From Rubripirellula sp. (GTDB lineage Bacteria > Planctomycetota > Planctomycetia > Pirellulales > Pirellulaceae), in assembly GCA_965216875.1 (NCBI GenBank), contig OZ244207.1:3008001-3072000 (forward strand): DNA of 64,000 nt, in the 5' to 3' direction. Position 1 is the stretch's first letter, and the number at the start of each line of letters is the position of its first letter. Position numbers and translations under genes: made by a program. The notes below the pieces were generated by a model. That model saw only the letters and a program-made list of their open reading frames with translations, searched no databases and was not told where the DNA came from. Of the stretch, positions 1 through 64,000 are shown one piece after another.

Positions 1-923
1 TCGACGATATGGTTGGCCAGCGCGATGTGATCGAGCGTTTGAAAATCGCGATCGAGGCGGCGCAAAAACGCGAAGAAGCTCTCGGTCATATTCTGTTTGA
101 TGGGCCACCCGGACTGGGCAAGACGACTTTTGCCACGGTGATCCCCGCGGAGATGGGCACGACGGTTCAAATGGCCAATGGTGCCGGACTCAAGGCCCCC
201 AAAGACTTGGTCCCTTACCTGACCAACGTTTCACAGAACAGCGTGCTGTTCATTGACGAAATTCACCGCGTGCCCAAGTCGGTCGAAGAATACCTTTACA
301 CAGCGATGGAAGATTTCCGAATCGACATCGTCCTTGGTGAAGGCGTCAGTGCGCGGACACTGAACCTTGATCTAAAACCTTTCACCCTCATCGGAGCGAC
401 CACCCGCGCCGGGATGTTGACCGCACCGCTTCGCGACCGCTTCCAAATTCGAGAACACCTTGGCTGGTACACAAGCGACGAACTATGCGAAATCGTTCGG
501 CGCAATGCGACCAAGTTAAGTCTCAACGTGGATGACGATTCCGCCAACGTGATCGCAGGGCGCAGTCGAAGCACGCCAAGGCTTGCAAACAATCGCTTAC
601 TGTGGGTTCGAGATTACTCCCAGAGCAAGCATGACGGGCAGGTCAACGCGGACATCACGACCTCAGCCTTGGACATGATCGGAATCGACAAACTCGGTCT
701 CGACAAACAAGACCGTGCCTACTTGGACACGCTGATTCGCGTTTTCGCTGGTGGTCCGGCTGGGCTCGAAGCGATCGCACACACCATGAATGTCAGCGGC
801 GATACGCTCGAAGATGAAGTTGAGCCGTTCTTGTTGCGCAGCGAATTGATCGTTCGCACCCGTAGGGGACGGATGGCGACCAGCAAAGGCTTCCAACACC
901 TTGGACTGCAGATGCCTGAGTAG
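1..923 (+). CDS. ruvB: Holliday junction branch migration DNA helicase RuvB (5' truncated by window edge)
   Basis: Walker A GPPGLGKT, Walker B LFIDEIHR, GATTRAG, LRDRF, C-terminal EPFL/RTRRGR; the frame is open upstream of the ATG at 9. Confidence 0.97.
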   Translation, partial: DDMVGQRDVIERLKIAIEAAQKREEALGHILFDGPPGLGKTTFATVIPAEMGTTVQMANGAGLKAPKDLVPYLTNVSQNSVLFIDEIHRVPKSVEEYLYTAMEDFRIDIVLGEGVSARTLNLDLKPFTLIGATTRAGMLTAPLRDRFQIREHLGWYTSDELCEIVRRNATKLSLNVDDDSANVIAGRSRSTPRLANNRLLWVRDYSQSKHDGQVNADITTSALDMIGIDKLGLDKQDRAYLDTLIRVFAGGPAGLEAIAHTMNVSGDTLEDEVEPFLLRSELIVRTRRGRMATSKGFQHLGLQMPE

Positions 924-1028
924 CTGTCATCAGACTCCGATTGATCGACACAACTAACAAATCCGGTATCGTTTTCCTTCTTTACCCCCATCAGAACGGT
1001 ACCGATCGGTCTAGCAGCATTGCTGCGG

Positions 1029-1038
1029 GGTAGGGTTT
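1029..1038 (+). promoter_or_regulatory. GGTAGGGTTT motif upstream of the hybrid kinase
   Basis: Identical 10-mer at 4145-4154 upstream of the next gene, at nearly the same distance from the start (107 vs 105 nt). Confidence 0.35.
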
Positions 1039-1135
1039 GGCGGAGTCTCTCCGAACTCGCCCCCCAACACCAATCCACCTGAGATGAGCGGCCGACCTGT
1101 CGAATGCGGCAGACGTTACCGGCCAACCAAGCACG

Positions 1136-4102
1136 ATGGGAATCCTCGACCGCATCTCCGCGCGCCAACGCATCACAATGGGCCTGGTTGGCCTCATGAT
1201 TGGCACGCTCTTGTTCGCTAGTGCGTTCGGCTTCTTCCCCAACGAGCAGAAAGAAATCTTGCGAGGGCGGGCGAGGTTCTGCGATGCGCTGACAATCACT
1301 GCGACCGCAATGTCCTCGGCCGGCAATCCGGGAACGCTCAAAGCGACCCTGGAAGCAGTCGCCAACCGGGACGACTCATCGGACAACGACGTCGTTTCGA
1401 TCGGTCTTCGTGATCTCAGGGGAAAGCTTGTTTACGCTTCGCCAGAACACGAAGCGAAGTGGAACCCTGACGAAACGGACACCATTCGCCAATCGCGATC
1501 GCCTGTGTTTCGAGGTGGCAAGCCCTGGGCCCAACTCGAAGTTCGATTCCGCGATACCGGCGGTCTTTTTGGGCTCAATTATTGGGCACCGGCATGGTTG
1601 CTTGTCGTCATGGTTCCGGTTTGCTTCATTCAATTCAGTTTCTATCTGCGCAAAACGCTCAAGCATCTCAATCCAACCGACCGTGTTCCTCAGCACGTCC
1701 AAGACGCACTCGACACATTGTCGGTCGGTTTGTTGTTGATGGATAACCACCATCGCATCCTGTTTGCGAACTCGCAATTCACTGAAGCGATTGATCGCCC
1801 TGGGCAAGACATGTTCGGCGAAGTTGCGAGCGACCTGCAGTGGCAAACCGCGAACGACGCGGACGTTCCCTGGGAAGTCACCGCCAAGACGGGCGAATCG
1901 ATCGAAGACCAAATCCTGCAACTGCAAGTCGGTGATCGCATCCGAACATTCAGCGTGAATTGTTCGAAAGTCGGCAAAGGAATCATGACAACCTTTGACG
2001 ACATTTCGCTGCTCGAGGAAGCTCGTGAAGCGGCGTTGCAGGCGAGCGAATCGAAAAGTGCTTTCCTGGCCAACATGAGCCACGAAATCCGCACACCGCT
2101 CAATGCAGTGCTCGGATTTACCGACGTTCTTCGCCGCGGTTTGGTCAGCGATTCCGATGAATCACTCGACCACCTGAATATGATCCACCGCAGCGGAAAG
2201 CACTTGCTTGAGCTGATCAATGACATCCTTGACCTGTCGAAAATCGAAGCAGGCAAGATGGAAGTCGAAGCGATCGACACCGATGTCAATCAGATTCTCT
2301 CCGACACCGCCGACGTGCTGAAGGTGAAGGCGGACGAAAACGGACTCGACTTGATCGTTGACTACCGCACGCCGCTACCTTGCGTAATGCAAAGTGACCC
2401 AACGCGATTGAAACAGATTGTCACCAACTTGGTCGGCAACGCAATCAAGTTCACTGAATCAGGTTCTGTAACGATCGCAGCCGAATTGCAAAGCCAAGAC
2501 GATCCAACGCTGCGAATCGAAATCATCGATACCGGGATCGGGATGACGCCCGACCAGCAAGCAAGGATCTTCGAATCCTTCTCACAAGCTGACGAAACGA
2601 CCACACGAAAATTTGGTGGCACCGGTCTCGGGCTGTCGATCAGTCGCCGCCTTTCCGAAGCTCTTGGCGGCAACTTGGTCGTGGAAAGCGAACATGGAAA
2701 GGGCAGCACATTCATTGTGACGCTGCCAGTCGACGAAGCCGCCTTAGAGAACCTGACAAGCGTCGACGAGCTTCGCCAAAAAGGCCGCCGCCGCTCACAA
2801 ACGGCCGACGGAATCATCCGACTACCCGCGAAACATGTTTTGGTCGTGGACGATGGCGAAGCGAACCGACGATTGATCGAGTTGGTCCTCGGTCGCGCCG
2901 GCGCGGTTGTCACCACCGCCGTGAACGGTCTCGACGCAATCAAGCAGCTCTCGGATAAAGACTTCGAACTCATCTTCATGGACATGCAGATGCCCGTTTT
3001 GGATGGCTACAGTGCCACCGAGCGGATTCGCAGCGTCGGATTGCAAACACCAATCGTCGCCCTGACCGGTAATGCAATGAAGGGCGATCGTGAAAAGTGC
3101 CTTGCCTCGGGTTGTACCGACTTCTTGTCCAAACCTGTAGACATCGACAAGCTACTCGCACTGTCCGCCGAGTTTTTGGGAGTTGCCGACCCTGAAGAAT
3201 CAGCCAGTGAGCCAGCGTCGACGCCGCAGGGAGAAGGTGTAGGGAACACGCACGATCCGCTGAGTGATGAAGGCGACAGCACACACGCACTTGGCGACGC
3301 AACGACGCGCGTTCCCAAGCCAGCAATGCCATCCCAGCCGCACACGTCCAACCAAGACCTGGCCACGTTCGGCGATGCAGAATTGCGATTCGACGGCGGC
3401 AAAAACGAAGCCGCCGACGACGGCCCAATCTTCTGCGAAATGCCGATGGACGATCCTGAATTGAAGGACATCGTCGTTGATTTCCTCGACCGCCTGGGAA
3501 CGCGTGTCGACGAAATCTCCACGGCCATCGAGGAAGCCGAATTCGAAACCGTGCGAAGTGAAGCGCATTGGCTCAAGGGAGCTGGTGGGACACTCGGGTT
3601 CCCCGCCTTTACCGAACCGTCGATCACACTCGAAGACGCAGCCAAGGATTCCGACGCTGACCTTGCGCAACAAATGCTCGACACCATCAACGACATTCGC
3701 GCGAGGATTCGTCTTGACGGTGATGAGGCGCCGACAGGCGCGGCGGCGATCGAAGTTTCTCCAGTGTCCGAGAATGATCAAACGGCCTCAACCGATCCGA
3801 TTCCCTGCGCCTTGCCGCTGGACGATCCTGAGTTCGCAGCAATCGCAGCCGACTTTGTGCAACGCCTCGACGTGCGACTTGAACAGATGCGTCAGCGATG
3901 CGTTGAAGGCGATTTCGTTGAACTTGCCCAAGACGCACATTGGCTCAAGGGCTCGGGCGGAACCGTTGGATACGCTGCGTTTTCCGAACCAGCCGCCGCG
4001 CTCGAGGCAGCCGCAAAACGCAATGACATGGCCGATTCGGAACGGCAACTCGATGCCGTATTCGCAGTTCGCCAGAGAATTGTCGTGCCGGAGTTGACCT
4101 AG
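1136..4102 (+). CDS. Membrane hybrid sensor histidine kinase (2 TM, PAS-like, HisKA, HATPase, REC, two Hpt domains)
   Basis: FLANMSHEIRTPLN H-box, NLVGNAIKFT, DTGIG, GGTGLGL, receiver VVDD/FMDMQMP/KP, two AHWLKG Hpt motifs. Confidence 0.95.
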   Translation: MGILDRISARQRITMGLVGLMIGTLLFASAFGFFPNEQKEILRGRARFCDALTITATAMSSAGNPGTLKATLEAVANRDDSSDNDVVSIGLRDLRGKLVYASPEHEAKWNPDETDTIRQSRSPVFRGGKPWAQLEVRFRDTGGLFGLNYWAPAWLLVVMVPVCFIQFSFYLRKTLKHLNPTDRVPQHVQDALDTLSVGLLLMDNHHRILFANSQFTEAIDRPGQDMFGEVASDLQWQTANDADVPWEVTAKTGESIEDQILQLQVGDRIRTFSVNCSKVGKGIMTTFDDISLLEEAREAALQASESKSAFLANMSHEIRTPLNAVLGFTDVLRRGLVSDSDESLDHLNMIHRSGKHLLELINDILDLSKIEAGKMEVEAIDTDVNQILSDTADVLKVKADENGLDLIVDYRTPLPCVMQSDPTRLKQIVTNLVGNAIKFTESGSVTIAAELQSQDDPTLRIEIIDTGIGMTPDQQARIFESFSQADETTTRKFGGTGLGLSISRRLSEALGGNLVVESEHGKGSTFIVTLPVDEAALENLTSVDELRQKGRRRSQTADGIIRLPAKHVLVVDDGEANRRLIELVLGRAGAVVTTAVNGLDAIKQLSDKDFELIFMDMQMPVLDGYSATERIRSVGLQTPIVALTGNAMKGDREKCLASGCTDFLSKPVDIDKLLALSAEFLGVADPEESASEPASTPQGEGVGNTHDPLSDEGDSTHALGDATTRVPKPAMPSQPHTSNQDLATFGDAELRFDGGKNEAADDGPIFCEMPMDDPELKDIVVDFLDRLGTRVDEISTAIEEAEFETVRSEAHWLKGAGGTLGFPAFTEPSITLEDAAKDSDADLAQQMLDTINDIRARIRLDGDEAPTGAAAIEVSPVSENDQTASTDPIPCALPLDDPEFAAIAADFVQRLDVRLEQMRQRCVEGDFVELAQDAHWLKGSGGTVGYAAFSEPAAALEAAAKRNDMADSERQLDAVFAVRQRIVVPELT

Positions 4103-4144
4103 GCAAACGGAACAATCGGCAGAACCGCCACCCTCTCTACGGCT

Positions 4145-4154
4145 GGTAGGGTTT
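4145..4154 (+). promoter_or_regulatory. GGTAGGGTTT motif upstream of the HD-GYP regulator
   Basis: Copy of the motif at 1029-1038. Confidence 0.35.
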
Positions 4155-4249
4155 CCCCGAATTGCCGCAGTTCAAATCGACATTTCGTCGTTGTCCGCCA
4201 TCATTCCATGCCATGTTTTCACGTTGGGGCACAACATGCGCACGGGCCG

Positions 4250-5437
4250 ATGAACGATACTCCCTCCCTTACACAGCCGACGACCGCCGCTTCCAATGCG
4301 GTTGTTGCTGCGCGCGAAACGCCCGAGCGGCTACCCGGCAACATCATGATCGTCGATGACGAGCCGGCGAACATTGCGATCGTTCGCAAACTATTGGAAC
4401 GCTCCGGCTACTGCTCGTTCAAATCAACGACCGATTCAACGGAAGCGTTTAAGATGATCCTGGCCACCATGCCAGATCTGATCTTGCTCGACATCAACAT
4501 GCCGCAAGTCAGCGGCATCGACATCTTGCAGTTGATTCGCACCACTGCCCAAACCAAACATCTGCCGGTCCTGATTCTGACCGCCAATTCGGACAACGAC
4601 GTCAAGTTGACCTGTCTCGAACTCGGTGCAACCGACTTCCTGGTCAAACCAGTCGACCCGATGGAGTTGACGCCGCGTGTTCGCAACGCACTGCAAATCA
4701 AGTCCTTCCAAGACCGTTTGAAGCGTCATGCTCACGAACTCGAGAAGAAAGTTCAAGAGCGAACCAAAGAACTTGAACTGAGTCGTCGTCAGGCAATCTA
4801 CTGCCTCGCGCGTGCTGCAGAGATGCGTGACAACGACACCGGTCACCATGTCATTCGCGTCGGTCGCTTTTCAGGAATCATTGCCAGAAACATGGGCTTT
4901 TCCGACGCCTATGTTTCCGACATCGAACTCGCCGCGCAATTGCATGATGTCGGCAAGATCGCTGTGCCCGATGCGATCCTGCTAAAACCTGGCAAGTTGG
5001 AAGCCGACGAATTCGAAGTCGTCAAAAACCATGTCAAGCATGGACGCAATATCATCCAGCCCTATCTGGCCAACGACGCAACGGTGATGCAAAGTCACGT
5101 TGAACGCGGCGCCGAAATGCTCGCCGATGGAAGTAGCCTCATGAAAATGGCTGCGACCATCGCGCAAACGCACCATGAAAAGTTCGACGGAACCGGCTAC
5201 CCGATTGGCTTGGCCGGCGAAGACATTCCGATCGAAGGCCGGATCACAGCGGTCGCCGACGTTTACGATGCGCTTTCCTCAGAACGTTCCTACAAAAAGG
5301 CGTTGCCGCGACAGAAGTGCTTCGAGATTCTTGAAGAAGGGCGTGGTAAGCACTTTGACCCCAAGGTTCTTGACGCGTTCTTCAACGGCGCATCGGACAT
5401 TGTCAAGATTCAAGTCGAGTTCATGGACTGCGACTAG
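4250..5437 (+). CDS. Response regulator with HD-GYP c-di-GMP phosphodiesterase domain (RpfG-like)
   Basis: REC IVDDE/LLDINMP/KP, then HDVGKI, HHEKFDGTGYP, VADVYDAL; start uncertain (4208 or 4250). Confidence 0.93.
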   Translation: MNDTPSLTQPTTAASNAVVAARETPERLPGNIMIVDDEPANIAIVRKLLERSGYCSFKSTTDSTEAFKMILATMPDLILLDINMPQVSGIDILQLIRTTAQTKHLPVLILTANSDNDVKLTCLELGATDFLVKPVDPMELTPRVRNALQIKSFQDRLKRHAHELEKKVQERTKELELSRRQAIYCLARAAEMRDNDTGHHVIRVGRFSGIIARNMGFSDAYVSDIELAAQLHDVGKIAVPDAILLKPGKLEADEFEVVKNHVKHGRNIIQPYLANDATVMQSHVERGAEMLADGSSLMKMAATIAQTHHEKFDGTGYPIGLAGEDIPIEGRITAVADVYDALSSERSYKKALPRQKCFEILEEGRGKHFDPKVLDAFFNGASDIVKIQVEFMDCD

Positions 5438-5499
5438 CGCTGCGGATTGCAATCTTGGTGCCACCAGAGCAACTTCTTGCGCAGTTTGGGCAGTGCCCG

Positions 5500-5591
5500 T
5501 GAGCCGCTGGCCGTCAGGCCTCGTGCCCTTGCCGACACGCAGCGAGTGTGAAGGCGAGTTAAGGCCCGGCCGCTTACGCGATCGCGGCTCA
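5500..5591. repeat. Imperfect inverted intergenic repeat (TGAGCCGC...GCGGCTCA), REP-like
   Basis: Left arm tgagccgctggccgtcaggcc and right arm (reverse complement) tgagccgcgatcgcgtaagcggcc, between convergent genes. Confidence 0.5.
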
Positions 5592-5660
5592 GTTGGGTGA
5601 ACTTGAGCAAGGATTTCTGCTGGTGGAAGCGCAATCGCAATCCGCAGCACCAGCGCGGTC

Positions 5661-6713
5661 CTAACAGATCCTCGGCAGCGGAGCACCTGCCGGATCATCG
5701 ATTGGCATTCGTACCCCCGAGACGGATTCGATCATCGCTCCGGTCTTTCCCGCACCGCCCACGCATCCAATCTCGACGGCGTCGGCCGAAACGTCATACC
5801 TCTTCATCACTTCAATCGCCTTGGCAACGGCGTCTGATTTGACGGCAAGGACGAAGGTTCCCTCATTGGCGACATGGATCGGATCGATACCAAGCAGCTC
5901 ACAGACACCACGCACACTCCCGTCGACTGGCAGCGTGTCCTGCCGAACCACCATCGCGTGACCACTGACTTCGCTCCATTCATGCAGCACTGCCGCGACA
6001 CCTCCACGCGTTGCGTCTCTCATGCTCACCAAGCCGTCGCCGACATCCGCAATGAGTGCGGCGGTCACTTCATGAAGTGGCGCTGAATCGGACGATGGTT
6101 GTGGCGAGAAGCCCATGCTTTCACGGGCCGACATCACCGCGATCCCGTGCCGCCCCAACGGGCCACTGACGATCAATGCATCGCCTTCCTCAAGCGACGA
6201 TGCTCCCGGTGGGCATCCTTGCAACAATTCTCCCACGCCTGTCGTATTGATGAATAACTTGTCAGCCGCACCACGGGGAACAACTTTTGTATCGCCGGCC
6301 ACCACTTTGACGCCGCACTCTTTGGCCGCCTTCCTGATTTGCGACAACACCCGCTTGAGTGTTTCCAGCGGCAAGCCTTCTTCGATGATCAGCGCCAACG
6401 TGATCCATCGGGGGACCGCACCGGCGACGGCAAGGTCGTTGACCGTCCCAAAGATGGCCAGCGAACCGATGTCGCCACCAGGAAAAAACAACGGATCGAC
6501 AACAAAACAATCTGTCGAGATAGCCCACAAACCACCGCCCGCTTCCACGATCGCAGCATCAGAAAACTGCGTTTCCTCGGGCGTCACCGCAGGTGCGATC
6601 CAGCGGTGAATCAACTGTCGCGTCAACCGCGCGCCTTCGCCGTGGGCAAGCGTAACGACCGATGCGTCACCGCTGCCATCGACTGGACAACTTGCGTCTT
6701 CCTTCCATGTCAT
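5661..6713 (-). CDS. hypE: Hydrogenase maturation protein HypE
   Basis: LAHGEG, PLFFPGGDIGSLA, GTVNDLA, GDTKVV, RDATRGG, ANEG, C-terminal PRIC. Confidence 0.97.
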   Translation of the reverse strand: MTWKEDASCPVDGSGDASVVTLAHGEGARLTRQLIHRWIAPAVTPEETQFSDAAIVEAGGGLWAISTDCFVVDPLFFPGGDIGSLAIFGTVNDLAVAGAVPRWITLALIIEEGLPLETLKRVLSQIRKAAKECGVKVVAGDTKVVPRGAADKLFINTTGVGELLQGCPPGASSLEEGDALIVSGPLGRHGIAVMSARESMGFSPQPSSDSAPLHEVTAALIADVGDGLVSMRDATRGGVAAVLHEWSEVSGHAMVVRQDTLPVDGSVRGVCELLGIDPIHVANEGTFVLAVKSDAVAKAIEVMKRYDVSADAVEIGCVGGAGKTGAMIESVSGVRMPIDDPAGAPLPRIC

Positions 6714-7828
6714 CGCAAAGACACCTTCCTCGAACCCACGTCCGATCGATAGCGATCATAAGCTGCACATGCTCCTTCGCTGGAAACCATCGGCGCACCC
6801 AACGGATGATCTGCGGTGCATTCGTTCCCAAAGAAAACGCATTCTGGCGGTTTGATTCTTCCGGACATCACGTCGGCACTACGGCACTTCGATTCTGATG
6901 GCGCAATGGGCAAGGGTGTGAGGTTTACGAATTTGCGCTGTGCATCATACGCTGCAAACTCGTCCCGCAAGCGGAACCCACCCGACTGAACCGTCCCGAT
7001 GCCGCGCCAATCCCGGTCGCAAACTTCAAACACGCGATCGACCATCAGCCGCGCTGCTCGGTTCCCACTTGATTCAACGCTTCGCCCGTAGCAGTTCTCA
7101 AGTTTCGCTTCGTTTTGCTCCAATTGTGTGGTCGCCGCGAGAATGCCCTTCAGCAAGTCAACCGGCTCGAACCCCGTCACAACTACAGGAACGCGATGCT
7201 CCTTGATGAATGGCGCGTAGTCACTTGTGCCGGTAATCGTGCACACGTGGCCGGCGGCCAGAAAAGCATCGATTCGACAATCGGGTTCGGACATCAATGC
7301 CCGCATCGCGGGAACAACGCGAACATGTGAGACAAGCAGCGAAAAGTTGGTTAGCTCCAATCTTGCCGCTTGCAACACCGCAAGCGCCGTGGCGGGCGCC
7401 GTGGTTTCGAATCCAACCGCGAAGAAGACCACTTGCTGGTTGGGATCTGCCGCAGCCAAGTCCACTGCATCGATGGGCGAATACACCGTTGTGACCTTGC
7501 CCCCTTTCGCACGCACGTTCATCAGCGAGTCGCATGAACCGGGCACGCGCAACATGTCGCCAAAGCTAGTGAGCGTAACCCCCGGCGATTGGGCGAGCGT
7601 TTGCGAAAGATCGATTGCTTGCGTCGAGGTTACGCAAACGGGACACCCGGGACCATGAATCAACTCGATCTTCTCGATAAGCGCATCTTCGATTCCATTG
7701 CGCAAAAGGCTGTGAGTTTGCCCTCCACAGACATCCATCAAAACCCAGCGACGCGACGCTGTGCGTTTGATTTTGCCGATCAATCGCTGACACAACTTGG
7801 CATCTCGATACTCATCCACAAACTTCAT
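6710..7828 (-). CDS. hypD: Hydrogenase maturation protein HypD
   Basis: MDVCGGQTH, HGPGCPVC, GFETT, PMVSSEGACAA. Confidence 0.97.
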   Translation of the reverse strand: MKFVDEYRDAKLCQRLIGKIKRTASRRWVLMDVCGGQTHSLLRNGIEDALIEKIELIHGPGCPVCVTSTQAIDLSQTLAQSPGVTLTSFGDMLRVPGSCDSLMNVRAKGGKVTTVYSPIDAVDLAAADPNQQVVFFAVGFETTAPATALAVLQAARLELTNFSLLVSHVRVVPAMRALMSEPDCRIDAFLAAGHVCTITGTSDYAPFIKEHRVPVVVTGFEPVDLLKGILAATTQLEQNEAKLENCYGRSVESSGNRAARLMVDRVFEVCDRDWRGIGTVQSGGFRLRDEFAAYDAQRKFVNLTPLPIAPSESKCRSADVMSGRIKPPECVFFGNECTADHPLGAPMVSSEGACAAYDRYRSDVGSRKVSLR

Positions 7829-8103
7829 GAAACGCCTCGATTCGTTGGCGTTTCCGGTCCACCGGTCTCTTCGTCAAGAAGCTCGAGACGACGCAGTTCA
7901 TCAAAAACTCTTTCAGCCTCTTCGGCATCCACTTTGGTGATCGCGATGCCTGCGTGCACGATCACGTACTCACCAACTTCGACATCAACAACGCACGCCA
8001 TATGACATCGCCGGGTCAGCCCGTCGAACTGCACCTCCGCCTGCGCAAACGTTGGATCTCGATCGATCCAGCGAACAACCTTTCCGGGCACACCTAGGCA
8101 CAC
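7825..8103 (-). CDS. hypC: Hydrogenase chaperone HypC
   Basis: N-terminal MCLGVPG, VIVHAGIA. Confidence 0.97.
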   Translation of the reverse strand: MCLGVPGKVVRWIDRDPTFAQAEVQFDGLTRRCHMACVVDVEVGEYVIVHAGIAITKVDAEEAERVFDELRRLELLDEETGGPETPTNRGVS

Positions 8104-10367
8104 GTCGTATTCCTCGTAGCGATTGCTGCCGCAACTAATTGGCCCATTGCGAGCCCGCCATCGTTGACGGGAACCAAACCGGGCAAGATCACACGACTGG
8201 GGTAATCACGAAAACTCTCCGCAACGGCCTCGACCAACACTCGATTCTGAAAAACGCCCCCCGAAAAGACGACAGGCAATTCACGGTATCGTTCGGCCAC
8301 GCATCGAAAAGCCTCTGCGAGTCCGAGATGAAAACGCGACGAAATCACGCCCGGGGCGACACCCGATTCGACATCACACGCGAACTCATCAAGCATCGGC
8401 ACCCAGTCAATTTCCACCAGATCATTGCGATCCCGAAGGGGAAAAGCATAGCCTCCGTGCTTACTCGGTTCGCAAACCGATTCAAACTGCATCGCCGCTT
8501 CACCTTCAAAACTCGACGTCGAAACACCAAGCAAGAGTGCCGAGACACCATCGAACAAACGTCCCAAGCTTGTCGTTCGAATCCCAACCGATTTCTCTTG
8601 TAGCCTCCAAACCGCTTTGCAATCGATGTGCTGTGGAACGAGCCCGAGCGCTCGCTCGATGAGTTGCTTGTTCCCGGTGACGCAGGCAATCGCAACGGCG
8701 CTTCGCCAGGGCTCCATTGCAGCCCGATCACCACCCATCACGTGGAACGGCCGAATGGAACCGAGCCGCTGCATCTGGTCCCCTTCGACACGTAAGATCT
8801 CGCCACCCCAGACCGTTCCGTCGTCTCCTAAGCCGGTTCCATCCATTGAAAAGCCAACGAGCTCGGAGGTTTCAAGGCCATGTTCGACCGAAGAGGCCAA
8901 GACGTGCGCATGATGGTGTTGAACGCCGTGCGGATCGACCTGTTTCTTCCTCGCAAATCCGGATGTGAAGTAGTCGGGATGAGTATCGTGTGAAATCGTC
9001 TTTGGGTCACGATCGAATAGCCGCGTCAGCGACTTCCATTGATCTTCGTAGCGGTCGCACGTGTCGACCGTTCCGACATCACCCACATGAGGCCCCAGAA
9101 CAAACTGACGCTCCCCAGCAAAAGCCATGGAAGCCTTTTGCTGGCCGCCCACCGCAGCGACCGAATGATCTGCAACTTGCTCGCTGCGTCGAATCACGAT
9201 CGGAGCAATGCCCCGTCCTGCCCGAAACGTCGCCACCTTCTCCGCCATGCATCTCACAACGCTGTCATCGATCGGGCGGACGATTTCTCGGTCATGATGC
9301 AAGAAAAAGTCGACGCGACCAGCGAAGCGATCGCGAACCGCCCCCGGTTCAAATTCAATTGGAGCGCCAGACACATTCGCGCTGGTCACCACAAGCGGTC
9401 GCTGCAAGAACCACAGCAAAATCGCGTGCAGCGGAGTCGTCGGAAGCATCAATCCAAGATCGGCGACCCCAGGTGCGACGTTATCGGCGATCACTCCACC
9501 TTCGCTGCCGTTCTTTCGCATAAGCACGATTGGGCCGGCGGCGCTCGCAAGCGTCTCTAACTCAAGCTCCGATGCTTGAACCAATGACACCGCAGCTTCG
9601 ACCGACTGAACCATCACGGCCATCGGTTTTTTGGGCCGACACTTTAGCCCACGCAAACGTGCAACCGCTTCGTGGGCCGATGCATCGCACACAAGCTGGT
9701 ACCCGCCCACGCCTTTGATCGCAACGATGCCATGGCCGCGAATCGCTGAGACGGCCGCCTCAATCGGCTCGTCGCTTCCGCTACTGCACGTTGACAAACG
9801 CGGGCCACAGATCGGGCAACAGTTGGTTTGCGAGTGGAAGCGACGATCGGCCGGGTCGGTGTACTCTCGCTGGCAAGCTTCGCACATTTTGAAAGTCGCC
9901 ATACTTGTCCGCGCCCTGTCGTAGGGCATCCCGCGGATGATGGAATAGCGAGGGCCACATTCAGCGCAGCTGGTGAATGGATACAGGAACCTACGATTCG
10001 ACGGGTCAAACGTTTCGTTCATGCAGGCCGAACACGTCACGCGGTCCAGCGGTACGGAAACATCCTTACCAACTTCGTTGCTCTCGACAATCTCGAAACA
10101 GGCCGCTTGTTTCGCATTTGTTGACGATTGATGAACAGATATCTCGACCGTGGGACCGACAAACCGTTTGGCAAGTCTTTGCACGAAGACATCGACCGCA
10201 CCGGCACTTCCAGAGACCTCGACTTCAACGCCAGAAAGTGTGTTGCGCACAAATCCATCGAGACTCAGTTCACGCGCCAGCACTGCAATCTTTGGGCGCA
10301 CGCCGGTCCCTTGAACCGTCCCATCGAGGACCAAACGCCGAGCGATCTGGTTGAAAGCCATCGTCAT
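8094..10367 (-). CDS. hypF: Carbamoyltransferase HypF
   Basis: Acylphosphatase GTVQGTGVRP, zinc fingers CxxC...CxxCGPRY, KGVGGY, QHHHAH, DGTGLG, NDGGLAMGQ. Confidence 0.96.
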   Translation of the reverse strand: MTMAFNQIARRLVLDGTVQGTGVRPKIAVLARELSLDGFVRNTLSGVEVEVSGSAGAVDVFVQRLAKRFVGPTVEISVHQSSTNAKQAACFEIVESNEVGKDVSVPLDRVTCSACMNETFDPSNRRFLYPFTSCAECGPRYSIIRGMPYDRARTSMATFKMCEACQREYTDPADRRFHSQTNCCPICGPRLSTCSSGSDEPIEAAVSAIRGHGIVAIKGVGGYQLVCDASAHEAVARLRGLKCRPKKPMAVMVQSVEAAVSLVQASELELETLASAAGPIVLMRKNGSEGGVIADNVAPGVADLGLMLPTTPLHAILLWFLQRPLVVTSANVSGAPIEFEPGAVRDRFAGRVDFFLHHDREIVRPIDDSVVRCMAEKVATFRAGRGIAPIVIRRSEQVADHSVAAVGGQQKASMAFAGERQFVLGPHVGDVGTVDTCDRYEDQWKSLTRLFDRDPKTISHDTHPDYFTSGFARKKQVDPHGVQHHHAHVLASSVEHGLETSELVGFSMDGTGLGDDGTVWGGEILRVEGDQMQRLGSIRPFHVMGGDRAAMEPWRSAVAIACVTGNKQLIERALGLVPQHIDCKAVWRLQEKSVGIRTTSLGRLFDGVSALLLGVSTSSFEGEAAMQFESVCEPSKHGGYAFPLRDRNDLVEIDWVPMLDEFACDVESGVAPGVISSRFHLGLAEAFRCVAERYRELPVVFSGGVFQNRVLVEAVAESFRDYPSRVILPGLVPVNDGGLAMGQLVAAAIATRNTTCA

Positions 10368-11041
10368 GGGGAGCGAGACAACATTTGATCTCGTTTTTCA
10401 AGTAGCCAATCACACCACTGCTTGATTCCTTCATCCCGCAGTGCCGAGCTTTGCAGGACGTCGAGCTCGCCACGAATGTCTCGGGCATCTTCCCAAACTC
10501 GATCGACCGAAAAGGGAAGATGTGGCAAGAGGTCCGTCTTCGTCACCATCATCAAGTCGCTTGTGCGGAACATTTTGGGATACTTGCCCGGTTTGTCATC
10601 ACCCTCCGTCGTGCTTATCAAAACCACACGCTGATGCTCGCCCAAATCATGAGACGCCGGGCATACCAAGTTGCCAACATTCTCGATGAATAGAAACTCG
10701 TACTCCAAATCGGGCAGGCGCCCGAGTCCGCGCTGGACCAACTCCAGTTCGAGGTGACAGGCGCCACCCGTCGTTAATTGCCTCACGGGCACATAGGGTT
10801 CCAACCGCTGGGCATCGCGGTCGGTGGCGAGATCGCCAACCAAAACTGCCATGCGATGCTCGCCTGCCCAATACCTTGCCGTCGCTTCAAGCAATGCCGT
10901 TTTGCCTGCCCCCGGTGACGAGACAAGATTGACCACCAAGGTTCCAGCCTGGGTCCAGCGTTCTCTTTGGGCGTCAGCGGCTCTCTTTCGCTCTTCTTGA
11001 AGGTCGCGATTGACCGAAATCGTTTTCGTCGAAACGTTCAT
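10364..11041 (-). CDS. hypB: Hydrogenase nickel incorporation GTPase HypB
   Basis: SSPGAGKT, GGACHL, ENVGNLVCPA, EGDDKPGKYP, TKTD. Confidence 0.97.
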   Translation of the reverse strand: MNVSTKTISVNRDLQEERKRAADAQRERWTQAGTLVVNLVSSPGAGKTALLEATARYWAGEHRMAVLVGDLATDRDAQRLEPYVPVRQLTTGGACHLELELVQRGLGRLPDLEYEFLFIENVGNLVCPASHDLGEHQRVVLISTTEGDDKPGKYPKMFRTSDLMMVTKTDLLPHLPFSVDRVWEDARDIRGELDVLQSSALRDEGIKQWCDWLLEKRDQMLSRSP

Positions 11042-11418
11042 TGGCTCACACTACCCGCACTCACTTCTTCCAAACCGATCTCTAACAACATAACCGCGTC
11101 ACCCGACTCGACGCGAACGTGACGTGAATCACAACTTGGACATAGGAACTTGAACGACTCGACGGCAAAGTCGTGCTGGCAATCGCTGCAAACGGCTCTC
11201 AGCTCGGATTCGACGATCTCCAGCATTGCTCCCTCAAGTCCGTAGCGTCCGGCAAGTTGAGCAAACGCGATTTGCATCAACGTCGGCTCGACACCCGATA
11301 GAGGTCCAACCGAGATCGAAATGGATGAAACTTGGGTTGAGGGATCGTCGTTCGATTCCTCACCAGCTATCTCCGTGACCTGCCGCAGCAACGATCGCAC
11401 AATCGAAAATTCATGCAT
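11038..11418 (-). CDS. hypA: Hydrogenase nickel metallochaperone HypA
   Basis: MHEFSI start, CSDC...CPSC zinc site. Confidence 0.95.
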   Translation of the reverse strand: MHEFSIVRSLLRQVTEIAGEESNDDPSTQVSSISISVGPLSGVEPTLMQIAFAQLAGRYGLEGAMLEIVESELRAVCSDCQHDFAVESFKFLCPSCDSRHVRVESGDAVMLLEIGLEEVSAGSVSQ

Positions 11419-11920
11419 GCGAAAGCTCTCCGGCGATTCGATCAGCACACCGAGTGACAAGTGATTTTGCGGTCTCGTTCACATCCAATCGATTGATTCG
11501 AGCTGGCAGCGCCCAAAGCGTGACCTGATCTGGCAGACGCCCGAGCTGATTCGCGAGCGTCAAGACGGACACAAGATCGAGCTGATGCGACGATGTCGAA
11601 CAAAGCTCACTTGTGATTGCGATAGGGCTCCCGTCTTCGGCCACAAGAAAAGAAGCTTCCGTTCCGATCAAGCCCCAATCGACTCGAAAACACAAAATGT
11701 CAGCTTCTTCTTCGCCTTCGCATTGATACGCATCAACGACATGAAGCGGATGCTCAGCACTCACAACGTCCATCAAACAGTGTGGAACCTTCAACTGATG
11801 CGTCGTTACATTCATGCCATCGCGCGCACCAAGTTCCTCGGCGACCCTCCATCCCAGTTGGTCATCGCCAAAGGGGCTGCCAACGCCAACGACCAGCGGT
11901 TGTTTCTCGTCCCCACTCAT
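11411..11920 (-). CDS. Hydrogenase maturation endopeptidase (HycI/HybD family)
   Basis: VGVGSPFGDDQLG, VVDA, SSHQL; lies directly after the large subunit. Confidence 0.88.
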   Translation of the reverse strand: MSGDEKQPLVVGVGSPFGDDQLGWRVAEELGARDGMNVTTHQLKVPHCLMDVVSAEHPLHVVDAYQCEGEEEADILCFRVDWGLIGTEASFLVAEDGSPIAITSELCSTSSHQLDLVSVLTLANQLGRLPDQVTLWALPARINRLDVNETAKSLVTRCADRIAGELSHA

Positions 11921-13218
11921 TTCCTGGTCACGTTCAGTTTCAAGAAGTGTGTCGAGCAACTAATGCATGGATCAAAACTTCGAATCAGCTTCTCACACTC
12001 TTTCGCCGCATCCTCGTCGGAACGGTTGAGCAAATCGGGCAGCAACATGCGCAAGTCCGATTCGATTTGCCCTTGGTTTTGCGCCGTCGGCGGGACAATT
12101 CTCGCAAACTCGACCAAACCGTCTTTGTCGACCCGGTAACGGTTATAGATCAATCCGCGCGGTGCTTCGGTCGCCGACACGCCTTGTCCCGCAACGGGTT
12201 CGTAAGCAGCACGTGATGGCGACGGAGGCTCGTAGGTGCTGATGATCTCGATCGCTTCTTCGTAGGCATGAACAACTTCAATCGCCCGCGCAACGATCGA
12301 TTGATAGGGGTTGAAGCAAGGCCACTCGATTGGCACTTCTTCTGCGATCCGGCGAGCAATGGGGAACAAATTCCTTCGATTGAGGTTCATTCGGGCCAAT
12401 GGACCAACTGCGTAGGGCAATTGATCCGGCGCCCGCACACTCTGCAGCGCCGTACTGTGCGGCACTTGTGTCTCCGTGAAATGCTGCTCGTAGTCGGTCA
12501 CATCAATCTTCAATCCACGCGTCGATTCGATGCGTCCCTCGTTCATGGGATACTCGTCATCATGGACAAGAGCAACCATTTCACACGGGCTCAGGAAATC
12601 AGGAAATTCCAACTCACCAGTCCATTGGGCGACTTCTACCGACGCGTCGAGTCCCCAGCGGTATTCGTCTAGCAATGTTTGCAAATCGGACTTGCCGGGT
12701 GAACGATAGAATCCACCCACAGCGACATTCACTGGATTCACAGCACGTCCACCGAGCACTTCAAGGAGTTCATTCCCGAGCTTCTTCAGTTTCAGACCTC
12801 GATTGACTTCGTCCGGCAGGATCTTCGCCAATTCGATGCTGCTGTCGCATTGAAAAAAGTCCGGGAGATGCAACAGGTGCATGTGCACGCCGTGACTCTC
12901 GATCCATTCGGCGCAATAGAGCAGCCTACGAAGCCTTCTTACCTCGGGGCTGATTTCAATTCCGAGTGCTGACTCGAGCGAGTGAACCGAAGTCATTTGA
13001 TACGCGACCGGGCAAATCCCGCAAATCCGCGCGGTGATGTCGGGGGCCTCCTCTAGCCGGCGGCCTCTCAGCATCGCTTCAAAAAAACGTGGTGGCTCGT
13101 AGATCGCCAACTCGACGGCCGTCACCCGGTCACCCTCGACCGTCACGTTCAATGCGCCTTCACCTTCCACACGAGTAAGTGCGCCGACGCTGATCTTGCG
13201 GGCCCCGGACTTCGTCAC
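11917..13218 (-). CDS. hyhL: Group 3b [NiFe]-hydrogenase large (alpha) subunit
   Basis: TRVEGEG, L1 ARICGICPVAY, EAPRG, L2 DPCISCSTH followed by a short cleavable tail. Confidence 0.95.
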   Translation of the reverse strand: MTKSGARKISVGALTRVEGEGALNVTVEGDRVTAVELAIYEPPRFFEAMLRGRRLEEAPDITARICGICPVAYQMTSVHSLESALGIEISPEVRRLRRLLYCAEWIESHGVHMHLLHLPDFFQCDSSIELAKILPDEVNRGLKLKKLGNELLEVLGGRAVNPVNVAVGGFYRSPGKSDLQTLLDEYRWGLDASVEVAQWTGELEFPDFLSPCEMVALVHDDEYPMNEGRIESTRGLKIDVTDYEQHFTETQVPHSTALQSVRAPDQLPYAVGPLARMNLNRRNLFPIARRIAEEVPIEWPCFNPYQSIVARAIEVVHAYEEAIEIISTYEPPSPSRAAYEPVAGQGVSATEAPRGLIYNRYRVDKDGLVEFARIVPPTAQNQGQIESDLRMLLPDLLNRSDEDAAKECEKLIRSFDPCISCSTHFLKLNVTRK

Positions 13219-14030
13219 GATACGATTCCCTGGTCAGTGTGTGGATCGATTCGGTCGCCGCAATCGCGAAACGCGGGCGCACTTGAACTGACGTTGCGCA
13301 GAAGCTGTACCAACTCTCCTGTCGGAACGCCCGATTCAAGATGGTGGTCTGCCAAGGCATCGCAATTCGCCTGCGTGACCGGCCCAAAGCACCCATAACA
13401 GCCGCGATGAAACTTTGGACAGAGCGCGCCACATCCAGATTGAGTGATTGGACCTAGACAGGGAATTGAGCCTGCAACCGAGACGCAAACCAATCCGGAG
13501 CGTTTGCAATCGAGACAAACGCTGTGCCGCGGCGTCTTGGGACGTCGTCCCCGTACAAGTGAAAGGAGGACTTCGAGCAATTGATGTTTATCAACTGGAC
13601 AACCACGCAACTCGAAATCAACGGTCACATGATCGGCGATCGCGGTCGACGTCGAAAGCGTCGAGATGTAGGCCGGCGTGGCGTAGACATGACGCACGAA
13701 CTCGCTGTGATCCGCCCAGTTTTTTAACGATTGAATGCCGCCCGATGTTGCACAGGCTCCAATCGACACCAAAACCATTGCCTGTTTACGTATCTCGACG
13801 ATTCGCTTGCGGTCTTCCGGCGTCGTGATCGAACCTTCGACCAGCACGATGTCATAGGGTCCATTTTCAATCCGGCTCGTTGCCTCAAGGAAGTGAACGA
13901 TCTCGACCATCTCGGCCAAAGGCAAAAGTTCGTCCTCACACGAAAGCAACTGAAGCTGACATCCGTCACAGGATGCAAATTTGAAGACGGCCAGCTTTGG
14001 GCGCGACTCGCTTTCAGCCGGTTTGTGCAT
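13215..14030 (-). CDS. hyhS: Group 3b [NiFe]-hydrogenase small (delta) subunit
   Basis: FASCDGCQ, VEGS, GACATSGG, GCP, C-terminal CLGP/CYGCFGP. Confidence 0.93.
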   Translation of the reverse strand: MHKPAESESRPKLAVFKFASCDGCQLQLLSCEDELLPLAEMVEIVHFLEATSRIENGPYDIVLVEGSITTPEDRKRIVEIRKQAMVLVSIGACATSGGIQSLKNWADHSEFVRHVYATPAYISTLSTSTAIADHVTVDFELRGCPVDKHQLLEVLLSLVRGRRPKTPRHSVCLDCKRSGLVCVSVAGSIPCLGPITQSGCGALCPKFHRGCYGCFGPVTQANCDALADHHLESGVPTGELVQLLRNVSSSAPAFRDCGDRIDPHTDQGIVS

Positions 14031-14032
14031 CG

Positions 14033-14899
14033 TCAGACTCCTTGGACATGCAGCCAATGAGCAACTCGGTCATACCGTAACACGGGGCCGTCCTTGCACA
14101 AGAATTCCGGGCCAAGTTGGCAGTGCCCACAGTGCCCAATCGCACAATTCATATTCCGTTCGAGTGAAACCCAAACGTTTTCCTTCTTGATGCCACGTTG
14201 AATCGCCGCCTCCGCAACATACCGCATCATGACCTCCGGCCCGCAGGTCAAAACAACTGCCCGCTCCGGCGACTGAAGGGGAAGCCGCTCGAGCAAGAGC
14301 GTCACCACACCGACGTTACCCTTCCAATCTTCATCGGGGCGATCAACCGTTGTTTGAACGGTAAGCCCGGTCGATCGCCAGCGGTCATATTCGCGCGAAT
14401 ACAAAAGATCACATGGCTGCCTTGCACCGACCAATACCGCGATGCGGTCGCCATCAATCAAACCAGCGGACAACTCATGGACCATTGCCCGAAGGGGCGC
14501 AAGACCGATGCCTCCGGCAACAATCACAACCTCAATCGGTTCGGCGCGACTGCGTTTGAGTGGGCTCGTAGGCCAAGCGGTGCCGAAGGGGCCACGCAAT
14601 CCGAATACATTGCCGGGCGCAACATCGATCGCGTTGGTAACCGAACCGACCGCACGAATCGTATGCCTCAACCCGGTCGGACTCGCGCCGGCGATCGAGA
14701 TCGCGGCTTCGCCGATTCCCGGCACGTACAGCATGTTGAATTGCCCGGGCAACCACGCGTACTGATCGTGAACCGCAGCATCGGCAAATCGGAACTCGAA
14801 CGTTTTCACACCCGGCGTCTCGTCGATCACATGCATCAACTCAACCTGCAGGGTTTCCCAGGGGTCGGTCGTTGGTCTTGGCATCGTTGACAACGTCAT
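14033..14899 (-). CDS. hyhG: Group 3b hydrogenase gamma subunit (FAD/NAD(P)-binding, 2Fe-2S)
   Basis: PGQFNML, RGPFG, AGGIGLAP, CGPEVMM, ERNMNCAIGHCGHCQ...CKDGP. Confidence 0.93.
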   Translation of the reverse strand: MTLSTMPRPTTDPWETLQVELMHVIDETPGVKTFEFRFADAAVHDQYAWLPGQFNMLYVPGIGEAAISIAGASPTGLRHTIRAVGSVTNAIDVAPGNVFGLRGPFGTAWPTSPLKRSRAEPIEVVIVAGGIGLAPLRAMVHELSAGLIDGDRIAVLVGARQPCDLLYSREYDRWRSTGLTVQTTVDRPDEDWKGNVGVVTLLLERLPLQSPERAVVLTCGPEVMMRYVAEAAIQRGIKKENVWVSLERNMNCAIGHCGHCQLGPEFLCKDGPVLRYDRVAHWLHVQGV

Positions 14900-16134
14900 G
14901 ACTCTTCCTTCACCACCGCGCAAGCCGATCCAGTCGCCGGTTGAACAACGGGCAGCGACCGGCGCCGAACCGGTTGGCTGCAAACTGCGGCGATCTCCTT
15001 TCTAACGTCAATCCCGACCGGACACCAAGTGATGCATCGACCGCATCCGACGCATCCCGAGGAGTCGAACTGGTCGTGCCAGGTAGCAAACTTGTGCGTC
15101 AACCATTGGCGATAGCGACTTCGCACATCCGCCCTGACAACGCCGTCAGCCGTGTAGGTGAAGTCGAGGTGAAAACAAGAGTCCCACTGCCGAACCCTTG
15201 CGACCTTTTCCTCGAGTAGGTCCGAATGGTCCGTCACGGTCGAACAAAAACAGGTCGGACATACCATCGTACAGTTGGTGCACGACAAACAGCGACTTGC
15301 AACATCGTCCCAATGAGGATGATCGGGTTGAGACAAAAGTTCGTCACGCAATCCATCCGTTTCGAAGTCTCGCGTCATGCTGGCCGCCGTCTCGGCGCTA
15401 ACCTGGGCAGCCAACTCGATTTCTCCGGCAGTAGCCGGACGCCTATTGACCTCACCGAGCACGCTCGCCCCTTTTCCACTACCAGTCTCAACCACAAACC
15501 CTTCATCCAACTCGCTCAAACAAAGGTCAAAATTGGCCTCACACTTTGGCCCCGTCCCCATCGTCGTGCAGAAGCAGGTGTCGGCGGCGGTCGAACAGTT
15601 CACGGCAATCAGAAAAAGTCGTTCACGCCGAGCCCGGTAGAACCGGTCAACATAGGGTCCACCAAGAAACACTTTGTCTTGGATTGCGATCGCTGCCAAC
15701 TCACACGATCGCACTCCTAGGAACGCAAACTGGTCGGTGGGCGGAGCGGGCGTTTTGAACTCCCAGCTTGTATCCGAATCGGTTTGATTGCTCGTTGCCG
15801 ACATCATCTCAAGCTCGGCAGGGAAAAGGTACTTCTTCCAGGAATGGGGTCCCACGTTGAAATGAAACCAACGCCCAGACGCGTCTTCGTTGAGCTCATA
15901 GTGACCGGCCCCCTGCGTGTCGGACATTCCGTAGGGCAGGGCAGAGGTCGACTCAATTTCGTCGTAAACGATTGCGTTTTGATCGATGGTTGGCGCAACG
16001 ACGCGAAAACCTTCTGCCTTCAAGACATCGATCAACGCCTGCAGCTGATCCTTGCCGATGAACTGCGGCCCGGACAACACCGTGTCTTTTTCTACTTCCG
16101 GCTTCGCTGAACGTTCCGACATCCTTTCCGACAT
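14896..16134 (-). CDS. hyhB: Group 3b hydrogenase beta subunit (4Fe-4S dicluster)
   Basis: GVRSCEL, CFC, CLSCTNCTMVCPTCFC, CVGCGRCITWCPVGID. Confidence 0.93.
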   Translation of the reverse strand: MSERMSERSAKPEVEKDTVLSGPQFIGKDQLQALIDVLKAEGFRVVAPTIDQNAIVYDEIESTSALPYGMSDTQGAGHYELNEDASGRWFHFNVGPHSWKKYLFPAELEMMSATSNQTDSDTSWEFKTPAPPTDQFAFLGVRSCELAAIAIQDKVFLGGPYVDRFYRARRERLFLIAVNCSTAADTCFCTTMGTGPKCEANFDLCLSELDEGFVVETGSGKGASVLGEVNRRPATAGEIELAAQVSAETAASMTRDFETDGLRDELLSQPDHPHWDDVASRCLSCTNCTMVCPTCFCSTVTDHSDLLEEKVARVRQWDSCFHLDFTYTADGVVRADVRSRYRQWLTHKFATWHDQFDSSGCVGCGRCITWCPVGIDVRKEIAAVCSQPVRRRSLPVVQPATGSACAVVKEES

Positions 16135-16601
16135 CACTGATCCTCGAAGTGATACAGGTCCAGCAACTGTAGACGCGTCGCCAACAATCGACTCGAAAGC
16201 GATTTGGCAACGAATTGCATGACTGCGTATCCGGTTTTCTCGTCCGCTTGACACAGTTTCCGCAGCGCTTCACCAGGGGCTTCGATCAGCGTTGCAGCGT
16301 CGATCACCTTCGCTGTCGCCGTCATCCGTCCGTCGCCCAGTAAGCCTGACCAGGCAAGCAACTGCCCTGGACCGACCGTCAAGATCTGCTGGCTCCCGCA
16401 CTTGGCCGTCACCATGTCAAGCGCGACCATTCCTTCACACACCAGGTAAAGCTGCTGGTGAATTTCGCCTTCGGCAAAGAGAATCGTTCCGCTCGGATAG
16501 CTGCTCAGCTTTGAGACATCGGCCAGCTTCGCAAGGACATCCTGATCACAGACCTGGATCTCGAGCTTGCGATACGCTTCGATTACCGCAGACGCACTCA
16601 C
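16134..16601 (-). CDS. Cyclic nucleotide-binding (Crp-like sensor) domain protein without HTH
   Basis: LFAEGE, LYLVCEGMV, GQLLAWS, TATA; ends SRLLATRLQLLDLY; stop overlaps the beta-subunit start. Confidence 0.85.
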   Translation of the reverse strand: MSASAVIEAYRKLEIQVCDQDVLAKLADVSKLSSYPSGTILFAEGEIHQQLYLVCEGMVALDMVTAKCGSQQILTVGPGQLLAWSGLLGDGRMTATAKVIDAATLIEAPGEALRKLCQADEKTGYAVMQFVAKSLSSRLLATRLQLLDLYHFEDQ

Positions 16602-16636
16602 CGTTGTGATTCCTTGCTGCTAAACCGTCACGAAGC

Positions 16637-16668
16637 GGCGCGTTGAGACGAAGGTCAATCAACGCGCC
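16637..16668. other. Intergenic stem-loop without U-tract
   Basis: ggcgcgttga (16637-46) pairs with tcaacgcgcc (16659-68), with an inner gac/gtc stem. Confidence 0.6.
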
Positions 16669-16696
16669 ATCGATACTGATTCGAGACCGAATCGCG

Positions 16697-17263
16697 TTAC
16701 GCCAAGGCTGCTTGAATCTCGTCCAAGACTTCTTGTTCGGCCTTCGAGATCTTTCCGAAACCGAGCACGCCTCCCGATGCTTCGGCCACGACCGTCGCGA
16801 TCTTCAGGATGTTCTTGGTCAACTGCACTGCAGCCGAATCCGAAAGCCCTTCGCTTACTGCCGCAGCATAGTGACGCCACACATCCCAGAGCGTACGTTT
16901 CGGTCGATGGGCCAACCAATTCTCGAGCAGTTGCGATGCAAGTCCATCGTCGTCGATACCGCGTTGATGCGCGGCTTTGAGAATCGCGTCGTGCTCTGGC
17001 TGAGTCACCGAATCATCGGCCCACGCAACAAACACCGCAGGAACGAGTGCCAACGCTGCGAGCGTCGTCGCTTCAATACCGGCTTCCACTAGCTCATCAA
17101 GCAATGCTTCGTCGGTCAGCCCGGTCGCTTTGCGAAGCGCATCGCGCGACTTGTCTTTCTCCATCGAGCGTCGCAGCTCTTCACGGAGTTTCTCATCGAC
17201 TCGGTGAAAGAACTCGTCCTCAAGCGCCCGTTCTCGTTGTGCAAATGCGTCTGTTTCATACAT
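16697..17263 (-). CDS. TerB-like helical protein with IF1/zeta-like N-terminal segment
   Basis: N-terminus DAFAQRERALEDEFF; VAWADDSVTQPE and VAEASGGVLGFGKISKAE resemble TerB-like folds. Confidence 0.7.
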   Translation of the reverse strand: MYETDAFAQRERALEDEFFHRVDEKLREELRRSMEKDKSRDALRKATGLTDEALLDELVEAGIEATTLAALALVPAVFVAWADDSVTQPEHDAILKAAHQRGIDDDGLASQLLENWLAHRPKRTLWDVWRHYAAAVSEGLSDSAAVQLTKNILKIATVVAEASGGVLGFGKISKAEQEVLDEIQAALA

Positions 17264-17334
17264 GGTTCTGGCCTCGAGATTAGAGTAGGGAATCCATTTC
17301 GGCGCTCGGCCGCTTTGGCCCAACGCGTTCTTAT

Positions 17335-17350
17335 TGCAAGCGCCGTTCCA
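17335..17350 (-). promoter_or_regulatory. Sigma54 (-24/-12) promoter for the TerB-like gene/hydrogenase operon
   Basis: Minus strand TGGAACGGCGCTTGCA = GG-N10-GC, one mismatch from TGGCACG-N4-TTGCW, about 70 nt upstream of the ATG at 17263. Confidence 0.72.
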
Positions 17351-17682
17351 ATTGCTGCCACATAACATTCTGGGCCAAAAAGTGGGCACGGCCGGGCGCG
17401 TTGACGATCACAAACCGTGCGTTTTCGCACGCACGAAGCCGGCGGCGCGCCGTTTCGCCCATTTCATCTGTGCACAATGGTGAGCGAACCCCCGTTGCTG
17501 GCTCGTCCATCGATCAGCATCCTTGGGGAAGCGGCCAGAGCGAAAAGACTCGTGTTGGCGGAACGCCGATTGCTTTGCAGAGAATCAACGAACATCAAAA
17601 TTCGGTTTGACCTCCGGTCACGCCGAGACGACTTATCCCGATCCCCTTCCGCTCGACGAAAAACCTCCGAACGACCACGTCC

Positions 17683-18684
17683 ATGCTCACCACCTCACCC
17701 TGGCAGCGAATTCGCGTGGGTGCCATCATCCTGGCATCCGTCTTCGTGATTGCCGTTTTGGGGTATCGGTTTCTCGGTGGCTACGACTGGATCGGCGCAA
17801 TTTGGATGGTCGTGATCACGATCTCGACCGTGGGGCATTCCGAGCGGAGCTCGTTCGGGCCTGGCCTGCAACTGCTGACCATCTTTGTCGTGTTGTTCGG
17901 AATGACGGCAGCGGTCTACACGTTTGGGGGCTTTTTTCAATTGGTGCTCGAAGGTGAACTCGATCGAATCATGGGAAAGCGGCGCATGAGCAATCAACTA
18001 CAACAGCTTTCGAATCACATCATCGTTTGCGGCTATGGGCGAATGGGGCAGCACCTGGTCCAAGATCTGGATTGCCATGACCACGCTCTTGTCGTGATCG
18101 ACAAAGATCCGGCCAAGGTCGAAGAAGCGCTCGAGTCGGGTCTGCTCTGTGTGCTTGGCGATGCGACCGACGAAGACCTCCTTGAAACGGTGCGTGTACG
18201 ACAGGCGAAAGCCCTCGTGACCAGCCTGCCAAGCGACGCCGATTGCGTCTTCATCACGCTCACAGCGCGCGACATGAACGCCGACCTTCAAATTGTGTCG
18301 CGAGCCGAGCAACAAAGCACCGAAAAGAAACTACGCCAAGCGGGAGCCAACCGAGTCGTGATGCCGACCATCGTCGGGGCCAAACAAATGGTCCGCATGG
18401 TTACTCGGCCAGGCACCGCGAACCTGATCGATCTGGTCACCGAATCGTCATTCGAAGACGTCGAACTCGACGAGGTGGAAGTTGTCGAGACGAGTCCGCT
18501 CGTTGGGAAACAATTACGAGAGGTCAGCGCGCTGCAGGAACTGCAATTGCTTGCCGTGGCCATTCAACGCCCCAAGTCGGATCTGATCTTCAGTCCGCGG
18601 GCCGAAGAAATCCTTGGAGTAGGCGACACGGTGATGCTGATGGGTCACCCAAGCGACATCCAGCGTTTCCGAAAGCTCTCCTAG
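17683..18684 (+). CDS. 2-TM potassium channel protein with TrkA-N/TrkA-C (RCK) domains
   Basis: TM-pore-TM with TISTVGHSE, Rossmann CGYGRMG, GDATD, AGANRVV, TrkA-C SPLVGK...GD. Confidence 0.92.
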   Translation: MLTTSPWQRIRVGAIILASVFVIAVLGYRFLGGYDWIGAIWMVVITISTVGHSERSSFGPGLQLLTIFVVLFGMTAAVYTFGGFFQLVLEGELDRIMGKRRMSNQLQQLSNHIIVCGYGRMGQHLVQDLDCHDHALVVIDKDPAKVEEALESGLLCVLGDATDEDLLETVRVRQAKALVTSLPSDADCVFITLTARDMNADLQIVSRAEQQSTEKKLRQAGANRVVMPTIVGAKQMVRMVTRPGTANLIDLVTESSFEDVELDEVEVVETSPLVGKQLREVSALQELQLLAVAIQRPKSDLIFSPRAEEILGVGDTVMLMGHPSDIQRFRKLS

Positions 18685-18706
18685 CGTGTAGCGACCTTCG
18701 CCGTTT

Positions 18707-18761
18707 GTAGTCCCGCCTTTAGGCGGTCTTTGAGAAGTTTCCGGCTAAAGCTCGGTACTAC
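18707..18761. repeat. GTAG-type REP doublet (REPIN-like)
   Basis: gtagtcccgcctttaggcgg with an inverted partner whose reverse complement is gtagtaccgagctttagccgg. Confidence 0.7.
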
Positions 18762-18890
18762 GAACTACCAGCTCAAAAGATCTCAGGCTATCTGGCGACA
18801 ATTCGCTTCTACACGCCGGTCCATTGCCGTGATAAATTGGTTTCATCACACAAAACGGCTCGTTTTCCCAACTCTGACGGTTCAATCCCA

Positions 18891-19949
18891 ATGGCTCGTA
18901 CCCTATCAGCCTCGTTCGTTCTCCTCCTGGCTGCTGCGTTGATCGCCGGTTGCAGCAGCAAGTCATCGACCACCGACAACGGTCCTTCCAGCGGGAAACG
19001 ACAGTTTTTGAGCATGGGAACAGCCCCGGTCGGCGGTGCATTCCAGGTCGTTGGCGGCGCAATCGCCGAAGTACTCAACGATCACAAGGACCAAATCAAC
19101 TGGAAAGTGAGTGCAAAGGGCACCAAAGGCTCGCAAGAAAACATCCGCCGACTCGAAAAGGGAGAGCTTCAGTTTGCCCTTTCAAACGCGGCGATCTCGT
19201 ACTTTGCCGTCCGTGGAGAAGGGGGATGGGACAAAGAATACGACGTCCAAGCCATCGCCACACTCGCCCCCAATGTTGCTCTCTTCATCACCAAAGCGGA
19301 CTCGGGAATCAACTCGATCGCCGATTTGAAGGGCAAACGAGTGATCACCGGGCCTGCGGGTGCTGGGTTCCAAATGTTCATCGAGCCGATCTTGGTCGAA
19401 CATGGCGTCAATTGGGATGACATCACTTCTCTCAACGCAACCCAAAGTGGAGCGGTCGACCAACTCGCCGACGGCTCGGCCGACGCCGCTTTTCTTGGTG
19501 GTGCCGTTCCCGTTGGATCGATCACGCAAGCCGCAAGTACGTTTGACGTTCACTACATCCCCTTTGACGAAACCACTCGGCAAACGCTGATCGAAAAATA
19601 CGCCTTCTTCCACCCGCAAGTGATTCCTGCGGGAACTTACAAGGGAATGGACCAGGATTTCCAAGGTCTCAACGTCGGTTCGATGCACCTGATCACATCC
19701 GCATCACAAGACGAAGAGCTGATTTACCAGTTGACGAAAACGATCTGGGAAAACCGCGAAGAGATCGCCGCAAAGCATCCTGCGGGTAAGGCGATCAATC
19801 CAAAGAATGCGGCTCGCGACACGGGAATCGCCTACCATCCCGGCGCCGAGCGTCTCTATCGCGAAGTTGGCATTTTGGCCTCTGAAGAAGCTGACGGCGA
19901 GGAGCCGGAAGCTGACGATTCGGACGAAGCCGAATCAGGTGACCAGTGA
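18891..19949 (+). CDS. TAXI-family TRAP transporter solute-binding lipoprotein
   Basis: Lipobox LIAGC, GTAPVGGAF, TKGSQEN, DLKGKRV, YHPGA. Confidence 0.93.
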   Translation: MARTLSASFVLLLAAALIAGCSSKSSTTDNGPSSGKRQFLSMGTAPVGGAFQVVGGAIAEVLNDHKDQINWKVSAKGTKGSQENIRRLEKGELQFALSNAAISYFAVRGEGGWDKEYDVQAIATLAPNVALFITKADSGINSIADLKGKRVITGPAGAGFQMFIEPILVEHGVNWDDITSLNATQSGAVDQLADGSADAAFLGGAVPVGSITQAASTFDVHYIPFDETTRQTLIEKYAFFHPQVIPAGTYKGMDQDFQGLNVGSMHLITSASQDEELIYQLTKTIWENREEIAAKHPAGKAINPKNAARDTGIAYHPGAERLYREVGILASEEADGEEPEADDSDEAESGDQ

Positions 19950-20094
19950 ATGGCGCAAGTCGAATCGACTTGCCTTTGCTTCGTTTGCCGACTTGCGGCA
20001 GGTTAGCCTGCCGAACCAAACCGGCCCCTAATCCCGCCCCTTCAAGAAATCCCGATCGATGCCTCATCGATCGCTGCGTCAAAGAGAATCGATC

Positions 20095-22350
20095 GTGAGT
20101 GAAGAGGAAGGTCCATCGGCAGAGAAACCGCAAAACACCCCCACGGCTGTTGAGCGGTTGTCAAAACCTGTCGTCACGTTTCTAGGGATCTTTCTCTGTT
20201 TGTTCACACTCTTCGAGGTGAACTACAACCTGATGCAGCCACAGTCGGCGCTGGCCGTCTTCATTGGCGTCGGGCTTGTGCTTTGCTTTTTGACGTTTCC
20301 CGTCCATCCCAAACTCAAAGGCAACAACTCCCTTCGCGCTGTCGATGCTTTGCTCGCGGTCGCGTCGGGGCTCTGTTGCCTCTACGTGATCATCCAAACC
20401 GAGCCGCTGTTTGAGAACTGGTGGGCCGGTGGGATGTCACTCGGCAATCGAGCTGGTTCCGAAACCACGATGGACTTCTACGTCGGACTCGCTGGCGTTC
20501 TGCTCGTCCTCGAAGCGACCCGCCGCAGCATCGGCCTGATCGTTCCATTGCTCGCGCTCGCCTTTGTTGCCCAGTCCTATTACTGTTACGGCAGCATCGA
20601 ATACGGCTGGCCCGAAATGCCCGATTGGATGTTGCCCCATCCCGGACAGAATGCTGAGAGCATCGTCAGCACGACGTTCCTTCAATCACTTGGCGTCTTC
20701 GGCCCCGCTGCCTCGGTGATGTTCAAGTATGTGTTTCTGTTCGTCGTATTCGGAGCGTTCCTCGAAATGTCGGGGGCGACTCAATTCATCATCGATTTCG
20801 CCACCAAGTCGTTTGGCAAAATTCGTGGCGGCCCCGCCATGGTTTCGGTGATGGCAAGCGGGCTGATGGGATCGCTTTCCGGTTCGGCTGTCGCCAATGC
20901 CGTGACCACCGGAACATTCACGATCCCGATGATGCGGAGTGCAAAATTCCCCAAACACATTGCTGGCGGCATCACCGCAGCGGCCGCGTCGGGCGGCGCA
21001 CTTGTTCCCCCCGTCATGGGCGCGGGCGCCTACATGATGCTGGAACTCGTTCAGCCACAAGTCAGCTTCATCACCATCATGAAGGCCGCAGTCATCCCTG
21101 CGGTCCTCTACTACCTCTCTATCCTGGCCGTCGTCTTTCTGTATTCCCGACGACTCGGTGCCGAAAGTCTTGCCGCCTCGAAGACCGACGCAAAACGTCT
21201 TTCCGGCTTCGACGCGTTGGTCTTTTTTGCGGCGCTCGGAACACTGATTGGACTGCTGTTGCTTAGCTTTTCACCCTTTCGCAGCGTGACCGGCTCGTTG
21301 GCGGTGATTTTGGTCTTTGCAACACTTCGCCGCGATCTCGACATTGCCCCTACCGCGCGCTACATGGCGCTAGCGAGCTTCTTGGTCGTCGTCGTCCTAC
21401 ATCAATTCTCGGGCGTACTGGCCGACGCTCTACCGCCGCAGCTCCACACGTTCCTTGCCTCCTCGTGGAAGAATCCCAACACCGGCAACGTCACCGTTTC
21501 ACTTGTCATCGGATCGTTGCTCGAATCATCGATCGTCGGAATGTTTGGGTTGCTGCTCTTTGGTCTTTCCAATCAAGCATGGCGTCCGGAGATGGTATCG
21601 GCGCTCACGAAGTCCGCGAAAAACGGGATCGCGTTGGTCGCCGCAAGTGCTTGCGTCGGCATCATCATCGGAGTCGTTCAACAAACGGGAATCGCTTCCG
21701 ACTTCGGTGCCCATATCAAGGACGTTGTCGAAACCAATTTGTTTCTAGCGCTGCTAGGCATCATGGTCTGCTCGCTTGTCCTTGGGATGGGTGTTCCCTC
21801 GGTCGTCTGCTATCTGCTGATGGCAACGTTGATGGGCTCGCTGCTTAGTGAACTCGGCGTCCAACCACTTGTCGCCCACCTCTTCATCTTCTACTTCGGC
21901 ATGATGTCGATGGTCACGCCGCCGGTCGCGCTCGCTGGTTACGCGAGTGCTTCGATTGCCGAAGCGCCCATGATGAAAACGTCGTTTGCTGCGTTTCGAT
22001 TTGCTTTGGTTGGATTCACATTGCCGTTCATGTTTGTCTACCGTCCAGCACTCTGTTTGTTGCCCGTCGACGGCGAACTGACACTCTTTGCCGTATTGCA
22101 CGCCTGCACCGCAGCCGTCATTGGGATCCTCGCTCTCGCCAGTGGACTTGCTGGATTCTTCAGGGGTGAACTCTCGATCCTCGAGCGTGCTGCCATGTTT
22201 GTCTCAGCGGCCCTTCTGCTCGCTCCCCTATCGACCATTGGCGAGATGCAAGTCGGCCTCGGTGTCGACATCTTTGGTGCGTTGCTGTTTGCCGGCACAG
22301 CAGTGGCCAACGCGCTTCGCAACCCATCGCCGAGCCAAGCGTCAGCCTAA
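20095..22350 (+). CDS. TRAP transporter fused 4TM/12TM permease
   Basis: LEATRR, GGPA, SGSAVAN, TGTFTIPMM, PPVMGAGA, LGMGVP, TPPVALA; start 20059 or 20095. Confidence 0.94.
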   Translation: MSEEEGPSAEKPQNTPTAVERLSKPVVTFLGIFLCLFTLFEVNYNLMQPQSALAVFIGVGLVLCFLTFPVHPKLKGNNSLRAVDALLAVASGLCCLYVIIQTEPLFENWWAGGMSLGNRAGSETTMDFYVGLAGVLLVLEATRRSIGLIVPLLALAFVAQSYYCYGSIEYGWPEMPDWMLPHPGQNAESIVSTTFLQSLGVFGPAASVMFKYVFLFVVFGAFLEMSGATQFIIDFATKSFGKIRGGPAMVSVMASGLMGSLSGSAVANAVTTGTFTIPMMRSAKFPKHIAGGITAAAASGGALVPPVMGAGAYMMLELVQPQVSFITIMKAAVIPAVLYYLSILAVVFLYSRRLGAESLAASKTDAKRLSGFDALVFFAALGTLIGLLLLSFSPFRSVTGSLAVILVFATLRRDLDIAPTARYMALASFLVVVVLHQFSGVLADALPPQLHTFLASSWKNPNTGNVTVSLVIGSLLESSIVGMFGLLLFGLSNQAWRPEMVSALTKSAKNGIALVAASACVGIIIGVVQQTGIASDFGAHIKDVVETNLFLALLGIMVCSLVLGMGVPSVVCYLLMATLMGSLLSELGVQPLVAHLFIFYFGMMSMVTPPVALAGYASASIAEAPMMKTSFAAFRFALVGFTLPFMFVYRPALCLLPVDGELTLFAVLHACTAAVIGILALASGLAGFFRGELSILERAAMFVSAALLLAPLSTIGEMQVGLGVDIFGALLFAGTAVANALRNPSPSQASA

Positions 22351-22482
22351 TCGCACAACAAACTGGGCAACGTAGGCAACCCAGTGAACCCGCGTATTTG
22401 GTGTGGTTGCTAACGATTGCGCCGTCGCATACGATACCCCTCGCACGGCTAAGCCAAGCCAAGTTCACACTTGCGAGAAATC

Positions 22483-23181
22483 ATGATGGATCAGAGATCG
22501 AAGTGGCGCTGGGTTCTATTCTTTCTAATGCTGCCAATCGCGGGGCAATCGTATGGCGGTACGGTCAAAGGCCGTATGGAGCTAACGAATTTTGACCTCG
22601 CCAACCAACTTGCGCATTTTGATGTGACGGCAATTTTTGAAGAGGCGGGCGAGGTTGCTGGCATCTCAATCAACATCACGGCGAGTCAGGCGCCTTCGGG
22701 AAATCCAATCACGGACTTTTCCAACTTCACGTTCACCCCAAGCTTATTCCCAACCGGGCGTTTGCAACCAACGTGGAATGAGTTTTCGACCTTTGGACCG
22801 GGCAATGGACACTACACGCTAGCGGATCCGTTTATCCCATTGACGCCGCCTGCCACGACCCTGGTTACCACCAACGACAGCCTTTTCCTGGGCGAACTGA
22901 CGTTCGACTTTGGAGCCGAGGGGTTGATTGGCGGCGACAGCTTTATTGTTGACGTGATTGCCTCAACGGTTCTCTATCGCCAAAGCGGCATCCCAATTGG
23001 CGGAGTCGTGACGCTTGAGTTCGACGACCCGCTTGCTGACGGAAGCCAGGAACTGACGATTCCCGCATCACCAAGTGGAATCGTTCCAGAACCCTCTTCA
23101 ATCTTGGCAATGCTTGGCGTACTTGGAATCGCCGTCGCACAAGTGCGGCGAAAGCGAAAGATCTCTCAGGCGACGAAGTAA
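22483..23181 (+). CDS. PEP-CTERM sorting-domain surface protein
   Basis: Signal peptide; C-terminal VPEPSS, then a TM helix and RRKRK. Confidence 0.9.
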   Translation: MMDQRSKWRWVLFFLMLPIAGQSYGGTVKGRMELTNFDLANQLAHFDVTAIFEEAGEVAGISINITASQAPSGNPITDFSNFTFTPSLFPTGRLQPTWNEFSTFGPGNGHYTLADPFIPLTPPATTLVTTNDSLFLGELTFDFGAEGLIGGDSFIVDVIASTVLYRQSGIPIGGVVTLEFDDPLADGSQELTIPASPSGIVPEPSSILAMLGVLGIAVAQVRRKRKISQATK

Positions 23182-23819
23182 TAGACCACGAGCTTCGCAT
23201 ACTCGATCCAGAGCGGCGAATAGATTTCAGCGCTGTGGACGGTTGCCGATGCGGAGTAGACGGTCACGCGAGTGTTTTCGTCCATGGCTCGCCGAAAGGC
23301 CAACCCGGAACGACGAGTATGTGGTGCTGACGTGACCACAACCATCGTTTCGAGCTTTGGGAACTGTGCTGCAACAGCGCGAGCTTCACTCAACGACCCC
23401 ATCGACGTGGCAGGATCTGGGTCAACGGTCATGACGCTTTCGCGCGGGACACCGTAGTGCTCGAGATAGTCAATGGCGCGGCTGACGCGCGTACGACTTT
23501 CCTTCTTAACGAAATCGTAGCTCGCCTTTTGCTGCTCATTCAGCACGATGATCTTCTTGACGCGTCGCCAGTGATACAAATCGGACGCTGCTCGCAGCCG
23601 CTTGAAATAGGGCTCACCTCCGGCCATCACGTATGCGACTTCACCCGTCGCCTCGGCGTTGTGTTCGACAAGGGGCGCTGCGACCCAGGCTCGCACGGGA
23701 CGAAAAGACAAGGCGATTGAAACGATCGCCCAGGACAACAGGACGAGAACGCATCGGCGCCGCCAACGTCGCGCCACCGCACTGGGTGCACCACCGCCTG
23801 TCGATTCCCGCTCGTTCAT
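23166..23819 (-). CDS. YdcF/DUF218 family membrane-anchored protein
   Basis: N-terminal TM, VMAGG, RLRAA, SEA, VVTSAPHTRR, EYAK. Confidence 0.85.
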   Translation of the reverse strand: MNERESTGGGAPSAVARRWRRRCVLVLLSWAIVSIALSFRPVRAWVAAPLVEHNAEATGEVAYVMAGGEPYFKRLRAASDLYHWRRVKKIIVLNEQQKASYDFVKKESRTRVSRAIDYLEHYGVPRESVMTVDPDPATSMGSLSEARAVAAQFPKLETMVVVTSAPHTRRSGLAFRRAMDENTRVTVYSASATVHSAEIYSPLWIEYAKLVVYYFVA

Positions 23820-24871
23820 TCTTGCTCGCTAGAGACTTCGATATAAACATCGACTGGCAAGCCGACCGGCAGGGACATTTCCGTTTCTCGCAATTCAATC
23901 CAGACGCGCCGGCTATAGGTATCGGTCCGCTCACCCGCCCATTGACCAAATAGTTTCTTCGGAGTCATTTGCGGTTCGACTTCGACCACTTCGCCCCGCC
24001 CGAGCACGCCCTCGGCGCCATCGGAAGTGATATGAGCGGTCTGACCAACTCGAATACTCAGTGCATCATACTCATCAACTTCGGCGACCGTGCGCAGCCT
24101 CGACGTATCCGACATCACGATGAGCGAGCTGGGATCTTCGGGAGTCGTCAATTCTCCGGGCTCTGCTTCGACCGCCAGGATCTGGCCGTCACTGGGCGCT
24201 TTGATCATCGTGCGATCGAGGTTGATCTGCGCGATGCGAAGTCGCGACTCCGCTGCTCGAACCGCGGCCTTTGCAGCCAACAATTCGTCCTCGCGCGCCG
24301 GCGCCTCCATCGTTTCAAGCCGCCCCTTTGCCGCAGCGGTCAAGGCTTTGAGCGAGACCATGTTGGTATACAGGTCGTCAAGCGATTGCTGGCTGAACGC
24401 ATTGCCACTGTAGAGTTTCAGACCTCGTTTGTAGGCCTTCTCGGCCCCACTTTGACGTGCCTTGGCGGCCGCGTACTCTTGGCGGGCGGTTTCAATTTCT
24501 GATTCACGAAAACCGTTCTCGAGGCGGGTCTTGGTCGCCTCTTCACGCGCAAGCAGCGAGGCAGCCAAGTCACGTTCGCTTTCGAATCTCGCTGAGTCGA
24601 GGCTGACCAGCAGGTCGTCTTTGGAAACCCACTGGCCTTTCTCGACGTGGATCTCAGTAATCTGCTCAGCGATGCGAGCGCGCAGCTCAACTTCTTGTGT
24701 TCGTCCCTCGATCCGACCTGACGCGCGCACGACCATACTTGTTGCCGCAGAACTGGTCGTGCGAACCGGCCTTGGCGTCACGTCACCAAGCGGCAAACGC
24801 TGCTGATCGATGAACATCAGCGCAGAGCCGAAGATCACCGCCGTGATGAGGATGGTTGTGATGTGCTTCAC
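23816..24871 (-). CDS. HlyD/DevB-like membrane fusion (periplasmic adaptor) protein
   Basis: N-terminal TM, ASGRIEG, VEKGQWV, coiled coil, IKAPSDG, VDEYD, GLPVDV; GTG start overlaps the upstream stop. Confidence 0.9.
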   Translation of the reverse strand: MKHITTILITAVIFGSALMFIDQQRLPLGDVTPRPVRTTSSAATSMVVRASGRIEGRTQEVELRARIAEQITEIHVEKGQWVSKDDLLVSLDSARFESERDLAASLLAREEATKTRLENGFRESEIETARQEYAAAKARQSGAEKAYKRGLKLYSGNAFSQQSLDDLYTNMVSLKALTAAAKGRLETMEAPAREDELLAAKAAVRAAESRLRIAQINLDRTMIKAPSDGQILAVEAEPGELTTPEDPSSLIVMSDTSRLRTVAEVDEYDALSIRVGQTAHITSDGAEGVLGRGEVVEVEPQMTPKKLFGQWAGERTDTYSRRVWIELRETEMSLPVGLPVDVYIEVSSEQE

Positions 24872-25644
24872 TTGAATTGTCCGTTTTCGATTTCGCACAC
24901 GCGATCCGCGTACTTCAGAATTCGAGGGTCATGCGTCACGACAACCGTCGCCGAGTCGGTTCCATCGACGAGCTCGCGGAGCAGTTCCATGACCTCAACC
25001 CCCGACTTCCCGTCGAGCGCCGCGGTCGGCTCATCGGCCAGCAACAATTTTGGCGATGTGATCACCGCCCGCGCTAGTGCGACGCGTTGGCATTGCCCCG
25101 GGCTCATCGCCGTCGGCAGTTGTTTGCGGTGCAACTCCAACCCAACGCGCTTGAGCAACTCACCTGCTTTTTCGCGAGCGTCGGGAAGAGTCATCCCTTG
25201 AAGGGTTAGTGGAACGGCAACGTTGTCCTCTGCTGAGAGTCCCCGTATCAACTGGAATTTTTGAAACACGAAGCCAATCAGTTCACGGCGCACCTGGGTC
25301 CGCTCGGCCACTTTCAAAACGTCGACGCGACGTTCGTCGATGTAGACTTCACCCGAATCGCATTCGAGCAGACAACCGAGAATCGACAGCAGCGTGCTCT
25401 TGCCACTACCCGAGGGTCCCGAAAGAAATACGCACTCACCAGCAGCGGCCGAAAAATCGACACCATCAAGGACCCATCGTCGCTCGCCACCAATCTCGTA
25501 CGACTTACGCACGTCCGTTGCTGAGAGGATGGGCGGTAATGCCGGTTCACCCTGATCATCACAATCGCAGCTTGGTCCAAGAACAAAGGCGTTCTTCTCG
25601 GGTGGCAGTATCAGGTCGTCGCCTGTGATTGAATCGCTCATCAT
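24868..25644 (-). CDS. ABC transporter ATP-binding protein (LolD/DevA-like)
   Basis: GPSGSGKST, GFVFQ, MSPGQCQRVALARA, LADEPT, VTHD. Confidence 0.95.
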   Translation of the reverse strand: MMSDSITGDDLILPPEKNAFVLGPSCDCDDQGEPALPPILSATDVRKSYEIGGERRWVLDGVDFSAAAGECVFLSGPSGSGKSTLLSILGCLLECDSGEVYIDERRVDVLKVAERTQVRRELIGFVFQKFQLIRGLSAEDNVAVPLTLQGMTLPDAREKAGELLKRVGLELHRKQLPTAMSPGQCQRVALARAVITSPKLLLADEPTAALDGKSGVEVMELLRELVDGTDSATVVVTHDPRILKYADRVCEIENGQFK

Positions 25645-26771
25645 TAACCCTGCAATACGGAGTGAGGGTCAACGCGGCGAACCCGAAAATAGGGCAGCGC
25701 CGATGCCAAGAGGCAAATGCTGAATACCAACAAACTGCTGCCAATATAGAGTCCCATTGGAATCTCGATTGACGCTAGTGGCGTGCTAAAACAGGTCTGT
25801 ATGACGTGCGTCGCAACGATTCCGATTGCGATTCCGACACTTGCGATCAAGGACGACTGTGCAGCAAGCAGTGTAATGATCTCGCGCTCGGTGGCTCCAA
25901 TCGCCTTGAGCGTTGCGAATTCGCTGATGCGATCGAGGACCATTGCGTACAGGGTTTGCCCGACCATCACCAATCCAACCAGCAATCCCAAAAAGGTTGC
26001 GGCACCAAAACTGATTCCAAGTCCAGTCCGAGTCATCCAGAAATTAACACTGATCGATGCGTACTCGGCACTGGTCATGGCCGTCACATCATGAAGTCGA
26101 CGCTCTATTTCACTGCAAACCTGCGCCGCATCAGCTCCTGGTGCCAAACGCACCAAGAAGTACGAGGCCTTATCCGGCTCGCCGCGTGCTAAGTCGATAT
26201 GGTGGTCATAGTTTGTGAACACGTAGGGCGTCACCAAGAAGCTTAGGACACCGTACGATTTTCCCGAGACGCGAACCCGCTTGCCGTTAATCTCCCGAAC
26301 ATCACCGATTGCGGGATTGATGAGCTTGCTGTCATCACATTGGTCCACGATCACGGCATCGGGATACGTGAGTGCGTCCGCGGGACCTTCAACGATATCG
26401 TAGGCCCGCCCCAGGTCGGTCCCCTCGGTCACCCCAACCAGCATGACGCCTTCGTAGTTGCCGTTGGGAAGACTGATTTCGGAAAACTCGATGCGCATGG
26501 GTTCCGCCGCGGCCACGCCCGGAATGCTTCGCACCCGATGAATCCATCGCACAGGAATACTGTGCGGGAAGTCAACGTAATGCATACCGCGATTGCCAAC
26601 CCAAATGTCAGCATTACTCCGATCGACAAGCAGACTTGCTTTGTGGATCAGGCCGAAAAAGAGCCCGCCCTGGATGTTAACCAACACCACCGAAAAGATC
26701 ACGCCGATCAATCCGGCAACCAACTTGCCGCGATCAAAGAGCAACGTGCGTGAGGCGATGTTCCAGAGCAT
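25644..26771 (-). CDS. ABC transporter permease (FtsX/MacB-type, DevC-like)
   Basis: N-terminal TM, ADIWV periplasmic domain, EFATLKAIGA, C-terminal TMs, VDP. Confidence 0.92.
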   Translation of the reverse strand: MLWNIASRTLLFDRGKLVAGLIGVIFSVVLVNIQGGLFFGLIHKASLLVDRSNADIWVGNRGMHYVDFPHSIPVRWIHRVRSIPGVAAAEPMRIEFSEISLPNGNYEGVMLVGVTEGTDLGRAYDIVEGPADALTYPDAVIVDQCDDSKLINPAIGDVREINGKRVRVSGKSYGVLSFLVTPYVFTNYDHHIDLARGEPDKASYFLVRLAPGADAAQVCSEIERRLHDVTAMTSAEYASISVNFWMTRTGLGISFGAATFLGLLVGLVMVGQTLYAMVLDRISEFATLKAIGATEREIITLLAAQSSLIASVGIAIGIVATHVIQTCFSTPLASIEIPMGLYIGSSLLVFSICLLASALPYFRVRRVDPHSVLQG

Positions 26772-26890
26772 TGTTCAGGAAGTGGAAGTGCGTGGGCGGC
26801 CCGATAGTCGATCCATACGAAATCGGTATCGGGAATGTCACTGCCAAGCTTGACCAATTCGTCAAACTTTACCTGAACTACCAAAACCTC

Positions 26891-27919
26891 CTAAGGAATC
26901 CCTCGCACAATAGGCGGGCCGACAATTTTGGTAAGCCAAACCGGCATCTTTTGCCAAAGCTGAATCAGCCGTTGCTTACCGGAATCGTCAGGACGCATCT
27001 CTTCGGGCGATCCCTTGCGCACGTAGTATTGCCACACCGCCTCGCACGGTTTTGCCCCCCACTGAGCCTTGAATTTATAGGTTCCGCTTCCTTCACTGCT
27101 ACGCCCAAAATCAAACGTATGGCTGCCGCGTTGGATTGCCCGTTCCAACAAATAGCGATACATGAACATGTTGGCGTTGGTGCGATTGAATTCACGCAAA
27201 CAGCTAGCACTGGGAACTTCAGTCATTCCGTTCTGATGCACAAGTATGCCGCTGGCGACAGCAGTCCCCTTTTGGCTCACGACACAGATCTCGGCGTCGT
27301 CGCCAAATTCCCGGCACATGGCTTGGAACAGCCGTTTGGGAAACACGGGCGTGCCGAGATCCCGCATGTTACGCGCGAAGATAGCGTAAAAGGTGTCAAC
27401 CAATTCGATTCCTCCGAACTCATGCTCCAAGTCGTATTGGCCTGACTTTTTGATTTGACTCCGCAGCTTGGATCGATAGGACTTCATCAACGCTTCTGGA
27501 GTTTCATGCAGCGCCAAACGCATGTGCTTCTTTTCAGTCCGTTCGAAGTTGAACTTCGGGTGTTTCACCGGCGTTTCATGACGTAGTTCCAAATACCGTA
27601 CATCCAGCTCGTCAGCAAGGTCGCAGGCGTGATCGACGAGTTTCACTGCTGACTCATCATCCGTTGCCCAGGCACCGCCGGTATTGATGTAGGGGATACT
27701 GACGAGAAACCGCCCGAAGATTGGCCCAGAAACTAAGAAGAGCGGCAGGATTCCGGTGACGTTTCCCGACCGTTTGGCCTGAAGCACATAGGCGCGCTGG
27801 CGCAAGCCGTCGGCGACCGTATTGACCCAGGCCTGTGAGTGCCCCGTGAGTCTCGGCATCGTGCCATCGGCCACGTCTGAAACGCCGCATGGCCACTGAG
27901 CGGTTTCGATTTCTAGCAC
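26891..27919 (-). CDS. FemAB-related GNAT protein, PEP-CTERM/exosortase system-associated
   Basis: GILPL, LVSIPY, YLELR, RSQIKK, MRDLGTPV, FDFGRS, FKAQWG. Confidence 0.9.
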   Translation of the reverse strand: MLEIETAQWPCGVSDVADGTMPRLTGHSQAWVNTVADGLRQRAYVLQAKRSGNVTGILPLFLVSGPIFGRFLVSIPYINTGGAWATDDESAVKLVDHACDLADELDVRYLELRHETPVKHPKFNFERTEKKHMRLALHETPEALMKSYRSKLRSQIKKSGQYDLEHEFGGIELVDTFYAIFARNMRDLGTPVFPKRLFQAMCREFGDDAEICVVSQKGTAVASGILVHQNGMTEVPSASCLREFNRTNANMFMYRYLLERAIQRGSHTFDFGRSSEGSGTYKFKAQWGAKPCEAVWQYYVRKGSPEEMRPDDSGKQRLIQLWQKMPVWLTKIVGPPIVRGIP

Positions 27920-28221
27920 GATGACTCAAGCAGAAAATGTAAGGACGGCTTCGATGACAAACAAAACAGAAAGAGGCCAGAATAGCCAAGGATTCACGGC
28001 TGCACAGTGGCTTTTTCGGCAGCGTGAAACTGATGCCCACTCTGCAGCCTCGATGGCGGTGCGTGAATCCGCATAATCGGCGTTACCCAAATAATTTCAC
28101 CGCAAGTGCCAAATTGTCTCTAGCGGCTACGTCTGAACAGACGTTACAGACTGAGATCGATGTGATGCCGAAAATGGACGCGTCACCGCTCGCAACTCTT
28201 TTCTTCTGTTTTAGCAGCCGC

Positions 28222-28980
28222 ATGACAAACCCCGCCCAGCGATCGCACCAAGCTGTGTTGCACCAGCGTTTGGCCTTGCAGACGGACCCGGATCGACGAA
28301 TCGACTATCGGTTGGCCGCGACACACCTCGACCTCTACGGCGCCTTCGAACTCCTTCAACGCCGCTACTCGATCGCCGGGCTCTCGAAGCCCAACATGCC
28401 CCTTCGAGTTGAACCATTCCACCTGTGGCGCCAGTCTCAAGTCTTCGTTGCCGTCAGCGGCGCGACGGTTGTTGGTTGCATGACATTGATTCGACCAGGC
28501 CATCGCGACGGGTTGCCATCCATCAAAATGAACAAAGCGGTTGAGCCTGCACTGCCCAAAGGTGCTGTCCTTGGTGAAGTCACTTCATTGGCAATCGACA
28601 CAGACAACCACTGCCGAACCTCGGAAGTCTTTTTGCGGCTGACCGAGCTGATGCAGATGTTTGCACTTCGGCATGGGGTCAACCATGCGGCAGCAGTCGT
28701 GCACCCCAAACACGCTCGAATGTACCAACGCGCACTCGGTTTCAAGGTGATTGGCCAAACCGTTCCCTGCGATCGAGTCGCCGGAAGGCCTGGTGTGACA
28801 CTGATTCGCCAGATCAGTCATTCCATGGGAGGACGATTGAACTGGCAACAAAGGTTTTCACCAAGCCGAGCGTGTCAGATGGATTTGTCGCCGCGACCAA
28901 TGACCGAGCGGCAGAAACGGTTCTTTTCGTTCTACATGACCAATCGACCGTCTCGATACGAATACACCAAGGCGGCTTAA
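28222..28980 (+). CDS. FeeM-like N-acyl amino acid synthase (GNAT fold)
   Basis: AFELLQRRY, VFVA..VVGCMTL, GLP, GEVTSLAID (putative catalytic Glu), VHPKHARMY..LGF; start uncertain. Confidence 0.75.
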   Translation: MTNPAQRSHQAVLHQRLALQTDPDRRIDYRLAATHLDLYGAFELLQRRYSIAGLSKPNMPLRVEPFHLWRQSQVFVAVSGATVVGCMTLIRPGHRDGLPSIKMNKAVEPALPKGAVLGEVTSLAIDTDNHCRTSEVFLRLTELMQMFALRHGVNHAAAVVHPKHARMYQRALGFKVIGQTVPCDRVAGRPGVTLIRQISHSMGGRLNWQQRFSPSRACQMDLSPRPMTERQKRFFSFYMTNRPSRYEYTKAA

Positions 28981-28994
28981 GAAGCTCGCCCCAT

Positions 28995-30101
28995 TCAAGC
29001 GTCGACCAATACCGAAGCAATCCGGCACGCCGCACGCCCGTCCCAAAGCTCTGGGCAACTTCCCTTTTTGTAGTCGCCACTTAAAACGGCGCTCAGGTGG
29101 TGCCGCAATTTCTCGGCCGAGTTACCAATCAATGTACTTGTCCCTTCATCGCACGTGATTGGACGTTCGGTGTTCTCACGCATTGTCAAACACGGGACGC
29201 CGAGAGCCGTCGATTCCTCCTGCAAACCTCCCGAGTCCGTAACAATCACTTTGGCTTGCGACGTCAAACAAAGAAAATCGTTGTAGCCCAACGGATCGAG
29301 CAGGCGCAGGTTTGGCGCATCGCTGATCAACGACTGAAGCTGGTGATGGTCAATCCGTGCTCGCGTTCGCGGGTGAATCGGGAAAACCAGCGGCATTGAC
29401 TTCGATACATCGACCAGCACTTCCAGCAGCGCCCTCAAGGTATGTGGAGCATCGACGTTCGACGGTCGATGCAGGGTCACCACACCGTAGGCCCCTGGCT
29501 GAAGCGAAAGTTCGCCCAAAGTTGGCCGGCTCTTTGCTTGTTCTACCTGCGTCATCAACGTGTCGATCATGACATTGCCGACAAGATGAATCCGTGATGA
29601 ATCATGGCCTTCATTCTTCAGGTTCTCTGCCCCGGCCGGCTCGCTGCATAACAGGAGGTCAGAAATCGAATCGGTGACAAGGCGATTGATCTCTTCCGGC
29701 ATTCGTCTGTCGAAACTTCGAAGCCCCGCTTCAACATGAGCCACCGAGATATTGAGCTTTGCAGCAGCGATGGCGGCAGCCATCGTCGAGTTCACGTCGC
29801 CGACAACAATCATCCGCTCTACGGGCTCACCCGACGCCGCAGCAGCTCCCAAAAACTCTTCAATCGCAACCATGACGTCTGAGGTCTGCTTCGCGTGTGA
29901 CCCAGATCCGACCCCCAATGATAGGTCCGGACGTCGAATCCCCAACTCTTCGAAAAAAACGTCCGAAAGGTTGCGATCGTAGTGCTGTCCCGTATGCACG
30001 AGCGTGGTTCGCAGCTGTGGCACCTGATCGAGCTCACGCAAGATGGGCGCAATTTTCATGAAATTCGGTCGCGCACCGGCGACAATCGCAAAACGCTTCA
30101 T
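28995..30101 (-). CDS. wecB: UDP-N-acetylglucosamine 2-epimerase (non-hydrolysing)
   Basis: GARPNFMK, HTGQHYD, VGDVNS, HVEAGLRS, PEEINR, TDSGGLQEE, ERP. Confidence 0.96.
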   Translation of the reverse strand: MKRFAIVAGARPNFMKIAPILRELDQVPQLRTTLVHTGQHYDRNLSDVFFEELGIRRPDLSLGVGSGSHAKQTSDVMVAIEEFLGAAAASGEPVERMIVVGDVNSTMAAAIAAAKLNISVAHVEAGLRSFDRRMPEEINRLVTDSISDLLLCSEPAGAENLKNEGHDSSRIHLVGNVMIDTLMTQVEQAKSRPTLGELSLQPGAYGVVTLHRPSNVDAPHTLRALLEVLVDVSKSMPLVFPIHPRTRARIDHHQLQSLISDAPNLRLLDPLGYNDFLCLTSQAKVIVTDSGGLQEESTALGVPCLTMRENTERPITCDEGTSTLIGNSAEKLRHHLSAVLSGDYKKGSCPELWDGRAACRIASVLVDA

Positions 30102-30559
30102 AGATGCTGATGGGTGGAGGTCACACACGTAGATCGAGTGCGACCAGTTTGCCTTGGTCCAACAAGAAAAGGAAGGGACCAGGATGATCACCTCAGTCCT
30201 CTTTTGGCAGCTAATTCACGAAATTGTTCCACACAGTTCGGCCTTGCTGGCAAATCGCCCGTTTCATCCGCCAGGACCGCGCCAGGGAACAACATGTCTA
30301 GGTTCAGGGGCGCGTTTTTTGGTAACTCTCGATCCTAATTCAGGCCGTTATTGACCAGCAAACATTCGCTTGTGACAGCGTTGTGGGGTTGCTGACTAAT
30401 TGTCGCAGCCACCCCAGCAGGCAGAACCTGCAAAACCGGACCGGCACTCCCGTGAATACAGATCGGATGCTTGGTTCTCGTCGACACGCCCCAATTTCGT
30501 TGGACCGAGCGTCCTAAGCTTTCGTGACTCGGTCAAAACGACAATTCTCGAGAGTAACG

Positions 30560-33445
30560 ATGTCAGCGCACGGAAATTGCCAATCCAAATGTCAACAGTG
30601 CCTCCTCCCCGGCGCAGTTCCTGGAGCCAACCTGGACGCTCAATCGGTCTGCCAGCTCTGCACGACCGATACGACTCAGTCGAAGGCTGAAGCCGAACAC
30701 CGGCGGCTGGACTACAAACGAGACTTGGAAGCGACTCTCGAGAATATTCGCGGCCAGGGGGAATACGATTGCCTGGTCAATCTCAGCGGCGGCAAAGACA
30801 GTTGCCTGCTCCTTCACAAGCTCAAGAAAGAGTACGGGTTGAACGTACTCGCATTCACCACCGACATGAATATTCCTGATGTCGCGTGGAAGAACATCAA
30901 TCGCACCATTGAATTGCTGGACGTGCCTTTGGTGACGTTTCGGCCTCCGGTTGAGTTCTACAAAAAGATGTTTCGGTTTCTGTTGGCCAACCAGGAATCA
31001 CGCGGGGCCGTGCGAACCGTTTGCTACATTTGCGCGCCATTGTTCGAAAGCTACTCCATCCGCTTGGCAGTTCAAAAGAACATCCCACTCATCGCAGCTG
31101 GCTATGCTCCCGGCCAACCCGAACCTGATCGCATGGAGTACGAGTTCTCTCGCAAACTCTTGTGCGAACAAGACTGGACACCACCAGAGCTTGTCGAGTC
31201 GGGTCTATTCTCCGAGCAAGAACTTTCGCTCTTTTGGAACCCGCTGAGCTACCCGGAAGGAACACAGTTTCCTCGATACGTCGCACCGTTCCACGCATGG
31301 GACTACAGCCAAGATGAAGCGATGGATCTCGTCGTGAAGCTAGGCTTGATCAAGAACAAGAAGAGCGCCAGCCCGATACACAGCAATTGCCCAGTCAATT
31401 GGTTGCTGATGTATTCCGACCTAAAACACCTCGGCTTCAATCCTTACGCCCCCGAGTTCGCCAAACTTGTCAGGGAAGGCAAAGCGCAACGTCGCTACTG
31501 GCGCATCATGGGTCCGATCGTCGACACGATGATCCGTCAAAAGGTAATGCTGGGGCGAAATGTTAGTAAGTCACTTCAGTGGCTTGGCATGGACGAAAAG
31601 GAACTCGCAATCACGCGAGAAAGCCAAGGAGCTGAGTACAGCGAACAAATCACTCGTTCAGCCCAACCCCAGGTCATCGGCTGGGATCAAGTGAGTGAAA
31701 AACGCCAAGTTGAACCTAAGACAACCAGCAAGGAAGACCCAAACACAACGGTCGCACTCCTTCGCCACAAATTGCGTAACGCCCCCGACGCCGTAGCCAT
31801 CGGTCACCGTGTCGATGACGAATGGGTCACACTTTCTTGGCGGCAATACACTGCCCGCACACTCAAGCTCGCGGCAGAGCTTCAAGAACTTGGCGTCAAC
31901 AAAGGCGATTGCGTTGCGGTCTATGGCAAATCGGATGCTGGCTGGAGTATCACCGAAAGTGCGATTCACGCAATTGGCGGAACCGTCGTCGGAATCGACG
32001 TCAACGCATCGACTGAAGCGTGCCGTGATATCTTGGACCGCACTTCAACCACAACCATGGTCGTTGTCGGCGATTGCCCCGATGAGATTCAATCGCTGAC
32101 CACAATCACTCGACTGAGGATCAATCCCGCCGGCCATTTCACGAGTGCAAATGCGACTCAAGTTCCCACATGGAACGAGATGCCCGAAGTCAACGGCGAC
32201 GACATTGCAACCATCATCTTCACCTCAGGGACAACGGGTAACCCGAAAGGGCTCAGCTACAGCCACAAACAAATCATGGTGGCAGTTGAAGAGATGAATC
32301 GAGAATTCACGCTGGTCGAACCGGGTGACACGACCCTGTGCTGGCTTCCGATGAGCCACCTCTTCCAACGCATGATGAACTTGGTCGCCATGCGCCAAGA
32401 CGCGCAAATCTATTTTGAACCAGAGCCGAAACTGGTCGTCAAAGCAGCGGGAGAAGTATCGCCATCGGTCATGTTTGCTGTACCGCGGTTCCTCGAAAAA
32501 CTTGCAGAGGGACTCGACGCCTTTATCCAACGTCAACCGGCGCCTCTTCGCAGCTTGATTGAAAAGGCAATGGCCGCAACGGACGAAACCGACAGTGTCA
32601 TCAAACGACGAATCCGTGGCATGGTCGCCAACAAAGCCCAACAACTGCTTGGTGGCAAGCTGAAGTATTTCGTGAGCGGTTCGGCTCCTTTGTCCGCCGA
32701 TGTTGCAAAGAAACTCGAACGGATGGGCTGGGAAATCCTCGAAGCCTATGGCGTCAGCGAAAACGTCGTGCCGATGTCGGCCAACCGACCTGGCCAATCC
32801 AAACTGGGAACGGTTGGGAAACCGCTTCCTTCGAACGAAATTCGAATCGATGCCGATGGAGAGATCAAAGTTCGCGGGCCTGGTTGCATTGAAACCTATT
32901 TCGGCGAACACGATCGCCTGCTTGATGATGACGGTTTTCTATCAACAGGCGACATGGGCTACTTCGACGACGAGGGAAATCTTGTCATCGATGGACGGAA
33001 AGACAGCCGCCTAAAGACGTCGACTGGACGCAAAATCTTTCCCGAGCAGGTCGAGCGCGTCTATCAACAGAGTCGCATGATCTCAGACATGATGGTCACT
33101 GGGCATGGAAAGAAATTCATCGTTGCATTGATCGTTCCTAGTGAGGAATTTATCGATCAATGCTTGAACCTGATGCCCGTGGACGCCACGCGAGAGGAAG
33201 CTCTTCGAAGTGAGGCAGCCCGCCTATTGATGCAGGAAGAGCTCTCTACTCTCGAGCACGAACTCGAATCGCATGAGCGTGTCGCTGACTTCCAATTGCT
33301 TGACCGAGAGTTCAGCGCCGAGGAAGGTGAGTTAACGGCAAGCCTCAAGAAACGCCGCCGAGAAATTGAACGAAATCACTCAGGCGCGCTGTCTGGAATG
33401 TTTGCCGGCCAGAGTAACGCCACTGTCGCGGGGTCGCACGCATGA
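30560..33445 (+). CDS. Fusion: N-type ATP-pyrophosphatase (WbpG/N-acetyl-sugar amidotransferase-like) plus long-chain acyl-CoA synthetase-like AMP-binding domain
   Basis: N-terminal CxxC..CxxC, YDCLVNLSGGKDS, CYIC; C-terminal FTSGTTGNPKG, WLPMSH, VPRFLEK, SGSAPL, EAYGVSE, GTVG, TGDMG, GRK, GELTASLK. Confidence 0.85.
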   Translation: MSAHGNCQSKCQQCLLPGAVPGANLDAQSVCQLCTTDTTQSKAEAEHRRLDYKRDLEATLENIRGQGEYDCLVNLSGGKDSCLLLHKLKKEYGLNVLAFTTDMNIPDVAWKNINRTIELLDVPLVTFRPPVEFYKKMFRFLLANQESRGAVRTVCYICAPLFESYSIRLAVQKNIPLIAAGYAPGQPEPDRMEYEFSRKLLCEQDWTPPELVESGLFSEQELSLFWNPLSYPEGTQFPRYVAPFHAWDYSQDEAMDLVVKLGLIKNKKSASPIHSNCPVNWLLMYSDLKHLGFNPYAPEFAKLVREGKAQRRYWRIMGPIVDTMIRQKVMLGRNVSKSLQWLGMDEKELAITRESQGAEYSEQITRSAQPQVIGWDQVSEKRQVEPKTTSKEDPNTTVALLRHKLRNAPDAVAIGHRVDDEWVTLSWRQYTARTLKLAAELQELGVNKGDCVAVYGKSDAGWSITESAIHAIGGTVVGIDVNASTEACRDILDRTSTTTMVVVGDCPDEIQSLTTITRLRINPAGHFTSANATQVPTWNEMPEVNGDDIATIIFTSGTTGNPKGLSYSHKQIMVAVEEMNREFTLVEPGDTTLCWLPMSHLFQRMMNLVAMRQDAQIYFEPEPKLVVKAAGEVSPSVMFAVPRFLEKLAEGLDAFIQRQPAPLRSLIEKAMAATDETDSVIKRRIRGMVANKAQQLLGGKLKYFVSGSAPLSADVAKKLERMGWEILEAYGVSENVVPMSANRPGQSKLGTVGKPLPSNEIRIDADGEIKVRGPGCIETYFGEHDRLLDDDGFLSTGDMGYFDDEGNLVIDGRKDSRLKTSTGRKIFPEQVERVYQQSRMISDMMVTGHGKKFIVALIVPSEEFIDQCLNLMPVDATREEALRSEAARLLMQEELSTLEHELESHERVADFQLLDREFSAEEGELTASLKKRRREIERNHSGALSGMFAGQSNATVAGSHA

Positions 33446-34590
33446 GCAAGCCGACAGAATACATCTTCGTAACCGGAGCAACCGGAGTGGTTGGCAGCGC
33501 CGTCATTGCCGAGCTCTTGATGCGTCCTGATGTTCACGTCACCGCGTTGATCCGAGGCGAATCCGACGATGAGGTCCAGCGTCGCGGTGACGCGCTCCTT
33601 CAGTCGATCGATCGTCACACTCCAGGGTATGCCGCGCGGTTCCAGGTGGTGCGTGGTGACATCACCAAGGCAAACCTTGGACTCAGTGAAAACTCAATGG
33701 CCTCGGTCGCCGCACAAACAACACGAATCGTTCACAGTGCGGGCAAAGTCAAGCTGAATCAGTCAATTGCGGAAGCAAGACAGCACGCGATCTTTCCTGC
33801 TGAGCAAGTGATTTCACTCGCGAAGCGTTGTGGACATCTCAAGAAGATTGATGTGCTTAGCACGATCGGTGTCGCGGGAAAAATGGAAGGCAATGTTCCT
33901 GAGAGCCGTCTCACGCATGAACGAGAATTCCACAACACGTACGAGCAATCAAAAGCTGAAGCCGAAGAACTCTATTGGCAGCAAGCCGCCAATGGTATGC
34001 CACTGAGTATCCATCGCCCCAGCATGGTTGTCGGCGACTCGAAAACCGGTTGGGTCCTGCAGCATCAGGTCTTTTACTACCTTTGCGATTTCTTGAGCGG
34101 ACAGCGGACGTTCGGCATTTTGCCGCGTTTCAATTCTCAAATGCTCGACATCGTTCCGGTCGATTACGTCAGCCGATGCATCACAGCGTCTCTGTTTGAT
34201 TCCGAATCCGTTGGCAAGGTCTTCCATCTGTGTAGTGGCCCCATCGATGAACTGAGGATCACGCATCTGAGAGCGACCATTCAAAACGCATACACCTCGA
34301 TCGGCGCACAATGCCGAAACGGTCTCGCGCTTCCCAAAGAAGTTTTTGCAGGAATCGCGTGGCTGCTAAGTCGTCTCGGCCCAAAAGGCCTGCGCAAGCC
34401 AGCCAAGACCGTTCCCTTTTTCCTCGCCTACCTTGGCAGGCGTCAAGTTTTCGAAAGCCAGATGACCCAAAACTGGTTTCGGCGCTTCGATATCACCCTA
34501 CCCAAACCCAGCGACTACCTCGATCGGATCGTGACGACCTATGCAAAGCAGAGCCGGTCAACTCGAGCGACGCAAGGATTACAATCATGA
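33442..34590 (+). CDS. Extended SDR, fatty acyl/thioester reductase-like (NAD_binding_4)
   Basis: VTGATGVVG, RGDIT..LGL, IVHSA, NTYEQSKAEAE, RPSMVVG, DIVPVDYV; ATGA coupling to the upstream gene. Confidence 0.88.
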   Translation: MSKPTEYIFVTGATGVVGSAVIAELLMRPDVHVTALIRGESDDEVQRRGDALLQSIDRHTPGYAARFQVVRGDITKANLGLSENSMASVAAQTTRIVHSAGKVKLNQSIAEARQHAIFPAEQVISLAKRCGHLKKIDVLSTIGVAGKMEGNVPESRLTHEREFHNTYEQSKAEAEELYWQQAANGMPLSIHRPSMVVGDSKTGWVLQHQVFYYLCDFLSGQRTFGILPRFNSQMLDIVPVDYVSRCITASLFDSESVGKVFHLCSGPIDELRITHLRATIQNAYTSIGAQCRNGLALPKEVFAGIAWLLSRLGPKGLRKPAKTVPFFLAYLGRRQVFESQMTQNWFRRFDITLPKPSDYLDRIVTTYAKQSRSTRATQGLQS

Positions 34591-36320
34591 ACGCCTCAAT
34601 TTCCCATCCGCACATTGACGCACTCGCGAAAATCGTTGGCCTTGAGTATGTCGACGTCTCCGAGCAAGGCCGCGAGTATCATGCCAAAGGACTGATCCCA
34701 AGGCACTGCCGATGCCAAATGATTGTGCGTCCCGACAACGCGGGCGAAGTTGCTTCTGTCGTCAAATACGCAGATAAAAACGGGCTGAAGGTGTGGGCCT
34801 ATAGCACTGGACGCAACTGGGGATATGGCACGACTCAATCCCTTGATGAAGATTCGATCGTACTGCTGCTCGATCGAATGAATCGAATCATTGAAGTCAA
34901 CGAGGAAATGGCCTACGCCGTTCTCGAGCCTGGAGTCACTCAGGAACAACTCAACAATTATCTAAAGCAAAACAATATCAAGCTTTGGATGGACTGCACA
35001 GATTCAACTCCTAAAGGCAGCGTCATCGGTAACGCGCTCGAACGTGGTGTTGGGTACACTCCCTACGGAGACCATTTTGGCCAACTTTGCGGCATGGACG
35101 TCGTGATGGCGAATGGCGACGCGGTTCAAATGGGCGGATGCCAACCGGGATGCCACACATTCCATACGCACAAATGGGGTACAGGACCATTCCTCGACGG
35201 CGTCTTCTCACAATCGAATCTCGGTGTGGTCACCAAGGCCGGCATCTGGCTGATGCCAGAACCGGAAGAATTCAACTTCATGGCGGTCGAGCTCAAGAAC
35301 GAGCAAGACTTGCCGCGACTCATCAACCACGTCCGAGAACTCGCCCTCGCGGGAACAATTGGCAACGTTCACTGCTTCAACCCCTTCCTTCTCCTCAGCG
35401 CGCGCATTCAATACCCGTTTGACCGACGTGGCGATCGAACGCATTTGAACGACGAGGACATTCGCCAACTCGCCAAAGAAAACCACATCGCTCCTTACTC
35501 GGTCGTATGCGGAATCTACGGTACTAAAGAAGAAGCAGCAGCCCACCGCAAACAGGTCAAAAAGAAACTCGGCTCCTATTGCCGTTTGCTGTTCGCAACC
35601 GACCGCCGAATCGCATTCGTCGGCAAACTCTGCGACTTCCTGCTATCCAAAAAGCCACCTTATCCATTGCATCACAAGGTCGTTGCTTGGCTCACGCGCA
35701 AGTTCATTTATCCAGGTTCGCCCCATGCGTTGAGCCTAGTGCCACGCGTTGCCGGATACCACAAAGGGATTCCTGACGAATTCGTTGTCAGCGCCGCCTA
35801 CTTCAAACGTCGCGGTCCACGGCCGGAATCGATTGACCCGATTCGCGACGATTGCGGCTTGCTTTGGCTCGCTCCGATCCTGCCAGCATCGAGCGATCAT
35901 GTGGAAAAGCTTATGTCAGCCATCAAACCGATCTACGACAAGCACGGTTTCGAGTTTCCGCTTTCGATCATCATGCTGAACCCGCGTACGCTTATCTTTG
36001 CTCTGCCGATGTTCTTTGACAAAAGCGACCCTAGCGAATGCCAGCGGGTCAAAGAACTGTACGAAGAAGTCATCACGACGACTTCGGACATGGGGTATCA
36101 GCAGTACCGAACCGGAACCATGTACATGGACCGAATCCTGGACCAAAACCCAGGCCACCGCGACTTGGTTCGAAGCCTCAAGTCAACACTCGACCCGAAC
36201 AACACGCTCGCCCCCGGCAAGTACGGGACCACGCGTGATCAGACGGAAACTGCCGTTGCTCCCCCGATCGTTGCGCCAACCACAATGGCCGTCGATTCGC
36301 AGAATACGCCCATCGCGTAG
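34587..36320 (+). CDS. FAD-linked oxidase of the p-cresol methylhydroxylase/vanillyl-alcohol oxidase family
   Basis: STGRNWGYG, EPGVT, GSVIGNALERGVGYTPYGDH, GPFLDGVFSQSNLGVVTK, YR...DPNNTLAPGK; ATGA coupling. Confidence 0.9.
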   Translation: MNASISHPHIDALAKIVGLEYVDVSEQGREYHAKGLIPRHCRCQMIVRPDNAGEVASVVKYADKNGLKVWAYSTGRNWGYGTTQSLDEDSIVLLLDRMNRIIEVNEEMAYAVLEPGVTQEQLNNYLKQNNIKLWMDCTDSTPKGSVIGNALERGVGYTPYGDHFGQLCGMDVVMANGDAVQMGGCQPGCHTFHTHKWGTGPFLDGVFSQSNLGVVTKAGIWLMPEPEEFNFMAVELKNEQDLPRLINHVRELALAGTIGNVHCFNPFLLLSARIQYPFDRRGDRTHLNDEDIRQLAKENHIAPYSVVCGIYGTKEEAAAHRKQVKKKLGSYCRLLFATDRRIAFVGKLCDFLLSKKPPYPLHHKVVAWLTRKFIYPGSPHALSLVPRVAGYHKGIPDEFVVSAAYFKRRGPRPESIDPIRDDCGLLWLAPILPASSDHVEKLMSAIKPIYDKHGFEFPLSIIMLNPRTLIFALPMFFDKSDPSECQRVKELYEEVITTTSDMGYQQYRTGTMYMDRILDQNPGHRDLVRSLKSTLDPNNTLAPGKYGTTRDQTETAVAPPIVAPTTMAVDSQNTPIA

Positions 36321-36325
36321 GTACC

Positions 36326-37231
36326 ATGATTCAACTTGCCTCGACAGTTTTGAACTACCTGCCTCTCGCGATTGGCCACTGTACCAGCACGCAGAGACTC
36401 GACCGAACTCCCGAACCAACCGCAGAAATGGACTCGGACGCGAGTGTCGAGCAATATGACCGCGCGTGGCAGACGGAACTTGGCCTAGCCTGGGCTCTTG
36501 GCTTGAAAATGATTCATCAATCAGGAGTCGAATTGCATGAAGCGAACGCGTTGGACATTGCCTGCGGTCCTGGCCGCTTCACGTCGGCGCTTGCCAACCT
36601 GTTCAAGGCCAGACGCACCGTCGGTCTCGATCTTTCTGAAACGATGATCGCGCGGGCGCGTAGCAATCAATTGGAGTCACATAACGACTCGCTCGAATTC
36701 GTTGTTGGCAACGCTTTGGAACTTGGCGACTTCGACGACGATGAATTCCATTGCGTTACCTTCAACCAAGGTGCGCACCATTTCGATACTCAAGACCAGG
36801 TAACGGCAGTCCTCGCACAGATGGACCGCGTCTGTTCGCCCGATGGTATCGTACTCGCTACGGACCTTGTACGCCTAAGCAACCAGGCGGTTACCGACCG
36901 CTACATCGGTGTCACCAGCGTTGACTACGAGCGTCGCAAACTTGGCGACTTCAAAAACGATTTCGCCAACTCGATGTTCGCGGCATGGACACCCGATGAG
37001 CTTCATCGCTGCATCCCAAACGATTCCAAACGCAATTGGTACCATCTTGTGCCACACCTCTTGCCAACCATTCAGGTGATCGTCGGAGTTCCCAAGAGCC
37101 ACCGCCATTGGAAACAAAACGGTGATACGCCATGGCAGCAAGCTGACGCCACCAACTACATCGCCCCTCATTTGAAAGCAAAGTGGCAATTGCTCAACGC
37201 GTCCGTCGCGATGGCTCGAAGCCTAAAATGA
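36326..37231 (+). CDS. Class I SAM-dependent methyltransferase
   Basis: RTPEP..MD, LDIACGPG, GLDLSETM, GNAL, HHF, DLVR. Confidence 0.9.
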   Translation: MIQLASTVLNYLPLAIGHCTSTQRLDRTPEPTAEMDSDASVEQYDRAWQTELGLAWALGLKMIHQSGVELHEANALDIACGPGRFTSALANLFKARRTVGLDLSETMIARARSNQLESHNDSLEFVVGNALELGDFDDDEFHCVTFNQGAHHFDTQDQVTAVLAQMDRVCSPDGIVLATDLVRLSNQAVTDRYIGVTSVDYERRKLGDFKNDFANSMFAAWTPDELHRCIPNDSKRNWYHLVPHLLPTIQVIVGVPKSHRHWKQNGDTPWQQADATNYIAPHLKAKWQLLNASVAMARSLK

Positions 37232-37335
37232 GGTTCACCAAATTGAACTTTGCGGTTTAGGCAGAATTCGCTGGATTCCGCGTTTGTGACGGTCGAATCA
37301 GTTGTGAGGAAGGAGTCCTGCCAACGGGGGTCGGC

Positions 37336-38934
37336 ATGCCACGAATATTATTGGTTCTTTTCTCGCTCGTCGTTGTCTCAACGTCGCCAAGCGAAGAATT
37401 TGCAGTTGTCTCTGACCAAACGAAAGTCGAGGAGCAATACGCACTCCAGCTCGACGACTGCGTTGCCATTGCGATCCGAAACCAACCGGTCTTGCGAATC
37501 AAGAACGAAGACACACACATCGCCAGGGAACAGGTCGATGTCGCTCGTTCCTACTACTTCCCGCAAGTCGACGCAAACGCTCGCTTCACAAACATTGACC
37601 AAGTCCGGTCATTTGACATCGAAGGATTCTTTGACGGCCCCGTCGGTGATGTCTTTAGCGATGCAGCGGCATTCTTTCAAATCGCGCGTCAACTCAACTC
37701 CACCGCCGCACTCAACGCGCTCGACAATCCGACAACGCCAATCTTTCCTGGCGGACCAACTTTCGAGTCGGTCAAGCAGCAGGCCGCCGGAACCGTTCCA
37801 GATCGCATTCGCGTTCCCGTGTTGGGCGAAGCCTTCCTCAACACTCAAGTTCGTTTGGTGCAGCCGCTTTGGACAGCGGGCCGAATACGCTTCCGGGTCG
37901 ACCAAGCACGGTACGGAGTGAAATTCGCTCGCCTAGCCGAGACCCGCACGCGTCAAGAAGTCGAATTCAACGTTACTCGTGCGTACTTGGCCGTACTGCT
38001 GAGTCGCCACTTGCGAACGATCGTCGAAGACGCGCAAGAGAAAACAGATTTTCTATTGGATGCGACCCGCGACCTCGTCGAAGGCCAAGGATCAAAACAA
38101 CTGACCCAAGCGGAGGTCTATCAGGTAGAATCCGCCGATCGCTTCTTCAAATCTCAGATGCCTCGCTTGCGCGCTGCTGAGTTGCGAGCGGTCGCGGCAC
38201 TCTATTTGGCGATGGGGCTTTCACAAGCCAGCGGCCTCGAAGTAGCCAACGAGCAATTGGGATTCTTTCAGGATGTTGGCACGGTCGACGAAGCAATCGC
38301 CACAGGCTTATCGCATCGGCCGGAAGTCCATCAGGCTGCTGTAGGCACGCGTGTGGCAGGGCTCGAATACCGCTTGGCAAAAGCGGAGTTCTTTCCAGAA
38401 GTGGTCGCTTTTGGGCAATTCACCAGCATCCATGACGATCGCAATTTTGCAAATCCTAATGACAGCAGCGAATGGGCGGGCGGTGTTGCGGCTTCGATCG
38501 ACATAAGTACGGGCGGACGGCGTAAAGCCGAAAAACGACTGGCAACACACAAGGCCACTAAAGCGCGAGCGACACTTCAACAGGTCAAACTGCTTGTCGA
38601 ACAGCAGGTGCGAGATGCCTTCCTCGAACTCGAGGGCGCCCGCGACACGGCTTACGTGGGCCAGGACGTCATCGACTCGGTCGAGAAAACGCTCCTCTGG
38701 CTCGACAAGAAAGAGACGCACCGCGTCGTAGCGATTGACGACCGACTTCATTTCCTGAACAAGGTCAATACGATCGTATTGGAATCAAAAGTAAAAACAG
38801 AGTATTATCAATCGCTGTTTGCCTATAACCTTGCGATCGCTCGCTTGAGACTTGCAACGGGGTACTCCGATGCGTTTGATTACCAGCCTCTTCCTGATCT
38901 CCATTCTGACCGTAACATCAACGCTGCGCAATGA
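37336..38934 (+). CDS. TolC-family outer membrane efflux protein
   Basis: Signal peptide, LDDCVAIA, ARSYYFPQV, QPLWTAG, HRPEV, AEFFPEV, YNLAIARL. Confidence 0.9.
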   Translation: MPRILLVLFSLVVVSTSPSEEFAVVSDQTKVEEQYALQLDDCVAIAIRNQPVLRIKNEDTHIAREQVDVARSYYFPQVDANARFTNIDQVRSFDIEGFFDGPVGDVFSDAAAFFQIARQLNSTAALNALDNPTTPIFPGGPTFESVKQQAAGTVPDRIRVPVLGEAFLNTQVRLVQPLWTAGRIRFRVDQARYGVKFARLAETRTRQEVEFNVTRAYLAVLLSRHLRTIVEDAQEKTDFLLDATRDLVEGQGSKQLTQAEVYQVESADRFFKSQMPRLRAAELRAVAALYLAMGLSQASGLEVANEQLGFFQDVGTVDEAIATGLSHRPEVHQAAVGTRVAGLEYRLAKAEFFPEVVAFGQFTSIHDDRNFANPNDSSEWAGGVAASIDISTGGRRKAEKRLATHKATKARATLQQVKLLVEQQVRDAFLELEGARDTAYVGQDVIDSVEKTLLWLDKKETHRVVAIDDRLHFLNKVNTIVLESKVKTEYYQSLFAYNLAIARLRLATGYSDAFDYQPLPDLHSDRNINAAQ

Positions 38935-39811
38935 CGCTATCGTTCGCGCCGAAGACGATGTCATACGCTGCGCGTTTTGCCCCTCGGTCATGCAGGGACG
39001 CGACATCAAACTGGTCGAAAGTGTGACGCGCATTTTCACCAAGAAGTTATCCGAGCAGACTCCTGGAATCACCTTCGAGCCTGTCTTCCCTGAAAAGGGT
39101 GATCTCGACATCGTTGCCAGCAATCTCCAAACCGGCAATGACTATGAACTCGCGGTCGTTTGGGGAATCGAATACGGCCTGCTAAAGGAAACGGTCAAAG
39201 ACCTGGAGGTCATCTGCGTCGGGTCGACGATGAAAGTGTTGCTTCCAACCTCTTCGATCATCGTTCGGAATCCAATCTTGCCGATCGCAAACCACACTGA
39301 CAAGAATCCATTCCGCGTTCATCTGATCGACGGCGGCTCGATGATCGCCGAGATGCACTTTAAGCAATTGGAAGTTGCTTACGGCGACAAGGTCCGCCGA
39401 GCTGAGAAACCTGAGTACGGTGCAGCGCGACAGGTGGGTGACCTAATCGACGGCATTCTCAACGAGGACTTTGATGGGCTCATCATCGATGAATACAATT
39501 TGCTTGCTCTGCAACAAGACTTCCCCCAGCTTCTTCAAGGTTGTGCTGTCAGCTCAGACTGGGGAAATGTAAAACCAGCGCCGACCTTCCCCCATCCGGC
39601 TCTCATCGGCCGCCGCTCAATTGTTGAGGATCGCTCAAACGGTTCCTGGCAAGCGATCTCAAGCCACTTGTTTGAGGTCATGAATAAAACGCGAGCAGGC
39701 GAGCGGTTTCGGGAAGGATGGTATGCTCAACAAATCGTTCCGCCGTCAGAATCGTACGACAAACAAGTGACCGAAAAGCTCAACCTTTACCGGCCTCTGA
39801 TCTCATTCTAG
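38870..39811 (+). CDS. Secreted protein, possibly PhnD/phosphonate-binding-like periplasmic binding fold
   Basis: Signal peptide; SSIIVR and PTFPHPALI resemble PhnD-family patterns; weak similarity. Confidence 0.5.
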   Translation: MRLITSLFLISILTVTSTLRNDAIVRAEDDVIRCAFCPSVMQGRDIKLVESVTRIFTKKLSEQTPGITFEPVFPEKGDLDIVASNLQTGNDYELAVVWGIEYGLLKETVKDLEVICVGSTMKVLLPTSSIIVRNPILPIANHTDKNPFRVHLIDGGSMIAEMHFKQLEVAYGDKVRRAEKPEYGAARQVGDLIDGILNEDFDGLIIDEYNLLALQQDFPQLLQGCAVSSDWGNVKPAPTFPHPALIGRRSIVEDRSNGSWQAISSHLFEVMNKTRAGERFREGWYAQQIVPPSESYDKQVTEKLNLYRPLISF

Positions 39812-42800
39812 ATCCGCAGCCAAATGCCGTCGTTGTCTAGCAATTGGTCAATAAACTCTTTGTGCTCAGGATGCGTTGATTTGATTGCTTCAACCTGTTC
39901 GTACAGGTAGGTCCGAACATGATTGCGTCTCTCTTGCCCGTGATGCCTCACATCCGCTTTGATCATCTCAAGCACTTCGTCGAGGATATCGATCTTGCCG
40001 TTTTCGCATAGTTGCTCGCATACCAGTTGAAACGTTTCCGGCTGCAAGTTGTCTTCTTGCCGCAAAACGAATAGCGCCAGCCCCTCGCCCAGATCGAGCA
40101 AGTGCGAGTTCATTTCGATCAATTCCGGTAATTGCTCGCGATCAATCACCGCTGCGAGATGCTTGGGCAACAACTCATCCTTTCGATTGATAAACTCCTG
40201 CTGAGTCTGCCTTCGAATGGATTCATCCGAAAGCGAAAGCTCTGCAAGCAATTCGACAGCATACCGCTGCGTACTTGCATCTTTGGCAACAACCGCTATC
40301 GCGGCATCCGTGGCCGCATAAACATCGACGTCGCGCAACACTTCCAGAACGTTGCGATCAATAAGGTCCGAGTACCCGATCCAATTCACGCTCGACACCG
40401 CGTGCTTCATAAAAGGAACTCCGATATCCCGATCTGATTCATCGATACGATCTGCGACCCACGCGCGTGATTTCAATATCGTCGCGGCGTGCTGGGCATG
40501 CCGTTCAAATGGAAGATTAACGAACTTGCCTTCGCTATCGATAGCACTCCATTTTTTTAGGTAAGCCAGAATCGCTTTCGATGTAAATCGATCCTCGCCT
40601 CCCATGCGGATGCATTGAGACGACATCCATATTCTGCGGCAAAGGGTCAAATTTGGCCGTCCGTTTCGCTGGATGATTTCCTCGGCATCGCCCAGGTACT
40701 CGTCAAACATAAACTGCAGCTCATCCAATCGCCCGGCGTAGCTGGACTGGTTTAGATACATCGTCAGGTAGGCAACGCGAACGCCATCTTCAGGAAGTCC
40801 CAGCAGGCTTTCTTCCAGCAACGCTACCGGAAACCTATCCAGCACAGTTGCGATCTCTCGCGGTGTCCCCGTGTCGGACCTAAGTTGTTCAAAACACCAC
40901 GCAATAAGTTGCTCACGTTTGTCGCTTTCGATTCGACCAGGCACTCCAGGGTCGATGAGCGCATCAGCCACGCCTGCCAATAGAAGCTTCTTCGCTGGAA
41001 GTGAAAGATCGTCTCCGTTCATCAGCCGATCGACCAGCAATTCCGCCCATTGCTTACGCGCGTTGACATCACGAGCGGCCCATGATGGCAATCTTGTATG
41101 CAAATTGAGAATCTCGCTTACCGCGTCCGGATATGCGTTCTCGTTCAGCTCAATACTCATTTCCAGCCACGCATCGGGAGCAATGCTGCCCGCCAAGAGC
41201 TGTATCGACCGAACTTGGGTCGTCGATAAGGCAGGCGTCTCAGGAAAGCGGTCTCCACCGTGAAGAGTACTTTCGGCGATAGCCAAAATGGACGCACGGC
41301 TTTCAGAGTCACAAACATCCGAATCGATCACATCCCCCAACGCGCGAAGGTATGCGTTTAACAAAGACATGTCGGACTCGCGCTGCGCAACTCGAACAAG
41401 CGATTTGATTTGATCGGAATTGTCCTTTAGACGCAGCTGGCTCAACGCCGAGCTTTTCTGTTCGAAGTTTGCCCAGTCGCCACTGATCACCTCCATCGGC
41501 GTCGCCGGATCGCGGGCAAACGAAAGGGCGATGGCAACGACCAAACAAACCGACAACGAGAATCCTGCAAGCCGCATCAAGTGACGCCGAGTTGCCCTGC
41601 GAATCATACTCTGCTGATCCGTCGTCCTGCGACGTTTGGGGATGTACAAGGCAAACCGAATACAGTCCAGCGGCCCGGGCAAAACCGCCCCCTCGCGACT
41701 TGAATCGACCCACTGTCGAGTCCTTGATTCAAGTTTCAATTCAGCCCGTCCCCGCCGAGTCGAGCGTTGGCGGCGTGTCAGCCAACCTCGAATCGACGGC
41801 ACAAGGTAGTCGTGTGTCAGCTGGTAGTACTTCTCATCAATCGATGCATTACTATTCGACAGCGAGTCATCCGCCGAGTTCTTACTTGGCGACGTTGGCG
41901 TGATCAATCGAAGTTCGCTATCGAGTATTTTCAGCAACTCTTCAAAATCGTCATGACTTTGGTCGTACTCCGACGCTTGCAACAAAACGTCGGCGCGCTG
42001 CATATGCCCCTTGATATCGCTGCCTGATTGCGGCATCAACGAATTCAAGACGCGCCGTGCAGCTGGTTCGTGGTAACGGTGTTGTGGAGCGGCCGTCGAA
42101 GCTGAAAACGTTTCCTCGAGAAACTGTTCACCTACACCTGATGTTCCACCGAGGCCTCGAAGCGTTGGAGGCGTCCATGGCTTTCCTTTTAACATTTCAG
42201 CGACCAAAGCGATCCGAACACAAATCACTTTGTCGTCGTCCGCAAGACCAGCGACGGCTTCCGAAAGGAACTTCCGATTCTGGTCGGTCAATTCGCTGTC
42301 GTCCGCCGGCAGTCGCCCATGCGCGACACCGAATTCCTTCAAAACATGTTCCGCGTGACTCGGCTCGAACAAGTCGGTCAACGCATAATTGCGATCTTCG
42401 CTCAGACCAATTTCGAGCTCGCGAAAGAACCGTTGCGCAGCCAATCCAAAGTCACTTCGTGCCATCACAATGCACTGCACGTGTGTTCCATCACATTGGC
42501 GAATGGCGCGAACAAGCTCGGTATTCCGTTGCCCAGCGTGCTCGTGCAACCACTGCTCGAATTGATCGAGCACAATCAACGTCTTTTGTGGCCCTTGCGT
42601 TTGTCGCAACTGATAGATCGCCTCGACCAGATCAGCAGGATCGTCGAGCGGGCAACGCTGCTTCAATGCACTCAAGAGTCTTGATTCTGTTTGGCGCGCC
42701 GTCGCTTCGATGTAGATCGTTCGGACATTGTCGCTCAACCGCGGAATCAACCCTGCCTTCACGAACGACGACTTGCCACATCCCGACGGTCCCCAAAGCA

Positions 42801-44379
42801 GGCCAACGGGGAAGCTCTCTTGTGGATCTTCCGTCTCAATCCTCGACTTCCAAAATCGGATACTCTCGGGGACCCCCTGGTCGTCCCGCGGACCGGGCAA
42901 CAACTTGAGAAAGAAACCTGCATCATGTGGGCCAAAGGATCGCAGCCCCTTGGGAATGACTTTCGTGTTTTCCTGGTGGACTACCCGTTCCGGCTCGCGC
43001 TGAACTTCCGCGTCATCATTGCCTGTGGCAACCGAATCCTCCTCGGCCAAGAAACGATCGAGCTCAACTGCCAAATCATGGGCGGTCGTGTAGCGATCTG
43101 CAGCGCGCTTGGAAAGCAACCGAAGACAAATCCGCTCAAGTTCGAGCGGTATCGATTCGTTTACTTGCCTGGGCGGACGTGGATCGTGGTGGACGATGCT
43201 TTCCATCATTTCGAGTCGCGTCGATCCAAAAAACGGTCGACGCCCAGCCAGCATCTCATAGAACACGACGCCAAGGCTAAAAAGATCACTGCGTCCATCC
43301 ACCCGATGGCCCTCGCGGCGCGCCTGTTCGGGACTCATGTACGCAGGCGTGCCCTGGGAAGCTGATCCCGTCCCCACCTCTTCCTCCCTGAGCGCCAAAC
43401 CGAAATCAGCAACGTAGGGAATCATCTGCGAGTCCAAAAGGATGTTGCCTGGCTTGATATCGCGATGGACAACGCCGCCTTTATGAGCAGCCTGCAACGC
43501 CTTGGCGACCTCACAGATGAGTCGCGCAGCCCGATCGGGCCTTGGTCGCTCACTCTTCAAGTACTCCGCAAGGCTCTTACCCTTGATGAGCTTGGACACA
43601 ACGTAACAGGGAAAGTTCTCGTCACTCCCACAGTCATGAACGGGCACGATATTGGGATGCTCGAGGCTGGCAACCGTGCGTGCTTCCTTCAAATAGCCTT
43701 CGACTTGCTTAAGATTCGAAATGATATGTGGATGCGGCACTTTGATTGCCACATGACGCTGCAGTTGATCGTCAAACGCTCGGTAGACGCGCCCAAACCC
43801 GCCATGCCCAAGTAGCAACTCAATCCTATACCGCCCAATGGTGTCGGGAGGAGCGTCGGCGGTTGGGGACGTTGCGCCGGCCGTGGTTAGGTCCATGACC
43901 GTCGAAGGTACGTTACCTTGCTCGCCGCTTTTTGTGTCCTCGAATTGGGACCGACCTACTTCTTCCGATTCCTTCTGACTTCGATCGACCCGCTCGAGCT
44001 CGACAAGAATCGAACTTGCAGCACTTGGAAAGCGATTCGAGTAAGAAGCGTGACTCGGAGCATCGCCGTTGGTTGTCCGAACGAGATACTCGTGCACGAC
44101 CAGATCCGTTGTGACTGCCCCCTCAAGGATTGGAAATGCCGCGAGATAGTCTTCGATAAGCGGGTTGAGCGGAAACTGCTCCGTTTCAAAAACCGTTTGT
44201 CGCTGGCGCCACCTCTCGGCCAGATCAATCTTCACCAGCTCCGTGAGGACAGCTTTGAGAGTTTCCGGGTCAGCGTTTTCAGGTAGATAGTCCCTGATAA
44301 AAGGTGGCTGAGGCTCGCGCCAAGCAGCGCGAAACGAAGAGGCAACGCGATCGATCGGCGGTGTTTCAGATCGATTCAT
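39808..44379 (-). CDS. Ser/Thr protein kinase fused to STAND-type (nSTAND1-like) NTPase, TM helix and a large C-terminal helical region
   Basis: GHGGFG, VAIK, HRDIKPGN, DFG, GTPAYMSPE; Walker A GPSGCGKSS, Walker B LIVLDQFEQ, YQLTHDYLV; TM LAGFSLSVCLVVAIALSFA. Confidence 0.92.
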   Translation of the reverse strand: MNRSETPPIDRVASSFRAAWREPQPPFIRDYLPENADPETLKAVLTELVKIDLAERWRQRQTVFETEQFPLNPLIEDYLAAFPILEGAVTTDLVVHEYLVRTTNGDAPSHASYSNRFPSAASSILVELERVDRSQKESEEVGRSQFEDTKSGEQGNVPSTVMDLTTAGATSPTADAPPDTIGRYRIELLLGHGGFGRVYRAFDDQLQRHVAIKVPHPHIISNLKQVEGYLKEARTVASLEHPNIVPVHDCGSDENFPCYVVSKLIKGKSLAEYLKSERPRPDRAARLICEVAKALQAAHKGGVVHRDIKPGNILLDSQMIPYVADFGLALREEEVGTGSASQGTPAYMSPEQARREGHRVDGRSDLFSLGVVFYEMLAGRRPFFGSTRLEMMESIVHHDPRPPRQVNESIPLELERICLRLLSKRAADRYTTAHDLAVELDRFLAEEDSVATGNDDAEVQREPERVVHQENTKVIPKGLRSFGPHDAGFFLKLLPGPRDDQGVPESIRFWKSRIETEDPQESFPVGLLWGPSGCGKSSFVKAGLIPRLSDNVRTIYIEATARQTESRLLSALKQRCPLDDPADLVEAIYQLRQTQGPQKTLIVLDQFEQWLHEHAGQRNTELVRAIRQCDGTHVQCIVMARSDFGLAAQRFFRELEIGLSEDRNYALTDLFEPSHAEHVLKEFGVAHGRLPADDSELTDQNRKFLSEAVAGLADDDKVICVRIALVAEMLKGKPWTPPTLRGLGGTSGVGEQFLEETFSASTAAPQHRYHEPAARRVLNSLMPQSGSDIKGHMQRADVLLQASEYDQSHDDFEELLKILDSELRLITPTSPSKNSADDSLSNSNASIDEKYYQLTHDYLVPSIRGWLTRRQRSTRRGRAELKLESRTRQWVDSSREGAVLPGPLDCIRFALYIPKRRRTTDQQSMIRRATRRHLMRLAGFSLSVCLVVAIALSFARDPATPMEVISGDWANFEQKSSALSQLRLKDNSDQIKSLVRVAQRESDMSLLNAYLRALGDVIDSDVCDSESRASILAIAESTLHGGDRFPETPALSTTQVRSIQLLAGSIAPDAWLEMSIELNENAYPDAVSEILNLHTRLPSWAARDVNARKQWAELLVDRLMNGDDLSLPAKKLLLAGVADALIDPGVPGRIESDKREQLIAWCFEQLRSDTGTPREIATVLDRFPVALLEESLLGLPEDGVRVAYLTMYLNQSSYAGRLDELQFMFDEYLGDAEEIIQRNGRPNLTLCRRIWMSSQCIRMGGEDRFTSKAILAYLKKWSAIDSEGKFVNLPFERHAQHAATILKSRAWVADRIDESDRDIGVPFMKHAVSSVNWIGYSDLIDRNVLEVLRDVDVYAATDAAIAVVAKDASTQRYAVELLAELSLSDESIRRQTQQEFINRKDELLPKHLAAVIDREQLPELIEMNSHLLDLGEGLALFVLRQEDNLQPETFQLVCEQLCENGKIDILDEVLEMIKADVRHHGQERRNHVRTYLYEQVEAIKSTHPEHKEFIDQLLDNDGIWLRI

Positions 44380-44451
44380 CGGCGGACCCCAGAACAATAA
44401 GACCAACGCTCAGTATAGCGCGTCCTTATCCTTTTTTCCTGCCAGCGCATC

Positions 44452-44484
44452 AAAAACGCCACGTGAAGTCATCCACATGGCGTT
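44452..44484 (-). terminator. Intrinsic terminator after the first PEP-CTERM paralog
   Basis: Minus strand aacgccatgtg-gatgactt-cacgtggcgtt followed by T's. Confidence 0.7.
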
Positions 44485-44501
44485 GGCTGTGCAGAAGGTC
44501 G

Positions 44502-45410
44502 CTAAACATTCGTTCCCTTGCGACGACGCTTGATCCCAACTGCGGCTCCAAGCAACAGTCCCCACATCGCCAACGAACTTGGCTCTGGGACTGCGTTCAC
44601 GGTCAGGAAGGTGCTGTCGGTGATCGTGTAGCCAGCAGGAGTGGAAGGGCGTGCCCCAAACAGCGTTCCAGTGATCGCAACATCGTGCAATGTCTGGGTG
44701 ACGTTATCGGTGTGCAGTGATGCGACTGGAATGAAGACGGTTGAAGGCCCCAGCGTGTGATGAAGCACGCTCATGCCACCGGTCTCGGCTGCGAAAAAGT
44801 TGGGGCCCGCTGGGAGCTCAGCAAAATCAAGGAGTCCGTTGTCGTTCACGTCCGAGAATGAGCGCACCTCGAGGTAGTCGTCCGCGGTGCCGTACCCAAG
44901 GATTGCCCCAAGCTCGTACGAACTCAACGCTGCGATCGCGCCTGCTAGCGGGACCGTCGTGATGTCCACCGGATTGTTGTCTGACGTGAGCACAGCGATC
45001 GTTGCATCGACGCCGAATTGAGGTGCAACAATCCCCGCCCCAGCCAAGATCTCGTCGATGGAAAGTCCCGTCCCGTCGAGAGGGTCCACGCCCCTGGCCG
45101 TCAGCAGAACGGTTGGATCTGGACCAGCGTTGCCCACCGATGACGCGACCTCGAAACTATAAACTCCAATCAGCTGGTCATCGGGAGCCAGAATCCCGTT
45201 GGCAGAGGTCGTCCCAATCCTCAGGAATCCCGACACGATATCACCGGTCGAAAGGGAAAGATCCCCATCACGATCAACCACAAATGAGACGCTGTCATCA
45301 TCCAGAATATCCGGTACGTGATCAAACGACAGGTGTGACCCAAGGCTACCGGCCTGAGCGCAAGCAGCCAAAGCGAAGGACATAAGCAACGCAGGAACGA
45401 TACGAAGCAT
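44502..45410 (-). CDS. PEP-CTERM surface protein (paralog 1) with EF-hand-like loops
   Basis: Signal ..AQA, VPEPSS plus TM and KRRRK; DVNDNGLLDFAE. Confidence 0.93.
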   Translation of the reverse strand: MLRIVPALLMSFALAACAQAGSLGSHLSFDHVPDILDDDSVSFVVDRDGDLSLSTGDIVSGFLRIGTTSANGILAPDDQLIGVYSFEVASSVGNAGPDPTVLLTARGVDPLDGTGLSIDEILAGAGIVAPQFGVDATIAVLTSDNNPVDITTVPLAGAIAALSSYELGAILGYGTADDYLEVRSFSDVNDNGLLDFAELPAGPNFFAAETGGMSVLHHTLGPSTVFIPVASLHTDNVTQTLHDVAITGTLFGARPSTPAGYTITDSTFLTVNAVPEPSSLAMWGLLLGAAVGIKRRRKGTNV

Positions 45411-45580
45411 CAATCAGTTTCCAGACTCAATGGTGAACAAATCCCCTCATTCGGGGCGACCCAAAACACATTTGGCGTGGCTGCGTGAACGAAGCAGCAT
45501 CTGTTACCGATATTGTTGAGACTTGTAACAGTTCGCAACGATTATTGGGCGCGAAGCCTCCTGTATGGCACAGACCCTTT

Positions 45581-45616
45581 CGGTTGTATCGGTTGTAGGG
45601 GTAGTAACGGTTGGAA
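45581..45616. repeat. Degenerate 9-bp-period repeats (CGGTTG core) upstream of PEP-CTERM paralog 1
   Basis: cggttgtat cggttgtag gggtagtaa cggttggaa. Confidence 0.55.
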
Positions 45617-45633
45617 CGTAAGCGAACGCGCAC

Positions 45634-45670
45634 AAAAAAAAGCCGCCGCTGCTAAACGAGCAACGGCGGC
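45634..45670 (-). terminator. Intrinsic terminator after PEP-CTERM paralog 2
   Basis: Minus strand gccgccgttgct-cgttt-agcagcggcggc followed by T8. Confidence 0.9.
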
Positions 45671-45705
45671 CAATCAAATCTTTTCAGATACCTGAGCTAA
45701 ACAGC

Positions 45706-46629
45706 CTAGGCGTTCTTTTTGTTGCGTCGGCGGTAACCAACAGCACCAACACCGATCAACAGACCCCAAACAGCCAAAGAACCTGGCTCAGGAACTGCGT
45801 TCACGGTCAACGAAGTACTGTCAACGATTGTCCAATCTGCCGCTGTAGTTGGACGTGAAGCGAAAATCGTTCCGTCGAGGCTCACGTCGTGGAATGTGGT
45901 GGTAACACCATCTTCGTGAAGCGAGGCAACTGGAATGAAGGAAGTCGAAGCACCGAGGGTGTGGTGCAAGACGCTCCAACCAGCCGACTCCGAACCGATG
46001 AATCCGCCCGTTCCCAATGCTGGGAGTTCAGCGAAATCGATCTCGCCACTGTCGTCAGTGTCGAGGAACGATCGCAACTCGGTGTAGTCATCTGCCGTTC
46101 CCAAGCCAAGGATCGCGTCAAGCGAATACGCGCCCAGAGCACCACCAAGACCGATTGCACCAGCGACTGATTCGTCGGTGATGTTGGTCGTGTTTGGTTG
46201 TGATGAAAGAACAGCTGCCATACCAGCAGCACCAACAGCAGGAGCCGCAATGCCGTGGAACGCGAGCATCTCGTCAATCGAAAGACCGGTGCCCAGCAAT
46301 GGGTCGGTACCGACAGCGGTCAAATCGACTTGCGGGTTCGCTCCGGCAACACCAGTCGACGTTGCGATTTGGAAGCTGTAGTAGCCAACAAGTTGGTCAT
46401 CGGGAGCCAACACACCATTTGCAGTCGTCGTTCCGATGCGGAGTACACCTGCAACAACGTCACCAACGGATAATGATCCGCTAGCGTCCAAGTCGGCGAT
46501 GAAGCCAACGCTATCATCGTCAAGCAAGTCAGGAACGTGGTCGAAGGTCAGGTGCGAGCTAAGTGGGCCAGCTTGTGCGCTGACAACCATAGCGAGAGCG
46601 GCGAAAACGCCAAAAAGTGAACGTAACAT
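45706..46629 (-). CDS. PEP-CTERM surface protein (paralog 2) with EF-hand-like loops
   Basis: Signal ..AQA, VPEPGS plus TM and RRRNKK; DTDDSGEIDFAE; colinear with paralog 1. Confidence 0.93.
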   Translation of the reverse strand: MLRSLFGVFAALAMVVSAQAGPLSSHLTFDHVPDLLDDDSVGFIADLDASGSLSVGDVVAGVLRIGTTTANGVLAPDDQLVGYYSFQIATSTGVAGANPQVDLTAVGTDPLLGTGLSIDEMLAFHGIAAPAVGAAGMAAVLSSQPNTTNITDESVAGAIGLGGALGAYSLDAILGLGTADDYTELRSFLDTDDSGEIDFAELPALGTGGFIGSESAGWSVLHHTLGASTSFIPVASLHEDGVTTTFHDVSLDGTIFASRPTTAADWTIVDSTSLTVNAVPEPGSLAVWGLLIGVGAVGYRRRNKKNA

Positions 46630-46677
46630 TAGGTTTCCTAAAAACTCAAAACACAAATTGAAACTGTAAAAACGGAT

Positions 46678-47055
46678 CTACAGCTCAGCCTGTGGCGGTT
46701 TTAGAAGACCATCAAGTTCAGGATCGGCCGGCAACGCATGATTTGCCAACCTCGTGAACTCAACAACAGGTAATGTAAGTTCGAGAGATGAATCGAAAGA
46801 TGGCGAAGCACTCGAAGACGAGGTCACCACGTTCGAAAGCGTCGAAGTTCCAGCAAGATTTGATGAGGGACTCTCGTCGACATGCTCAGACTCAGCATCC
46901 TTAACGACGCAGAATTCCTTGAGCAGATTCTCTATCACAGACTCTTCAACAACTTCCTCGGTTTCAATCGCAACCGCGACTGAAATAGCCCCTGCGTTGG
47001 CGAACCCGCCAATGAGGGAAACGAGGAAAATCGGTAGAAGGAGACGCGACATCAT
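46678..47055 (-). CDS. Small secreted Ser/acidic-rich protein ending LLKPPQ (possible leader/arrest peptide)
   Basis: Signal MSRLLLPIFLVSLIGGFANA, low-complexity linker, C-terminal LPADPELDGLLKPPQAEL; ends about 50 nt before the PEP-CTERM start. Confidence 0.7.
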   Translation of the reverse strand: MMSRLLLPIFLVSLIGGFANAGAISVAVAIETEEVVEESVIENLLKEFCVVKDAESEHVDESPSSNLAGTSTLSNVVTSSSSASPSFDSSLELTLPVVEFTRLANHALPADPELDGLLKPPQAEL

Positions 47056-47115
47056 GGGCGTAATGATAGTGCCGATTATTTCGACATTCAAGACTCTTAT
47101 GGAAAAGTGGAGGAT

Positions 47116-48474
47116 TTAATCCCCCCCACCAGAAGACAGCTGTACAGGGCCAAGAGCACCTGCACATTTGATCACACTCGTGCGTGGAGGGACGAATACG
47201 ACAAACGCGATGCCCCCCAAGGCCGCTCCCACGCCGTAGACGATCAAATCGGTCAAATCGGCTATCAGTGGAAAGAGTGCGGCCTGGCCAATTTCGATCC
47301 CAATCGCTAGCAGCGTCAGCCAGAGCAAAGTCCCGACAGAAAACCGTGCTTTGCCCCCCGACGTTCGCGCGGACCAGCCCTTCAAAAGAAATCCCAGAAC
47401 TCCAAACGCCAGAACTTTGATCAGAAGGTTCTCGAGGGCACCGATTTCCGTCCCGCGCTGAGCACGGGCAAACGGGAACGCGACGGCGCCAGCGAGTCGG
47501 TTCCAATACTCATCGAGCCCAACGACGTGGTCGAAACGGATCCAAAAGCCGACGAGCATAAATAGCGACCAGAGCACTGCCGCCCCCCACCAGACATAAG
47601 ACCGGTCCAACCAATCCAATAGTCTCGCAACGTGTTTGGCGGCCAACACACCGATTCCGCCGATCGTGAATGACACGACGACATCGGTCGCCGAAGTCGT
47701 GCGGTGATAAATCGGAAGCGACGCCAGCTCAATCAGGCAGCACCAACCGCCCAATACGAGAAGAGCCTTGCGGCGAGTGAAAGCTAACGCGAGCACGACG
47801 CCCAGCGGGAAGGCCCAGCCGCTCAACACGATCGACTTGGCGCATTCATTGAACGACGTCCAATCAGAAAAGGGTACAACCACCAAACGGCTGAGATCAT
47901 TCTTCAGTGCCCATTCGTGCTTGGTCAGCATCACGTCAAGTGGCAATAGATTGAAGACGACCATCCCAGCCGCGCAAATTTGTGAAAAGAGAAACAGCCG
48001 GCGAAAGCCCGGCTCTTTGTGTTTGAAACTTCGAAGTGCGGCGATGCTCCGCTCGCCCAATACGAGCCAAACCAAAAAACCGGCGACGCCACCGATGTAA
48101 CCCGCCGCTACGTCATTCCACGACATCACTCGTGGCGGAAACCATGCCTGCATCAATTCGATCGCACACACGTAGAGCGCATGGACGGCAAGGAAGCCGA
48201 TCAGCGAAAACTGGTTCAGCAACTGGCTACGCCGACCGTAGTGGATCGCACCGGCGCAACAATAGCCAAGCGGCACCATGATCAAACCGTTTGCTACCCA
48301 GTCTGCTCGTTTCTCGACCCCCAATTGCGCCCAAGGCATTTGCAGGAATAGCTCCCAAGCCTCTGCCAGCGAAATTGCCCGATAACGTACGGGCAACATC
48401 GATGCGTAGACCAGCGCCACCGCATTGAGGACGGCAACGATCGCAAGAACACGACGTGTTTCTTTATCGCGCAC
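47116..48474 (-). CDS. VanZ-family multi-pass membrane protein (repeated VanZ-like modules)
   Basis: YASMLP, DWVAN..MVPLG, IELMQAWFPPRVMSWND, IEIGQ..DLTD. Confidence 0.85.
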   Translation of the reverse strand: MRDKETRRVLAIVAVLNAVALVYASMLPVRYRAISLAEAWELFLQMPWAQLGVEKRADWVANGLIMVPLGYCCAGAIHYGRRSQLLNQFSLIGFLAVHALYVCAIELMQAWFPPRVMSWNDVAAGYIGGVAGFLVWLVLGERSIAALRSFKHKEPGFRRLFLFSQICAAGMVVFNLLPLDVMLTKHEWALKNDLSRLVVVPFSDWTSFNECAKSIVLSGWAFPLGVVLALAFTRRKALLVLGGWCCLIELASLPIYHRTTSATDVVVSFTIGGIGVLAAKHVARLLDWLDRSYVWWGAAVLWSLFMLVGFWIRFDHVVGLDEYWNRLAGAVAFPFARAQRGTEIGALENLLIKVLAFGVLGFLLKGWSARTSGGKARFSVGTLLWLTLLAIGIEIGQAALFPLIADLTDLIVYGVGAALGGIAFVVFVPPRTSVIKCAGALGPVQLSSGGGD

Positions 48475-48507
48475 GGTTACCCAACATCAGTCGCTCAGCG
48501 AAGTGAT

Positions 48508-49578
48508 TCACTTGCTGCCGTTCCGCTGTAGCTCGTTTCGATGCTCGTAAAACTGCCGCAATGGGATCGGCGCAAAGTTCAATTCATCGATACAGAACTC
48601 AAAGAACGCGTCGAGTCGATCGAGAAACTGCTGAAGCTCCACCTCGTTCTTGACATAGGGTGAACACCCCGGTTTTAGCGAAGAACTATGGAACATTAAC
48701 ACCAAGCTTCGTGTACCTCGTGATGCAATTGCTGTCGCCAGCTGCTTCAGCTGTTTCAGGGAAGCTTGTTCCGGACTCAACTTATGCCTTGAGGCGATTC
48801 CTGCACGGTCCAGAATGCCAACCGCTTTGAGTTGCCGAAAGGGTGCTCGCATCGCGATTTGGCGAAGGTTGTTCGCGATTGTAAAGTTCTTGTGTGTGAA
48901 CCCAACCGAAACGGGCACCTCGAGAATCTCCTGTGGGTCACCACGATCAAGAATCGAATCGGTGTCTGGAAAATAGGGTTCGCAAGTTCCTTGACGAAAG
49001 TCAGGACCTGACTGACTCGAATAGTCGGTGTAGGGGATCACGCTCGAGTCGACACGGTACCCAAGGTCCCTCAGGATATTCACGCCCGTCGCGTCCATTC
49101 CATATCGGCCCGCACGAAATGAAACTGGTCGCACACCAAAATTCGTTTCAATCAGCTGGGTCAATCCTTCGATTTTCGCTCGCTGTTGATCAGGTGGCAG
49201 GTTGCAGAGAAAGGAATTTGGCCCGCTCGAGTTAGCCTCAACGATAGGCGGCGAATTCCATGGATGCACGTGTGTGCCGATTTCACATCGTCCGTCATCT
49301 TGAATTGGCTTGAGCACATCGATGGCATCGCGGTCGCTCGCAACCGGTGTCGTGATCAAGTAACTCGGCACAACCGTGTTGCGGTCGCAAACGTCTTGAA
49401 ACCTTGGAACGTGAGCAATATTGGTGACAGTTCCTTCGGAAGCGTACGTCCCCGACCAAAGCCCCTCCTCTTCTGTGTCAATCGTTACGGCAAGGTAACC
49501 TCGGGGTTGTGATGCGTCAGCGGTCACAGCTTTCTTCCTGCTCTTGATCGACCGATCCTGCGTTTTCTTGGACGGCAC
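48508..49578 (-). CDS. Polysaccharide deacetylase (WalW-like)
   Basis: TIDTEEE, EIGTHVHPW, SFRAGRYG, VDSSV, LMFHSSSL. Confidence 0.88.
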   Translation of the reverse strand: MPSKKTQDRSIKSRKKAVTADASQPRGYLAVTIDTEEEGLWSGTYASEGTVTNIAHVPRFQDVCDRNTVVPSYLITTPVASDRDAIDVLKPIQDDGRCEIGTHVHPWNSPPIVEANSSGPNSFLCNLPPDQQRAKIEGLTQLIETNFGVRPVSFRAGRYGMDATGVNILRDLGYRVDSSVIPYTDYSSQSGPDFRQGTCEPYFPDTDSILDRGDPQEILEVPVSVGFTHKNFTIANNLRQIAMRAPFRQLKAVGILDRAGIASRHKLSPEQASLKQLKQLATAIASRGTRSLVLMFHSSSLKPGCSPYVKNEVELQQFLDRLDAFFEFCIDELNFAPIPLRQFYEHRNELQRNGSK

Positions 49579-50766
49579 CGGCCTTGCTTCGCGCAGTCGG
49601 TTCCCACATCGCGTTCTGACGTTTCACCAATCCTTGGGTGAAGCCGATTCCCATCGCAACCTGGCTCATCACAAAATAGAAGGAAACGGATATCAACCAA
49701 AGCTGTCGCAGTCGCATGGAAAGTGCACCTACGGCGGCGAGCACGACAACAGCGCCCGCACCGATCAGCAGACTCATGAATCGCACATCGCTAATCGCAA
49801 GAAACGCGACGAGCATCCATCCCATCATGAGCACCAATGGCGACAGCCATCGAACAAGTTTGTGGGAAGCGAAGAGCCAGAATCGCAGGGGCTGAAAGAG
49901 TCGCGGATAGACTTGCCGGGATAGCGCCTGCGAGGCACCAGCGCCAATTCGTAGTCGACGTCGAAATTCAGACATCGCCGACTCCGTAGCGTTTTCGTAG
50001 GCAACGGCTTCAGGAGCGTAAAGGATTCTGCTTCCGCTACGAAGCACTCGCATCGATACTGTAAAATCGTCCAAGATCGTGTCACCCGGCAAGGGCTCGT
50101 AAAGCGACTTGCGCAGAGCGTACATGCCACCATCAACGCCAATCATCGCGCCAAAATGAGATTCACCGCGGTGAATCTGCCTTTCCATTTTGTAGTAAAG
50201 CGATTCACCTCCATTTTGTAGTAAAGCGATTCACCTTTTCCAAAGCTTGCGTCTTTGCTGCGAAGTTGCACATCGCCACTGACGGCGCCCACTTGCTCAT
50301 CTTCAAAGTATGAAACCAGACGCCAGACCGCGTCTTTTGCGAACATCACGTTCGCGTCGCAAAGCACCAGCACCGACCCGTTTGCCAAGTTGACCGCATC
50401 ATTCAATACGGACGCCTTGCCTCGACGTTCTTCAAATTCTTCGACGCGTATTCGGTCATCCGCGTGCTCACGAGCGATCTCAGCCGTCCTGTCCGTACCG
50501 CCGTCACAAGCAACGATGATTTCAAGCTTCTCCGCCGGATAGTCGATCGAAAGCGCATTCGCGACTTTCTCCCCTATCACCATCTCCTCGTTGTAAGCGG
50601 GAATGACAAGGCTGACCGAAGGGATACAGGGATTCTTCGCGGAAAGATCGGAGGCGCGCGACCTCGAAGCGAACGCTCCCATCAACGCAGGGAAGATGCC
50701 GTAAACGTAGACCACAATCAATCCACACAAACCCACCCCAACCAATGCGGCCGACTCGAGTGTCAT
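49517..50766 (-). pseudogene. GT2 glycosyltransferase frameshifted by a 26-bp tandem duplication
   Basis: 5' half (IPAYNEE, CDGGTD, CDAN) and 3' half (DG, LDDF, RRRLRIG) are in different frames; removing one repeat unit gives ...GESLYYKMERQIHRGES... Confidence 0.9.
50184..50235. repeat. Exact 26-bp tandem duplication
   Basis: tccattttgtagtaaagcgattcacc at 50184-50209 and 50210-50235. Confidence 0.95.
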
Positions 50767-50838
50767 AGCCCGCCACGCATAACGAGTGGCATGAGCGAAA
50801 TCGGCAAATCACTGCCCCAGCAATTACTCATCTTTGCC

Positions 50839-51993
50839 TCACGCCTCCGATTGGGGCATGCGTTGGGGAGTCCACGTCGCAAAACTGCGGCCAGTGAAGA
50901 CTTTGAATACACCAATCGCGGCCGCAATATTCGAAAGGCAAAAATAGTAGCACAATTGCGTGGGCTTGAGCCGCTTCATGAACGGCAACTGACTTGTCGC
51001 TGCCGTTAGATAGAACAAGATTTGCAAAACCAGAACCCCGACGAAGAACATGCTTGGCCACATTAGCACGATCAAGGCGTTAGACACCAGTGCGCCAAGC
51101 ATCAAGTAACCGGCGAACCAACGAATCACTTTGTGGCAAAACAATTGCCACGAGAAGATCCCGGTTTTCAAAGGATTCAGCGCGGCTGGATTTCGCAGCA
51201 CTGCGCGAAAACTTCGATTGACGATCCGCACCTTGCGCCGAAATTCGCCCTGAAAACTGGGAGCCGCTTCCTCAAAGCACATTGCCGACGGTTCAAAAAC
51301 ACCTCGGTAGCCTGAAGCGACAATTCGAAGCGGGATGACGAAGTCGTTGATGTCATCTGCCTTAAGCGGACTAAACAAATCGCGTCGAATCGCCATGATC
51401 GCACCGTCACCGCCGACGACGCTGCTAAGGCGACCTTCCCAAGCTTTGAGAACGAGCTCGAAGTCCCAGTAAGTGTTTTCCGATTCTTGGGCCGCGCCAT
51501 CGCCCTCTTCGTATTTTTGGCGACCGACAACGTAACCGACCTCATCGCGATCAAACCGGCCCGCCAAGTGACGGACTGCGTCGGACCGGTACATTGAGTT
51601 TGCGTCGCTGAAAACGATGATGTCGCCGGTGAATCGATCTGCAAAAGCCGTGATGCCTGCGGACTTTCCAAGTCTCGGCGTCTGCCGTAACAAGGTCACA
51701 CGGTCATACGAAGATACGATCTCATCAGTCCCATCGTCTGACTCGTCTGAGATCACGACGACTTGCAGTTTGTCCGCGGGGTAATCGAGCGCAAGCGTGT
51801 TGTCGATCTTCTCTGCGATCACCTCCGCTTCATTGAACGCACTGATCACGAAAGTAACGGAAGGTTCTGCCGAACCTGCGTCGTGCTCTCGCCGCAACCT
51901 CGACAGGAGAAAGAGTGCGGCTGGATAGACGGTGTAGGGTGTCACCACGCCCAGCACGCACAGCCAAAACAGTACGATGATCGTCGTTTCCAT
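50839..51993 (-). CDS. GT2 glycosyltransferase
   Basis: ISAFNE, SDESDD, FSDAN, GDGA, NDF, RRKVRI, C-terminal TMs. Confidence 0.93.
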   Translation of the reverse strand: METTIIVLFWLCVLGVVTPYTVYPAALFLLSRLRREHDAGSAEPSVTFVISAFNEAEVIAEKIDNTLALDYPADKLQVVVISDESDDGTDEIVSSYDRVTLLRQTPRLGKSAGITAFADRFTGDIIVFSDANSMYRSDAVRHLAGRFDRDEVGYVVGRQKYEEGDGAAQESENTYWDFELVLKAWEGRLSSVVGGDGAIMAIRRDLFSPLKADDINDFVIPLRIVASGYRGVFEPSAMCFEEAAPSFQGEFRRKVRIVNRSFRAVLRNPAALNPLKTGIFSWQLFCHKVIRWFAGYLMLGALVSNALIVLMWPSMFFVGVLVLQILFYLTAATSQLPFMKRLKPTQLCYYFCLSNIAAAIGVFKVFTGRSFATWTPQRMPQSEA

Positions 51994-52076
51994 CAATCTA
52001 CTTCAGACCGGCGTTTGCACACCCGGCCAGACGGTGTTCTCTCGGCGAACAATACAAAGCTAGCGACCGGTTTCAT

Positions 52077-52817
52077 CTAAGACATTCCGAGGCGTTTCCG
52101 CACAGACCGGCCAACCGCACGAGCAAAGTGTCTTGCGGCTTCGGGAACCGTCGGCTCACGGAGCAAAATGTTGTCGTAGACGAGCATCAACCGCTGCTTT
52201 TCAAAACGGTCGGCTTCAGCTTTCAAACGAGCGTTGGCTTCTACAACACTTTTCTTGATGTATAGAAATGCGTTCTGCGAATAGAACCGTTCAACATTCG
52301 GGTTCTGCCAGACCATTGGCCGAATTGGATCCAAAGCGACATACCCGTGATTCAGGAATCGTTGTGCCCAATACGAAGGCCACTGTTCATTCAAATGGTC
52401 CACGCCACCCTGGCCTGGGACTGCAGCCGAAAAAAGCACACAGTCGGAAAGCGACACGAGGAATTCAACGAAGCCGTCGGCAGCCTCCGGCGGAAGATGC
52501 TCAGCGACCTCCAACGTCATCGCCAAATCAAATCGCCTACCTTGCTCGGGTGACTCAGTCAGGTCGACTGGACGAAACGATTCGGCGGGAATCTGCAGCT
52601 GAGACTTGTCAACGTAGTCGCCATCTAGCCCAACGATGTCACTGACGCCGAGCTCGACACTTGCCGCTAACCAAGTCCCTACGCCACATCCGACATCGAC
52701 GATGCTTGACGGCATTCCCACCCACTCAAAGGCAATGGGAAGAACTTGCGCGGCAGATCGACGAGATCCGTCGCGTTGGTGCTCGTAAAATTCCTGGTCG
52801 TATGGAGAGTCAGACAT
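52077..52817 (-). CDS. Class I SAM-dependent methyltransferase (polysaccharide-associated)
   Basis: VDVGCGVGTW, FDLAMTLEVAEH, SAAVPGQGG..H.NEQ. Confidence 0.92.
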   Translation of the reverse strand: MSDSPYDQEFYEHQRDGSRRSAAQVLPIAFEWVGMPSSIVDVGCGVGTWLAASVELGVSDIVGLDGDYVDKSQLQIPAESFRPVDLTESPEQGRRFDLAMTLEVAEHLPPEAADGFVEFLVSLSDCVLFSAAVPGQGGVDHLNEQWPSYWAQRFLNHGYVALDPIRPMVWQNPNVERFYSQNAFLYIKKSVVEANARLKAEADRFEKQRLMLVYDNILLREPTVPEAARHFARAVGRSVRKRLGMS

Positions 52818-52919
52818 CAGTCACTAAGCATTTATGAAGTTGGAAGTGTTCGGTTTGATGTCGCAGATTGAGCGAACTCAATTTGCACCACAAACTACGA
52901 TAAAGACGATAGGCATCGA

Positions 52920-53912
52920 CTAGGACTTATCCGCAAACAAGGCGTGCAAAATGGAGTCCTTTGTCGAATGCCAGCGTTGAATGCGTTCCTCGCGAGCCCG
53001 ATTGGCACCTTTGACAAGCACCTCGTGATTTGCTTGACAGTAACGAACAGCCTCGGCGATCCCTCGCGCTGAGTTGTCAACGTGTACTGCTCCGCTGGCA
53101 AATGACTCTTTGAGGATCGGCCAATCCGAAACGATGACAGGTGTTCCCTGGTAAATCGCTTCCCAGGCACCCCGCAGCATCGTGTGGTCACGTGTCGTCA
53201 GAGACATCACCACGTCGGAGCGTGTCAACAAGTCTCCAAACGCCGAGTCCGAAATGAAGCCGGTTAGAGTCACGTTTTCTGGCTTCGCCTCAATCAACGC
53301 AGGATCGAGGTGCTTCGGGTTTCCGGTAAAGTAGAAATGGACATCCGGAACGGCGCGAGCTGCCTCCATGATCTCGGCAATCGGTTCGTCGGGATTGAAT
53401 GAGCAGACGGCGGTGACGTTGAATCCATCGGAAAGGTCATACCTCTCATCAATCTCGTACACGACGGGAACATCTTTCACGATCACCGTTTTGCCACCAT
53501 TTGCCTCGACAAGATCGCGCAAGTGCTCATTGTGAACGATGTTGACCGCGGCGCGACGGCCGAGTGCGTGTTGCAACCATTGCAACCTCTTCCAGCGAGG
53601 GTGCATGAACGCGGCAGTGTGACAATCCATTGCGAACGGGCGCCGCGTGATGAACTGATAGATTGCCGCAGCAAAAACTGCAACGACTGGCGGCGACATC
53701 ACAATCACCGCGTGCGGTCGATGCTTCAGCAGTAACCACGCCGACATAAAGAACTGCCCGATGTATTTTGGCAAGATCGTTAGCGGATGGCTCCCGAATA
53801 CAGGCAGGTACACCATATAAGATTGGCCGCCAAGCTCGCGCGCAGTGTGATCGCTGCGGCTACAAGATTGCGCCCACGACAGATAGAGGATTTTTTCGCG
53901 GACTCTTGTCAT
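52920..53912 (-). CDS. GT4-like glycosyltransferase
   Basis: SPP, DCH, DEPI, TGF, EAIYQGTPVIVSD; ATGA coupling. Confidence 0.87.
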   Translation of the reverse strand: MTRVREKILYLSWAQSCSRSDHTARELGGQSYMVYLPVFGSHPLTILPKYIGQFFMSAWLLLKHRPHAVIVMSPPVVAVFAAAIYQFITRRPFAMDCHTAAFMHPRWKRLQWLQHALGRRAAVNIVHNEHLRDLVEANGGKTVIVKDVPVVYEIDERYDLSDGFNVTAVCSFNPDEPIAEIMEAARAVPDVHFYFTGNPKHLDPALIEAKPENVTLTGFISDSAFGDLLTRSDVVMSLTTRDHTMLRGAWEAIYQGTPVIVSDWPILKESFASGAVHVDNSARGIAEAVRYCQANHEVLVKGANRAREERIQRWHSTKDSILHALFADKS

Positions 53913-55156
53913 CGCGCACTCGCAACGGGAATCGTGTTGGCGGTCCGTCGACGGTGATAGTCCTCGACGGCTTGATGACAATGCTTGTCAAACTGCTTCG
54001 CGATAAGCTCGGGCGAGTAATGAGTGCGGACAAGCTCCTGACCACGATGTGATAGCTGGGCGCGTTGCTGGTCGTCTCCAAACAGCCGCGTCAATGCCGC
54101 GACCACTTGCTCGTCGGTGTCAGCCAGCTCTAGATCCTTGCCATCTTCGACATCGAGGCCTTCAGCTCCTAGCGGGGTGCTTAGTACCGGGCACCCCATC
54201 GCCATCGCTTCAAAAATCTTCAATCTCGTCCCGCCGCCACAGTAAAGCGGGACAACACTTAACCAGGCCCGCTCCAAATAGGGACGCGTGTCATCGACGG
54301 TCCCCGTCACTTCGACCCCCGGCAGATCCGTCAACGCCTGAATGCTGGACGGTGGGTTTCGCCCTACGATCGTGAACGTCGCATCGGAAACTTGCTCTTT
54401 TACCGACGGCCAAATCTTGGACGCAAAATGCAAGACTCCCTCGCGATTCGGCGTCCAATCCATCGACCCGACAAAAACACAGTTTGGTATTTCCGATTTC
54501 ACCGCGGACGCGTTCGGACGGAAGTGTTCGATGTCAACGGCCGTGTCAATCGTTCCGACGTGATTCCAATCGTATCGATGCTGAAACTGCTGTTGGTCCC
54601 TTTTACTCACTGCAACCACTCGATCAAAATCGCATCCAGCCATCCCTTCAAAGCGCCGCATACGCTTGGCCTGCAAACCCAAGTACTTTGCCCAAGGCCC
54701 AGTCGCGTTGGCTGAAAGCCGCTCGAATATCTCGGCTTCAACGTTGTGCTGGAACAACAATTTCGGCACGGCTAGCCCAATACAGTTACGCGCCATTTGC
54801 ACGAAGTCGCAGACCAACAAGTCAATGTGACCGGCATCGACCAGCTCAGTCGCCATCGATCGCAACCGTGAGTCAAAATCCTTGTCAACGTTAAGTGGAA
54901 AGGGTGACAGCAAGTTCTTCAACGCACTCCCGATGAATCGCGCGCTTCGGCGAGGAGGCTCGTCCCAGGGAATCGCCACCAAATCAACACCGATCGCTTC
55001 GAATTCTTCGACGTGTTTCTGTTCTGACTCGAGCAGGTTGCAGAGATAGGTCACTTCGTGCCAGCGGGCGAGGTGCCGCAACACGTTCAATGTGCGAATC
55101 TTGCCACCGGTGTTTGCCGGCAGCAGCAACCGTTTTTGAAGAAAGAGTATCCGCAC
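53909..55156 (-). CDS. GT4 glycosyltransferase (PEP-CTERM/EPS-associated sugar transferase type)
   Basis: GGKIRT, HNVE, FVGSMDWTPN, GGTRLKIFEAMAMG..STPLGAEG. Confidence 0.92.
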   Translation of the reverse strand: MRILFLQKRLLLPANTGGKIRTLNVLRHLARWHEVTYLCNLLESEQKHVEEFEAIGVDLVAIPWDEPPRRSARFIGSALKNLLSPFPLNVDKDFDSRLRSMATELVDAGHIDLLVCDFVQMARNCIGLAVPKLLFQHNVEAEIFERLSANATGPWAKYLGLQAKRMRRFEGMAGCDFDRVVAVSKRDQQQFQHRYDWNHVGTIDTAVDIEHFRPNASAVKSEIPNCVFVGSMDWTPNREGVLHFASKIWPSVKEQVSDATFTIVGRNPPSSIQALTDLPGVEVTGTVDDTRPYLERAWLSVVPLYCGGGTRLKIFEAMAMGCPVLSTPLGAEGLDVEDGKDLELADTDEQVVAALTRLFGDDQQRAQLSHRGQELVRTHYSPELIAKQFDKHCHQAVEDYHRRRTANTIPVASAR

Positions 55157-56458
55157 CTATTTCGCAACAAGCTGCGGGCTGGTCGACGGCGCGACCAAAT
55201 CGCTTCGAAGGTCGATGACGGCTCCGTCGTAATCGGCGAACCGCTCAATACGGTCCACGACCTTGGTTGCCACCACAACCAAGTCGGAGTGTTCGAGCAA
55301 TTCTTCAGGGTCTTCGCAAAGAAGCTTTGCGAGGTGCGGAAGGTGCTCGTCGATGTAGTGGCGGTTCGATCCCACCAATGCCGTCACTCGAACATCGGGA
55401 TCGAAGATCTTCAGGTCGTAGCCTTGCCCGACCAGCGATTCGGCCAACATGACCTGCGGACTTTCACGCAAGTCATCGGTCCCTGCTTTGAAACTCAACC
55501 CCACCAGTCCAACCTTCTTCGTCCCGCTCTCACGAACGAGTTTGATGGCTCGATCCAGATGAGACTGATTGGATGGCAGCAGAGACTGAATCAGATCGCA
55601 GTTGATCCCTTCTTGCTGAGCGTATCGGCGCAACGCACGAACGTCTTTCGGCAAACAGGATCCTCCGAACGCAAAGCCGGGCCGCATGTAGGCGGTCGAG
55701 ATGTTTAGTTGCGTGTCTTTGCAAACGATTTCCATCACTTCGCGGCCATCGGCACCAAAGGACTTGGCGAGCGTTCCAATTTCGTTTGCAAAGCCTACTT
55801 TCAAGGCGTGGAAAGCGTTGCACGTGTACTTGATCATTGCCGCCACACGCGTGTTGGTGACGATTTTTTCGCAATCGAGATTGCTGTAGAGCGCAAGTGC
55901 GGTCGCTGCCGACTCATCGCAATCGGCTCCGATCAAGACATAGGGTGGGTGATCGTAATCGGAAATGGCCGTAGTTTCTCGCAAGAACTCGGGGTTTGAA
56001 CAAACCTTGACTCGTTCACCGAGATCACTGCCAAACGCTTCCTTCAACGTGGGCACGAGCACGTCTTCCAACACACCGGGCAACAACGTCGATCGCACGA
56101 CGACCGTAAGCGCGTGGTCATTGTCTCGCAGTGCGTGGCCGATCTCTTCAACGACCTTTTTGACGACCCGATAGTTGACACTTCCATCATCGCCCGACGG
56201 CGTCCCGACAGCGATCAACGCAACATCACTCTTCATGATCGCGGAGCGCAGATCGGTCGTGGCCGACAAGCGTTTTGCTGACACCTGCTGACATAGCAGC
56301 TCTTCAAGGCCCGGTTCAAAAATTGGCGATACGCCGGCGTTGATTGCATCGACTTTCGTCGAATCGATATCGACGCCGGTCACTTCGTTGCCATCCCGAC
56401 TAAGGCATGCCGCCGTGACGCAGCCGACGTACCCCATTCCGATTACAGCAATTCGCAT
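55157..56458 (-). CDS. UDP-glucose/GDP-mannose 6-dehydrogenase family (AlgD-like)
   Basis: IGMGYVG, VGTPS, RST, NPEFLRE, FAFGGSCLPKD, FKAGTDDLRESP. Confidence 0.94.
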   Translation of the reverse strand: MRIAVIGMGYVGCVTAACLSRDGNEVTGVDIDSTKVDAINAGVSPIFEPGLEELLCQQVSAKRLSATTDLRSAIMKSDVALIAVGTPSGDDGSVNYRVVKKVVEEIGHALRDNDHALTVVVRSTLLPGVLEDVLVPTLKEAFGSDLGERVKVCSNPEFLRETTAISDYDHPPYVLIGADCDESAATALALYSNLDCEKIVTNTRVAAMIKYTCNAFHALKVGFANEIGTLAKSFGADGREVMEIVCKDTQLNISTAYMRPGFAFGGSCLPKDVRALRRYAQQEGINCDLIQSLLPSNQSHLDRAIKLVRESGTKKVGLVGLSFKAGTDDLRESPQVMLAESLVGQGYDLKIFDPDVRVTALVGSNRHYIDEHLPHLAKLLCEDPEELLEHSDLVVVATKVVDRIERFADYDGAVIDLRSDLVAPSTSPQLVAK

Positions 56459-56572
56459 CTTGATTCCCAAAAACTCATACTAACGGGTGGCATTTCAATG
56501 AAGATAATGACGGCGTGGCGAGCGTCGAGCGAAACCAGGTGACGACGTGAGTGTATTCCGAATTGGGACGTG

Positions 56573-57778
56573 CTATCCGGCATAATCGTCAATAGCCTCT
56601 TGAAGCACCGCCACCGCACGCTCGGCGGTGACGTCCCAGGTACGCTGCTCCATTACCGATCGAATCTTGGCTCGGTCCCAAGGTTTCGACAGCGCCGCGG
56701 CAATCACCGGAGCCGCCGCACTTGCAGTACGCTCCGGAATGAGTGCTCCGCGGCTGGAATCGGCCAGTTCATCGCGAATCCCGCCAACGGCAGTGCCGAC
56801 CGCCGGAGTCCCACACGCGAGTGCCTCAAGCAGCACGTTCGGCGAGCCTTCTCGAGAGGACATCATTGCGTACAAGTCGGCCGAGTTGTACCAGTCGATC
56901 AACTCAGCATGTGGCTTTGGACCCGCAAAGAGGACCTGTCCCACGAGTCCCAAGCCTTTTACACGTGCCTCGATCTCTGCCGTATAGTCCCGTCCGAACC
57001 GGCCCGCTCCACCAACAATCACGTAGAACGCGTCAGGATGGGTCCTAAGCACTTCCGCGAGAGCCCCGACGATCAGGTGATACCCTTTCAACTCGAGCCG
57101 GTCACCGACCGAGAGAATGATTTTTTTGTCATGGGGAAGACCCAACTCGGCTCGACATTGCACGCGGTCTTTTGGATGGAACTTACTTGTGTCGATTCCA
57201 TTTGGAATGACACGGACGGACTCATCGGCCGCCCCGTTAGTTCGCATCGCAGCAGCAATTTGTTCACTTACACCAATGCATCGCGTCGATTCGCTGAGCG
57301 CCCAGCGAATCTTGTTTCCAATCAGTGGCAACTGAGGGAAACGCTCCATGTCTTCTCCCCGCCCCGTCATCACAACAGGGACCCGGTAGCGTTTGCCTAA
57401 CATGGCCGCCAAAGCACCCGCTGGATAGACATAGTGTGCATCGATCACGTCAAACTCAAACTCGTCACGAATCCGATCAACAGTCCCCGTCACCGTCGCT
57501 TTCATCAATTGCGGGTGGATGTAGCCGCCAATTTTTGGCGGCAATAAGTAACGCGGATTCTCGACTTGCAAACCGTCAAAGACTTCACTTTTCGGGTACT
57601 GTGACCAGCGGTACCACTTTTCAAACCGCTTCACTGGTGGGAACCAGGGGGTTGGGGACAGCACGCGCACCGAAACACCCTCTGCCCGATCCATCGCTTT
57701 AAGGCGTTCTTTTACGAACAGTCCACGCGTCGGGTCGGCGACCGAGGGAAACGTCGCTGAGATAGCAAGTACTTTCAT
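56573..57778 (-). CDS. GT4 glycosyltransferase (TuaC-like)
   Basis: GLFVKER, IDAHYVYP, IPNGID, KGY, SREGSPNVLLEALACG. Confidence 0.92.
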   Translation of the reverse strand: MKVLAISATFPSVADPTRGLFVKERLKAMDRAEGVSVRVLSPTPWFPPVKRFEKWYRWSQYPKSEVFDGLQVENPRYLLPPKIGGYIHPQLMKATVTGTVDRIRDEFEFDVIDAHYVYPAGALAAMLGKRYRVPVVMTGRGEDMERFPQLPLIGNKIRWALSESTRCIGVSEQIAAAMRTNGAADESVRVIPNGIDTSKFHPKDRVQCRAELGLPHDKKIILSVGDRLELKGYHLIVGALAEVLRTHPDAFYVIVGGAGRFGRDYTAEIEARVKGLGLVGQVLFAGPKPHAELIDWYNSADLYAMMSSREGSPNVLLEALACGTPAVGTAVGGIRDELADSSRGALIPERTASAAAPVIAAALSKPWDRAKIRSVMEQRTWDVTAERAVAVLQEAIDDYAG

Positions 57779-57793
57779 CTTTACAGCGGTTTT

Positions 57794-57851
57794 GTAGGTC
57801 ATGCTCCGCATGACAGGTCTTTAAGGGGCTGTCATGCAGAGCATGACCTAC
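57794..57851. repeat. GTAG-type REP doublet (REPIN-like)
   Basis: gtaggtcatgctccgcatgacag and an inverted 23-bp copy with one mismatch; each arm has an internal gtcatgc/gcatgac palindrome. Confidence 0.85.
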
Positions 57852-57880
57852 ACAATGCAGAACAATTCAAGTCTGCGGCA

Positions 57881-60007
57881 CTAGCTTGCGGCCACACACG
57901 TCGGTAGGAACCAACTCGCCCCTTGAAATCGAACACGATCAAAACGGTCACGCGTTTCGTCGCTTAGGTTCGTTGAAGCTTGACCGTCTTTCTCGAACGC
58001 AAGCTCTTCGCGTCCCAATCGTCCAATCGAAGTCACGACTAGCAACGAGCCCGACACAGGGTAAGTCGCTGCGACATGAGCTCCAGGGGTTTTCTTCCCA
58101 TAACCGAAACACCTCCAACCCTCTGGGCGGTCGCCAGCCGCTTGAATAAGGGCGAATTGCTGGGCGTCCACACTACCTTGGCTTGCTAAACTTCCCGAAC
58201 CCCACTTCGCAGCGCCGCCCTCCTGAACGGTTGTCTCAAACGGAAGCTGCCAATACCAGGTCGCCGTCGTTGGGTTCGCCGAGCAAATGAGATCTGCGAT
58301 CCATAGCCCTGTTCCAGGCAAACAGCAAACATAACGCTGATGCGACACCTGACCCCAATCGACTTTCGCTTCACACAACCAGCGATCGGGGCCGAGTTCC
58401 GTATGAAGCTGTGGTCGCGGAACTTCATGAGACCAAGCAATACGCCCAGCGCGGCGCACGAACGGAAACCCATCAATCGAGACGGTGTTATGAGCGCCAG
58501 CGTTTCGAAAGTAGCCCACCCAATCCTGGTCGCCACCGTAGTAGGGCATCCCACAATCGTCCAGGACGGTCTGGCCATCGGCACAATACATCAGTTGCAA
58601 CGTGTCGGCGTGACCGTGCGCTGTCGAAGGTGTCGCATCGGGGAAAAGTCCGGCGGAAATTGAGCCGGCATCCATCAGCAGCCAATCATTCTTGTCGGCG
58701 GCAATTGCATAGCCCGAGTCACGAAACGTCCAACTTCGGTTTTCTGATCTTGGCGATTCCAACGCGTCCCATCGCTTGTTGAAATCGGATCCGCCCAGCC
58801 ACCATGCCTCTTCACCTGGACCAGCGTCATCAATCTTGAGCGCTGCGGCATCAAACATCGACGCCGCGAGGTTTTGCAGCGAGTCAAAGTTCCAGTACTC
58901 GTCATACGCGACGGGAATCGCTCGCGCCGAATCGAGGTCTCCGATTGCTGGCCAAGTTCCATCGGGACGCCGAAACGCGGCGCCTGTCGAAAACGCTGAC
59001 GTGATCGGTTCTTGCAAGGAAGCGAGACCGTTTGCCGAATCACCGCGTCTCTGTTCGACAAGATAGGCCAAGCAAAGGAAGCCCAATGTGTAATAGTGGT
59101 AGCCCACCGCCTGCTCGACGCAAAAATGGTCTTCGTAAAACTGGGCTGGCCCAGATTTCAAAAGCGTGTCGACCGCTTGCGTTCTCCACTGGCTGCTCGA
59201 TGGATCATCAACAAGCGAGGTAACGAACAACAACCCGGCAGCTTCGCCGATCAAGTGGTTGTAGGGACTCGAGTAGTACGAAAAGTGGTCTGCGAGATAC
59301 CGGCCGTGATCCGTCAGTGAATTCGAGATCGCATCGAGATCACCTTGGCTCCAGCCCTTCCACTGCGACATTCCTGCCATCGTCCAGGTCCAGGACATGA
59401 CCCGCATCGCGACCTCGAGAGCACTCGTCCAATTGACTCCCTCGTACAACGGATTCGATTCAATCCAATCGATCAAGAGATGCCGAGCGCGAGTTGCCGA
59501 GTCTTCGCATCCGTTGAGAAGGTAGTTGCGTGACAGTTCGCAAAGGAACTGGTGGCGCGACAGTTCCCACGGATACTTGATGTCGGTTTCGCCAGCCAAG
59601 TTGTACAACGGCAAATCAGCGTAGAAGGTGCGCTCCCACTGATAGCCAGTGCGATCATCAGCGTGCCAATCGACCTCTCCGCTAAAGTCGTATGGATGAC
59701 CTAGCAGTTCCCACTTGCCTTGAAGGATCTTCGCTGCGTTCTCTGCGGCTGTAGTTGCCATACGCTGGTGCTGATTCGGCCAGCGCTGTTTGAGCTCATC
59801 GAGTTCGGCTGAGTCGGTTCCAGGAACAAGAATGGCGCACCGCTGCAGCAACTTCGAGGAATCAAGCGAAGCGACCCGCTCCCGAGCCCCCTCACCCTTT
59901 TTCCACAGCTTCCGCTCACGCCGCTCGGTCATCTTATCGCGCAAGCGGCAACGGATCTCGTCCCCAGACATCCGCCGCAACTTCTTAAGTTTGTTCAGGC
60001 TGCTCAT
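57881..60007 (-). CDS. Heparinase II/III-family (alginate lyase-like) protein
   Basis: DIKYPWELSRHQ, NWTSALEVAMR, NHLIGE, EQ..YH, AHGHADTL, AHNTV. Confidence 0.9.
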   Translation of the reverse strand: MSSLNKLKKLRRMSGDEIRCRLRDKMTERRERKLWKKGEGARERVASLDSSKLLQRCAILVPGTDSAELDELKQRWPNQHQRMATTAAENAAKILQGKWELLGHPYDFSGEVDWHADDRTGYQWERTFYADLPLYNLAGETDIKYPWELSRHQFLCELSRNYLLNGCEDSATRARHLLIDWIESNPLYEGVNWTSALEVAMRVMSWTWTMAGMSQWKGWSQGDLDAISNSLTDHGRYLADHFSYYSSPYNHLIGEAAGLLFVTSLVDDPSSSQWRTQAVDTLLKSGPAQFYEDHFCVEQAVGYHYYTLGFLCLAYLVEQRRGDSANGLASLQEPITSAFSTGAAFRRPDGTWPAIGDLDSARAIPVAYDEYWNFDSLQNLAASMFDAAALKIDDAGPGEEAWWLGGSDFNKRWDALESPRSENRSWTFRDSGYAIAADKNDWLLMDAGSISAGLFPDATPSTAHGHADTLQLMYCADGQTVLDDCGMPYYGGDQDWVGYFRNAGAHNTVSIDGFPFVRRAGRIAWSHEVPRPQLHTELGPDRWLCEAKVDWGQVSHQRYVCCLPGTGLWIADLICSANPTTATWYWQLPFETTVQEGGAAKWGSGSLASQGSVDAQQFALIQAAGDRPEGWRCFGYGKKTPGAHVAATYPVSGSLLVVTSIGRLGREELAFEKDGQASTNLSDETRDRFDRVRFQGASWFLPTCVAAS

Positions 60008-61998
60008 TTCGTTTTCGAGTCCCGAATAGTCATCGCGTCAAACAAACGCTTCAGCGCGGGCCTGACCAAGACCTCTGCTCCGTACGGCGAAACATGATCG
60101 TCGTCGGCGTAGTAACTTCCTTCGGCCGAACCAATCATTGTAAATCCATCTGAATTGACGCAATCCGCCGTGGGATCAAAGAAGTTACCGCCCGGGATTG
60201 CGTTACCCAGAATCTGTAGAAAACCAGCCTGCCGACGATCGTGGTGCGACCGATGGACGCCAATCGGCACACCTTTGCCGAGGATGGCCGCACGACTTAG
60301 AGCTTTTCTCGGATCCTCAAGCTGAACGGGGACCTGCCCAACGAACCAAACGCCTACGCCTAAGGCATCGAGCTCCGAGACGGTTCGTTCAAGAGCCATT
60401 CTCATTGCATGGACGGCATCGTTTGCGTCGGAATTCCCTCTGGCATCCGGGTGATTTTCCTGAATCAGGACAGTGTTTGACTTTCCATCTGGAGTTCCCT
60501 CCAAGTACGCCGCCCAACGAGCTGCGAAAATCACATGCTTGACGTCATGCGTTTTGACGTAGTTCAAAACGCGGTCGTTCCATTCGATCGAATCGCGTCC
60601 CTTCAGCGAATTCCACACCCCTAACAACGGCGGCGTTCCTAGCTTCGCCGCCAAACGACCGCTTACCTCGTGCTCGACCGCAAGCTCGTCAAACTGACGC
60701 GCAATTGCAATTGCGTGGCTGTCGCCCCAAACCAAAAAATCAATTGCCATGGCATCTGCGTCGCTGCCAACGCGAGGAAACTCTCCCTCTCTGGCTTGGT
60801 CCAGGCTGCTGCGAAAACCTTTTGGAATCTTGGTGTCAGCAGCCGTATACCGCAGAACACCCTTGCTAAAACGGTTGGGGAAGCCGTCTGTCTTGATCAC
60901 CAGGGCGGACATCGCAATCAAGACACACGCTGAAGCCACAGTAAAAAGAAACGGACGCAAGCGTCTTTTATTGAATGACTGACCAGCCTTCGCGCGAAAT
61001 GGCGTTTCAACAAACCTCATCGATCCCCAAGCCAGCCCAAAACTCGCAACGATCAGAAGCACTGAAACTGCCCAAGTGAGTTCACGCCCGACCCAATAGC
61101 GCGTAATCGCAAATAGCGGCCAGTGCCAAAGGTAAAGTGAGTATGACAGCAAGCCCACATAAACCATCGGACGCGTCGAGAGCATGCGCGTCAGTCTCGA
61201 CTTCTCGTTTCCGTAATGAATAATCGCCACCGCCCCAATGCATGGAAGCATTGCTGCGAGCCCAGGGAATGGGGTGTTTTGATCGAACAACACATAGGAT
61301 GCTCCGATAAAGAACAATCCAATCCAGGGACCAGCGGAGATTAGCAACCCTTCTTGTTTCGGTTTTGGCAGAAACCAAATCAAGCACCCTAGAAGTAATT
61401 CCCAAGCTCTTGAGGGAAGCAAAAAGAATGCACCATTCGGATAGTGCGCAACGCCCCAGATGCTGATTCCGAGCGAGACCAAAAAAATCGAAAATAATGC
61501 AAACGCTTGTACACTTCGCCTGAAGCGATGCAACAAGACCAACAGGAATGGATAGCCGAGGTAAAACTGTTCTTCGACAGCGAGAGACCATGTATGCAAC
61601 AGCGGCTTTAAGTCTGAAGGGCCATCGAAATACCCGCTATCTCTAAAAAAGTAAACGTTCGCAATCATCAGCTGCTGAAAAATTGCTGACTCCGCGAGCT
61701 CCACTGAATCAATAGGCAACAACAATAATCCCAAACACAGTGTGACAAGCACCATGACACTCGCTGCTGGGACAATCCGTCTTATCCGACGAATCCAGAA
61801 ATCGACCAAACTAAATCGATTTTGTTGTTGGGCCTTCTGAATGAGACCGGTGATCAAGTAGCCCGATATCACAAAGAAGATATCAACGCCGACATATCCG
61901 CCGGGCGTCAATAGTCCCGCATGGAACGCGACGACTCCCAACACGGCAATCGCGCGAAGCCCATCGACGTCTGCTCGATAGCGAAGCTGACCTGACAT
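60004..61998 (-). CDS. Acyltransferase-3 plus SGNH domain O-acyltransferase (OafA-like)
   Basis: DGLRAIA, GVDIFFVISG, RRIRRI, HTWSLAVEEQFY, SYSLYLWHW, GDSHA, DDDH. Confidence 0.95.
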   Translation of the reverse strand: MSGQLRYRADVDGLRAIAVLGVVAFHAGLLTPGGYVGVDIFFVISGYLITGLIQKAQQQNRFSLVDFWIRRIRRIVPAASVMVLVTLCLGLLLLPIDSVELAESAIFQQLMIANVYFFRDSGYFDGPSDLKPLLHTWSLAVEEQFYLGYPFLLVLLHRFRRSVQAFALFSIFLVSLGISIWGVAHYPNGAFFLLPSRAWELLLGCLIWFLPKPKQEGLLISAGPWIGLFFIGASYVLFDQNTPFPGLAAMLPCIGAVAIIHYGNEKSRLTRMLSTRPMVYVGLLSYSLYLWHWPLFAITRYWVGRELTWAVSVLLIVASFGLAWGSMRFVETPFRAKAGQSFNKRRLRPFLFTVASACVLIAMSALVIKTDGFPNRFSKGVLRYTAADTKIPKGFRSSLDQAREGEFPRVGSDADAMAIDFLVWGDSHAIAIARQFDELAVEHEVSGRLAAKLGTPPLLGVWNSLKGRDSIEWNDRVLNYVKTHDVKHVIFAARWAAYLEGTPDGKSNTVLIQENHPDARGNSDANDAVHAMRMALERTVSELDALGVGVWFVGQVPVQLEDPRKALSRAAILGKGVPIGVHRSHHDRRQAGFLQILGNAIPGGNFFDPTADCVNSDGFTMIGSAEGSYYADDDHVSPYGAEVLVRPALKRLFDAMTIRDSKTK

Positions 61999-62020
61999 TC
62001 TGCTGGTGACTGCTATCCGC

Positions 62021-62785
62021 CTACTGATTCGGACTGATGCGAGCATGCGCCGGATCATCTAAGAATCCTTCGCTGATAAACAGCATGTCTGTCCAGCTCA
62101 CAACGTTCCGTTGAAAATGCGGGCGGTAGAAAGAAGCAAGGCGGAAATGACGATCACGAAGATATCGAAACACTTCGTCGAAACCAGCCACGCCCTGGTA
62201 CTGGTCTGAAAAGATGAACTCAAAATAGACCAAGCCTATGCGGCCCTCAGACATTAGACGGTCAGCGCCTTTCAGAACTTCAAAGTCAAAACCCTGCGTG
62301 TCGGACTTGAGCACATCTACATATTGGATTGAGTTCTCTTCTGCGAACGAATCCAGTGTCACAACATCGACTTCAACTCGCTGCGACACCTTGCCAGTGC
62401 ATAGGCTACCTGGTTCTAGAAACGAACTCATGTACGACTGCTCGTTCTCAACAAACGTCAGCTTACCATTCTCAGAACCCACACCCTTGTTCCAGAGCGT
62501 CACATCTTGCCAGCCCATCTTCTCGGCGTTCTGCTGCAATTCGGAAAATGTGCTCCCGCTTGGCTCAAATGAGTGAATCACGGGCGAGTCAAAACACCAC
62601 TTGAGCTTTTGTATCGTTTGGCCAACGTTAGCACCGATATCAAGACACGTCGGCGTGGCTATATCGCGAGCATAGTCCTTCATGTCGTGATACGGATCTT
62701 GGCCGCGTCCCGAAGGTTTGTACTTCTTAATGTCATATCCAGTTTTCCGGATTGCGGAGCGAATAAGTTCTTTTAGCTTGTTCAT
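62021..62785 (-). CDS. FkbM-family methyltransferase
   Basis: DIGANVG, SFEP, TLDSF, LKSDTQGFDFEVLKG. Confidence 0.92.
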   Translation of the reverse strand: MNKLKELIRSAIRKTGYDIKKYKPSGRGQDPYHDMKDYARDIATPTCLDIGANVGQTIQKLKWCFDSPVIHSFEPSGSTFSELQQNAEKMGWQDVTLWNKGVGSENGKLTFVENEQSYMSSFLEPGSLCTGKVSQRVEVDVVTLDSFAEENSIQYVDVLKSDTQGFDFEVLKGADRLMSEGRIGLVYFEFIFSDQYQGVAGFDEVFRYLRDRHFRLASFYRPHFQRNVVSWTDMLFISEGFLDDPAHARISPNQ

Positions 62786-62827
62786 ATTGGCGTACGTTCG
62801 TGGATGTTCTTTCTTGACGTTTGCTGG

Positions 62828-63709
62828 TCAATCGGTTCGAGTCGAGCTGCATAGCAAATAGCGGCTATCCCGAAATGGGGCGACGGAAACGGGTGCATGC
62901 GGCCCGTCGGTAAGCAGCAAGCGATGTTCGTTATGCATGGCATGACATATTCTTTGAAAATGCCGCAGTCGCGGATCGTGACTGAGTTCGATGACCTTGG
63001 CGTTGGCACGCATCCAAAGACAATTTGCGAGGCCGGCCCCGTGCTGCCCGACCACAACCGCCGCTCTATCAAAGAGATCAATTTGCTCGGCGAAATCTAA
63101 CTCCTCCAAACGCACATTCCGAAACTCCATATCAGCGGGAGTCGATCCGGCAATCGCTTCCTGTAGTTCTGCGTGGTTGGGAATGGAGCGACGAGAGCTC
63201 CCCGCTCCTTTCTTTATCGCATGGTTGGCGAAATAGTCATTTGGCGGCATACGTTCGATCAATAACACAAGGTTTTGAGGTGTGCTTGCGGATTGCTTGT
63301 AAACATCAACCGCCATTCGCTTGAGCGACGCAAAATGCTCTGCATGTAGACCAACCCACTGGGCGTTCATCCCCAAGAGTGGGTGTGCTGAATCTCCGTT
63401 GGATCCCGAGTCGCGGTCGACAATCTCAACTCGCCCCGAAAACAACTCGGCTACACGGGGAGAAAAGATCCCGAAATCCTCAATCACGAAATGAACCTGC
63501 TCGTCAACTCGCTCAATCACCTGTGCTAGGGGCAAGCACAAATCAAACAGAAAGTGATAGTAGTGCTCCACACGATTGACGGGTTGAAGCAGGATACGCT
63601 GTTGGTTTCGTGATGCGGCGATAATCGACTTGCGGTTCCTTGCTCCATGAATGGCGCGAGCCTGGCGCAGTACTGACTCAGGGACAACCCGCTTGAGTGC
63701 CTTAAGCAT
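62828..63709 (-). CDS. Glycosyltransferase family 61-like protein
   Basis: HYYHFLFD, RRSIPN, EQIDLF, GQHGAGLAN, VIEL. Confidence 0.85.
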   Translation of the reverse strand: MLKALKRVVPESVLRQARAIHGARNRKSIIAASRNQQRILLQPVNRVEHYYHFLFDLCLPLAQVIERVDEQVHFVIEDFGIFSPRVAELFSGRVEIVDRDSGSNGDSAHPLLGMNAQWVGLHAEHFASLKRMAVDVYKQSASTPQNLVLLIERMPPNDYFANHAIKKGAGSSRRSIPNHAELQEAIAGSTPADMEFRNVRLEELDFAEQIDLFDRAAVVVGQHGAGLANCLWMRANAKVIELSHDPRLRHFQRICHAMHNEHRLLLTDGPHAPVSVAPFRDSRYLLCSSTRTD

Positions 63710-64000
63710 CGGCGCCTCCTACGACAGCGTTTCGCTGGCTAGCGGTTGCACCGTTCGTTGCGTTCTCGGCGATTGCATCCACTGCCGAAATGATTTGGCG
63801 ATACGTTTTTTCAAACCCCTCCACGGATCGTCCGTAAGGATCCGCGATTTGGATATTGGCGCCGCTGACCGCGTGATTGAGCATGAACACCTTGTTCATT
63901 GAATCGGGCATGTCCGTCCTTAACCGCTCGTAGTTCTCGTAATCAAAGACGATCACGACATCCGTTTGATCGACCAACTCCTGCGTCAGCAACACCGACC
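63702..64000 (-). CDS. Low-molecular-weight protein-tyrosine phosphatase-like protein (5' part outside window)
   Basis: DVVIVFD, IADPYG acid loop; EPS-locus context. Confidence 0.75.
   Translation of the reverse strand, partial: SVLLTQELVDQTDVVIVFDYENYERLRTDMPDSMNKVFMLNHAVSGANIQIADPYGRSVEGFEKTYRQIISAVDAIAENATNGATASQRNAVVGGADA

Follow-up and report, generated by a model that had tools for sequence, protein, structure and literature searches.

Genomic setting of the gene set

A total of 85 related loci, 20 of which form a well-flanked subset, were compared with the window, which is the whole stretch of 64,000 nucleotides of Rubripirellula DNA analysed in this study. Analysis of the window revealed a candidate acyl-tyrosine gene set (28222-39811) set in a PEP-CTERM/exosortase exopolysaccharide (EPS) island. 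All genes that an earlier sequence-only reading had named in this region were found where it had placed them, as open reading frames (ORFs) with profile matches. Its assignment of the region to a PEP-CTERM/EPS locus is borne out by a FemAB-family XrtA/PEP-CTERM system-associated protein (26891..27919, minus strand; TIGR03019 322.6 bits, cut-off 260.35), by numerous glycosyltransferases from 49.5 kb onward, by an exosortase located about 20 kb past the end of the window and by two PEP-CTERM proteins. One of these (44502-45413) lies beyond the gene set and the other carries a sorting domain (22471..23181, plus strand; TIGR02595 23.1 bits, cut-off 16), scoring 20.3 bits against PF07589, just below the cut-off of 20.7.

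FeeM-family synthase

The GNAT gene at 28222..28980 (plus strand), for which a GTG at 28024 is a possible earlier start, encodes a FeeM-family N-acyl amino acid synthase (PF21926 105.1 bits, cut-off 27). A profile built from this synthase and eight homologues adjacent to PP-loop genes retrieved FeeM (2g0b) with an E-value of 4e-23 over residues 15-185 of 198. The protein thus sides with FeeM and not with ordinary acetyltransferases, as had been suggested from its sequence. The synthases of the window are FeeM-type, and no match to TIGR03694 was found in the genome from which it comes. The flavoprotein alone points to tyrosine as the amino acid used by the synthase.

PP-loop–ligase fusion

The next plus-strand gene (30524-33445) encodes a 973-amino-acid fusion; the database gene call is 961 amino acids, starting at an ATG at 30560. 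Its N-terminal part (30560..31720) is a NASAT-like PP-loop ATP-pyrophosphatase domain with an SGGKDS motif and a CxxC...GxCxxC zinc motif, and its C-terminal part (31721..33445) is an ACSL/FadD11-like AMP-forming ligase domain. The ligase part gave AMP-binding (206 bits) and AMP-binding_C_3 matches over fusion residues 414-877, aligned with the FadD11 model at full length (13-583 of 585) and contains no carrier domain. Fusion residues ~22-195 scored 99.8 bits against WbuX (TIGR03573); scores of PP-loop domains against this model ranged from 99.8 to 116, all under the NASAT family cut-off of 203, so the chemistry may differ from that of NASATs. The predicted model of the domain (pLDDT 88.7) found its best fold match in the Legionella NASAT 8wex (E 1.1e-12, TM 0.57), with the TtuA/NcsA [4Fe-4S] thiolases next (TM 0.34-0.36). 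The domain was found as a single copy in the genome. Among the matches listed, at least 120 PP-loop homologues share 58-74% identity with the window domain and none of them carries a functional name or Pfam domain. The domain represents a separate, highly conserved branch beside the NASATs. PP-loop and ligase form a single polypeptide in the window, in six further protein clusters and in locus L035, and are encoded by adjacent genes elsewhere. Scanning of 120 neighbouring ORFs revealed no ammonia donor, glutaminase partner or carrier protein.

Since the nearest named family and fold are those of an N-acetyl sugar amidotransferase, decoration of the exopolysaccharide was considered, in which the NASAT-like domain would amidinate a WecB-derived N-acetyl sugar and the ligase and reductase would prepare an acyl group for the polymer or add it. 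The UDP-GlcNAc 2-epimerase gene wecB (28995..30191; TIGR00236 298 bits, cut-off 210) does lie between the synthase and fusion genes within the EPS island, and in L036, L038 and L084 the module likewise has wecB and EPS export genes as neighbours. However, wecB homologues occur in only 3 of the 85 loci, the window copy is on the opposite strand, the PP-loop score is under the NASAT cut-off, the scan of 120 neighbouring ORFs showed no WbuY/WbuZ-type partner, and the constant partners are a lipid-type ligase, a reductase, synthases and a phenol oxidase. Decoration of the polymer therefore appears highly improbable, and wecB is probably an EPS gene outside the lipid module.

Three further cysteines of the PP-loop domain (C155, C158 and C277; CxxC plus C, after the PP-loop) are invariant down to 25% identity. 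Their spacing, which we take to resemble that of the Fe-S ligands of TtuA-type thiolases, keeps sulfur insertion (thioamide/thiazole) in play: the domain would act as an Fe-S enzyme like TtuA/NcsA, converting the N-acyl amide to a thioamide, and ring closure onto the carbon of the reduced carboxyl would produce a thiazoline or thiazole lipid. The second place of TtuA/NcsA among the fold matches and a class V aminotransferase/cysteine-desulfurase-type gene directly upstream of FeeM in G091 agree with this chemistry. Yet the TtuA/NcsA match is weak beside that of NASAT, the desulfurase-type gene was seen in that one locus only and the scan of 120 other neighbouring ORFs did not reveal it, and the extra cysteines may hold a second zinc. 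We consider sulfur insertion very unlikely.

Reductase and flavoprotein

The start of the following gene overlaps the ligase stop (ATGA, 33442-33445), and a second ATGA overlap at 34587-34590 joins it to the flavoprotein gene; both overlaps, noted before, were read directly in the sequence. The first of these genes (33442..34590, plus strand) encodes a thioester/acyl-CoA reductase-type SDR with the motifs TGATGVVG and YEQSK (TGxxGxxG, YxxxK). It contains the 'male sterility' fatty acyl reductase domain (NAD_binding_4, 169.5 bits) and scores 132.7 bits against TIGR01746, under the cut-off of 213. The second (34587..36320, plus strand; FAD_binding_4) matches PDB 9fge (7.6e-83) and PCMH 1dii (4.4e-79). 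The phenolate-binding residues, aligned to Y95 and Y473-R474 of PCMH, are conserved in the window protein as well as in 17/17 locus homologues, which upholds its proposed identity as a PCMH/VAO-family 4-phenol oxidising flavoprotein.

The presence of both a FeeM and a VAO/PCMH-type flavoprotein raises the possibility of a fee-like pathway. FeeM would produce N-acyl-tyrosine and the flavoprotein, like FeeG/CndG, would convert it to an N-acyl 4-hydroxystyryl enamide by oxidative decarboxylation. The ligase and reductase would serve the fatty side, taking a free fatty acid to its acyl-CoA, aldehyde or alcohol, with a terminal amide or amidine formed by the PP-loop domain. Such oxidative decarboxylation of N-acyl-tyrosine to an enamide is reported for FeeG in the accessible part of PMC8762209; moreover, long-chain fatty-acid CoA ligases are the nearest match to the ligase, and the domain of the reductase is of the fatty acyl type. 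On the other hand, this scheme leaves unexplained why the PP-loop and ligase are joined in one protein or encoded side by side right after the synthase gene, the VAO homologue occurs in just 9/20 well-flanked loci (absent in 11/20) against a near-constant ligase and reductase, and no gene was found to consume a fatty aldehyde or alcohol. Overall, a fee-like pathway seems unlikely. Because FeeG is reported to decarboxylate N-acyl-tyrosine (PMC8762209, accessible part), the flavoprotein step in the window cannot be that of FeeG if the carboxyl is reduced, which corrects the parallel with FeeG drawn earlier.

Methyltransferase, exporter and secreted protein

Downstream on the plus strand are a class I SAM methyltransferase (UbiE-like; 36326..37231; Methyltransf_25/11/31 and Ubie_methyltran), a TolC-family outer-membrane channel (37336..38934; OEP 112 bits; TIGR01844 94 bits, under the cut-off of 225) and a secreted protein of no named family (38870..39811) with a hydrophobic N-terminus. 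All three are poorly conserved with the core. Similar methyltransferases adjoin the VAO or reductase gene in L059 and L110, and the 85 related loci yielded no homologue of TolC or of the secreted protein. The secreted protein has no Pfam or NCBIfam match; its Atlas features stand at 0.95 to PF12974 clusters, possibly indicating a PhnD/SsuA-type binding-protein fold, which is a lead only, and its membership of the module is doubtful.

Upstream on the minus strand lie three genes of a MacB-type ABC exporter: a HlyD/DevB-like membrane-fusion protein (23816..24898; HlyD_3, HlyD_D23; TIGR02971 DevB 103 bits, under the cut-off of 129), a DevA/MacB-like ABC ATPase (24868..25644; ABC_tran; TIGR02982 DevA 211.9 bits, under 295.8) and a DevC-like FtsX/MacB-type permease (25644..26771; FtsX plus MacB_PCD; TIGR01185 DevC 99.6 bits, under 290). 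They share 36%, 49% and 54% identity, respectively, with their homologues in L034, where devCAB separates FeeM from the PP-loop gene. MacB-type, LolA-like, DUF1302 and MMPL genes recur around related loci. Of the earlier proposal that the cluster acylates, oxidises, methylates and exports a tyrosine-derived lipid, the FeeM-family synthase, the PCMH/VAO flavoprotein and an exporter (from L034) thus stand as parts of the set, whereas the methyltransferase and TolC accompany it only locally or occasionally.

Conservation of the module

A ligase homologue follows the PP-loop gene in 39/42 related loci and a reductase homologue is present in 32/34; the amidotransferase-like enzyme and the reductase, previously regarded as extras, are instead the most conserved part. 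Exceptions are L097 and G355:C79, where the PP-loop gene occurs without ligase or reductase. A synthase of either of two families was recognised in 14/20 well-flanked loci and none in the remaining 6/20. In G091, both G355 loci and L035-L038 the gene immediately preceding the PP-loop gene is of FeeM type. In L100, L103 and L120 the nearby synthase is a TIGR03694 exosortase-associated acyltransferase (148-212 bits, cut-off 112), which in L100 and L103 occupies that same upstream slot; this is non-orthologous replacement with the same function. Around this core, PEP-CTERM proteins are found repeatedly, as are lipid exporters. The set was found again in distant relatives and in other phyla, as the co-occurrence expected by the sequence-only reading would have it, and this recurrence indicates more than chance.

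Comparison with known systems

The fee gene cluster from soil eDNA, reportedly described by Brady, Chao and Clardy in 2002, pairs the FeeM synthase with the oxidase FeeG, presumably also of VAO/PCMH type. The window shares with it a FeeM-family synthase and a flavoprotein oxidase directed at the 4-hydroxyphenyl moiety, the fee products being long-chain N-acyl tyrosine derivatives. The window differs in linking its synthase to a PP-loop enzyme resembling NASATs, to an ACSL-like ligase and to a reductase, none of which, to our knowledge, belongs to the fee cluster. The TIGR03694 synthases, said to have been linked to PEP-CTERM/exosortase systems by Craig, Cherry and Brady in 2011, share the genomic setting of the window, and differ from its own FeeM-type synthases.

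A stieleriacine/tyz-type cluster was rejected because the window ORFs scanned contain no ThiF or nitroreductase domain. In the accessible text of PMC12479983, stieleriacine clusters combine NasY with ThiF-family, nitroreductase and methyltransferase enzymes, so the earlier likening to stieleriacine falls. The logic is shared with tyz/oxz/stieleriacine-type systems (synthase, ThiF-like adenylating cyclase, nitroreductase desaturase and methyltransferase; PMC12479983, PMC10404671 and bioRxiv 10.1101/2020.06.11.147165, accessible parts): a synthase-made N-acyl aromatic amino acid, an ATP-using adenylating enzyme, desaturation or oxidation of the side chain, and methylation. The enzymes are unrelated, with a PP-loop protein in place of the ThiF-like enzyme and a VAO/PCMH flavoprotein in place of the nitroreductase, and the window adds a ligase plus reductase. 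For Stieleria, too, an association with PEP-CTERM loci is mentioned in the accessible part of PMC7293339.

NASATs (WbuX/WbpG; Legionella, PDB 8wex; PMC10607449) resemble the PP-loop domain in SGGKDS, the N-terminal zinc tetracysteine motif as stated in PMC10607449, the fold and an N-acyl amide substrate; the window protein differs in its sub-threshold score, its lipid-enzyme rather than sugar-nucleotide partners and the lack of a glutaminase partner among the ORFs scanned. CongE and OzmP, described in the accessible part of PMC4504003 as SGGKDS PP-loop proteins proposed to activate an amide for intramolecular oxazole closure, are likened here by motif and description and offer a precedent for the ring closure proposed below. 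Unlike the substrate proposed for the window, theirs are assembly-line-bound intermediates.

Proposed pathway

The gene families, the tight operon and the cross-phylum co-occurrence are observed, and each chemical step is what we infer. The preferred reading, to which we give even chances, is a conserved, uncharacterised PEP-CTERM/exosortase pathway that would turn an N-acyl-tyrosine into a reduced, amide-modified, oxidised, methylated and exported lipid. Tyrosine would first be N-acylated with a fatty chain by the FeeM-family synthase; the carboxyl left free on the N-acyl-tyrosine would be activated by the ACSL-like ligase and then brought to an aldehyde or alcohol by the reductase. The NASAT-like PP-loop domain may then adenylate the oxygen of the N-acyl amide, the chemistry proposed for its relatives that modify sugars. 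Displacement of this oxygen by ammonia would give an amidine; if the newly formed oxygen function within the molecule displaced it, a 2-alkyl-4-(4-hydroxybenzyl) azoline or azole would result. The second route seems likelier to us because no glutaminase partner was found, a lack that is not decisive since free ammonia could feed the amidotransferase. Oxidation at the benzylic carbon, via a quinone methide, would fall to the PCMH/VAO flavoprotein and methylation to the methyltransferase, and the DevBCA-like ABC pump with TolC would export the product. An N-acyl amino acid is the sole substrate with both an N-acyl amide for the NASAT-like domain and a long-chain-type carboxylate for the ACSL-like ligase. 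Against the pathway, a free fatty acid could instead be the substrate of the ligase and reductase, and FeeG/CndG-type VAO enzymes require the carboxyl that it removes (PMC8762209, accessible part).

The literature search found no paper describing this gene set. The window holds a complete copy of a widespread, unstudied gene set of slime/floc (PEP-CTERM) loci, which offers a testable lead to why lipid synthases travel with exosortase systems.

Gene content of the operon

Analysis of the window by ORF listing and by Pfam and NCBIfam scans revealed every gene on which the sequence-only reading had built its proposal of an N-acyl-tyrosine/stieleriacine-like system. A FeeM-family GNAT gene (28222-28980, +; a GTG at 28024 is a possible earlier start) is followed by wecB on the opposite strand (28995-30191, -), and from 30524/30560 onward six closely packed genes are found on the + strand. 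The first of these encodes a fusion protein of 973 amino acids, in which the first ~390 residues (30560-31720) form a PP-loop domain and the remainder (31721-33445) an AMP-forming ligase. The next genes encode a NAD_binding_4/thioester-reductase-type SDR (33442-34590, +; TGATGVVG and YEQSK), a FAD_binding_4 flavoprotein (34587-36320, +; PF01565, 97.5 bits), a UbiE-like SAM methyltransferase (36326-37231, +), a TolC-family channel (37336-38934, +) and a secreted protein assigned to no family (38870-39811, +). The ATGA overlaps claimed at 33442-33445 and 34587-34590 were read in the sequence. An Atlas link of the secreted protein to PhnD/SsuA-type binding proteins is taken as a lead only. The promoter and terminator scan was uninformative, with 3 promoter-like sites against 6.0 expected. 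Convergent with the operon end is a gene for a 1532-amino-acid protein with a Ser/Thr kinase domain and an nSTAND1 NTPase (39808-44406, -).

A family search upheld the FeeM-like call on 28222-28980: the protein scores 105.1 bits against the PF21926 curated cut-off of 27 bits (105.8 bits in the whole-genome search), and the match spans model positions 2-155 of 158. As a single query it matched no solved structure at E up to 1; a profile of nine sequences, namely the window protein and eight homologues adjoining PP-loop genes elsewhere, matched FeeM (2g0b) with an E value of 4e-23, the alignment spanning residues 15-185 and so almost all of the protein. GEV in the window synthase aligns with AEV within the LAEV stretch of FeeM, the acidic residue of which we take to be a catalytic glutamic acid. 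A genome search found no synthase of the other, TIGR03694 type in the source genome.

Ligase, reductase and flavoprotein

The ligase part of the fusion is a full-length FadD11/ACSL-like AMP-forming ligase, in which Pfam and NCBIfam scans found no PP-binding domain. The reductase matches NAD_binding_4 at 169.5 bits and possesses both the TGxxGxxG and the YxxxK motif; its TIGR01746 score is below the cut-off (132.7 vs 213 bits). With no such domain in the ligase and too little space between the operon's genes for one encoding a carrier protein, the reductase is assumed to act on a CoA thioester.

The flavoprotein is nearest to the 4-phenol oxidising group (9fge, 7.6e-83; PCMH 1dii, 4.4e-79; VAO, ~1e-64). 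Y95 and Y473-R474 of PCMH, presumably the phenolate-binding residues, have conserved counterparts in the window protein and in 17/17 homologues from related loci. The region equivalent to PCMH Tyr384 (covalent flavin link) did not align in this comparison. A scan of window ORFs revealed no cytochrome c domain as a candidate electron-acceptor subunit. An ether-lipid route, in which the flavoprotein would serve as alkyl-DHAP synthase alongside a fatty acyl reductase, was rejected on the basis that AGPS matches at only 3.5e-06 compared with 1e-79 to 1e-83 for PCMH/VAO.

The PP-loop domain

N-acetyl sugar amidotransferases (NASAT; TIGR03573) are defined by the PP-loop motif SGGxDS and a zinc tetracysteine motif, CXXCXn[GN]XCXXC (PMC10607449). 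Both are kept in the window domain, as SGGKDS (S76-S81) and as C11, C14, C31 and C34, invariant in 39 sequences. The predicted model (pLDDT 88.7) has the Legionella NASAT 8wex_B as its top Foldseek match (E 1.1e-12, TM 0.57, 336 columns), followed in the fold ranking by the TtuA/NcsA thiolases (TM 0.34-0.36). The domain is thus like NASAT by motif and fold but unlike it by score and by partners. It missed the TIGR03573 curated cut-off of 203.2 with 99.8 bits, and the full-length homologue from another sampled genome, G091, did so with 116.1 bits.

NASAT partners are the HisH/HisF-like ammonia suppliers WbuY/WbuZ. Neither such partners nor a sugar-nucleotide context accompany the window domain: the window ORFs scanned include neither a glutamine amidotransferase nor a HisF-type domain, and both, like carrier proteins, were also missing from the 120 neighbouring ORFs (of about 120 amino acids or longer) scanned in related loci. 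Because the family cut-off was failed and the partners are missing, the domain was not filed as NASAT. By title, none of the papers found on N-acetyl sugar amidotransferases dealt with lipids.

Beyond the zinc motif, the cysteines C155, C158 and C277 are unchanged throughout 39 family members and even in distant relatives (25-29% identity) found in Lachnospiraceae and deltaproteobacterial MAGs. Their spacing recalls what we take to be the Fe-S ligands of TtuA-type thiolases. The stand-alone PP-loop family, of ~370 amino acids, is large and very conserved, with E<=1e-5 reached by 1013 of the candidates scored. Identity to the window domain is 58-74% for the 120 homologues listed, and none of them carries a Pfam domain or a functional name. 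The gene is single-copy in the source genome. Fusions are rare: of the best 120 out of 267 matches, seven protein clusters (the window's own included) are full-length fusions, and the remaining ones match the ligase part only.

Conservation of the module across phyla

Within the phylum of the window, matches at E<=1e-40 were found in 5/401 sampled genomes (the source genome included), and only three of the five, namely the source genome, G091 and G355, contain close matches. Two genomes of the same family and one of the same order gave no match. On these figures the distribution of the module in the phylum is patchy.

The gene order in G091 is class V aminotransferase, FeeM (132.5 bits), PP-loop, ligase and reductase, and on one G355 contig (C59) it is FeeM-like, PP-loop, ligase and reductase. 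The class V aminotransferase/cysteine-desulfurase-type gene directly 5' of FeeM (13039-14496 of locus L029, on G091:C116) occurs at this locus alone and may be relevant to a sulfur or amine step. A second G355 contig (C79; locus L032) encodes two proteins of ~750-800 amino acids (2178-4535 and 9519-11786) with two FeeM-like domains each, one of them directly 5' of a PP-loop gene near which neither ligase nor reductase is found. In five MAG loci (L034-L038; two from Planctomycetota and three from Pseudomonadota/Burkholderiales) the order is unchanged; in L034 devCAB is found between FeeM and the PP-loop gene, and in L035 the PP-loop and ligase genes are fused.

Counts were made by direct searches in 85 loci, comprising these five and 80 metagenome contigs kept from 153 confirmed, all of which are non-independent samples. 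The ligase is present in 39/42 loci that extend 2 kb or more past the PP-loop gene on its downstream side, and the reductase in 32/34 that extend 3.3 kb or more. Twenty loci have at least 4 kb on both sides; a FeeM-type synthase is found in 12 of them, a PF13444/TIGR03694-type synthase in five, a synthase of either type in 14 and a VAO homologue in nine. The TIGR03694-type synthases score 148-212 bits against a cut-off of 112. Recurrent neighbours of the core are PEP-CTERM proteins, TPR proteins, sigma-54 activators, GAF histidine kinases, UbiE-like methyltransferases adjoining VAO or reductase, MacB-type ABC parts and the lipid-transport genes LolA-like/DUF1302/MMPL; P450 and GT1 glycosyltransferase genes are present in some loci. 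No homologue of the window TolC or secreted protein was found in the 85 loci, and absences in metagenome loci weigh little because the contigs are short.

A lack of co-occurrence in relatives would speak against the sequence-only reading; our analysis found the gene set linked across phyla. The core of PP-loop enzyme, ligase and reductase is conserved across phyla and common in environmental metagenomes.

Directly 5' of the PP-loop gene, three loci have an unnamed family of ~290 amino acids (L049:3002-3874, L059:7980-8936 and L070:1330-2181), and the same family adjoins the ligase at L067:9140-10009. It has no NCBIfam or Pfam match, and profile-profile comparison revealed no significant similarity to the FeeM alignment (probability 1.3%). 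Since a synthase holds the same slot in other loci, this family may be a third acyltransferase type.

The exosortase/EPS island

Upstream of the FeeM gene are a FemAB-family XrtA/PEP-CTERM-associated gene on the - strand (TIGR03019, 322.6 bits vs a cut-off of 260) and a DevBCA-like (MacB-type) ABC exporter (23816-26771, -). The exporter did not reach the equivalog cut-offs for DevB (103 vs 129 bits), DevA (211.9 vs 295.8 bits) or DevC (99.6 vs 290 bits), and it resembles the DevBCA-HgdD (TolC) glycolipid exporter only at family level, as a MacB-type tripartite pump. PEP-CTERM proteins are encoded at 22471-23181 (TIGR02595 over cut-off) and 44502-45413 (PF07589 over cut-off). On the same 8.26-Mb contig, ~20 kb past the window end, an exosortase gene (G000:C1:3091380-3092384) exceeds the TIGR02602 cut-off (128.2 vs 105.55 bits) and falls below that of the XrtA-specific model (136.9 vs 208). 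With exosortase, cargo and system-associated genes close together, the region qualifies on gene content as a PEP-CTERM/exosortase locus.

The stretch ~20-27 kb past the window end (G000:C1:3091380-3099480, L130) contains, besides the exosortase, an exosortase-dependent XDP1/SdrD-like surface protein of 1294 amino acids, a second FeeM-family gene of the source genome, a patatin-like lipase and two cyclopropane-fatty-acid-synthase-like genes, which add to the lipid enzymes of the island.

From 49.5 kb on, the window is filled with glycosyltransferases and polysaccharide-modifying genes. A family 2 glycosyltransferase at 49517-50766 (-) appears as two overlapping ORFs of 207 (N-terminal GT2) and 223 amino acids (Glyco_trans_2_3), which may represent a frameshifted or split gene. 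Within the same block a heparinase II/III-like protein adjoins an AT3-SGNH acyltransferase (57881-62058, -). Upstream of the island lies a [NiFe] hydrogenase block (5661-16254, -) with Fe-S and NAD-binding subunits, hypB, hypF, hypD, hypE and a maturation protease.

Comparison with known systems and proposed pathway

According to PMC12479983, clusters of the stieleriacine/tyz/oxz type carry a ThiF-like adenylyltransferase/cyclase and a nitroreductase-family desaturase next to the synthase. A Pfam scan of 47 window ORFs found neither a ThiF-like enzyme nor a nitroreductase, and the stieleriacine-like assignment is not retained. The two systems follow a parallel logic of synthase, adenylating enzyme, side-chain oxidation and methylation, but with unrelated enzymes. 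The window may resemble the fee cluster, in that FeeM and a flavoprotein oxidase are both represented at the level of families. However, FeeG is reported to perform an oxidative decarboxylation (PMC8762209), which is at odds with the carboxyl reduction predicted for the window. No description of the present enzyme set was found in the accessible text of the literature on N-acyl amino acid synthases with thioester reductase or PEP-CTERM.

Gene families, operon, fusion and cross-phylum linkage are established, and the module is quite probably an N-acyl aromatic amino acid tailoring pathway. The substrate would be the synthase's own product, since such a molecule combines an N-acyl amide, the group modified by NASATs, with a lipid-like carboxylate, the group activated by ACSL-like ligases; tyrosine is suggested as the amino acid by the presence of a phenol oxidase. 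The N-acyl-tyrosine would be converted to a CoA thioester and reduced to an aldehyde or alcohol, after which adenylation would activate the amide. The amide oxygen could then be displaced either by ammonia, giving an amidine, or intramolecularly by the reduced carboxyl function, giving an azoline/azole. Ring closure is considered the more likely of the two, because no ammonia-supplying partner was found, because the PP-loop enzyme is joined to, or encoded next to, the enzymes that would make the reduced carboxyl function, and because the PP-loop proteins CongE/OzmP are proposed to close oxazoles via amide activation (PMC4504003). Benzylic oxidation through a quinone methide would then fall to the flavoprotein and methylation of the product to the methyltransferase, and export would proceed through the ABC pump together with TolC. 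An N-acyl-tyrosine that is reduced, amide-modified, oxidised, methylated and exported is the best overall explanation, and we give it roughly even chances; the specific order of steps with ring closure is put forward tentatively and is rather doubtful.

Significance

The predicted chemistry, carboxyl reduction and ATP-dependent amide activation, would be new for lipo-amino acids, and the 9-kb operon is defined and clonable for product discovery. It is possible, though improbable, that the module makes the long-sought exosortase partner, a reduced amidine- or azoline-bearing N-acyl-tyrosine lipid serving as PEP-CTERM acceptor/anchor or polymer primer; if true, such a lipid would account for the repeated association of this tailoring set and of two unrelated synthase families with exosortase loci across phyla. 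The complete tailoring set that accompanies PEP-CTERM-associated synthases is seen in the window within a closed genome, and discovery of its product would give a function to a large unnamed branch of PP-loop enzymes.

Follow-up and report, generated by a model that had tools for sequence, protein, structure and literature searches.

The open reading frame at positions 30560 to 33445 (+ strand) of the window, meaning the whole 64,000-nucleotide stretch of DNA analyzed, combines two cassette genes that normally lie side by side, one encoding a PP-loop enzyme and the other an acyl ligase; the fusion is lineage-restricted. In our best reading, to which we give a probability of roughly 0.35, the cassette reduces an N-acyl amino acid made by a FeeM-family synthase and closes it into the ring of an exported oxazoline or oxazole lipid.

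Domain organization and integrity of the fused gene

The reading frame was open from its ATG for 961 aa, and the sole stop codon was the terminal one. The product consists of a zinc-ribbon PP-loop (AANH) domain with a NASAT/AMDH-like fold (residues 8-355; 30581 to 31624, + strand), a 42-aa linker (31619 to 31744, + strand), and an adenylating ligase of the long-chain type, similar to FadD11 and to the A domain of carboxylic acid reductases (31745 to 33442, + strand). The PP-loop domain belongs to a conserved family that has no Pfam match. It contains the PP-loop SGGKDS (30785 to 30802, + strand), a tetracysteine motif (C11, C14, C31, and C34; 30590 to 30661, + strand), and a second set of cysteines (C155, C158, and C277; 31022 to 31390, + strand), which is retained or lost as a whole across the family and likely forms one metal site. 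In 8WEX, a relative of known structure, the tetracysteine motif is a zinc ligand set; in the window's protein, S, not G or N, precedes the second CxxC of this motif. The linker was polar, poorly conserved, and modeled with low confidence (pLDDT <50), and 13 of its 40 counted residues were charged. Residues 402-865 matched AMP-binding and AMP-binding_C_3, and the catalytic motifs of the ligase were intact, namely the P-loop FTSGTTGNPKG (32219 to 32251, + strand), TGD, GRK, and the A10 lysine K930 (codon at 33347 to 33349). A full-length model built with 9 sequences had a mean pLDDT of 62.6 and a pTM of 0.48 and says nothing on domain packing. A preliminary description of this DNA had proposed one continuous ORF, in which a charged linker joins the PP-loop domain to a complete long-chain acyl ligase module; this organization was borne out, and the positions given there for the two loop motifs were exact.

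The same description had advised a read check across the linker. A single contig from run X1 covered 30400 to 32847 with 0 differences and 0 gaps; X1 is possibly the source sample itself, so that its support is not independent. Run X5 had a gap over the linker and proves nothing. Independent support came from seven clusters of fused homologues, in which the linker sequences differ and the frame is kept; homologues are thus not always separate genes. On the basis of the X1 contig and the fused homologues with in-frame linkers, an assembly artefact was rejected.

Fused and split forms

The usual form is two adjacent genes, and most family members are split. Stand-alone PP-loop proteins have 349-425 aa, and 119 of the best 120 matches of a stand-alone member were of stand-alone length (63-74% identical, query excluded). 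The fused homologues were 62-85% identical in the PP-loop domain. Locus L019 was not counted as a genuine split form, because its position is within the fused clade and its break directly follows an A-run of the linker sequence.

The architecture had been called unusual, and as a type it has precedent: the AMDH domains of CysH and AlbIV are characterized, and PP-loop domains inside adenylation enzymes made up 46 of the 57 long matches. Among remote relatives, the domain is fused to a reductase in P0259, P0296, P0308, P0309, and P0328 and terminates an A-T-R module in P0299 and P0327, of whose clade P0290 is a fragment. Another remote PP-loop-ligase fusion arose independently of that in the window. 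Tree tests rejected the grouping of P0277 with the fused family members (p-AU 1e-58) and allowed P0007 and P0008 to join the window's clade (p-AU 0.22 and 0.20). Sequence phylogeny therefore supports at least two origins of the PP-loop-ligase fusion; three separate origins were discarded, since only two were supported.

Relatives of the PP-loop domain

Residues 10-185 scored 102.8 bits against the WbuX model TIGR03573 and did not reach its cut-off of 203.2, whereas true WbuX proteins score 290-311 bits. The top structural match was NASAT 8WEX (Z 23.3 versus 11.9 for the runner-up, rmsd 4.7, 321 aligned residues, TM 0.63), and the earlier assignment as WbpG-like was therefore right for the fold. 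TtuA and NcsA were the next fold matches, QueC and ArtA were also among them, and the ESM Atlas returned generic PP-loop/NASAT clusters only. In hhalign comparisons, the family profile matched AMDH with an E value of 2e-37 (287 columns, 29% identity), the AMDH-type set having been picked by eye against the supplement of the AMDH paper, and NASAT-like proteins with an E value of 2e-26, the NASAT profile having been built from only 6 sequences, of which 3 were confirmed to exceed the cut-off. The family and AMDH formed separate supported clades, and a tree placing the family with the NASATs against AMDH plus the reductase-fused clade was mildly rejected (p-AU 0.024). These comparisons suggest that the domain is at least as close to AMDH as to NASAT-like proteins.

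Neighboring genes and the conserved cassette

The start of a stand-alone thioester reductase gene (NAD_binding_4; 33442 to 34590, + strand) overlaps the stop codon of the fusion, and the stop codon of the reductase gene is in turn overlapped by the start of a gene for a VAO/PCMH-family flavoprotein (34587 to 36320, + strand). The latter belongs to the VAO/PCMH type by family (best E value 8e-83, compared with 4e-6 for the ether-lipid enzyme AGPS), and its likeness to FeeG is at the family level; an ether-lipid pathway formed by the reductase and AGPS was therefore ruled out. Downstream lie an optional SAM methyltransferase gene (36326 to 37231, + strand), absent at the corresponding place in the same-genus locus L016, and a gene for a TolC-family outer-membrane channel (37336 to 38934, + strand). 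Upstream are genes for a FeeM-family N-acyl amino acid synthase (PF21926, 105 bits; 28024 to 28980, + strand, the true start probably being later), a DevC/DevA/DevB-like ABC exporter (23816 to 26771, − strand), and the divergent UDP-GlcNAc 2-epimerase WecB (28995 to 30104, − strand). A FemAB-family PEP-CTERM-associated protein (TIGR03019 above cut-off; 26891 to 27919, − strand), which is not conserved in the cassette, and a PEP-CTERM protein (22471 to 23181, + strand) are context. In several planctomycete loci, a DevC/DevA/DevB-like exporter adjoins the PP-loop gene.

Among 22 non-redundant loci with 4 kb on each flank, the ligase and the thioester reductase were each found in 21, FeeM/ExoAT in 15, the exporter in 15, a PEP-CTERM gene in 14, and the VAO-type oxidase in 11. 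WecB occurred in one of them and is therefore not part of the cassette. When 30 non-redundant loci with 3.5 kb downstream were considered, the ligase was present in 29 and the reductase in 28. In a set of 61 relatives, the same 4 genomes contained the PP-loop family together with a reductase and a ligase of the cassette type; FeeM was present in all 4 of these, compared with 11 of the other 57. At loci L077 and L111, the neighbor of the PP-loop gene is a radical-SAM-FeeM fusion, and the locus encodes neither a ligase nor a reductase, which indicates that the PP-loop enzyme occurs without a linked reductase in some cases. The cassette occurs in planctomycetes, in one betaproteobacterium and one Desulfobacteraceae genome, and in many metagenomes.

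The preliminary description had also noted that the HisH/HisF-like partner of WbpG-like enzymes is missing and had inferred carrier independence, and both points agree with our searches. No glutaminase or HisF match was detected in 101 stretches. The locus has no class I glutaminase in its vicinity, the closest of 8 in the genome being about 290 kb away. Of 31 glutaminase places in 5 other genomes, none was on the cassette contigs of G040, G054, G151, G219, and G413 (C59), and the sole glutaminase on G413 C79 was about 108 kb from the PP-loop gene. In addition, no PF00550 carrier match was found near the cassette in any of 4 genomes. A carrier-domain HMM run over the loci gave no match but also missed its positive control, and it was therefore given no weight.

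Relatives of the ligase and the reductase

The best NCBIfam match of the ligase was FadD11 (208 bits, compared with a cut-off of 950), and no ligase model was above its cut-off among the best 25 matches listed; the best single-module match was a carboxylic acid reductase. The nearest solved relative of the reductase was the R domain of MxaA, on which its profile scored 158.9 bits, compared with 56.4 bits on a fatty acyl-CoA reductase. With NCBIfam models, the acyl-CoA-reductase family PRK07201 (138.7 bits) and thioester reductases (132.7 bits) were about level.

Proposed pathway and alternative readings

Direct evidence covers the fusion and its split counterparts, the existence of the cassette, the assignment of the domains to families, and the integrity of the catalytic motifs, whereas we infer the following pathway steps. 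FeeM would make an N-acyl amino acid; in loci with the phenol oxidase, this would probably be N-acyl tyrosine. The ligase domain would convert its carboxylate to the adenylate and then to a CoA thioester, which is proposed because no carrier protein is linked, and the reductase would release an aldehyde or alcohol. The PP-loop domain would adenylate the oxygen of the amide, and AMP would then be displaced by the newly formed hydroxyl or enol oxygen, as proposed for OzmP and CongE; since the displacing oxygen would be the substrate's own, no ammonia donor would be needed. The VAO-type oxidase and the methyltransferase may provide optional tailoring of the hydroxybenzyl group, and export would proceed via DevABC-TolC, or via Lol-like or MMPL transporters in other taxa. 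The fusion itself would only tether ligase activation to ring closure. Because the PP-loop domain is fused to a reductase or closes an A-T-R module in remote relatives, its step appears to be tied to the reductase product. The relatives NASAT, AMDH, and OzmP/CongE/PtxD, characterized or proposed, all use an existing amide, in keeping with this reading.

Several observations run against this reading. The ligase belongs to the long-chain fatty-acid type, whose ordinary substrates are fatty acids, and PRK07201 was level with the thioester reductases. The cyclase role of OzmP is itself a proposal in the accessible part of its report. Furthermore, FeeM/ExoAT is absent from 7 of the 22 loci, and L077 and L111 are without ligase or reductase.

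Free ammonia can be used without a glutaminase, as in QueC and NH3-dependent NAD synthetase. The same cassette and substrate could be combined with a NASAT-like PP-loop domain, in which the adenylated amide oxygen gives way to free ammonia; the resulting amidine might condense with the aldehyde to form an imidazole. This reading agrees with NASAT 8WEX as the best structural match, with the amide-to-amidine chemistry of NASATs, and also with the loci devoid of the reductase (L077 and L111). However, the score lies far under the WbuX cut-off, HisH/HisF was found in none of the 101 stretches whereas among true WbuX proteins there are even fusions to the HisF-like WbuZ, and the tree uniting the family with NASATs was mildly rejected, so that we consider amidine formation unlikely though still a serious candidate. 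A fatty acid as the substrate of the ligase and reductase is likewise doubtful. The long-chain type of the ligase and the PRK07201 tie are consistent with it, as is the name of the DevABC exporters, which refers to heterocyst glycolipid export; moreover, carboxylates are activated by some AANH enzymes, QueC and ArtA among them, and the fee cluster, according to the available part of its description, has its own fatty-acid-activating enzyme. On the other hand, among solved structures the reductase is much nearer to NRPS/PKS release domains than to fatty acyl-CoA reductase, the A domain of the A-T-R-PP-loop proteins already activates the acid, and the nearest PP-loop relatives use amides, not acids.

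The preliminary description had favored a self-contained, carrier-independent enzyme that activates and amidates a fatty acid. Although two adenylating domains in one chain, at least two origins of the PP-loop-ligase fusion, and the lack of a carrier protein close to the locus in all 4 genomes are compatible with it, most members are split, a reductase that would consume the acyl thioester stands alongside the pair in 28 of 30 loci, and PP-loop-reductase fusions occur elsewhere. An acyl adenylate can be converted to an amide without a second ATP, and the family acts on existing amides: NASATs convert an amide to an amidine, AMDH dehydrates or isomerizes one, and neither amidates acyl-CoA. A self-contained amide synthetase is thus very unlikely. 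Sulfur transfer is also highly improbable. In this reading, the domain would act as an iron-sulfur sulfur-transferase like its next fold matches, TtuA and NcsA, and yield a thioamide or thiazole lipid. The complete set of C155, C158, and C277 is present in 143 of 188 close members and in 31 of 38 AMDH domains, and by spacing, not by alignment, these cysteines may correspond to the three ligands of TtuA; CysH was brown on purification. However, a 45-member clade has S/Y/Y in their place and yet the same cassette, all 7 remote fusions are without the set, and no sulfur-supply gene was present among the recurring neighbors examined. Finally, the domain could amidinate a nucleotide sugar for a nearby exopolysaccharide, with an incidental ligase link, considering its NASAT fold, the adjacent WecB, and the glycosyltransferase-like genes and sugar dehydrogenase-like gene seen in ORF translations at about 49-60 kb. 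The presence of WecB in 1 of 22 loci versus 21 for both the ligase and the reductase, the distance of about 65 kb between WecB-FeeM and the fusion in genome G002, and the repeated fusions to ligase and reductase make this scarcely credible.

Significance of the cassette

Seen in a rare lineage, the fusion is a Rosetta-stone event that points to a widespread, unstudied gene set, and it serves mainly as a handy entry point to the cassette. It is improbable, albeit conceivable, that the cassette makes a new class of alkyl-oxazoline/oxazole envelope lipids, free of carrier and NRPS, through a new family of PP-loop cyclodehydratases, and that these lipids could serve or anchor PEP-CTERM sorting or biofilm; the possible lipid role in these processes is suggested by the cassette's own exporter and its steady place beside exosortase/PEP-CTERM genes. 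Because the pathway would comprise four to six soluble enzymes, heterologous expression, by which oxzAB was solved, should reveal the product. The product would define the role of the large AMDH/OzmP/NASAT-like group lacking a glutaminase and would test the published, unexplained tie of N-acyl amino acid synthases to exosortase loci.

Comparison with known systems

In the literature searched, which left most subscription journals outside its coverage, no description of a ligase-reductase-PP-loop cassette was found. As far as the accessible parts of the reports go, the fee, hye, oxzAB, tyz, and stieleriacine N-acyl tyrosine pathways (PMC11959600, 10.1101/2020.06.11.147165, PMC12479983, PMC7293339) share with the window the FeeM-type synthase and the PEP-CTERM link, and the phenol oxidase FeeG is comparable to the window's VAO/PCMH flavoprotein at the family level. 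In addition, OxzB and TyzB use ATP to close the ring of an N-acyl amino acid, which resembles the proposed PP-loop step. However, those pathways, within the same parts, employ either ThiF and nitroreductase enzymes or decarboxylation by FeeG, and none has the ligase-reductase-PP-loop trio. A ThiF cyclase and a nitroreductase were absent from the 15 genes scanned at 20-40 kb of the window, and the stieleriacine cluster was rejected as a counterpart, its gene set differing from the cassette.

The A and R domains of carboxylic acid reductases (A-T-R) and the R domain of MxaA are related to those of the window. The A-T-R reductases are one chain with a T domain, whereas the window's A and R are encoded by separate genes with no carrier domain linked.

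NASATs (WbuX, WbpG, and LpNASAT 8WEX), which in the WbpG/WbuX family convert an existing N-acetyl amide to an amidine (PMC10607449), have the fold, PP-loop, and tetracysteine motif in common with the window's domain. The latter differs in its score of half the cut-off, its 16-18% structural identity, its lipid-pathway neighbors, and the lack of HisH/HisF.

OzmP, CongE, and PtxD are N-type ATP pyrophosphatases with an SGGKDS motif that occur as stand-alone proteins of 362-382 aa. In the accessible portions of the reports (PMC4504003, PMC5764310, PMC9057759), they are proposed to be oxazole cyclodehydratases that activate an amide oxygen beside a carbonyl, after which the ring is closed. The stand-alone size of the family (349-425 aa) fits these proteins, and the likeness is by description, not by sequence. 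As described there, they adjoin formyl-glycine NRPS and PKS modules, and no such modules are found at the family loci; a plasmid search gave 4 weak matches and no OzmP-like context.

The AMDH domains of CysH (cystobactamid) and AlbIV (albicidin) dehydrate or isomerize an amide without outside nitrogen (PMC7966384). In common with the window's protein, a zinc-ribbon SGGKD domain shares its polypeptide with an adenylation enzyme, and there is a glutaminase in neither system. AMDH sits within the A domain of an asparagine-specific NRPS, and its substrate is asparagine bound to the T domain; in contrast, the window's PP-loop domain is N-terminal to a long-chain-type ligase with no T domain (no PF00550 match) and is usually encoded by a separate gene.

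The fusion gene and its split counterparts

The ORF at 30560-33445 (+) was continuous, as claimed in the preliminary description, and 961 aa long, and its SGGKDS and FTSGTTGNPKG motifs lay at the positions reported there. The window is part of an 8.26 Mb one-contig genome, and a contig from sequencing run X1, which may be the source sample, spanned the linker with 0 differences. The N-terminal PP-loop (PP) domain had a single family match, TIGR03573 (WbuX), whose score of 102.8 bits fell short of the 203.2-bit cut-off. The C-terminal part was a complete AMP-binding enzyme; its C-terminal domain was of the long-chain type and its catalytic motifs were intact. The nearest named homologue was a Rubripirellula MAG, the same-genus genome G002, so the organism would be a planctomycete belonging to the Pirellulaceae.

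An architecture search with the N-terminal domain gave 2497 candidates of 528-1682 aa, 57 of which matched that domain: the fusion itself; seven fused homologues, one of them truncated, at 62-85% identity; and 49 proteins at 25-36% identity, of which 46 were of the NRPS type and three were HisF-WbuX fusions. A search that took a stand-alone homologue as the query matched 1077 of 3472 candidates in the 205-653 aa range; among the best 120 matches listed, 119 were 349-425 aa long without a Pfam match and, the query itself excepted, were 63-74% identical to it. The fused form was present in none of 80 metagenome loci (kept from 234 found) and in 4 of 91 loci overall. Removal of 16 near-duplicates and one broken gene left 74 loci, of which three were fused, 47 had the ligase as the next gene, nine had another neighbor, and 15 were too short for the arrangement to be judged. 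The PP family is rare: 4 of 61 relatives gave a strong match, as did 4 of the phylum's 401 genomes, with the window's genome counted among the latter.

The fused clade containing the fusion had a support of 98. It included locus L019, where the gene is split directly behind an A-run of the linker (L019:11110-11135), a break that may be an assembly error or decay. Two proteins with a 13-aa linker (P0007 and P0008) grouped outside this clade, and a single fusion origin of these two and the clade was not rejected. P0277 is clearly an independent PP-ligase fusion.

A conserved gene cassette

In the window, the fusion comes first in a series of genes that overlap or abut, encoding a thioester reductase, a VAO/PCMH flavoprotein and a methyltransferase, followed by TolC. 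Upstream are genes for WecB, a FeeM-family synthase, a PEP-CTERM-associated FemAB protein, a DevABC-like exporter and a PEP-CTERM protein. About 53 kb and 60 kb downstream are an exosortase and a second FeeM, respectively. Behind TolC, 38852-39811 (+) encodes a 319-aa protein with no family match and a 31% counterpart in same-genus locus L016. About 70 kb of this contig (G000 C1:3.03-3.10 Mb; window plus L115) holds the exosortase, an EPS tyrosine kinase, both FeeM genes and, by a simple pattern search, four of nine PEP-CTERM-motif ORFs. The WecB-FeeM-FemAB-ABC block keeps its order in G002 (C5:370-443 kb; L012, L013 and L116), but there it is about 65 kb away from the fusion.

Neighbor families were confirmed for 108 ORFs, picked from 186 listed plus others. 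Of the non-redundant loci, 22 had 4 kb of sequence on either side; the ligase and the reductase were each present in 21 of these, FeeM/ExoAT and an FtsX- or LolA-type exporter in 15 each, a PEP-CTERM motif in 14, the oxidase in 11, and WecB in one. The same four of the 61 relatives hold the PP family, the cassette-type reductase and the cassette-type ligase, with clear score gaps, and FeeM was present in all four of them versus 11 of the remaining 57. PP, ligase and reductase distances in 28 loci correlated at r 0.75-0.87, a level that could come from common ancestry alone; the PP domain evolved at about half the ligase's rate. No carrier protein was found near the cassette in any of the four genomes.

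A gene of about 280-310 aa recurs beside the cassette (L026:3017-3874, L038:9010-9936, L046:9140-9958 and L050:1333-2181), with no Pfam/NCBIfam match where scanned and an uncertain similarity to FeeM (E 0.14). Two MAGs carry frame breaks in the ligase, reductase or oxidase (L020:11692-13835 and L024:12921-18377), which may likewise stem from assembly error or decay. One genome (G413) has a second PP copy accompanied by the full trio.

Identity of the PP domain

The PP domain model (pLDDT 93.8) matched the N-acetyl sugar amidotransferase (NASAT) structure 8WEX far above all others. The NASAT family converts an N-acetyl amide to an amidine, according to the accessible part of PMC10607449. The NRPS-embedded relatives matched by eye the amide dehydratase (AMDH) domain of CysH, which the consulted portion of PMC7966384 describes as dehydrating or isomerizing an amide with no nitrogen from outside. 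In profile comparisons, the PP family came closest to a clade of relatives fused to a reductase or a ligase (E 7e-53), followed by AMDH (2e-37) and NASAT-like proteins (2e-26, with a shallow profile). Because these four groups form separate supported clades, the PP family belongs, by sequence, neither to the NASATs nor to AMDH. By analogy with both, its domain likely adenylates an amide oxygen. The existence of reductase-PP and A-T-R-PP (adenylation-carrier-reductase-PP) fusions suggests that it acts on the released product of the reductase.

Three cysteines outside the zinc ribbon were retained as a set in 143 of 188 close members; one clade, of 45 members, had S/Y/Y at these positions instead. 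The cysteines likely form a metal site, and since the S/Y/Y clade occupies the same cassette, the cassette does not need this putative site for its task.

Three A-T-R-PP proteins (P0299, P0327 and P0290), all cut at the N-terminus, may be eukaryotic, because P0327 and P0290 share the position of an intron-like insertion or break in the reductase. Other architectures were formyltransferase-A[PP]-T, ACP-PP and hexapeptide-repeat-PP (P0043, P0302 and P0284). Radical-SAM-FeeM fusions (L077:9577-12198; L111:187-2535 and 7519-9786) adjoin PP genes without a linked ligase or reductase. In G219 (L113:5368-13070), a remote PP relative (30%) lies behind an acyl ligase and two KAS III enzymes and ahead of an ABC exporter, and the usual place of the reductase is taken there by a ketone-forming step.

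Proposed pathway and alternatives

The nucleotide-binding and YxxxK motifs are preserved in the reductase; its nearest solved structure is the release domain of MxaA, which reportedly releases an N-acyl amino alcohol. The oxidase retains the GYG and YR motifs of its solved relatives, which serve in phenolate binding. In the available text of PMC11959600 and PMC8762209, the substrate of FeeG-type enzymes is N-acyl tyrosine, and in that of bioRxiv 2020.06.11.147165, OxzA/OxzB make N-acyl tyrosine and close its ring with ATP.

Our tentative reading, at a probability of about 0.35, is that the ligase would activate an N-acyl amino acid, the reductase would reduce it, and the PP domain would close the ring to an oxazoline or oxazole, the product being optionally tailored and then exported. 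Against this reading stand a ligase of the fatty-acid type, a reductase that ties with an acyl-CoA reductase family, and PP loci without ligase and reductase. Fatty alcohol production together with carboxylate activation is an unlikely account of these enzymes, and we judge amidine formation by the PP domain from free ammonia to be just as doubtful. The missing glutaminase partner of the preliminary description held more widely: across 101 stretches there was no class I glutaminase or HisF, and one locus had an asparagine-synthase-type gene. That the fusion is an amide synthetase, as had been proposed, appears very improbable; thioamide formation is harder still to credit, and sugar amidination is the least probable.

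Other loci in the window

A 1532-aa Ser/Thr kinase carrying an nSTAND1 NTPase domain is encoded at 39808-44406 (-). Judged from translations, a gene run at 5661-17400 (-) resembles hydrogenase maturation genes and hydrogenase subunits. A polysaccharide locus at 46964-63718 (-) has confirmed VanZ-like, deacetylase and heparinase-like genes, and glycosyltransferases and methyltransferases judged from translations.

Comparison with known systems

The fusion is real; its interest is moderate and lies mainly in the access it gives to an untested pathway. Its architecture type, which had been called unusual, is not new because PP-loop plus adenylation fusions are already known. No description of the form with an N-terminal PP domain and a long-chain-type ligase, or of the cassette, was found in the literature searched, which lay mostly outside subscription journals and included the supplements of two papers. 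The association of FeeM-like N-acyl amino acid synthases with exosortase loci has been published, as seen through citing papers. The stieleriacine gene set, as far as the accessible parts of PMC12479983 and PMC7293339 describe it, differs from the cassette. The proposed oxazole cyclodehydratases OzmP, CongE and PtxD, likened here by their description in the available portions of PMC4504003, PMC4979870, PMC5764310, PMC9057759 and PMC12299652, would provide a precedent for ring closure.
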